Source: Candidatus Electrothrix yaqonensis (GTDB taxonomy: Bacteria; Desulfobacterota; Desulfobulbia; Desulfobulbales; Desulfobulbaceae). From it: 32,000 bases of DNA. Both the position numbers and the translations under genes were made by a program. The notes beneath the pieces were generated by a model, which worked only from the letters and a program-made list of their open reading frames with translations, was not told the DNA's origin and made no database searches. Positions 1 to 32,000 of the stretch are shown in pieces (position 1 is the first letter of the stretch; each line of letters starts with the position of its first letter). The stretch is from NCBI GenBank assembly GCA_047651235.1, contig CP178758.1:1500001-1532000 (forward strand). Direction: 5' to 3'.

Positions 1-675
1 CCAGTAAAGAGATTTTCTGCTGTCCCTGGGCAAATCAACGCCGACAAGATAGCGGTCGGCAAGAGCAGCCATAGCATGATGATCGTTGCGCCAGGCCGCA
101 TAATGCCCGGCTCTTTTCAGCCATTCAGGAGCATATTCATCCAGACAGTCGAAAATCGAATCAACATAGAGCTGATACCCCCGGATATCAGCTTCCGACA
201 GGGGTTCCTGACGGAGGAGGACGCTGTGAGCGACAAAACAGGCGCGCGGTATCGGCAGATGCTCTGTGCCGAAGGCACCGTCCTCTGCGTTCACGGCAAC
301 AGAGAGTGCTTCTTTAGGCATATCGGCTATATCGGATGAAAGCTGCTCAAGGCGGGCGGCATATCGGATAACATGGACAACCTGCTCGTCCTGCTCATCC
401 ACATACATCACCTTGACAAGCTGATACAATGCTTCTTTCTGCTCTTTGAGAGCGTAAACTCCCCCGGCAATCGGCTCCTTATTGTTATGAAGCTGCTGCC
501 CCTGACCGTTTTTTTCATGGCCCTGCTTTTGAAGAAAAACAGCAGTACCGGCAGGATCAGCAGAATTTTCCTTCTCAACAGCATCCAGCTTCGGCCCTTT
601 TTCTGCTGTATCGGCGCAGAGAAAACCTGCTTCGATCTGGAGTGATGTTCTGTTCTTTTTGATCTTTTTACTCAT
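1..675 (-). CDS. hypothetical protein, 3' end runs off the left edge of the window
   Basis: My own minus-strand translation from the ATG at 675-673 gives 225 open codons down to position 1 (MSKKIKKNRTSLQIEAGF...HYAAWRNDHHAMAALADRYLVGVDLPRDSRKSLYW). It is missing from the supplied ORF track, presumably because there is no stop in the window. No family recognised. Confidence 0.5.
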   Translation of the reverse strand, partial: MSKKIKKNRTSLQIEAGFLCADTAEKGPKLDAVEKENSADPAGTAVFLQKQGHEKNGQGQQLHNNKEPIAGGVYALKEQKEALYQLVKVMYVDEQDEQVVHVIRYAARLEQLSSDIADMPKEALSVAVNAEDGAFGTEHLPIPRACFVAHSVLLRQEPLSEADIRGYQLYVDSIFDCLDEYAPEWLKRAGHYAAWRNDHHAMAALADRYLVGVDLPRDSRKSLYW

Positions 676-1141
676 TCCATCTGCGGCAGCAGGGGCAGCC
701 CTGTTCTGTTCCGGCTGCCGAGCATAAAATATCTTCCTGAACTTTCCGGCGATCTTAAAAAGATTGAGTTTAAAGAAAGACATAAAAATATCCCTGCTGG
801 GGAAATTGGCTGACAAGCATCTGACAGTATCTGAAAATATCGCAACGGTTCCGGCTGACGGGTCAGAACCGAATTAATGTAGGAGAAAAAACATCCTCTG
901 TCAATCACTTCAGGTTTGCTGATACAGCAAACAAGGATATTTTATGCCCGAAAAAAAAGGCGTGGCAGATAAGAACAGAATAAAAAGATCCGACCTTGCA
1001 GCCGTGCCCTGTTGAGATTTCAGTCAATTACTGAGTAGACTTGATCGGCGCTTCGTTATAATATAGATTGTCCTGCGCAATCTCGGCGGCCAGCTCGTCA
1101 TACCCCAGCACGGCTCGCGGAACATAGCGGACACTGGCTGC

Positions 1142-1327
1142 AGCGCGGCGCACTGGCTAAGGCATAAGGCAGAAAAGGACGGTCTTGCCAAAGGAATCCA
1201 ACAGGGACTGCCCCAGGGAAAAATAGACGCAGCCCGGAACATGCTGGCAGACAATCTTCCTATAGAAACAATCTGCAAGTACACCGGACTCGACAACGAG
1301 GCGATTAAGCAACTACGGAACGCATAA
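1142..1327 (+). pseudogene. C-terminal relic of an Rpn-family (YhgA-like PD-(D/E)XK) recombination-promoting nuclease/putative transposase
   Basis: The frame ending at TAA 1325-1327 reads AEKDGLAKGIQQGLPQGKIDAARNMLADNLPIETICKYTGLDNEAIKQLRNA*. This matches the characteristic C-terminal tail of Rpn/YhgA-like proteins. There is no start codon, an in-frame TAG lies at 1064-1066, and the nuclease body is absent. Confidence 0.45.
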
Positions 1328-1391
1328 CCCTTCCTCTCTCCTCGGAAATACGTTCAAAGCAGAGAAAAATAAGAGATGAATATGAATCAAG

Positions 1392-2774
1392 TTGCAAAAA
1401 ATGCATTTCTCGTGCATTAATTCGGTTAAGATTAGACCTGAAAAGTTATCTTTCCCGTCCACCTCCATCTCAGCCGGACCGAAAAACGAGAACGTTTTAT
1501 GCTTATCGAATTCAGTGTCAAAAATTATCGTTCCTTCTGGGAGTCTGGGAGTCCCAAACCTTGAGCATGGCTGCCGGGGCAACAAAGGATTTCAGGAAGA
1601 AAATACCTTTATTCCGCCTGCAGAAGGACTGCCGAAGCTGCTTAGGTCGTCTGTTATTTATGGGGCCAATGGAGCCGGCAAGAGCAATCTTATTAAGGCG
1701 CTCGATTTCATGCAGGAGTTTGTCTCGCGTTCCTCCAAGGAAAGTCAGGAAGGTGAACATATCACAAGCAAACCTTTTCTTCTGCATCCGGACGGAAGAG
1801 ATACTGCAAGTGAATTTGAGGTGTTTTTTCTTCAGGATGACATTCGTTATCAATACGGTTTTGCTGTTACGAAAAAACGGGTGACCCATGAATGGCTCTT
1901 TGCCTATCCCGTCGGCAAACCTCAACGATGGTTCGAGCGGGCATATAATCCGGAAACAGAACAGGAAGAGTGGTATTTCGGCCCCAAGTTTTCCGGCCAG
2001 AAAAAAACATGGCAGGAATCGACCCGTGCAAATGCTTTATTTCTGTCCACCGCTGTTCAGCTAAATAGTGAGCAGCTCAAGCCGGTCTTTGCCTGGTTTC
2101 AGAAACTGGTTGTCATTAGACATGGGGAGCAGTTTAATCCCGAATTTACAACAGTAACATGTGAAAACGAAGAAAAATGTGCAGGTGTTCTCAAATTGCT
2201 GCGAGGAGCAGGAATTGAAGTTGATGGGATAGAGGTTAAAGAAAGCAAAATAAATCAGGTGAGACTCCCGACTAATATGCCTGATGAAGTCAAAAAAGCT
2301 ATTCAGCAGGACTTGCTGGGAAAGCCTGTGAAAAAAGTTTTCTTTCAGCATAACATCAAAGAGACCGGAGGCAAGTGTCTGCTTCCTTTGGACGAGGAGT
2401 CTGACGGAACCAAGAAATTATTCGCTTACGCTGCTCCCTGGCTGGATATATTGAACAATGGGCGGGTACTGGTCATTGATGAGCTGGACAACAGTTTTCA
2501 CCCCCATCTTGTCCGCTTCCTGCTTTCCTTAATTCACGATCCGGCATCCAACAAACAGAACGGACAGCTTATTTTTTCAACTCATGATACTTCTATCTTG
2601 GACGCAAAAATGCTGCGCCGGGACCAGATCTGGTTCATGGAAAAAGATGACGAGCAGGCAACGCAGCTCTACCCTTTGTCGGATTTTCATCCCCGAAAAA
2701 AAGAAGCCCTTGAAAAGGGCTACCTCCAGGGGCGGTTCGGAGCCTTGCCCTATATTGGTGAGGTCAGATTTTAA
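1392..2774 (+). CDS. AAA family ATPase (AAA_15/AAA_21 type, AbiLi/RloA-like partner of RloB); 5' end disrupted, probably a pseudogene
   Basis: Walker A is VIYGANGAGKSNLIKAL and Walker B is LVIDELDNSFHP. The C-terminal signature is QLIFSTHD...LRRDQIWFMEKD...GRFGALP. The canonical N-terminus MLIEFSVKNYRSF is encoded at 1499-1537 in a different frame and stops at 1562-1564. The track start at 1392 is only the longest in-frame start. Confidence 0.85.
   Translation: MQKMHFSCINSVKIRPEKLSFPSTSISAGPKNENVLCLSNSVSKIIVPSGSLGVPNLEHGCRGNKGFQEENTFIPPAEGLPKLLRSSVIYGANGAGKSNLIKALDFMQEFVSRSSKESQEGEHITSKPFLLHPDGRDTASEFEVFFLQDDIRYQYGFAVTKKRVTHEWLFAYPVGKPQRWFERAYNPETEQEEWYFGPKFSGQKKTWQESTRANALFLSTAVQLNSEQLKPVFAWFQKLVVIRHGEQFNPEFTTVTCENEEKCAGVLKLLRGAGIEVDGIEVKESKINQVRLPTNMPDEVKKAIQQDLLGKPVKKVFFQHNIKETGGKCLLPLDEESDGTKKLFAYAAPWLDILNNGRVLVIDELDNSFHPHLVRFLLSLIHDPASNKQNGQLIFSTHDTSILDAKMLRRDQIWFMEKDDEQATQLYPLSDFHPRKKEALEKGYLQGRFGALPYIGEVRF
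1536..1553 (+). repeat. 8-bp tandem duplication tctgggag/tctgggag(tc) inside the 5' end of the ATPase gene
   Basis: Direct reading shows units at 1536-1543 and 1544-1551 plus a partial third copy. It sits between the canonical N-terminal codons and the Walker A frame. Confidence 0.9.
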
Positions 2775-3214
2775 TGGGTAGGAGCGATAAACTGTTTCAT
2801 AAACGCAAAGCCCGGAGTGCTGCCGATCATAAAAGAAGATTGGCCAAAAGATCTCCCTATGACCGCGTGCTCATTGTCTGTGAAGGCAAGAAGACCGAAC
2901 CTGATTACTTCAAAGCGCTGATTGATGACCTGCAGTTGAACACTGCTAATATCAGAATTGCAGAAAATACCGCCGGTTCATCGCCACGCAATGTGGTCGA
3001 TCTAGCACTGCATGAGTACAAAAAAGACAAAAAGGCGGGTAGGGAAAGCGGTGAACAATATGATAGGGTCTATTGCGTTTTTGATAAAGATCAGCACGTA
3101 ACCTATCTGGAAGCGATTGATATTGTTCGAGGACAGCAAGCAAAAGATCAGCAGGTTATGGAGCATAGTGCTTACTTCTACTTTGTCAACCATAACCTTT
3201 TGATCTATTTGTAA
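2774..3214 (+). CDS. RloB-like protein (AbiLii-like), 3' truncated by IS insertion; native sequence ends near 3172
   Basis: The RloB N-terminal signature is RVLIVCEGKKTEPDYFKAL, followed by YCVFDKDQH. Its ATG overlaps the ATPase stop (TAATG at 2772-2776). The last ~14 codons and the stop are read from the IS terminal repeat. Confidence 0.8.
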   Translation: MGRSDKLFHKRKARSAADHKRRLAKRSPYDRVLIVCEGKKTEPDYFKALIDDLQLNTANIRIAENTAGSSPRNVVDLALHEYKKDKKAGRESGEQYDRVYCVFDKDQHVTYLEAIDIVRGQQAKDQQVMEHSAYFYFVNHNLLIYL

Positions 3215-3349
3215 AAACTTCTTGCAATATCCGGATAAAGTTGTATCTTTCATTAGGAAAATTTTATCGCTTTTTGATCAAGATAGCACCTGATAACAGC
3301 TATCAAAAAAATACCCGTCAATCGCCCTGATTATAACTTTATTCTTTTT

Positions 3350-4224
3350 ATGAACGCTCCCAGCCCCGAAAAAAGAAGTCCCCATGACAAATTCTTTGAG
3401 TTGACCGGCATCGCCCCACAACTTGCGTCATTTCATGAAAGATATCATCTCTTTTTTAAGAGACATACAGTAAGTTTGTCAGATAAAGCATTCCAATACT
3501 TGAAAGGTTTATTCCAGTCTGACAAAAAAACATGGAACGTATGGAGGAAAAGGTTCCGGGCGTTAAATATGAGCCCCTCCAGTATTTTCTTTCCGAATCG
3601 AACTGGGATTGGCGTCCTGTAAACAACCAAGTAGCTAAAGATGCAGATAAACTTTTAGGAGGGAGGAAAAACAGTGCTCTTTTAATTGATGAATCCGGGA
3701 TACCCAAAAAGGGTAAAATGTCTGTTGGGGTTTCTCGTCAATGGTGCGGGCAGCTTGGTAAAACCGACAACTGTCAAGTAGTTCTACTTTGGCGATCATA
3801 AACATAACTAGCTTATTTTTATTAAGTATTTAAAAACCCCTGTTTTTAGTATTATTAATATTATTAAATAGTTAATGGTATGGTCACCAAAGTAGAATTA
3901 GTTGTCAGACGTGAGGTTAAGTCCCCGAAAAAAATTAAATATAGCCTAAGTAATGCGGAAAGTAACACGTCAACAAGACGACTTGCATATATGCAAGCTC
4001 AACGATATTGGGTTGAACGGCCATTTCAGGATGCAAAAAATGAATGTGGAATGGGTGATTATCAGGCTCGGGGATGGCTGGCTTGGCATCATCATATGAC
4101 TATGGTCATGATGGCCATGTTGTTTATGGTCGAGCAACGATTATACCATCAAGTCGGTGTCCCGTTATTGAGTTGCGCTGATATAACAACATTACTCAAG
4201 TCAATTTTCCACGTCGAGATGTAA
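3350..4224 (+). pseudogene. IS701-family transposase, fragmented (ORFs 3350-3622, 3532-3801, 3880-4224)
   Basis: Motifs present are YLKGLF, EPLQYFLSESNWDW, LLIDESGIPKKGKMSVGVSRQWCGQLGKTDNCQV, and the C-terminal KYSLSNA...RYWVERPFQDAKNECGMGDYQARGWLAWHHH. The frame changes at the A7 tract 3524-3530. The central DDE region is missing. Confidence 0.85.
3779..3900 (+). repeat. about 120-bp AT-rich mini-element bounded by IS701-like terminal repeats, nested inside IS copy 1
   Basis: tagttctactttggcgatcataa (left) and ggtcaccaaagtagaatta (right) resemble the IS's own IRL and IRR. The interior has no ORF and is very AT-rich. The left boundary is ambiguous by about 3 nt. Confidence 0.6.
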
Positions 4225-4544
4225 ACGAAGATGAAGTTATAAGACAGCTTTGTCAACGGCATGAAAAGAGGCAAGCTTCGATTGATTTCGCATATGAGAA
4301 ACAACGGAATTGCAAATTATTACCACAGCCTTTGTGAGTGCCAAAGTAGAATTAGAGACAGGAAACATTCGGCAACGGCTATTCAGCAGGCTGCGGTATT
4401 CAATTGATTTTCATGAACAGGTCTGCTACAAGATAACTGAGGATTCTCCGCTGCCGGAGGGCCCGAACAGTATGTTCGTCAGGCGGGCTGCAGCCGCCTT
4501 TTTTCCAGACCGTATATTTTTTTACGTGTACCGACCACCTTCCT

Positions 4545-5303
4545 GTGCCGCACTACGATAACCTTGTCATTTTTCTTTCAGAACTGCGCAAATCGATCCG
4601 GTTTCTCGGCTTCAGCCTGATCGGGCTGACCGTGGTGATCTTTCTTCTCTCCACCGGCCTGATCACCGCATTTCAGGATCATCTGCACGAAAAGCTGTAT
4701 TTTTTTTCCGTGGCAGGCCCTTTTCTCGCCCATGTCAAGGTTTCCTTTTTCGGGGCGATCTATGCTTTGATGCCCCTGCTCATGTACGTGTTCTGGAAGG
4801 CATTAGGCAAGCCCTTCGGCGTGACCGGCAGACGGCTGTTCTGGTTTGTAGCTGCCACCAGCCTTCTTTTCTACGGCGGGACCCTGTTCTGCTATTTTGT
4901 CACTCTGCCGTACGGGGTTAAATTTCTGCTGAGCTTTCAGTCGGAAAGTATGAAGGCGGTAATCTCCATCGGTCGTTTTGTCAACTTTGTCACAGTCTTT
5001 ATTCTGGCTTTCGGCGTGATTTTTGAGCTGCCGGTATTCATGATCTTTTCCGTCCAGGTGGGCCTGCTTTCCCACCAGTTTTACGAAAAGAACCGCCGCT
5101 TTGCCGTGCTCGGCATTGCCATTCTGGCGGCCCTGCTCACCCCCACCCCGGATGTGGTGAACATGGCCTTTATGGGCGGGCCGCTGTATCTGCTGTATGA
5201 AGCCGGTATTCTGGTGGTCCGGCTGCTGCGGATTGAGGAACAACAGGTTCAGGACGCAGAGCAGGATGTTGTTCCGGTGAAAGACAGCAGGGGCAATTCA
5301 TGA
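4545..5303 (+). CDS. tatC: twin-arginine translocase subunit TatC
   Basis: A 252-aa polytopic membrane protein with a GTG start. It has FLSELRKSI at the N-terminus and FELPVFMIF and LLTPTPDVVNM motifs typical of TatC. Confidence 0.9.
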   Translation: MPHYDNLVIFLSELRKSIRFLGFSLIGLTVVIFLLSTGLITAFQDHLHEKLYFFSVAGPFLAHVKVSFFGAIYALMPLLMYVFWKALGKPFGVTGRRLFWFVAATSLLFYGGTLFCYFVTLPYGVKFLLSFQSESMKAVISIGRFVNFVTVFILAFGVIFELPVFMIFSVQVGLLSHQFYEKNRRFAVLGIAILAALLTPTPDVVNMAFMGGPLYLLYEAGILVVRLLRIEEQQVQDAEQDVVPVKDSRGNS

Positions 5304-5318
5304 ATTACCCTTGTCGGT

Positions 5319-5720
5319 TCAGAACTCGATAACGCGGATGCCGCAGGCAAGCAGGAGAGCTGCGGTTACACCGAGTTGGGTGACGCCGCAAGAAGGGCTT
5401 CCGGCCTTGAGCAGAGCAAGCTCAATATGTTGATCACGGGCAATTTTGAGTACAGCCTCGGCTCCGGCAATAAACTGCCTGCTGACATCCCGGTCGTCCA
5501 GCGTAATCACCTTGGCGCGGCCGTGCAGGACATCTGTGCCGTCACCGCCTGTCAGTTCGGCAGCAATGCGGGGCGTGGGCAGACCGCCAAGCTGTTCCGG
5601 ACAGACCGGAATATAGTGAAAATCGTTGAGATACTGCTGGCACCGGGCATCCGGCTTGCTGCGTCCGTCGTAGCGGGTGCATAAACCGGTCAGGCAGCTG
5701 CTGACCAGACATTGTTTCAT
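5319..5720 (-). CDS. DUF523 domain protein (2-thiouracil desulfurase-like family)
   Basis: The N-terminus MKQCLVSSCLTGLCTRYDGRSKP and the motif GSPSCG fit DUF523. I prefer the ATG at 5720 over the track start at 5774. Confidence 0.8.
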   Translation of the reverse strand: MKQCLVSSCLTGLCTRYDGRSKPDARCQQYLNDFHYIPVCPEQLGGLPTPRIAAELTGGDGTDVLHGRAKVITLDDRDVSRQFIAGAEAVLKIARDQHIELALLKAGSPSCGVTQLGVTAALLLACGIRVIEF

Positions 5721-5786
5721 TCGGAATCTCTCTGCGCCTTGAAAAAAAACACACAATACAGGACCGCCCGGCAACAGAACAGGGGA

Positions 5787-6095
5787 TTGAGATTCAACCT
5801 GCGGGAGAAAAGAGCATTCCGTCGGCTCCTGCTGATCGTGTTTGTTCTGGGCGTCTTTTTTCTCCTGTTTGCCCCGAACTGCAGCCTGTATTCATATTAT
5901 ATACTTCAGGAAAAGTCAAACAGAGTGGCTGAGGAAAACCGGAGGCTGCTGGAGGAAACTGCAGAACTGAAAAAAGAGATTGAGCTGCTGGAGTACGACA
6001 AAGCCTATTTGGAAAAAGTGGCACGGGAGAAATACGGGCTGCTGAAAAGAAATGAGGAGGTGTATTATCTCCGTCCGCAGGCGAAAAGGGATTAG
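5787..6095 (+). CDS. septum formation initiator family protein (FtsB/DivIC-like)
   Basis: It has a single N-terminal TM helix (LLLIVFVLGVFFLLF), then a coiled coil (ENRRLLEETAELKKEIELLEYD) and the conserved tail YLEKVAREKYGLLKRNEEVY. The start is uncertain: TTG 5787, or the upstream in-frame TTGs at 5712 and 5739. Confidence 0.75.
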   Translation: MRFNLREKRAFRRLLLIVFVLGVFFLLFAPNCSLYSYYILQEKSNRVAEENRRLLEETAELKKEIELLEYDKAYLEKVAREKYGLLKRNEEVYYLRPQAKRD

Positions 6096-6266
6096 TTTTT
6101 CTTCTGTTTTTGAATTATCTGCCCTGACCGTATTTATCGTAATCTGCGCAGTTTTTATTTCCACGGGGCAGGGTATAAACTTTCGCCTTCAGGCGGAAAT
6201 GTCTTTAGCCGATTTTTCCTCCGGGTGTACAATAAGTTCTCAGGAATAACAACCGGGAGAAAGCTG

Positions 6267-6650
6267 ATGGACAAAGAGAGATACAGACGTGGTTCTCATA
6301 CTGTTGCAGATTTCAAATATCATTTTGTGTGGAAGACGAAATACGGTCATCATGTGCTGCAAGATGATATCGCTCTGCGTCTATTTCCCCGCCTGCGCAA
6401 AACATACTGGGGTCGCCATTTGTGGTCACGCGGATATTTCGGAGCAAAACAGTGGGTGCGGTGACCGAAGAGCATATAAAACGGTATATTGAAAACCAGG
6501 ATGACTCCCCTGAATCTTTTAAGATTTGGGATGAATCCGATCCGAAGCCCTGAAACTCTGAACTTCAGTCGGATTTATCCGGTCAGTTCAGATGGCTTCA
6601 GCCTCAAAATGCGTTTACGCGCAAAGCAATCTACCGGCTTTAGCCGGTAG
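6267..6650 (+). mobile_element. IS200/IS605-family relic: tnpA pseudogene (6267-6553) plus a terminal-type hairpin (6631-6650)
   Basis: MDKERYRRGSHTVADFKYHFVWKTKYGHHVLQDDIALRL runs directly into FPRLRKTYWGRHLWSRGYFGA, so the HUH/catalytic-Tyr middle is deleted. A frameshift then leads to GAVTEEHIKRYIENQ...*. A perfect hairpin ctaccggc-ttta-gccggtag follows. Confidence 0.75.
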
Positions 6651-6698
6651 TACATTGAATCAGGAACGTCTAAAAAGCGTCCCGGCAGGGACAGCACG

Positions 6699-6760
6699 AA
6701 AATAGACCGGCGTTTTAACGCCGGGAGAAAAGACTAATTTTGTTCCGATTGGGCAGTATA
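6699..6760 (+). repeat. dispersed ~62-bp hairpin repeat, copy a
   Basis: aatagaccggcgttttaacgccgg is identical over 24 nt to 27810-27833. The next ~35 nt are similar. The core hairpin is ccggcg/cgccgg. Confidence 0.8.
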
Positions 6761-6801
6761 AATCTCTTTTTCTGCTCCTGCAAACGTCGTTGCACCAGGA
6801 A

Positions 6802-8334
6802 TCACCCCGTATCAAACTGCTGCCGCCGGTACTGCACCGCCTCGGCCACATGGGCGGCATCGATCCGCTCGGCTCCGGCCAGATCGGCAATGGTCCGGGC
6901 GATTTTGACAATACGGTGAAAGGCCCGTGCTGACAGGCCCAGCCGATCAATGGCGCTGTTGAGCAGAGCACTGCCGGGTCGGTCCAGCGGACAGAAGGCC
7001 TCGAGCTGGCGGGAACCCATCTGGGCATTGCAGTTGACGGACGGTTCTGCGGCAAAGCGCTGCTGCTGCACCCTGCGGGCCTGATTGACCCGCTCCCGGA
7101 TGGACTGTGAGGACTCACCGGGCTGCCGGGAGCTGAGTTCCTCCACCTGAACCGGCGGCACTTCCACATGCATGTCGATCCGGTCCAAAAGCGGGCCGGA
7201 CAACTGGTTGCGGTAGCGCTGTACCCGAATCGGTGTGCAGGTGCATTTTTTCACTTTGTCACCCAAGAAACCGCAGGGACACGGGTTCATAGCCGCCACC
7301 AGCATAAAGTCGGCCGGAAAGCGGAGACTGGCCGCTGCCCGGGCAATGGTGACAATGCCGTCTTCCAGAGGCTGGCGCATAACCTCCAGGACATGCTTGC
7401 GAAATTCCGGCATTTCATCCAGAAACAGGACGCCGTTGTGGGCCAGTGAGACCTCACCGGGCCGGGGAATCCGGCCGCCGCCGATCAGCCCGGCATCAGA
7501 GATAGTGTGATGGGGCGTGCGGAAGGGGCGGGTCACCAGCAGGGGCATGTCCTCGGGCAACAGCCCGGTGGTGGAATAGATCTTGGTGGTCTCCAGGGCC
7601 TCGGCAAGGCAGAGATCCGGCAGGATAGTGGGCAGTCGGCGGGCCATCATGGTCTTGCCGGTGCCGGGCACGCCGCTGAGCAGCAGGTTATGTCCGCCTG
7701 CTGCTGCCACCTCAAAGGCCCGTTTGGCGTGCTCCTGTCCCTTGACCTCGGAGAAATCCACCGGATACTCGCTCCGCCTGCTGAACAGGGCCTGCACGTC
7801 AGTGCGGGAAGGTTCAATATGCTGACGACCTGCCAGATAATCCACTGCCTGCCTAAGCTGTTCCACGGCAATAACCTCAATCCCGCTGACCACTGCCGCC
7901 TCATGGGCGTTCTCCGCCGGAACCAGAATGCGCTGAATCCTGTTCTGTTCCGCCTCAAGGACCATCGGCAGCACGCCCCGTACCGGGCGGACCGCGCCGT
8001 CCAGAGAAAGCTCGCCCACAACCGCAGTCTTTTCTAGGTCCGGGCAGGCCAACGTCCCGGCTGCTGCAAGGATGCCAAGGGCAATGGGCAGATCATACCC
8101 GGCGCCCTCCTTCTTGACGGATGCCGGGGCCAGATTGACCGTGATCCTGCGGGGCGGGAATTCATAGCCGGAGTTCTTGATCGCGGCCTTGACCCGATCC
8201 TTGGCTTCACGCACTGCGCCCTCAGCCAGGCCGACTGTGGAAAAGCCGGGCAGGCCCAGGGCTAGGTCCACTTCCACCCGGATGATCAGGCCCTCCACCC
8301 CTGTGACGGCACCGCTTAAGGTTTTGGCAAGCAT
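6802..8334 (-). CDS. comM: YifB/ComM family Mg-chelatase-like ATPase
   Basis: A 510-aa protein with a Lon-protease-like N-terminal domain (GLPGFSTVGLAEGAVREAKDRV), Walker A GVPGTGKT, and motifs GVLFLDEMPEF and AAMNPCPCG. Confidence 0.95.
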   Translation of the reverse strand: MLAKTLSGAVTGVEGLIIRVEVDLALGLPGFSTVGLAEGAVREAKDRVKAAIKNSGYEFPPRRITVNLAPASVKKEGAGYDLPIALGILAAAGTLACPDLEKTAVVGELSLDGAVRPVRGVLPMVLEAEQNRIQRILVPAENAHEAAVVSGIEVIAVEQLRQAVDYLAGRQHIEPSRTDVQALFSRRSEYPVDFSEVKGQEHAKRAFEVAAAGGHNLLLSGVPGTGKTMMARRLPTILPDLCLAEALETTKIYSTTGLLPEDMPLLVTRPFRTPHHTISDAGLIGGGRIPRPGEVSLAHNGVLFLDEMPEFRKHVLEVMRQPLEDGIVTIARAAASLRFPADFMLVAAMNPCPCGFLGDKVKKCTCTPIRVQRYRNQLSGPLLDRIDMHVEVPPVQVEELSSRQPGESSQSIRERVNQARRVQQQRFAAEPSVNCNAQMGSRQLEAFCPLDRPGSALLNSAIDRLGLSARAFHRIVKIARTIADLAGAERIDAAHVAEAVQYRRQQFDTG

Positions 8335-8713
8335 GGCGTTACGTTACGATATTGTCAGATATGCGGAACATTACAGATTTTCTCTCTGGGAATGCAAATC
8401 CGAGTACACTTAGCATGTGCACAGCAGGATGTCAATGGGCTGCGGCTGGTGAATTGGGTGGAAGCGTGACCGGTTCATCAGTCCGAGCAATCTTGGGAAG
8501 AGGTCGGAGCCACGAAAAACAGCTCATCATTCCGTAATCAAAAGTAAAATTCAACAAAATAAAAGTTCATTTTTTCAAGATACCCGCTTTATGCAGATGT
8601 GTTGCGCAGCTTTTCAACGGATCATCCCAACACCGGGCCGCATAATTTGAGGCCGTGAAGAAAGGAAAGGGTGGGCTCTGTCTTATCCCTTCCTCTTTAT
8701 AGGCATCGGAAAA

Positions 8714-9013
8714 TTACCCACGTTTCCCCTCGTTCAAGATTATTGAACTCCAGTGACCCGAAAAATGAACCCGCTGTACCAAGCCCCGCGCTTCCAGTCG
8801 GTTAAAAGCTTTGCAGATACCCACCCGCGCCGTATTGATCTTTCTGCGGATATGATCATGATTTGTGAAGCTGGATTGATTGGAGTTGGTATTCTCTCGG
8901 TTCGGAATAAAGCCGTACCAGCTTTGCAGCACGTCCTTATAGCAGACATACCCTTTCTGTTCAGCGAGCTTTAAAATGTGCTTCTGGAGTTCTGACAGCG
9001 GCTGTTTTTTCAT
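8714..9013 (-). CDS. small putative winged-helix DNA-binding protein
   Basis: A 99-aa ORF. LSELQKHILKLAEQKGYVCYKDVL and ICKAFNRLEARGLVQRV look like the wHTH helices and wing of MarR/ArsR-type folds. This is a weak assignment. Confidence 0.45.
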   Translation of the reverse strand: MKKQPLSELQKHILKLAEQKGYVCYKDVLQSWYGFIPNRENTNSNQSSFTNHDHIRRKINTARVGICKAFNRLEARGLVQRVHFSGHWSSIILNEGKRG

Positions 9014-9485
9014 GGTGAGATTCTTTTCTTTTTATGGGGTATAAGAATTACCCACAATTGCGGACTGATTCAGCCTGTTGTTGATGCGTTTTTGCTCGAA
9101 ATAAAAAGGAAAATCTTTATTCTTTCGTTCAGCATAGCAAAAACTTTGCCGTATTTCACCCTTGTTTCAATGCTGAAGGCGGGCAGATATATAGCGCGTT
9201 CCCCTATAGAAAGGCAATGAAAGGTGTTCACGGTATTCATTTTAAACACTTTCAAGGGGTTGTCTTTCATGCAGGTCTTCACGCCACCTGCATTTCTTTT
9301 CTGTCTTTCCAGTTGCTCAGGGAGGTTGCAGGGGTGGGGCTTTACCTGTGATTTGTGAAAACCTGCCCCCACGGGCAAGAGACAGGGGACGCGGCATCTT
9401 ATCAGCAAATCGGATAATCGTTGATTTTATCCGGCAATATAATTAAAGTACAAGAAGGAAAAGGAAAGTACACGGAGGAAACATC

Positions 9486-9650
9486 ATGGCAACAGCAATC
9501 AAAGAAACCCCTGTTCTGAAAGGGGAGGCAGCCCGCCATTTTCTCAAGACTATAAGGGCAAATGAACAGAAAAAGGTGCCCAAGGCCGATTATAGAAGGG
9601 CAAAAGAGGCATACAAAAATTTCAAAGTAGTCTGTTCCGCCTGTGGATAG
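9486..9650 (+). CDS. 54-aa protein, putative antitoxin-type partner of the downstream GNAT gene
   Basis: It is not in the ORF track because it is under 60 aa. It reads MATAIKETPVLKGEAARHFLKTIRANEQKKVPKADYRRAKEAYKNFKVVCSACG*. A strong GGAGG RBS sits 6 nt upstream, and its stop overlaps the GNAT GTG start by 8 nt. Confidence 0.6.
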   Translation: MATAIKETPVLKGEAARHFLKTIRANEQKKVPKADYRRAKEAYKNFKVVCSACG

Positions 9651-10182
9651 TTCAGAAATTATATTTAGACGAATGGGGGCCGATGAAGATCGGCCCCTTT
9701 TTTATTGCGGTAGTCAAGACCTGAATGAATTCTTCCATGAAGATTCAAAGGAGGCGGACAGGGAACTTGTGGCCGTGACCTATGCCGTGGAAGTGGAAGG
9801 CTCGACAGTCGCCTTTTTCTGTGTCTCAAACGACTCCATACGGGCGGAAGATACCACACGCTCAAGATTCAAAAAGATACGCTCCAGCATTCCGGCAGCC
9901 AAAAGATATGCAAATATGCCAGCGGTGAAAATCGGGCGGCTTGCAACGAATTCCGACTTTCAGAGTCAGGGGATAGGAACCCGGATTCTTGATCTTATCA
10001 AGGTGTGGTTCACGGAAGGCAATAAAACAGGCTGCCGTTTCATCATCGTGGATGCGGCCAATAATGAAAGGACGCTGGAATTCTACAAACGGAACGGCTT
10101 TCAGTTTCTTGATATTCGGCCAGAAGTCGCTGAAGACAGAACCCGGTTGATGTTCTTTGATCTTCTGACTTTCAGGGAATAA
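9643..10182 (+). CDS. GNAT family N-acetyltransferase, TacT/KacT-like toxin type
   Basis: It has FYCGSQDLNEFF (the F-x-CG...L-x-F motif about 20 aa from the start, as in TacT), PAVKIGRLATNSDFQSQGIGTRIL (the acetyl-CoA loop) and IIVDAANNERTLEFYKRNGF. Confidence 0.8.
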   Translation: MDSSEIIFRRMGADEDRPLFYCGSQDLNEFFHEDSKEADRELVAVTYAVEVEGSTVAFFCVSNDSIRAEDTTRSRFKKIRSSIPAAKRYANMPAVKIGRLATNSDFQSQGIGTRILDLIKVWFTEGNKTGCRFIIVDAANNERTLEFYKRNGFQFLDIRPEVAEDRTRLMFFDLLTFRE

Positions 10183-10348
10183 AGATCATTCCCTCACAAT
10201 GAGGCGTTCTCTAAACTTCCTGCATCATTGCTGGCTGTTCTTTGGTGATTGGGAGCCGGTTTGGTGGACAAGCATAACGCCTGTTAAACTCGCATTTTTC
10301 AAAGCATGGTGGCGAGAAATGTCAGGTTGAAACTAATGTAAGTGGTTT

Positions 10349-12034
10349 CTAAATCACTATTAGTCCTGGGTTAATCGAGTGTGAGTCTATCAGGTTTACT
10401 AAATCAGTAACAAATTTTCTGTTTTGATTTATAAAACTAATAATTGATTCAAACGGATTAATTGGACTACATTCTTTATATCGGAATCCATCATATTTAA
10501 AGTATTTTTGTTCAGAATTAATGGTGTCACATTTGTAATTTGAGTATTCCAAGCCACATATTGAACAAATATCAATATCGTTTAGTTGAGACCCTCCTGA
10601 ATCAAGTATGGAAAAAAGAAATTTTTTTTCATCCCCGCCATAAGCTTGGTTAAAAACCTCTTGAAGAGAAACTTTTTTGTTATTGTCAGCCAAACCACCA
10701 AAATATACCCTTTGTACATCATCTCCTTTCAGCGTTAGATAATAGCTTGGTGTATATATTCTTGCTTCACATTCATTTGCCGCCTTATCAATACGGTAAA
10801 TAGACAAAAGAGTGTTGCACGGATTTAAAATTTCAATTTTCCCCTCAAATTCCTTTTTCTTTCTCAATAACAAAGATTCTTCAATTGCCTTTTTTACTCC
10901 ACATTTCCACATTAGGTTGTTTTCTAAACAGATTTCGGTTTCTTTTAAAATTTGATTAAATACTGATTTGATCTCTGAATTGAGTGTTTTTGAATAATAT
11001 TGTTTATTACTCCCAGTGCTGCCTGTTAGTTCTTCTATTATAGTTTTATCAGACAATAGTACATTTTCCTTAAAGCTACCTCCCCTAATTATCTCTTCTA
11101 TCTTCCACCCTTCGAGTTTCAATATCTTGTTACCTAAATTGGAAGGATAACTTGATTCGTAGTGTTCATGAAATGGTACTGGATCACAACTTAAAACATA
11201 GCCATGTAGATTATAATCTAATTCTTCTGTACTCATACTTTCAATCTCATCTTTGATGTTTTTATAATAAGAAGGATTATTTTTTATTATCTGTAGGTAT
11301 TCTTCGCGACTTAAAACGTTAACAGACGAGTAAACTATAAATTTGTATTCGGGAATGCTTTCATTTATCTCTTCATAAGTATATGAATGTTCAAATTCAA
11401 AAGAATCCGCAATATTATTTAATCCAGCGCGACACGCTAGAATTTCATACTTACGAAAATCCGGGTGAGAACTTAGTACCAACAAAACATAATTATTAAT
11501 TCCTTTTTTTAAATAACATGAGATATGACTTTTTATCCCTTTTTGAAGACTTGTTCTGTTTGAGTATAACCTAATCTCATGTTCATCACTCAGACATCTT
11601 TCGTTTTTCAATTTTAAAGGCTGTACCAAGTCAACTGATATTGGATTGTATTGGTCATCAATTTTAAGCTTGAATCCTTGAACCGAGTATGCTGATTCAG
11701 CGGCAAAACTAGAAAAAGGAACTATCAATTCACTCCATTCCGTAGATACCACATACGCAGTAATTTCATCATTTTTCAAACTTTTGCTTCTTTTGATTCC
11801 TTCGATATACTTTAAAACTTCATGAATTGCTTCGCGGCTTGAGGAAGTACTCCTCTTCAACTCAATGATTACATACCTGTTATGATCATCTGTTGCCAAT
11901 AAATCAATGAACCCTCTTGTACCTTCGTTGTTAGGAAGGAAAGACTCTTTATCAAGATATTTAAGGTTTTTATTGAATATGTCCAGACTGTTAGATAGCT
12001 TATCTCTGATTTCATTTTCGATTTTTCTTTTCAT
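10349..12034 (-). CDS. 561-aa protein: N-terminal NucS/DUF91-like PD-(D/E)XK nuclease module plus about 450 aa of unknown function
   Basis: GFIDLLATDDHNRYVIIELKRSTSSSREAIHEVLKYIEGI supplies D44 and E58-x-K60 plus the following helix, as in NucS-type nuclease domains. The rest has no motif I recognise, apart from a Cys cluster (CSICG...KCD...KEC) near the C-terminus. It is strongly AT-rich relative to its flanks. Confidence 0.75.
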   Translation of the reverse strand: MKRKIENEIRDKLSNSLDIFNKNLKYLDKESFLPNNEGTRGFIDLLATDDHNRYVIIELKRSTSSSREAIHEVLKYIEGIKRSKSLKNDEITAYVVSTEWSELIVPFSSFAAESAYSVQGFKLKIDDQYNPISVDLVQPLKLKNERCLSDEHEIRLYSNRTSLQKGIKSHISCYLKKGINNYVLLVLSSHPDFRKYEILACRAGLNNIADSFEFEHSYTYEEINESIPEYKFIVYSSVNVLSREEYLQIIKNNPSYYKNIKDEIESMSTEELDYNLHGYVLSCDPVPFHEHYESSYPSNLGNKILKLEGWKIEEIIRGGSFKENVLLSDKTIIEELTGSTGSNKQYYSKTLNSEIKSVFNQILKETEICLENNLMWKCGVKKAIEESLLLRKKKEFEGKIEILNPCNTLLSIYRIDKAANECEARIYTPSYYLTLKGDDVQRVYFGGLADNNKKVSLQEVFNQAYGGDEKKFLFSILDSGGSQLNDIDICSICGLEYSNYKCDTINSEQKYFKYDGFRYKECSPINPFESIISFINQNRKFVTDLVNLIDSHSINPGLIVI

Positions 12035-12220
12035 ATCAATAGCACTTTGATTTTTTTATAAAAGAGAGAATAAACGATTAGCTCTACCTTGCTACTGTTT
12101 CATAGCTGCTCCAAATATAACCATTACTATACAGGATAGAGGCCATTCAGGCGGCAAAAAAAGAAGGCGCAATGACGGGGGACACAGCGGGGTGTCACGG
12201 GTTCGAATACTGAAAACAGG

Positions 12221-12624
12221 TTACTGGCCTCCCTCCTGCCGCTCCGTCTTGATCCTCTGCCACCGCCGCCAGCTCTCCGGGGTGCTGATCGGCCCTATAT
12301 GCGCCTCAATCTCCCTGCCCGACGCTCCCAGCTCCAGCAGGGTTTCAAAGACCGACTGCCCACCTGACCAATACCGGTTTTATCATCAGCATCAAGCGGT
12401 ATGCGTAGCCTGCCCAGATCATCCAGAAAGGGCAACGGCAGTTCATGCCGCTGCCCTGACTCGCTCTGAAGGTATGCCAGCAGCTCCGCTTTATGCTCCC
12501 GGATCAACGGGGCAAGGCGATTAATCTGCTCCGCCTCACCCTTTGCCTTGATCCTGCCTGCCGAACCAAGACAGAAGGACACCCCGACCTGTTCGGCAAG
12601 TTCAAGAAAAGCTGCCGGTTTCAA
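12221..12624 (-). pseudogene. small island gene with a frameshift (hypothetical; leucine-rich helical N-terminus)
   Basis: The track ORF 12295-12624 (MKPAAFLELAEQVGVSF...DADDKTGIGQ) is followed in another frame by a much more protein-like continuation: YWSGGQSVFETLLELGASGREIEAHIGPISTPESWRRWQRIKTERQEGGQ*, ending at 12221. The frames switch near 12370-12385. Confidence 0.5.
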
Positions 12625-12777
12625 AACTCCTTCTCCACCTGTTTAACCGGAGAGGGTATACAGTGCGGTTTCCTGTAGGAAGTTCCTGAAACGTCCTTCA
12701 CGGTCTTTGTGTCAAACACTTTCGGGTCGTTATCCTCCTGCACAGGGCCGCTCTCCAGCTCTTCAAGCCATGATTTT

Positions 12778-15759
12778 TCACCCTCCCGGCGAATCCGCAG
12801 CCCGAATTTTTACCCCGTCGCTCTTTCTCTCTTTGCGAACATGCGCCCCTTGAGTCTGTGCAGCATCAAGCACCGATGCGCTGAACCGTTGAAGAGAAAC
12901 GCTTTTCCTTTCGTTTTCCTGACACCACGTCAGATAATTGGGATACAGGCGTTCATCGGAATCCTCATAAGAAACAGCTCCGTATTCCCGGCGTTCCTTT
13001 TTTGTGCCGACCTGTACCGCTGCATCAGGATCGGGCAAGAGGTTTTCCGCCATCCAGGCAAAAACAGGATTGTTGAACATGGCCGCATCCAGATTGGCCC
13101 GGCGTACCCGTTCCGGCATAACCCTGAAAATATCCGTGACCTCTTCACGGGAGAGCTTCAAAGCCCAATTGATGATACCCGGTGCCTCGTTGTATAGAAT
13201 CGTTTCCTCTCCGCCGCGTTTATCCCATGCGGCCCGCTCTTCCTTTGTTATCCTTCTGTCGAATTCAAGGGTTATTCTTCTGCGCTCAAGGCCGCTTGTA
13301 TAATCCGTGCTGGCAAGCCGTTCATTGCTCATCATAAGGGTTTGCCCCTCATAGATGAATGAACCTTCCTGCTGTTTGTTCTTGCGCTCCAGCCGTAGCG
13401 GGTCTTGTCCGGTCATGGCCTTCAGTTGGCTGACCGAACCGCCGTACTTGTCCGCCTCTTCAATGGCGGTTAACCGTTTGCCGTGGATATTGGCGGTTTC
13501 AAATTTATTGGTTTCCAGTTCCTTCAGACTGGTTGTGGTGGTGTTTTCATTGCCCACCAATTGAAAAGCCAATCTTCCCAAGGTGCTTTTTCCGGTGCCT
13601 GCCGGGCCGATGAGGTGGAGAAAGACCTGTAAATCAGGGCGACCTGTGAACAATGCATTGAACCATGCCTGAATCAAACGGACAGACTCCGGGTCATCAT
13701 CCAGAGCTGTTGTAAGCCATGCAAGGAAGTCCGGGCAGTCTGCATCAGGAGAGTATTCATAAGGCAATACCCAGGTATGGGCATTTTCCGCCGTTACGGG
13801 CACAAGCTTCCCTGTGTTCTGATCAAGCAGACCGTTTTGAAAGGGGATGGTGCCGGGCAGGGGATCGGGTAGCGGGTTCCGTCCGCTCTTCTGCAAGAGC
13901 TGGCTTATTCCGTTTTGGTAATTGTTGCTGAAACCGAGTCCGGCAGTTGCCGTGTAGAGCAGAGCGTTCAGGGCACCCTCAAACTCTGAAGCGGAACATT
14001 TTTGCCAGCAGCATTCATCAAAACAGTACCAGCACAGCCCGGACATGCTGAAAGCGTACAGGCCGTGCAGGGTTTCAGCGAATAATGCCGCCGCTTCCGA
14101 TTCCGGGGCCGGTCTGTCTCCTTTTTGGGTTTCAATAACCATAACCCCTTGAAGATGAAGAACTTTTTCTTTTAATGAAGAGGGTAATGAAGAATAAGGT
14201 ATTGATAATGAAGAAGATGAAGGCTGTGAAGACTGAAAACTCTTCCTTACAGGAGAAACCCTGCTTATATCCCTGTCCAGCTCCTTCAGCAGTACGGCTC
14301 CGTTTGCGGCCTTGAGGTCTTTTCGCACCCGCATAAACCGGGCCTTGTCCTTCTGCTTCAGGCGGGCCAGCATCTTCAGCGCATCCTCTGCAAAGGGTGC
14401 CCCGCAATCCTCCTTTGTCTGTTGGATGAGTTCCGGCAGGGCTGTATCATAATCAATGGGTTTCTCTGCTCCGTACCGCCTGAACCGGTATTTTATGCCG
14501 CCGTGGGCCTGACTGTAGATCAAAGGGTTCTGGCCCTCGTTCCAGTAGAAAACAGCCTTGCTCATGCTGCCCCCGTCGTATTCTGGTTCCAGAGGATCGG
14601 CACAAGACTTGTTATCAAACGCCTGCCCATTGTCCAGCACAGAGGCCACGCTGACCGGCTCTTTTTCATGAGCAAACAACAACAAATCATCATCAACAAG
14701 GATATGGTGCTGTCGGGCCTTGACCGTCTCCCGTGCCTGCTCCATGCTGACCTTTCCGCCTGATTCTGAACTGAGCTTTTCTGCTTCCTGCTCAAGGTAG
14801 GCCCCTTTAATGCGCTCCTGATCCGGGGCACCTTTCGCTTTCAGTTGGTGGATAATCTCCTGATACGTCTTTTCCTCTTCCGGGTTAAGATCGTTCAGGG
14901 CTTGGGTATCCAATAACCGGCCCGGCTGATACTCCGAGGCGGGCAACCTTTGTTCAAGGCCCTTATCACAGACAGCACCGGCCACAAAATCCAATCTCTC
15001 AGGGGAGGCAACCAGCAAATCAACCAGGGTACGCACCAACACGGCACCCGACCGGCTGAACTCCACCCGGCCATATCCGGCAAGTATCAAGCGTTTTCCC
15101 AAAACATCCAGAAAACGGGGCGTGTCCGCTGCATTCTGCGGGAACAGATAGAGGTGAAAGCCTGCGCTTTTTCCTCTCAGCTCTTTTCCTGTGTCCGTAT
15201 CATGGATACAGGAGGAAGTCGAATAAACGGCAACCTGTGCCGCTTCTTTTATGGACTCAAAAAAGCCCGCAATGGTGTTTATAAGCTCTTTCGGGCTGTA
15301 TGCCTTCAGTGCCTTCTCAGAATCAAGGGCAACCGCGTTTTTACGGGCCTTGTCATGATCCAGCATGAGCAGGCCCGGCCCGTCTGGATAGTGAAAGAAA
15401 TCCTTTGTTCTGGAGATGATCGGCAAGCCCTGTTCATCAGCCTGCGGACTCTCCCCCGGCCTTGTCTTCAGCCGCTTTCCGCTGACTATCAGGGCTTTGT
15501 CGTAATCACTCACCCCGTGGACAATGGCCTGATTGCTTTGCAATCCTTGCAGGAAGGGGCCGAATTGCTCCGGCTTTATGCGCACCGTTTCAGCCCGGCC
15601 CCTACTCATCCGACATTCTGAGCTGTCTTTTTCAATGCAGCCGTTTACCCGCTTCATGCGCTTTGTCAAAATGCCCTGTGTTTTGTGCATCAGGGTAAAA
15701 GACACTTTCTGTTCTTTACCTTTGCCCGGTGCATGGGCTTTGTTTTCCGCTAAAGTCAT
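12778..15759 (-). CDS. bifunctional primase/helicase: N-terminal AEP (prim-pol)-like region plus P4-family/D5-type SF3 helicase C-terminal domain
   Basis: The C-terminal half has FLHLIGPAGTGKSTLGRL (Walker A), RLTAIEEADKY and QTLMMSNE, as in P4 alpha/D5 helicases. The N-terminal half has LLMLDHDKA (a DxD-type motif) and GKSAGFHLYLF (an sGxH-type motif). Confidence 0.85.
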   Translation of the reverse strand: MTLAENKAHAPGKGKEQKVSFTLMHKTQGILTKRMKRVNGCIEKDSSECRMSRGRAETVRIKPEQFGPFLQGLQSNQAIVHGVSDYDKALIVSGKRLKTRPGESPQADEQGLPIISRTKDFFHYPDGPGLLMLDHDKARKNAVALDSEKALKAYSPKELINTIAGFFESIKEAAQVAVYSTSSCIHDTDTGKELRGKSAGFHLYLFPQNAADTPRFLDVLGKRLILAGYGRVEFSRSGAVLVRTLVDLLVASPERLDFVAGAVCDKGLEQRLPASEYQPGRLLDTQALNDLNPEEEKTYQEIIHQLKAKGAPDQERIKGAYLEQEAEKLSSESGGKVSMEQARETVKARQHHILVDDDLLLFAHEKEPVSVASVLDNGQAFDNKSCADPLEPEYDGGSMSKAVFYWNEGQNPLIYSQAHGGIKYRFRRYGAEKPIDYDTALPELIQQTKEDCGAPFAEDALKMLARLKQKDKARFMRVRKDLKAANGAVLLKELDRDISRVSPVRKSFQSSQPSSSSLSIPYSSLPSSLKEKVLHLQGVMVIETQKGDRPAPESEAAALFAETLHGLYAFSMSGLCWYCFDECCWQKCSASEFEGALNALLYTATAGLGFSNNYQNGISQLLQKSGRNPLPDPLPGTIPFQNGLLDQNTGKLVPVTAENAHTWVLPYEYSPDADCPDFLAWLTTALDDDPESVRLIQAWFNALFTGRPDLQVFLHLIGPAGTGKSTLGRLAFQLVGNENTTTTSLKELETNKFETANIHGKRLTAIEEADKYGGSVSQLKAMTGQDPLRLERKNKQQEGSFIYEGQTLMMSNERLASTDYTSGLERRRITLEFDRRITKEERAAWDKRGGEETILYNEAPGIINWALKLSREEVTDIFRVMPERVRRANLDAAMFNNPVFAWMAENLLPDPDAAVQVGTKKERREYGAVSYEDSDERLYPNYLTWCQENERKSVSLQRFSASVLDAAQTQGAHVRKERKSDGVKIRAADSPGG

Positions 15760-16010
15760 GATTCAGCCCTCCCTGTAATCTTTGACATTGAGGGCAAAGC
15801 GGGATAAACAGAGAACAGCCTGATCCTGTCAGAGGAAGGGTGAGCATTCCGGGGCCGACTGCCTGCCAGCTTGACAGCCTCGGAATGCGCTTTCCTGTTG
15901 ATACTTCGCTTGAATCTGTGTATAATCTTTTTAGTTGACCTTGCCCGGTTATGTTTTAGCCGCTGATCCCGTCCCGGATCATGCGGCTTTTCTCTTTCTC
16001 TTGCCTTCAT
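15756..16010 (-). CDS. 84-aa highly basic hypothetical protein, translationally coupled on both sides
   Basis: ATGA overlaps occur at 16007-16010 (with the alpA stop) and 15756-15759 (with the primase start). Composition is Arg/Lys/His rich. There is no family signature. Confidence 0.45.
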   Translation of the reverse strand: MKAREREKPHDPGRDQRLKHNRARSTKKIIHRFKRSINRKAHSEAVKLAGSRPRNAHPSSDRIRLFSVYPALPSMSKITGRAES

Positions 16011-16216
16011 GCTGCCGCCTCCTGTTCAACCTTCGGCAATCCGTCAATCCATTCCTGAATGTCATCGGATCGCCACGCCACCGAACGACTTCCCAGCCGA
16101 ACCGCTGCCGGAAAGTCTCCGGTCTTGATTCTGGCATAAATGGCAGATTTCTTTAATCCGGTGGCCTGTTCCACCTGCCCCAATCTGAGCAGAACTGCTT
16201 TCATTGCTGCTTCCAT
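16007..16216 (-). CDS. alpA: AlpA family phage regulatory protein / excisionase-type HTH
   Basis: LLRLGQVEQATGLKKSAIYARIKTGDFPAAVRLGSRSVAWRSDDIQEWI is the classic AlpA/MerR-type HTH. The start may instead be the internal ATG at 16204. Confidence 0.85.
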   Translation of the reverse strand: MEAAMKAVLLRLGQVEQATGLKKSAIYARIKTGDFPAAVRLGSRSVAWRSDDIQEWIDGLPKVEQEAAA

Positions 16217-16284
16217 GTTTGTACCTCTTGGTTGTTATGGTGCGCCGCGCACCGCTATGGATTTCGTTTCATTGTCAACGATAG

Positions 16285-17659
16285 TGATCAAGGGGTGCGA
16301 TTAAAAGTGCGGTTTCTGACACCTTACGCTGCCCAGCTTATATTCTCCCAATATTTATCCCAGTATCCGTCCGCACGGTCAACTCTCAGGGAAAGCATGA
16401 TTCGGGCATTTTCCGGTGTCCACCATGCGCTGGCTATTTTCAGACGTTCCTGGATGACATACCGGTGCGCACTTTCTATTTCTCCAGAACCGATAGGTAA
16501 ACCAAGCTGTTGAGCATCGGGATAGTCGAACTGCCCCGGACGGTTGCTCAGGTAACGCAGGCAGCAGCGGACAGGTGCATTTTGATCTTTTGTCTTTTCC
16601 GGCTCAAGATGAGGCTTCAATGCTTCGATCAGTTTTTTTTCCTGTCCCTTTTTCAGGCGCTCTTTCTGCTGCTTACTCCATGATCCTTTTCCGTCTTTCC
16701 CGGAACATGCCGGTGCAGCAGCCTCCAGGTATTCACAAACATGATAAAAATCGACAAGGTAATGTCCCTGTGAACCGAACTGTTTTTTCACCTGCCCGGA
16801 AATCCACGTTGCTCCGTCACCCACTGAATGCAGAGATGTACCCCGACCGAATCCCGCACGGCAGGCGCAATCAAAGAGAACCTTTCCCGACTCGTCAACG
16901 TTTTCCTGAAATGCAACTCCGAATTTAAGCGTCCTTTCACCGAGAACATGAGCTATACTCAGGCGTGCTTCTTTCCAGCTGTGCTTTTTACCTTTGCGCC
17001 GGTCCCTGGCATCTGTATCCGTCAGGACAATCGGAACCATGCTGCCGTCCGTCTCGGCAATAACGAAGTCCCGTCCCTTTTCAGCCGGATATTCTTCAAT
17101 TCTCTCCTGTCGACGTCTTTCATGTATGTGTCGGGCGTGAGTCTCCGTGATATTTCGGACAGTACTTACCGGTAATGTTATCCCATAATAGACCTCCTGC
17201 AAAACTTGGTGATTTGACAGAAACGGCGGATGCCAATGTGTTTTTTTGACCGCTACGGGTACAATTACCGTCCGTCGGAAGAGCTGCCCCGGATTTTTCA
17301 ATTCGACTCTCCGCCCATCCGCTGAGCACCTCATTACCCATCCGGCGAACTTCCTCAATGACCCTACTTTCGGCCTCATCAGCTTTTACAATCCCGTCTC
17401 CGTCATCACCGGCTATAGAAAGAATAGCTTGAATACGCGTTTTCAGATTTGGCTGACGGTTCAATTGATTGAGCAATTCCTTATCTTCCTGTGACAGTGA
17501 GGACATAAATATCTTCTCCGGGATAATATTATACGAACGGACAACACAGCATCCTGATTACTTGCTGTTTCTTTCTCAAAGAAATCAAAGTAACAGAAAA
17601 ATACGCTCTCATGCATCCCGTAATTGATAAAACCGCACTTGTAATCGCACCCGTGATCA
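16285..17659 (-). mobile_element. ISKra4-like insertion sequence (1375 bp) with about 30-bp imperfect terminal inverted repeats
   Basis: The left end tgatcaaggggtgcgattaaaagtgcggttt (16285-) matches the reverse complement of the right end, tgatcacgggtgcgattacaagtgcggtttt (-17659). I saw no target duplication. Confidence 0.7.
16324..17506 (-). pseudogene. ISKra4/ISLre2-type DDE transposase, split into two overlapping frames (17120-17506 and 16324-17379)
   Basis: Motifs are SVGDGATWI, YLVDFYHVCEYL and LPIGSGEIESAHRYVIQERLK...WW. An A7 tract (17241-17247, T7 on the plus strand) lies within the frame overlap. The family call is from motif memory only. Confidence 0.65.
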
Positions 17660-17672
17660 AGAAAAGAATTGC

Positions 17673-17720
17673 TGGCAAATGCCAAACAAAAAAGGCAATT
17701 GCCAAATATGACAAATGCCT
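17673..17720. promoter_or_regulatory. array of three related palindromes (tggcaaatgcca, ggcaattgcc, tgacaaatgcct): operator-like sites
   Basis: Direct reading places them at 17673-17684, 17694-17703 and 17709-17720. The first two centres are 20 bp apart. The array lies in the orf278-alpA intergenic region and directly abuts the IS right end. Confidence 0.35.
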
Positions 17721-17766
17721 TGAATAAAAAAAATAGCACTGAATCGCGCTGCCAAAAAAGCAACAT

Positions 17767-18603
17767 TTAAGAGTTTTTGTTCTCCTGTTTTTTGTTCTCT
17801 TTTATCTGCTCCAGCGCATCGGAAATTATTTTTCTCAGGCTTGAATTTTGGAAGCCTTTATCTGAATAACCCACCTTGGTCAGTTCTTCCTGAAAAGCCT
17901 CGGCAATTGCTGAACTATTCGGTTTATCACCGATCCGGTATTTACCGGTATCCTTTTTCAAATAGACTGTCTGGACGAATCCGCCGATAATCTTCAGCAA
18001 ATTGCTTTCTCTTTTTGGTGAAAGGGAGGGGGCAGAATCATTTTCTTTTGGCTCTGCTTTCGCTTGTTCCTCCCCTTCATAAGGGTATTCCTCCTTGAGC
18101 CATGAAAGGAAAGATTCGGCTTTCAACAGAAGAGGACTCGGCCTTGGCTCATAAAAAGAAGATTCAAATGCCTCTTTCCGCTCTTTGCTAACTCCAGTAA
18201 GTCCCCCATTAAGACAGTGCTCAATAATATTTTTTTGATCATCAATATTGTCCATATCTCCATAAGCTGACCAATGTTCTTTTCTGAATTTATATTTAAT
18301 TTTTCCATGAAAAACAGCTAACAGGAGCATTTCCTGTCTGTCTTCATTGTCTTTATAAAAGCGTTTGTAATGTTTATAATGCGCCCAGTCATCAGCTTCA
18401 GCGAGGCATTCTATCACTCTTAGAAACTCTTTATATTCTTTACTGCCCTGCTGAAGTTCCATTTTTTCCTCTTTTTCCGGTGAATCCTGCAAAAGCGGCA
18501 CCTGTACCCCTCTGCCCTGCTCTGCAAGTGCCTTGTCCATTTCATTAAAGGCTCTTTGGCACTTGAATAAATCCGTCATCTCATCCCAATTAATGTTCGG
18601 CAT
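17767..18603 (-). CDS. 278-aa hypothetical protein, overlapping the integrase stop
   Basis: Its ATG at 18603 overlaps the integrase 3' end by 14 nt. It is a charged, helical-looking protein that is AT-richer than the integrase. No family recognised. Confidence 0.6.
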   Translation of the reverse strand: MPNINWDEMTDLFKCQRAFNEMDKALAEQGRGVQVPLLQDSPEKEEKMELQQGSKEYKEFLRVIECLAEADDWAHYKHYKRFYKDNEDRQEMLLLAVFHGKIKYKFRKEHWSAYGDMDNIDDQKNIIEHCLNGGLTGVSKERKEAFESSFYEPRPSPLLLKAESFLSWLKEEYPYEGEEQAKAEPKENDSAPSLSPKRESNLLKIIGGFVQTVYLKKDTGKYRIGDKPNSSAIAEAFQEELTKVGYSDKGFQNSSLRKIISDALEQIKENKKQENKNS

Positions 18604-19795
18604 ATTCCATCTCCTGTAATAAATCCCCCCACCACTGCATTAAGTCCCGCCGCTGCTCAAGGTACTCGCTCCGATGGTATGCGGCCCTCACCTTGTTGCG
18701 CTGCTCATGAGCAAGGGCCTTTTCAATCACATCACCGTCAAAGCCTGATTCATTGGCTATGGTGGAGAAGACCGCTCGGAAGCCGTGAACCGTGGCCCTT
18801 GAATGGTACCCCATCCGATACAGGGCATAGAGCATAGTATTTTCAGAAAGTGATTTAACACCATCCCGGCCAGGAAAGATAAGCCCCTCTTTTCCGTGAA
18901 GCCTCCCCATCTGCTCAATGATCGCCACGGCCTGCGTTGACAAGGGCACATTATGCGGATTATCCATTTTCATACGCTTGGCCGGTATGCGCCACAAGGC
19001 GGTGTCCAGGTTGATTTCATCCCAGGTAGCCCCCCGCGTTTCTCCGCTTCTGGCTGCTGTTAAGATGGTGAAGCGCAAGGCCGCTTTCGTGGTAATATCA
19101 ATATCACCCTGCGCAAGGGTACGCATGAACTCCGGCATCTCCTCCCGTGAAAGAGCGGCCCTATGTACCACCTTGCGCGTTTTCAAGGCCCCCTGCATAT
19201 CAGCAGCCGGGTTATATGTGGCCCTGCCGGTCTGGACGGCAAAACGAAAGACTGCATTCATTCGTTGTAAAACCTTATGGGAAACTTCCAAGGCTCCCCG
19301 GCTCTCAATCTTCTTTACCACCTCAAGAACCATTGGCGGGGTAATTGCCTCAACCCGACTTTCTCCAAGCAGGGGGAAAGCGTCACGCTCCAGAGTGCCC
19401 TGAACAGCTGTTGCATGGTTCCGGCTCCATCTCTCTCCTTGCTGCTGCATCCATTCACGGGCCACGGCTTCAAAACTGTTCGCCGCCACTTTACGTTCAG
19501 CTTCCTGCTGTTCAATGACCGCCTGTTTCTGCTCCTTCCGTTCATGAGCCGGGTTGATACCTGCCTTGACCTTCTCCCGCGCCTCTGTTCTTGCCTTGCG
19601 TGCCTGTTCAAGGCTCATGTCGGGATACTCTCCGAGAACACAGGTTGATTCTTTTTTGTCCAGCCTGAAACGATACCGCCACGTTTTTTTACCGGAAGGG
19701 GCAACATGAAAATTCAGGCCCTGCCCATCGGCTAATTTATAGGCTTTCTCTTTTTGTCTTGCGTTACGTACTTGAACTGTTGTAAGTTTTGCCAT
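18590..19795 (-). CDS. int: tyrosine-type site-specific integrase, P4-like (DUF4102 N-terminal domain)
   Basis: The N-terminus is MAKLTTVQVRNARQKEKAYKLADGQGLNFHVAPSGKKTWRYRFR (the DUF4102 arm-binding signature). The catalytic region has TAARSGE...HGFRAVFST...LAHEQRNKVRAAYHRSEY. I prefer the ATG at 19795 to the track start at 19870. Confidence 0.92.
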   Translation of the reverse strand: MAKLTTVQVRNARQKEKAYKLADGQGLNFHVAPSGKKTWRYRFRLDKKESTCVLGEYPDMSLEQARKARTEAREKVKAGINPAHERKEQKQAVIEQQEAERKVAANSFEAVAREWMQQQGERWSRNHATAVQGTLERDAFPLLGESRVEAITPPMVLEVVKKIESRGALEVSHKVLQRMNAVFRFAVQTGRATYNPAADMQGALKTRKVVHRAALSREEMPEFMRTLAQGDIDITTKAALRFTILTAARSGETRGATWDEINLDTALWRIPAKRMKMDNPHNVPLSTQAVAIIEQMGRLHGKEGLIFPGRDGVKSLSENTMLYALYRMGYHSRATVHGFRAVFSTIANESGFDGDVIEKALAHEQRNKVRAAYHRSEYLEQRRDLMQWWGDLLQEMEYAEH

Positions 19796-19920
19796 TCTTG
19801 CAACCTCTATAAAAAAATGGGTACGGATCTTGGATACGTGAATCCCTTTGATAGATACCCCCATTTGCACCCCCTTTTTGCAGCGGATGTCAACGGAAAA
19901 TAATGGACGAACTCGGAAGA

Positions 19921-19962
19921 AAAGGCAAAAGAAAACCCGCTAACGCATTGAGCAAGCGGGTT
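19921..19962 (-). terminator. putative Rho-independent terminator downstream of tRNA-Leu
   Basis: On the minus strand there is an 8-bp perfect stem aacccgct/agcgggtt (19934-19941 / 19955-19962) followed by ttcttttgcctttt. Confidence 0.5.
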
Positions 19963-19998
19963 AAAATGGACATTCATGGAAGTGAATGAAATACACTA

Positions 19999-20086
19999 TG
20001 GTGCCGGAGGTCGGAGTCGAACCGACACGGGCGCAAGGCCCGCTGGATTTTGAGTCCAGTGCGTCTACCAGTTTCACCACTCCGGC
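19999..20086 (-). tRNA. tRNA-Leu (anticodon CAA), class II with long variable arm, CCA encoded
   Basis: The reverse complement is GCCGGAGTGGTGAAACTGGTAGACGCACTGGACTCAAAATCCAGCGGGCCTTGCGCCCGTGTCGGTTCGACTCCGACCTCCGGCACCA. The acceptor stem is GCCGGAG/CTCCGGC, the anticodon loop is CTCAAAA and the T-loop is GTTCGACTC. Confidence 0.95.
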
Positions 20087-20185
20087 AGAATTGTAGAGTT
20101 ATTAATACCGATAATCCTTTTTGCTGTCAAGAAAATTGATGAACAACTGCAACGCATCCGCTATCTGCCCTTCCCTGCCGCAGCC

Positions 20186-20962
20186 ATGAATTTCTGCGTT
20201 CTCGGTTCCGGCTCCAAGGGCAACAGCATCCTGATTGAAGCCGGTTCAACCGCGATCCTCATTGATGCGGGTTTTTCCGGCAAAGAAATCAGCCGTCGGC
20301 TTGGGCAGATCAACCGTTCCCTGAACGACCTGACAGCCATTCTGCTCACCCATGAGCACGGCGACCATATCAGCGGAGTCGGCGTCCTGTCCCGGCGCTG
20401 CAGCCTGCCGGTATACGCCAATCCGGCAACTCACCGCGCTGCGGAAGCAAGGGTGAAGCGGCTCCATAAACGGGTTGAGTTCGGCACAGGAACAGGCTTC
20501 GAGCTGAACGACCTACAGATCCATCCTTTCCGAATTTCCCATGACACTGTGGATCCGGTGGGTTTTGTCATTTCCGATGGCATCAGCAGCGTGGCCTGCT
20601 GCACTGATACCGGCAGAATCACTACCTTAATCAGGCAACGGCTCGACCGCTGTCAGGCAATCATTCTGGAGGCCAATTACGACCCGCAGATGCTGCAGGA
20701 CAGCCCCTACCCCATGTATATCAAACAACGGGTCCGCTCAAACCAAGGCCATCTGGCCAATGGCGACGCAGCCCGCCTGCTTGCTGAACTGACGGATTCG
20801 CCGCTGCAGTATGTGGTGCTGGCCCATCTCAGCGAAACCAACAATCTCCCGGAACTGGTCCTGAGCCGTATCTGTCGGGAAATTGAGCATCTCCTGCCGA
20901 ACTTCCGCCTTGCGCTGGCCCGGCAGGATGAGCCTGGCCCGGTGTATTCCCTGAGCAGGTAA
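20186..20962 (+). CDS. MBL-fold metallo-hydrolase (YycJ-like)
   Basis: The N-terminus is MNFCVLGSGSKGNSILIEAG, with the metal motif LLTHEHGDHISG and a later LAHLS. Confidence 0.88.
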   Translation: MNFCVLGSGSKGNSILIEAGSTAILIDAGFSGKEISRRLGQINRSLNDLTAILLTHEHGDHISGVGVLSRRCSLPVYANPATHRAAEARVKRLHKRVEFGTGTGFELNDLQIHPFRISHDTVDPVGFVISDGISSVACCTDTGRITTLIRQRLDRCQAIILEANYDPQMLQDSPYPMYIKQRVRSNQGHLANGDAARLLAELTDSPLQYVVLAHLSETNNLPELVLSRICREIEHLLPNFRLALARQDEPGPVYSLSR

Positions 20963-20966
20963 CCAG

Positions 20967-21674
20967 CTATTCCGTAATCAGAGTGCCTATATCCTCACCG
21001 GCGGCAGCCCGGACGATGTTGCCCTCTTTTTTCATATTAAAAACCAGCACCGGCAGCTGGTTGTCACGGGCAAGAGAAATGCCTGCCGCGTCCATGACCC
21101 GCAGCTCATCCTGCAGCACCTTGGTATAGGTCAGGCGGTCAAAGCGGACAGCCGTGCTGTCTCTTTCCGGATCGCAGTCATATACCCCGTCCACCCTGGT
21201 GGCCTTCATCATCACATCCGCTTCAATTTCAAGGGCACGCAGCACACCGCCGGTGTCTGTGGTGAAATACGGATTTCCGGTACCGGCGGCAAAGATCACC
21301 ACCCTGCCCTTCTGCAGATGCTCCAGCGCCCTGGTCCGAACATAGGCTTCACAGACATTGCGCATGGTGATGGCTGACATCACCCGGCAGGGTACCCCGG
21401 CCTTTTCCAGACCGTCCTGCATGGCAAGAGCATTGAGTACCGTGGCCAGCATACCCATATTATCTGCGGCAGCCCGGTTCATCCCGCCTGCAGCGCCGGC
21501 CACCCCGCGAAAAATATTCCCCGCCCCGATCACCAGACCGAGCTGTGCCCCCTGTTCGTGCACCTTTTTGATTTCCCCGGCAACAAAACCGATCATTTCC
21601 GGGCTGATGCCGTAGGCACCGTCCCCCATCAGGGCTTCACCGCTGATTTTCAGAAGAATCCGTTGAAACTGCAT
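20967..21674 (-). CDS. pyrH: UMP kinase
   Basis: ILLKISGEALMG...LVIGAGNIFRG...ATRVDGVYDCDP matches PyrH over the full 235-aa length. Confidence 0.95.
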   Translation of the reverse strand: MQFQRILLKISGEALMGDGAYGISPEMIGFVAGEIKKVHEQGAQLGLVIGAGNIFRGVAGAAGGMNRAAADNMGMLATVLNALAMQDGLEKAGVPCRVMSAITMRNVCEAYVRTRALEHLQKGRVVIFAAGTGNPYFTTDTGGVLRALEIEADVMMKATRVDGVYDCDPERDSTAVRFDRLTYTKVLQDELRVMDAAGISLARDNQLPVLVFNMKKEGNIVRAAAGEDIGTLITE

Positions 21675-21811
21675 CTGATATGCCTCCGAGGCTGGAATTT
21701 ATGATGATGAAATTGAGGGAGATGTGAAAACTGAAAACTGCAGTGAACTGCTCCGGGAGGAGACCGGACGGATTCCGGCTCCTCCTGCGCAGCGCGGCGG
21801 CAACTGGAGCC

Positions 21812-22405
21812 TTATGCGCCGAGCTGATACCGGGTGAACCGTTTGACAGAGATATTCTCTCCCATTTTTGCAATCAGCTCATTGAGCAGATCCTGCACGG
21901 TCAGATCCGGGTTCTTGATGAATTTCTGCTCCATCAGGCAGTTTTCCGCCACAAATTTATCAATCTTGCCGGTGACGATCTTGTCAATGATATTCTCCGG
22001 CTTGCCGGATTCCTTGGCTTGGTTGACATAAATCTGCCGCTCACGCTCAATCAGATCCTGCGGCATCTCTTCACGGGTCACGGCCAGCGGACCGGCAGCA
22101 GCAACGTGCATGGCCACATCCTTGGCAAAGGCAAGAAAGTCATCGGTCTTGGCAACAAAGTCGGTTTCACAGCCCACTTCCACCATAACGCCGAGTTTGC
22201 CGCCTGCATGGATATAGCACTGAATTGTTCCCTCAGAGGTTGCGCGGTCAGCACGTTTTGCCGCAACAGCAAGGCCCTTCTGCCGCAGAAGGTCTACGGA
22301 CTTCTCCAGGTCTCCCTCTGTCTCGGTGAGTGCCTTTTTGCAGTCCATCATGCCCGCATTGGTCTTATCCCGCAGCTCCTTGACCATCTGGCTGGTAATT
22401 TTCAC
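21812..22405 (-). CDS. tsf: translation elongation factor Ts (short form)
   Basis: (V)KITSQMVKELRDKTNAGMMDCKKALTETEGDLEKSVDLLRQKG. The GTG at 22405 is preceded by AAGGAGAG 5 nt upstream. The track start at 22477 is probably too long. Confidence 0.92.
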   Translation of the reverse strand: MKITSQMVKELRDKTNAGMMDCKKALTETEGDLEKSVDLLRQKGLAVAAKRADRATSEGTIQCYIHAGGKLGVMVEVGCETDFVAKTDDFLAFAKDVAMHVAAAGPLAVTREEMPQDLIERERQIYVNQAKESGKPENIIDKIVTGKIDKFVAENCLMEQKFIKNPDLTVQDLLNELIAKMGENISVKRFTRYQLGA

Positions 22406-22580
22406 AGTTCTCTCCTTTTTCTCCAAAAAAGTATATCTTTCTTCCGGGAAATTCCGGCAGGATTCCGGTCCCGGCAACGGTCAACAGAAAACAGAAGGGG
22501 CCTGCAGACAAGCCCCCTTCACGATCTCAAGATATCAGCACCAACGTTCACACCGCTGGCGCTTTACAGGCAGCCCGGAA

Positions 22581-23357
22581 TCAGGCCCCGGCACTCTGCG
22601 TCTGAGCAGCGGCCTGCTCCGCAGCCTCACCGCCCATTGCCGCTTCCATTGCATCAAGGTCGCCCACATCTTCTCCGGCATCGCCTTTCCCTTCCAGTAC
22701 CGCATCCGCCATCTGGGTGGCAATCAGCCGAATTGCACGAATTGCATCATCGTTTCCCGGAATAACATGCTCAATACCTTCAGGATTACAGTTTGTATCT
22801 GTCAGGGCAACAACCGGGATATTGAGTTTGTTCGCCTCATTGACCGCAATATCCTCTTTGCGGGGGTCGATGACAAACAGGACATCCGGCAGCCTGCGCA
22901 TATCTTTTATGCCGCCGACATTCCGCTTCAGTTTGACCAGCTCCTTTTCCATCAGCAGGATTTCCTTTTTCGGGAAACGGTTGATGCTGCCGTCTGCCTG
23001 CATGGCTTCAATTTTTTTCAGCCGGTCCACGGAATTGCGGATGGTCTGAAAGTTTGTCATCATCCCGCCGAGCCAGCGGTGGTTGACATAGTACATGCCG
23101 CAGCGCTCGGCCTGCTCTTTGATGATGGCCTGGGCCTGCCGCTTGGTGCCGACAAACATAATTGAACCGCCCTCGGCCACAGTATTCCTGATGTATCCGT
23201 ATGCGATGCGGAACATCTTCATTGTCGCATCAAGATTGATGATGTAGATACCGTTGCGCGGCCCGTAGATAAACGGCTTCATCTTGGGATTCCACCGCCT
23301 GGTCTGATGACCGAAATGCAGACCGGCCTCCAGCATCTGTCGCATTGTTACTGCCAT
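22581..23357 (-). CDS. rpsB: 30S ribosomal protein S2
   Basis: [32 protein letters not shown]... The ATG at 23357 has GGAG 6 nt upstream. The track start at 23426 is probably too long. Confidence 0.95.
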
Positions 23358-23809
23358 GTTTTTCTCCATTTTTATGGTTATACCTCCACTCCTGCTGCCG
23401 ATTCCAAACGGAACACCAAAGGACATAATCGGAGTGTGTGTCGTTCTGCTCCGGGCGTTATAGCCGGAGCGTTAAAATACGCAAGTCTGCCTTATTACCA
23501 CATGGAATAAATTACAGCAAGGAAATCTGTAGAGAAAACAGATCAGCTTCTTCGTCCTCCCCGATCAGCTCGCTGCTGCCTCCCTATCAGGAAAATCGGA
23601 CATTACTTTGCCGAATTTTTCTTGTCGAAAGAGAACCTTTTCTGTTTGGTAAAAAAATTTGAACTCGATAAAAAATATTGAACATAAGTAGACTTTAGTG
23701 TATTGTTTCTGCACAACTGACATCTGTCAGATACGTAAAAAACGGACTGCCTGTTCGGCTGGCAGCATTTTCTCTTCCTCTTCCTCTTTTGGCTCAGCAG
23801 GTGATCACG

Positions 23810-24253
23810 ATGGATAATAAGAACAAACGTCAATTTACCCGGGTAGATGTGCAGCTGGATGTATATCTTGATTTCGGTATCCGGAAATACAGGCATGTGG
23901 CACGCAATCTCAGCCTGAACGGGATATATATCAGAGGACTGTATGATCAGCAGGCAGGGGATGCCTGTATCATCAGAGTGAAGCCACCCTTGGCTGCACA
24001 AGATGCCGCAATATGTGCTGTAGGCTCAGTGGCCAGAGTGAGCGGCGCCGGTATGGCTGTGAAGTTTATCTCTATGAAAATAGATAGTTTTATGCAGCTT
24101 CAAACAATTCTATCTTCCTCGGCCAAGGATCCTGCACAGGTTTGGGGAGAATCTGTCAAAGGTATTTCCTTTACCCAGGAAGATAGTCTGATATTTTATG
24201 ATAACGCGCTTCCTTTAAAAAAATATTCTTTTCCGGTAGCAGAATACCAATAA
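23810..24253 (+). CDS. PilZ domain protein
   Basis: RQFTRVDV...NLSLNGIYI corresponds to the RxxxR and D/NxSxxG c-di-GMP binding motifs. I prefer the ATG at 23810 to the TTG at 23789. Confidence 0.75.
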   Translation: MDNKNKRQFTRVDVQLDVYLDFGIRKYRHVARNLSLNGIYIRGLYDQQAGDACIIRVKPPLAAQDAAICAVGSVARVSGAGMAVKFISMKIDSFMQLQTILSSSAKDPAQVWGESVKGISFTQEDSLIFYDNALPLKKYSFPVAEYQ

Positions 24254-24269
24254 AAACCCCGCAAATCTC

Positions 24270-27200
24270 ATGTCCACTCCTTTTGTCCATCTCCACGTCC
24301 ATACCCAGTACTCCATGCTTGACGGGGCCATCCGCCTCGGCGACCTGATTGATAAAACCCAATCCTACGGTATGCACGCCGTGGCGGTCACCGACCACGG
24401 GGCCATGTACGGTGCCCTGGAGTTCTACACCAAAGCCAATAAGGCCGGGATCAGGCCGCTGATCGGTTGCGAGCTGTATATTTCCGAGACCGACCATACG
24501 GTCCACGACAAGAGCGCAGGTCATAATTTCCACATTGTGCTTCTGGCCATGAACGCGACCGGCTACCGCAATCTGATGAAGCTGGCCTCCATTGCCCAGA
24601 CCGAGGGCTTCTATTACAAGCCCCGCATCGACCGCAGGCTGCTCTTTGCCCATCATGAGGGCCTGATCGCCCTGACCGCCTGTCTGCATGGCGAGATTCC
24701 TTGGACAATCGCCCATAAGGGTATGGATCAGGCCAGAGAAAAGGCCCTTGAGCTGCAGCAGGTCTTTGGCGACCGGCTCTATTTTGAGATCCAAGAGAAC
24801 GGTATTCCGGAGCAGAAAACGGTCAACAACGGCCTGATGGAACTGGGCAGCGACTTGGGCATCAAGTTGGTGGCCACCAATGACTGCCATTACCTCAACC
24901 GGGAGGAATCCTATGCCCACGAGGTTCTGCTCTGCATCCAGACCAGCAAGACCATCAACGATGCCAACCGGTTCAGGTTTTCCACAGATGAACTCTATTT
25001 CAAACCGCCCGAGGTGATGGCCAAGCAGTTCAGCTACTGCCCGGAGGCCTTGACCAATACTCTGGAAGTAGCTGACCGCTGCGATCTTGAATTGAAATTC
25101 GGGGATCATCATTTCCCGATTTTTCCGGTCCCGGAAAGTGAATCCTTGGAGAGCCTGTTTGAACAGGCCTGCCGGGACGGCCTGGAACAGCGGCTTGAGC
25201 ATCTCCGCAGCCTGCAGGAGGTGCCCCCGGAACTGGAGCAGCAGTACCGGGACCGGCTGGAGATGGAGGTCGGGGTCATTCAGGAAATGGGATTCTCCGG
25301 CTACTTCCTGATCGTGGCCGATTTCATCAATTGGGCCAAGAGTCAGAAGATCCCCGTGGGACCGGGAAGGGGGAGCGGGGCGGGCAGTCTGGCCGCCTTT
25401 TGTATGTCTATCACCGACATTGACCCCATCCCTTACGGCTTGCTTTTTGAACGCTTCCTCAACGTGGAGCGGGTCTCCATGCCCGACTTTGACGTGGATT
25501 TTTGTAAGGAACGGCGGGACGAGGTGATTGATTATGTCCGTCACAAATACGGCGGTGACGAGCATGTGGCCCAGATCGTGGCCTACGGTTCCATGAAGGC
25601 GCGGGCGGTACTGCGCGACGTGGGCCGGGTACTGGAAGTGCCTCTGCCCGTGGTGGACAGGATTGCCAAGCTGGTGCCGGATGAGCTGAAAATCACCCTG
25701 AAAAAGGCCATTGGCAAGGAACCACGCCTTCGGGATGCTATGAAGCAAAATCCGAGCGTCCAGAAACTGCTCAATGTAGCTCAGGTACTGGAGGGCCTGT
25801 CCCGCCATAAATCCACCCATGCCGCCGGGGTGGTGGTCTCGCCCAGGGCGATGGTGGAGTATCTGCCCGTTTGCGTGGGGTCCAACAAGGAAATCCTGAC
25901 CCAGTACGACATGAAGTACACCGAGATGACCGGACTGATCAAGTTCGATTTTCTCGGCCTCAAGACCCTGACCGTGATCGACCGGGCCCTGAAGCTGATC
26001 AAGCAGGACATTGGTGCCAGGGTGGAGCTGGACAAGATCCCGATGGATGACCCGCGCACCTATGACCTGCTCTGTGCGGGCAACAGCCTGGGGGTCTTCC
26101 AGTTGGAGAGCGACGGTATGCGGGAGCTGCTCATTAAGATGGCGCCGGAACAGTTCACCGATCTGATCGCCCTGGTGGCCCTGTACCGCCCTGGTCCGCT
26201 GGACTCCGGCATGGTGGATCAGTTTGTCGAAACCAAGCACGGCCGCCGCCCGCCTGAGTATCCCCTGCCCCAGATCAAGCCGGTCTTGGAGGAGACCTAC
26301 GGGGTCATTGTCTACCAGGAACAGGTCATGAAGATCTCCAATATCCTGGCCTCCTACAGCCTGGGTGATGCGGATATTCTTCGGCGGGCAATGGGGAAAA
26401 AGATCCCGGAAGTTATGGAGGAAGAGCGGGGCAAGTTTATGGCCGGGGCAAAGGAAAACGGTATCTCGGAAGAAAAAGCCAAATATATATTTGATCTTAT
26501 GGCTAAATTTGCGGCTTACGGATTTAACAAATCTCATTCGGCCGCCTACGCCTTGGTGGCCTACCAGACCGCCTATCTCAAGGCCCATTATCCGGCCCAG
26601 TTCCTGGCTGCCCTGTTGTCCTGCGATATCGACAACACGGATAAGGTGGTCAAGTATATCAATGAGTGCAAGCAGATATCCATTGATGTGCTGCCACCGG
26701 ATATCAACGAGTCCTATCAGGACTTTACAGTTATCAATGATCGGGTACGTTTCGGTCTGGGCGCGGTCAAAAATGTGGGCGGGTCAGCCCTGGAGTCCAT
26801 GATCAGGGAACGGGAAGAAAACGGGCCGTATACCTCGCTGGCTGATTTCTGCGGTCGGATCGACTCGGCCAAGGTCAACCGCAAAGTTCTGGAAAATCTC
26901 ATCAAAGCCGGATCCTTTGATTCCATGCAGGTCAAACGGGTTCAGCTCATGGCCGTGCTGGATGAGGCCCTGGAACAGGCCAAGGCGGTGCAGCGCGACC
27001 GCCTGAGCGGCCAAATGAGTCTGTTTGCTCTGGACGGCAACGATGCGGAAAAAAGCACGGGCAGCCCGGAAATGAAACTCCCGGATATAGACGAGTGGCC
27101 GGAGCTGGAAAAACTCGGGTATGAAAAAGAGACCATCGGCTTCTTCCTTACCGGCCATCCGCTGGACGGGGTTGTCGGGACGATCCGGATGGTTGCTGAT

Positions 27201-27788
27201 GCGGATATCGAGGCCTTGGAAAACTGGCGCGACGGCCAGCCCGTCCGGGTTGGCGGCCTGATCCAGCGCTATAAGGAGCATAAATCGAAAAAAGGCGACC
27301 TGATGGCCTTTACCGTGCTGGAGGACATGACTTCCAGCGTGGAGGTCATTGTATTTCCGGAAGCCTTTACCCGCTGCTCCCACCTGCTCGGCAGCGAGGC
27401 ACCCCTGATTGTCCTCGGCTCCATCCAGCAGAGCGAACGGGGCGCCAAGATCATTGCCGAGGAAATCTACGCGCTGGATAACGCAGTGGAACAGTTCACC
27501 GAGCAGACGGTCATCCGCCTGCAGGCCGAGCGCACCGGGCGGCAGCAGCTCAGCGAACTGAAAGAGCTGCTCTACCGCTTCCACGGCTCCGCTCCGATCA
27601 AGCTGACCCTGCATTTTGACGGTCGGGGCGAGGTAGATATCCTGCCTATGAAGGATCTTGCTGTCCGGCCCTGTCCGGAATTTTTTCAGCAGATCAGACA
27701 GTCCTGCGGGCCAGAAAGCCTGTCCGTGCAGATGCGGCGGAGTGAAGTCAGGCGGAAGAAGCGGTCCTTTGGCGAGAAGGGGCGGTGA
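24270..27788 (+). CDS. dnaE: DNA polymerase III subunit alpha
   Basis: A 1172-aa protein. The PHP domain starts [16 protein letters not shown]. It has the [23 protein letters not shown] and PDFDVDF palm motifs and a C-terminal OB-fold region. Confidence 0.97.
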   Translation: [1172 protein letters not shown]

Positions 27789-27808
27789 TCATTCTCAATC
27801 AGTCCCAA

Positions 27809-27872
27809 GAATAGACCGGCGTTTTAACGCCGGAAAGAAAAGACTCATTTTTATTCCGGCGGGTACAGCATA
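27809..27872 (+). repeat. dispersed ~62-bp hairpin repeat, copy b
   Basis: Same core as 6699-6760. This copy can also form a second, mutually exclusive 8-bp hairpin, cgccggaa/ttccggcg, just upstream of the AAGGAGG RBS of the 27884 ORF. Confidence 0.8.
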
Positions 27873-27883
27873 AGGAGGAGATC

Positions 27884-28063
27884 ATGGCCTTGAAAATCCT
27901 GAGCTTTGTCAAAGCATCGCAGATCAAGCCGCTTTGGAAAAAGCTCGGTCGGATAAGCGGAGAGCGGAAAAAAGATCTGGACCGGCTGCGGGACGAGTTT
28001 GTTGATCCGGAAACCCTGCACGGCCTGTACATTGAGTCGTATAGCTGGAGCAGTATAAACTGA
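27884..28063 (+). pseudogene. 5' stub of a destroyed gene (59 codons), interrupted by a MITE at 28040
   Basis: A strong AAGGAGG RBS precedes it. It reads MALKILSFVKASQIKPLWKKLGRISGERKKDLDRLRDEFVDPETLHGLYIES, then enters MITE sequence and stops. Excising the MITE extends the frame only ~22 codons before a stop. Product unknown. Confidence 0.5.
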
Positions 28064-28146
28064 ATACAGGATCAGCTATCTGAAAGGCGTGAAGGCAAAA
28101 CTTATGCCTCTTGTGGGCATATTCAAATTATGTTGCTCCAGCTATA
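28040..28146 (+). mobile_element. 107-bp MITE, copy A (IS630/Tc1-mariner-type ends, TA flanks)
   Basis: tatagctggagca...tgctccagctata. It is the exact reverse complement, by eye, of 30215-30321. Both ends abut TA. Confidence 0.85.
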
Positions 28147-28421
28147 TCTGCAGGACCGGCTCCCCGTGCGACTTCTGCGGGAAGCCGGTAATTTCCATTT
28201 TACAACCTGATGGTTACGTACGCAAATAAAAAATCAGTAAGTTACGAGACACCCAAAGCGTAGACTCTGCCGATTTTGCGTTTCGGCTGCGTAACATCAG
28301 TTACAACAATAGCTGATAGATTGCCGGGCACTGCGGCCTGTCCGGGCACAGTACGCTGTTTCCTTACCTGTCCACGCTGTCCCAGCAGCGGGCGGCTATT
28401 TTTTATTCTGAAAACCATTTA

Positions 28422-29426
28422 TACTTCTACTTTGGCAACCATAACCTTTTGATCTATTTGTAAAAACTTCTTGCAATATCCGGATAAAGTTGTATCTTTC
28501 ATTAGGAAAATTTTATCGCTTTTTGATCAAGATAGCACCTGATAACAGCTATCAAAAAAATACCCGTCAATCGCCCTGATTATAACTTTATTCTTTTTAT
28601 GAACGCTCCCAGCCCCGAAAAAAGAAGTCCCCATGACAAATTCTTTGAGTTGACCGGCATCGCCCGGCAACTTACGTCTTTTCACGAAAGATATCATCTC
28701 TTTTTTAAGAGACATACAGTAAGTTTGTCAGATAAAGCATTCCAATACTTGAAAGGTTTATTCCAGGCTGACAAAAAAACATGGAACGTATGGAGGAAAA
28801 GGTTCCGGGCGTTAAATATGAGCCCCTCCAGTATTTTCTTTCCGACTCGAACTGGGATTGGCGTCCTGTAAACAACCAAGTAGCTAAAGATGCGGATAAC
28901 ATTTTTGGAGGAAAGGAAGATAGCGCTCTTTTAATTGATGAATCCGGGATACCCAAAAAGGGTAAAATGTCTGTTGGGGTTTCTCGTCAATGGTGCGGGC
29001 AGCTTGGTAAAACCGACAACTGTCAAGTAGTAGTGTTTGCAACTTTGGGATATGGTCGCTTTTCAACGCCGATCGACTGTCGGCTGTATTTACCGAAAAG
29101 CTGGACGGATGACAAGGAACGTTGTCTTAAGGCTAAGGCTCGGGGATGGCTGGCTTGGCATCATCATATGACTATGGTCATGATGGCCATGTTGTTTATG
29201 GTCGAGCAACGATTATACCATCAAGTCGGTGTCCCGTTATTGAGTTGCGCTGATATAACAACATTACTCAAGTCAATTTTCCACGTCGAGATGTAAACGA
29301 AGATGAAGTTATAAGACAGCTTTGTCAACGGCATGAAAAGAGGCAAGCTTCGATTGATTTCGCATATGAGAAACAACGGAATTGCAAATTATTACCACAG
29401 CCTTTGTGAGTGCCAAAGTAGAATTA
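28422..29426 (+). mobile_element. IS701-family insertion sequence, copy 2 (both ends present, in-frame internal deletion), inserted into an IS630 transposase gene
   Basis: It has the same ends as copy 1. The right end abuts the His codon of the IS630 motif DLNPIEH at 29426/29427. Confidence 0.85.
28599..29296 (+). pseudogene. IS701-family transposase, A7 frame split plus deletion joining KERCLKAK directly to ARGWLAWHHH
   Basis: ORFs 28599-28871 and 28781-29296. Compared with copy 1 it lacks LVVRRE...GMGDYQ. The central catalytic region is absent. Confidence 0.85.
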
Positions 29427-30164
29427 TGTTCGATGGGATTCAGGTCGGGAGAGTAAACAGGCAGGTACTCGATCAGATGCCCGGAAGATGTTACAGCCTC
29501 CCGGATATCCCGACGTTTATGAAAAGAGGCGTTGTCCATGACAACCACACTGCGTTCAGGCAGTTTCGGTAATAAATCCTGCCTGATCCATGCATAAAAC
29601 ACATCGGAATTGACGGTCCCGTCGAACAGAGTCACCGTCAGCAGATTTTTCCCGGACAGTGCGCCGACAGCATTGATACGGCCCTTCTCCCGCCAATTAT
29701 GAATACCGGAGCATCGTTCACCTACGGGCGCATATCCGCAGGTGCGCGGCATATCATGAGCGAAGCCGCTTTCATCAATATAAATCAGAGGAAAACCGGA
29801 TTCCTCATATGTGCTGATTTTATCGACAAAGACAGAGCGTTTCTTTTCATCCGCCTTCGGATGCGAAAGAGTTTTTTTTACGGCTGATTTTCAGGCGTTT
29901 CAGAGCTTTCCCTATACCGCGCTGGCTGCATCCGAACCGTTCATACTGATACGCATCGGGATACAGTTCAACATCACGGGCGAGCAGTTCCATGTCAATA
30001 TTTGTTGCCGGTTTATTTCGGCTCCGGCAGGGTTCGACACGTTTCGTCCATCGGCTCACGCTGGATTTACCGACTCCGAAACGGGCTGCGGTTTTTTCGA
30101 AACTCAGACCGTCCCGCTCTTTGACTTCCAAAATTTTACGGCGAAAATCTATTGAATATGTCAT
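29427..30164 (-). pseudogene. IS630-family (DDE_3) transposase, frame split at an A8 tract and 3' truncated
   Basis: The N-terminal HTH ORF is MTYSIDFRRKILEVKERDGLSFEKTAARFGVGKSSVSRWTKR. After the A8 tract (T8 on the plus strand, 29872-29879) the other frame reads KKTLSHPKADEKKRSVF...LIYIDESGFAHDMPRTCGYAPVGERC...VVMDNASFHKR...YSPDLNPIEH. Confidence 0.85.
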
Positions 30165-30201
30165 GCCGATATAATACTCATTTTATTCTGCTTCAGCTAT
30201 A
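29427..30201 (-). mobile_element. IS630-family element remnant (one terminal repeat retained at 30188-30201; distal part cut by IS701-family copy 2)
   Basis: The end sequence tatagctgaagcag (minus strand) matches the MITE ends at 12 of 13 positions. Transposase fragments lie inside. Confidence 0.8.
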
Positions 30202-30214
30202 TCAGAGCCTTGGA

Positions 30215-30321
30215 TATAGCTGGAGCAACATAATTTGAATATGCCCACAAGAGGCATAAGTTTTGCCTTCACGCCTTTCAGATAGCTGATCCTGTATTCA
30301 GTTTATACTGCTCCAGCTATA
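30215..30321 (-). mobile_element. 107-bp MITE, copy B (inverted relative to copy A), inserted at a TA inside IS701-family copy 3
   Basis: It is the reverse complement of 28040-28146. It cuts the copy-3 transposase after KERCL. Confidence 0.85.
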
Positions 30322-30850
30322 AGACAACGTTCCTTGTCATCAGTCCAGCTTTTCGGTAAATACAGCCGATAGTCGATTGGCGTGGAAAAACGGCCATATC
30401 CCAAAGTCGCGAACACTGCTACCTGACAGTTGTCGGTTTTACCAAGCTGCCCGCACCATTGACGAGAAACCCCAACAGACATTTTACCCTTTTTGGGTAT
30501 CCCGGATTCATCAATAAAAAGAGCGCTATCTTCCTTTCCTCCAAAAATGTTATCCGCATCTTTAGCTACTTGGTTGTTTACAGGACGCCAATCCCAGTTC
30601 GATTCGGAAAGAAAATACTGGAGGGGCTCATATTTAACGCCCGGAACCTTTTCCTCCATACGTTCCATGTTTTTTTGTCAGACTGGAATAAACCTTTCAA
30701 GTATTGGAATGCTTTATCTGACAAACTTACTGTATGTCTCTTAAAAAAGAGATGATATCTTTCGTGAAAAGACGTAAGTTGCCGGGCGATGCCGGTCAAC
30801 TCAAAGAATTTGTCATGGGGACTTCTTTTTTCGGGGCTGGGAGCGTTCAT
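30322..30850 (-). pseudogene. IS701-family transposase N-terminal fragments (30578-30850 and 30322-30668)
   Basis: It shows the same two-frame arrangement around the A7 tract (T7 on the plus strand, 30670-30676). The sequence is nearly identical to copies 1 and 2. Confidence 0.85.
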
Positions 30851-31027
30851 AAAAAGAATAAAGTTATAATCAGGGCGATTGACGGGTATTTTTTTGATAG
30901 CTGTTATCAGGTGCTAGCTTGATCAAAAAGCGATAAAATCTTCCTAATGAAAGATACAACTTTATCCGGATATTGCAAGAAGTTTTTACAAATAGATCAA
31001 AAGGTTATGGTTGACAAAGTAGAAGTA
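30322..31027 (-). mobile_element. IS701-family insertion sequence, copy 3 (left end and 5' ~700 bp only)
   Basis: The IRL is tacttctactttgtcaaccataacc, read on the minus strand and ending at 31027. It is collinear with copies 1 and 2 up to the MITE junction. Confidence 0.85.
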
Positions 31028-31097
31028 AACCCAGTTGCTTTAGATTTCCTTTGCAGATTAATTTTAAAGTGTTCGATCTGCATCTGGATAAAATTAT

Positions 31098-31967
31098 TCA
31101 GCCTAAATTGGAGGTTACCGCCGCAACAGCAAAAAACTCCACCCCGTGTCGATCTGACCCCTTGATTAATTCCGGTGCCTCTCTCCAGCTATGTTTCTGC
31201 AAGAACGACGAAAGCTCTTCAGGCCGGATACTCCACACCCACGGCTCGCCGACAACTCTTTGCAGCCAAAGCATCAACCCGGTCCACCTCCCCACATATG
31301 GCCGACCATCTTCGCCGCTGGGAATGTAGGAAAAGGCGATGCGCGATCCCTGACCGACACTTGCCGCGCATTGCCTGAACAAGGATTGCACAGCTTCCGT
31401 TGGTAAATACATGACAAGCCCTTCGGCAAGGATAACGCTTTGCGCAGTTACGTCCCAATTCGCATTTGTTCCCAGCACATCAGACAGTTCCCTCTCACCC
31501 AAATCCTCAGCGATCAGATGCAAATTCTCACTTGCTCCTAACGCCTCAATCCCTTTCTGTTTCAGAGAAGATGTGGCCGGATGATCAATTTCAAAAAAAT
31601 GTACGCCCGGAAACTCCGGTGCCAATCGACAGCACAGGGTATCATATCCTGCTCCGAGGACAAGCACCTGGGTCGCTCCGCTGCTGATACTGTCTCGTAC
31701 CTGCTGTTCACAGAAGGCCTTGCGATGGGCAAATGCCTCAAACTGACCCGGCAACATCCAGTCAAAGGCTTCATACACAGCAATCATTCTGGGAGAGCGG
31801 GCCAACCGGACTGTCCTTTCCCCGGCAGCACCTGATGCAACAAGTAACTGTGCCGTGGCATCAACAATCCCGTGCGGAAGAACCGCGTCCATTCCGGGTT
31901 GAGAGCCAAGAGTGACAATGTTCAGAGCGACCTTGCGGGCCGTCATGCTCGGTTTGTTGTGCTTCAT
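31098..31967 (-). CDS. class I SAM-dependent methyltransferase (Ppm1/TIGR00027-like O-methyltransferase family)
   Basis: A 289-aa protein with motif I, VLVLGAGYDT, then FEIDHP and ILAEGLVMYL, as in the leucine carboxyl / mycobacterial O-methyltransferase family. Confidence 0.8.
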   Translation of the reverse strand: MKHNKPSMTARKVALNIVTLGSQPGMDAVLPHGIVDATAQLLVASGAAGERTVRLARSPRMIAVYEAFDWMLPGQFEAFAHRKAFCEQQVRDSISSGATQVLVLGAGYDTLCCRLAPEFPGVHFFEIDHPATSSLKQKGIEALGASENLHLIAEDLGERELSDVLGTNANWDVTAQSVILAEGLVMYLPTEAVQSLFRQCAASVGQGSRIAFSYIPSGEDGRPYVGRWTGLMLWLQRVVGEPWVWSIRPEELSSFLQKHSWREAPELIKGSDRHGVEFFAVAAVTSNLG

Positions 31968-32000
31968 CTGATAATTTTTACGATTTCAGCTTCCTTTCTC

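Follow-up and report, generated by a model that had tools for sequence, protein, structure and literature searches.

A Mobile Gene Joining a NucS-Type Nuclease Head to a Body without Detected Relatives: A Candidate Single-Gene Defence System in Candidatus Electrothrix

The Locus and Its Island

The gene considered here resides in a 32,000-nucleotide stretch of the genome of Candidatus Electrothrix yaqonensis, hereafter the window, and its product was found by exact-sequence look-up to be deposited as XOF35047.1 of Candidatus Electrothrix sp. YB6 (the coordinates of all features are collected in Table 1). Its reading frame, the peptide quoted from it and the residue numbers of the D44/E58/K60 triad had been given correctly in the initial annotation, as judged by the ORF list and the translation. 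The gene is compositionally foreign, being AT-rich compared with the host, and belongs to the cargo of an island: its G+C content is 31.8% (23 to 43% in the 60-nt lines inside it) vs. 48–63% in the flanking genes and ~52% in the flank overall. Thus, both the low G+C content reported previously and its contrast with the 65% line at positions 12241–12300 were reproduced, in keeping with the recently acquired look that had been ascribed to the gene. The search for a sigma-70 consensus upstream of the gene returned nothing significant, and the scan for promoters and terminators around it yielded nothing exceeding shuffle expectation.

Table 1. Features of the window (positions are those of the window)
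Feature	Position	Strand	Evidence or remark
Putative nuclease–sensor fusion gene, complete	10349..12034	minus	561 aa; ORF list, exact-sequence look-up, full-length homologues
N-terminal nuclease head, residues 1–114, NucS_C-type PD-(D/E)XK	11693..12034	minus	Pfam, Foldseek
Catalytic segment D44...E58-x-K60 (DLLATDDHNRYVIIELK)	11855..11905	minus	Translation; triad invariant in 63 sequences
C-terminal body, residues 115–561, proposed sensor/regulatory module	10352..11692	minus	AF2 model, null searches, family profile
Upstream non-coding region, presumed promoter	12035..12343	minus	Inside the 2,949-bp block common to the window and L001
Cargo cassette: 54-aa ORF, GNAT gene, nuclease gene and upstream region	9409..12343		blastn vs. 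L001
54-aa ORF and 179-aa GNAT acetyltransferase, toxin–antitoxin-like layout	9486..10182	plus	Pfam Acetyltransf_7, Acetyltransf_1; phrog_1758
D5_N and DUF5906 primase-helicase, 993 aa, island backbone	12778..15759	minus	Pfam
Tyrosine integrase, island backbone	18590..19870	minus	Pfam Arm-DNA-bind_3, Phage_int_M, Phage_integrase
tRNA-Leu(CAA), presumed integration target beside the integrase	19999..20086	minus	ARAGORN

The island was initially described as tRNA-integrated and P4-like. The tRNA-Leu gene, the integrase and the D5-type primase were all recovered, but the term “P4-like” has been borne out for the integrase and the primase only; Psu, Sid or Delta-type genes, which along with alpA mark the capsid-hijacking and regulatory part of P4-like satellites, were not recognised in the island. 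The exact and seeded searches for an att direct repeat of the 3' end of the tRNA-Leu gene found none, the remaining island ORFs matched nothing in Pfam, PHROG or PADLOC, and no methyltransferase was found in the island.

The placement of the gene in the cargo next to a GNAT gene, as suggested from the sequence, was borne out as well, the adjacent GNAT gene being preceded by a 54-aa ORF overlapping it by 8 bp. The term “GNAT toxin pair” is justified as far as the GNAT domain beside a small overlapping ORF is concerned, but the small ORF had no match in Pfam and PHROG, antitoxin families included; in TacAT-like systems, a DUF1778/RHH antitoxin gene precedes the GNAT toxin. The pair and the nuclease gene converge on each other and do not form an operon. 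The whole cassette aligned with positions 4910–1967 of another island-borne locus, L001, at 92.9% identity (blastn; a block of 2,949 bp), and the match of the island backbone to L001 was limited to 312 bp at 80% identity, the L001 island possessing a different integrase plus a Toprim/DUF3987 primase. The cargo cassette, by this comparison, has been swapped between islands.

The Nuclease Head

The N-terminal part of the protein bears its only recognisable domain, NucS_C (PF01939), which matches residues 6–86 at 26.6 bits, above the Pfam gathering score of 24 bits. The residues D44, E58 and K60 are invariant in all 63 aligned homologues, and so are R67, E72, K75 and Y76 in the helix. Among known structures, the head was matched by Foldseek to EndoMS/NucS (5gke and 2vld) and to the nuclease domain of Card1, the matches spanning only ~110–119 columns. 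Residues ~1–114 hence form a nuclease domain of the NucS type within PD-(D/E)XK, its D-ExK triad being intact, as had been proposed in the initial annotation, and would act as a metal-dependent DNA endonuclease.

The C-Terminal Body

The body, if modelled alone with AF2, is predicted to have a mixed alpha/beta fold with a pLDDT of 91.5 and a pTM of 0.83; the extreme C-terminus of the protein is poorly conserved and has a low pLDDT. The earlier impression that ~450 residues lack any assignable motif was upheld by all the searches performed. Thus, no Pfam family was matched by the body in any of 18 family members, no relative was detected in NCBIfam, PADLOC or PHROGs, and no match was obtained with PDB sequence profiles, PDB folds (Foldseek; the best E-value was 0.29) or viral folds (BFVD). 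The fold search suggested earlier for the entire protein and for its body alone hence led to NucS and Card1 for the head and to nothing for the body. Protein-sensing folds (STAND, TPR and similar) were found in the body neither by Pfam nor by fold search, and the same is true for modified-base readers of the SRA, EVE, YTH, winged-helix, GmrSD and Mrr_N types (Pfam and Foldseek).

The possibility of a second, cryptic nuclease domain or an internal repeat in the body was considered and rejected, the hhalign probabilities being below 20% and the top score coming from overlapping segments. The cysteine cluster singled out in the initial annotation as the only feature of this region is indeed present in the 561-aa protein (C490, C493, C502 and C522), but its cysteines are not conserved across the family and the zf-HIT match is below threshold, so a zinc site was rejected, too.

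The two parts of the protein differ in their conservation: the mean pairwise identity within the family is 55% for the head vs. 30% for the body, the latter with variable, indel-prone patches. Such a pattern would be expected of a constant effector combined with a diversifying specificity module. With its pI of 5.5, however, the body is acidic, a property not suggestive of a reader that simply binds DNA.

Family Size, Spread, and Architecture

Initially regarded as an orphan, the gene turned out to have 113 full-length homologues, and a profile of its C-terminal region retrieved 652 cluster representatives from many bacterial phyla and an archaeon. The family thus comprises at least 652 clusters at 50% identity, with at least one archaeon among its hosts. 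Overall, the gene belongs to a large, cross-phylum, mobile family, which is rare and patchily distributed across phyla (71 loci among ~185,000 species genomes). Among the best 150 of the 652 profile matches, every complete protein has a body beginning at residue ~113–120 and carries the same ~113-aa nuclease head; the idea of the body as a promiscuous module combined with other effectors was rejected on this ground. In one family member, a TIR domain is present as a further fusion. The family had no match in 50,697 phage records, and a phage origin of the gene was rejected on account of this absence and of the lack of a viral fold match. In the databases, the family is already labelled “endonuclease NucS domain-containing protein”, and some records are named “endonuclease NucS”. 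The literature search found no experimental work on any family member.

Genomic Neighbourhood of the Family

The survey of 149 adjacent ORFs across 48 loci revealed no conserved partner gene, since no Pfam family was common to more than five of them. The commonest family, at 5/149, was GNAT. No methyltransferase family recurred in two or more of the 149 ORFs within the top 25 of the 135 families, a result compatible with single cases, and a conserved cyclase or CRISPR neighbour was not found across the 48 loci. A conserved small downstream partner was rejected as well: the 74-aa ORFs following the gene at loci L002 and L005 are unrelated. The homologues of the GNAT gene and the 54-aa ORF are confined to L001, save for a marginal GNAT match at L025 (E 3e-4), and a conserved linkage of the family to this pair was accordingly rejected.

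At the same time, the family genes usually have defence genes as neighbours. Among the immediate ones are genes of Gabija (GajA/GajB), Hachiman (HamB) and pPIWI-RE (PprPIWI/PprDinG), along with HEC-05, DRT and MADS (PADLOC); CBASS III was found as well, and a Cap4-type nuclease neighbours one family member. Certain loci combine several systems, e.g., GmrSD, Mrr and type II restriction–modification at one locus, or RAMA, HNH, PHP-SMC and type III restriction–modification at another. One member occurs, together with a TCAD9 system, in an island that splits comM, another near Mrr inside an integrase/primase island; in Shewanella, the gene is a lone insertion by groES/EL, without defence neighbours. 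The PADLOC models matched by near vs. far genes numbered 291 vs. 67, a contrast to be taken as qualitative only, because the far control set lies within defence islands, too, and because models rather than genes were counted. The defence association of the family is thus qualitative, of the guilt-by-association kind, and makes it a credible candidate. The contexts of the homologues are, as anticipated in the initial annotation, those of defence and of mobile elements, but satellites are a minority, with a D5-type primase within 10 kb at 2 of the 48 loci and an integrase at 4 of the 48.

Comparison with Known Nuclease Systems

No full-length match to a characterised family, the outcome named in the initial annotation as a refutation, was found; this holds for Shedu, Cap4, NucS, END and PDC-S11. 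On the protein itself, PADLOC recognised no system and returned only a weak partial match to PDC-S11. With NucS/EndoMS the protein shares the catalytic family PF01939, the fold and the D-ExK triad. Still, NucS is ~225–250 aa long vs. 561 aa here, and its N-terminal DNA-binding/dimerisation domain is missing, since the nuclease of the fusion protein begins at residue 6. The scores against the NucS equivalogs are far below their cut-offs (29.7 vs. 216 bits for NF003270; 15.6 vs. 252 bits for NF002876). Moreover, the family is mobile, patchy and AT-rich, whereas NucS is a vertically inherited repair enzyme, reported to be essentially restricted to Actinobacteria, Deinococcus-Thermus and Archaea (PMC5290159). 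NucS is also characterised by mismatch-specific cleavage and by a sliding-clamp-binding motif at its C-terminus, a region which in the present protein is poorly conserved and of low pLDDT.

A closer architectural parallel is END^Mag, in which a NucS-like PD-DExK head is joined to an inactivated EndoIII/Ogg sensor and which restricts phages with modified G (PMC12191111). Both are single polypeptides with a NucS-like head and a large C-terminal non-catalytic module, both are located in defence islands, and both do without a methyltransferase partner. However, the body described here is predicted to be mixed alpha/beta and not of the helix-hairpin-helix glycosylase fold; no HhH/EndoIII Pfam match was found in 18 members and no EndoIII/Ogg1 fold was matched in the PDB, though many such structures have been solved.

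The nuclease of Shedu is a distant relative of NucS/EndoMS (bioRxiv 10.1101/2023.08.10.552762). Like the present protein, Shedu (SduA, DUF4263) is encoded by a single gene and joins a nuclease to variable non-catalytic domains, which gate its cutting; unlike in the present protein, where the nuclease is N-terminal, it is C-terminal in SduA, i.e., the domain order is reversed. SduA_C (PF14082) scored 15.6 bits at residues 5–65 (E 0.019), below the threshold of 27 bits, and none of the PADLOC Shedu models matched the protein. PDC-S11, the best PADLOC match (E 5.4e-6), resembles it in being a defence candidate encoded by one gene and in having a related nuclease head, but the match is limited to profile positions 25–106 of 358 and residues 6–95, leaving the 450-aa body without a counterpart; besides, PDC-S11 is itself a mere candidate. 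Card1/Can2 and Cap4-type proteins likewise combine a PD-(D/E)XK nuclease with a sensor, and the head is structurally close to the nuclease domain of Card1, but CARF and SAVED domains are absent here and no signal synthase is conserved beside the family. Type II restriction–modification differs in its cognate methyltransferase, which was not found adjoining the nuclease, either in the island or among the recurring neighbour families. Thus, the protein is distinct from NucS, Shedu, END and PDC-S11. A body that reads modified bases by a new fold, as in type IV enzymes, is still conceivable.

Proposed Function and Its Alternatives

The gene product is suggested to be a stand-alone, horizontally mobile nuclease–sensor fusion, which rather probably acts against phages or other invading DNA. 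This reading is supported by the END^Mag precedent of a NucS-like head with a C-terminal sensor restricting phages (PMC12191111). Of the earlier proposal of a nuclease effector fused to a novel sensor or regulatory domain, the nuclease head, the unassignable body, and the defence and mobile contexts have been retained, the defence role itself being assigned by association. More tentatively, the body may represent an unseen sensor fold licensing the NucS-type nuclease, with a mode of recognition unlike those of Shedu, END, type IV and signal-activated nucleases. The body would hold the head inactive, or untargeted, on the host DNA until it detects some feature of the invader, upon which cutting would be licensed. 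Since the family lacks a conserved methyltransferase, immunity gene or signal-producing partner beside it, self-protection would have to be built into the protein. In the preferred version, the body would directly recognise a DNA feature, be it a modification, a DNA end or a structure, in the manner of Shedu, the END nucleases and the restriction enzymes of type IV.

Single-protein nuclease–sensor fusions are the simplest bacterial immune systems, and each new sensor module shows one more means by which self can be discriminated from foreign DNA or infection. The family is large, extends across phyla and is missed by the current defence-annotation tools. If the body is indeed such an unseen sensor fold, the family would constitute a new, widespread single-gene immune family, and confirmation of the defence role would give a function to many unannotated “NucS domain-containing” genes of defence islands. 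The combination of a familiar head with a confidently folded body without relatives in the sequence searches and in Foldseek against solved and viral structures makes the protein a clean target for structure–function work.

Alternatively, the body may respond to a phage protein or to some other sign of infection, whereupon the freed nuclease would cut indiscriminately, degrading the DNA of host and phage alike and killing the cell (abortive infection). This scenario is considered unlikely. The lack of a conserved partner or methyltransferase agrees with it, an acidic body with variable patches could suit protein recognition, the gene adjoins the toxin–antitoxin-like GNAT pair, and one member adds TIR, a typical abortive effector domain. 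The absence of detectable STAND, TPR or similar folds speaks against it, and the present data do not separate sensing of a phage protein from direct sensing of DNA.

Somewhat less plausible is a selfish function in the service of the mobile element, such as competition with helpers or rivals, addiction stabilising the island, or activity as a homing-type endonuclease. It could explain why the gene moves as a cassette, is patchily distributed and belongs to the cargo of integrase/primase islands at three loci (those of the window, L001 and L005). However, integrases and primases accompany few of the 48 loci, as detailed above, many loci belong to chromosomal defence islands with unrelated defence systems, and addiction needs an adjacent immunity gene, of which none is conserved.

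The remaining two explanations seem very improbable in comparison with the proposed defence role. The first is a three-gene system of the nuclease, the adjacent GNAT acetyltransferase and the small partner: the genes co-travel in the 2.9-kb block of 93% identity, GNAT tops the list of neighbour families, and two GNAT genes lie directly upstream of the family gene at a Bacteroidales locus. Still, the homologues of the pair scarcely extend beyond L001, GNAT is absent from most loci, the orientation is convergent rather than operonic, and the other GNAT neighbours are unrelated members of what is a very common family of acetyltransferases. The second, a housekeeping DNA-repair enzyme akin to NucS/EndoMS (a mismatch or branched-DNA endonuclease), is suggested by NucS_C as the sole recognisable domain and by the record name “endonuclease NucS”, but hardly survives the low equivalog score, the missing N-terminal DNA-binding domain, the narrow taxonomic range of true NucS (PMC5290159), the rarity and patchiness of the family, and the foreign composition and island location of the gene. 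Should the defence role be confirmed, that name, which wrongly implies mismatch repair, could be corrected in the databases.

The nuclease head and the body of the protein

The 561-aa protein under study joins a PD-(D/E)XK nuclease head (residues 1-114) to a body (residues 115-561) and is deposited as XOF35047.1, "endonuclease NucS domain-containing protein" (exact-sequence look-up). The position of its gene in the initial annotation agreed exactly with the ORF list, and translation bore out the catalytic peptide and the residue numbers proposed there.

Features of the island and its surroundings (coordinates in the window)
Feature	Position	Strand	Remarks
comM/yifB	6802-8334		intact; just past the cargo end of the island
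54-aa ORF and GNAT gene	9486-10182		convergent with the nuclease gene; cargo end of the island
Nuclease gene	10349-12034	-	ATG start, 561 aa (ORF list); cargo end of the island
Catalytic segment D44-K60	11855-11905	-	DLLATDDHNRYVIIELK by translation
D5_N/DUF5906 primase-helicase, 993 aa	12778-15759		followed by several unassignable ORFs
Tyrosine integrase	18590-19870		adjoins tRNA-Leu(CAA)
tRNA-Leu(CAA)	19999-20086		neighbour of the integrase

In Pfam, NucS_C (PF01939) matched residues 6-86 (26.6 bits vs. a gathering score of 24), and SduA_C (the Shedu domain) and zf-HIT appeared below threshold only. The NCBIfam NucS equivalogs scored 29.7 and 15.6 bits, far under their cut-offs of 216 and 252; hence, the domain alone is common to NucS, and identity as a NucS orthologue was rejected. 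The AlphaFold2 model of the full-length protein (pLDDT 86.8, pTM 0.77) matched solved structures within ~110-119 columns only, the matches being EndoMS/NucS (5gke, 2vld, 5gkj), the Card1 nuclease domain, and the AdnA nuclease. All 63 aligned sequences share D44, E58, and K60, and they equally retain R67, E72, K75, and Y76 in the helix after the catalytic triad and the segment "STEW.EL..PFSSF". Judging by these invariant residues, the head looks catalytically competent throughout the family.

The body, modeled alone from a 66-sequence alignment, displays a mixed alpha/beta architecture (pLDDT 91.5, pTM 0.83). The initial annotation had regarded ~450 aa as unassignable, and this still holds: no match was found in Pfam (the window protein searched in three pieces), PHROGs, PDB sequences (phmmer or profile), PDB folds (Foldseek; best E 0.29, probability 0.12), or BFVD viral folds, and PADLOC returned none past the head. 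Pfam searches with the bodies of 18 family members, one by one, gave weak matches only, each a singleton. The hhalign comparison of the head with five body segments, and of these segments among themselves, revealed neither internal duplication nor a cryptic second nuclease. Conservation in the family is far higher in the head than in the body (mean pairwise identity 55% vs. 30%), the most variable, indel-prone patches being residues 201-220, 381-400, 421-440, and 501-520. The Cys cluster noticed initially (C490, C493, C502, C522) turned out to be lineage-specific, the corresponding columns of other members holding A, P, L, or Y.

Distribution and long variants of the family

The gene, initially taken for an orphan, belongs to a sizeable family. 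A word-indexed search revealed 113 homologues, most of them full length at 29-51% identity (one, P0001, is 91% identical), from Arcobacter, Vibrio, Shewanella, Pseudomonas, Burkholderia, Calothrix, and many metagenomes. When the body by itself served as the query of an exhaustive profile search, 652 cluster representatives (50% level) were recovered, 493 of them with E <= 1e-10 and 234 with E <= 1e-30. Wherever the protein is complete among the best 150 of these matches, the body starts at residue ~113-120; thus, the same head precedes it, unlike what a shuffled module would show. A scan of ~185,000 species, one genome per species, detected 71 loci in Proteobacteria, Bacteroidota, Bacillota, Cyanobacteria, Acidobacteriota, Leptospira, Planctomycetota, Actinomycetota, and Methanolobus. 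Such a wide but sparse distribution is typical of an accessory gene that moves horizontally. One plasmid carries a full-length copy, and none of 50,697 phage records encodes the family.

Longer variants bear C-terminal extensions. In P0229 (762 aa), residues ~543-639 form a TIR domain (TIR_2, 28.4 bits vs. a gathering score of 28; TIR, 21.7 vs. 21.3), so this protein joins two effector-type domains in one chain. A Crr6-like region (PF08847, residues ~553-668) is found in three homologues of 690-711 aa, scoring above the cut-off of 25 bits in P0153 (29.5) and P0157 (29.2) and under it in P0185 (16.6). A subgroup of ~640-650 aa (P0039, P0045, P0068) ends in a Cys-rich tail (CDLC...CADC) without a Pfam match.

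Genomic neighbourhoods of the homologues

The neighbourhoods of the family are mobile and defence-rich. Annotated neighbourhoods were inspected at nine further loci, e.g., in a gammaproteobacterium (GmrSD, Mrr, an EcoO109I-type R-M pair, HNH), Aliifodinibius (RAMA, HNH, PHP-SMC, type III R-M, RadC), Pseudomonas (a comM-splitting island with an SMC/HATPase/TCAD9 system, a ParS-type antitoxin, and an AAA-peptidase pair), B. pseudomallei (Mrr inside an integrase/Prim-Pol-D5 island immediately beside tRNA-Gly), P. aeruginosa (type III CBASS, PIN, ImmA/IrrE, MvaT), and Bacteroidales (a Cap4-type nuclease, a group II intron, IS66). One further locus harbors a DEAD/ResIII protein of 1,060 aa, and the Shewanella locus is a bare insertion behind groES-groEL without defence genes.

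The survey of neighbours covered the first two ORFs on either side of the gene at 48 non-redundant loci, 149 ORFs in all. No Pfam family occurred in more than five of them, the most frequent being GNAT (5/149), and among the best 25 of the 135 families matched there was no methyltransferase family hit by at least two ORFs. Accordingly, the gene is a stand-alone unit; a three-gene system of the nuclease, the GNAT, and the 54-aa ORF is less likely, and homologues of the window's GNAT pair were found only in L001, another island sharing the cargo cassette. PADLOC matches in the immediate neighbours included GajA (2e-238), GajB (2e-246), HamB (E = 0), PprPIWI, PprDinG, HEC-05, DRT helicase, and MADS. 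Altogether 291 models were matched near the gene vs. 67 in control ORFs >7 kb away, a comparison which is qualitative since the islands extend beyond the flanks used; the control ORFs also held HamA, PprPDDEXK, ThsB, methyltransferases, and ApeA. Within 10 kb, a D5-type primase was present in 2 of the 48 loci and an integrase could be detected in 4; a tRNA lay nearby in ~6 of 43.

In Pseudomonas sp. CP062251, the island interrupts comM, leaving a 287-aa Mg-chelatase fragment (L004, 4242-5105); it seems that comM recurs as a neighbour or as a target. An island of P. aeruginosa encodes an MvaT-type (H-NS-like) DNA-binding protein along with the family member (L078, 16308-16661), which, together with the strong AT bias of the gene, suggests that xenogeneic silencing may control its expression.

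Proposed function and relation to known systems

The association with such neighbourhoods suggests a role of the family in defence. The protein would be a self-contained nuclease, with the body supplying target discrimination or activation. As there is no methyltransferase or immunity gene, the protection of host DNA would have to be built into the protein itself. The favoured possibility is that the body senses a DNA feature directly. The main rival is activation by a phage protein leading to abortive infection, towards which the acidic body (pI 5.5) and the TIR-fused variant lean slightly. A repair enzyme or an element-selfish function is less likely.

Among tested systems, END^Mag comes closest; its NucS-like PD-DExK head is joined to a sensor, an inactivated EndoIII/Ogg domain, and it restricts phages with modified G (PMC12191111). 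Shedu is comparable as a single-gene defence whose nuclease, a distant relative of NucS, is gated by non-catalytic domains (bioRxiv 10.1101/2023.08.10.552762). The protein resembles the general class in which one chain combines a PD-(D/E)XK effector with a sensor, a type with many candidate defence genes. Membership tests placed it outside NucS/EndoMS, Shedu, END, PDC-S11 (a PADLOC single-gene defence candidate), type II R-M, and Cap4/Card1-type effectors. No description of the family was found in the literature; one study (PMC12755741) just lists an "endonuclease NucS" for a Burkholderia region acquired horizontally.

The island and the exchange of its cargo

The island was initially called P4-like; its integrase and primase, on which this label rests, are present, and an att repeat was looked for and not found. 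D5_N and DUF5906 are confined to the C-terminal third of the replication protein, its first ~630 residues having no Pfam match. Four ORFs between the primase and the integrase (351, 128, 101, and 278 aa; 16324-18603) matched nothing in Pfam, PHROGs, or PADLOC, so the element may be P4-like, PICMI-like, or of another type. PADLOC recognised no system on the island besides the match of the nuclease gene.

The GNAT toxin pair proposed initially stood in part: the GNAT (phrog_1758) is there, its start overlapped for 8 bp by the 54-aa ORF in a toxin-antitoxin-like layout, but this ORF, ending in CSACG, matched no DUF1778/RHH or other family. The two may represent a non-canonical GNAT toxin-antitoxin pair.

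The 54-aa ORF, the GNAT gene, the nuclease gene, and ~300 bp upstream form a single block of 2,949 bp (window 9409-12343 vs. L001 1967-4910) at 92.9% identity. L001 differs in its backbone, which has another integrase and a Toprim/DUF3987 primase, and the two backbones match at just 80% over 312 bp, so the block clearly exemplifies the exchange of a cargo cassette between diverged islands. A further 65-bp stretch, 90.8% identical (window 8611-8674 vs. L001 1866-1930), lies at the comM-proximal island end in the window and directly beside the upstream region of the nuclease gene in L001. This stretch may mark an island terminus or a site of recombination.

The G+C content of the nuclease gene is 31.8% (26.9% at third codon positions), compared with 47.6% in the adjoining GNAT gene, 52% in the primase and integrase, and 63% in comM; the values sampled initially were reproduced (65% at 12241-12300; 23-43% in 60-nt lines within the gene). 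Further low-GC stretches (38-41% at window 3001-4000, 17501-18500, 28501-29000, and 30501-31000; the rest ~50-58%) may be additional horizontally acquired segments.
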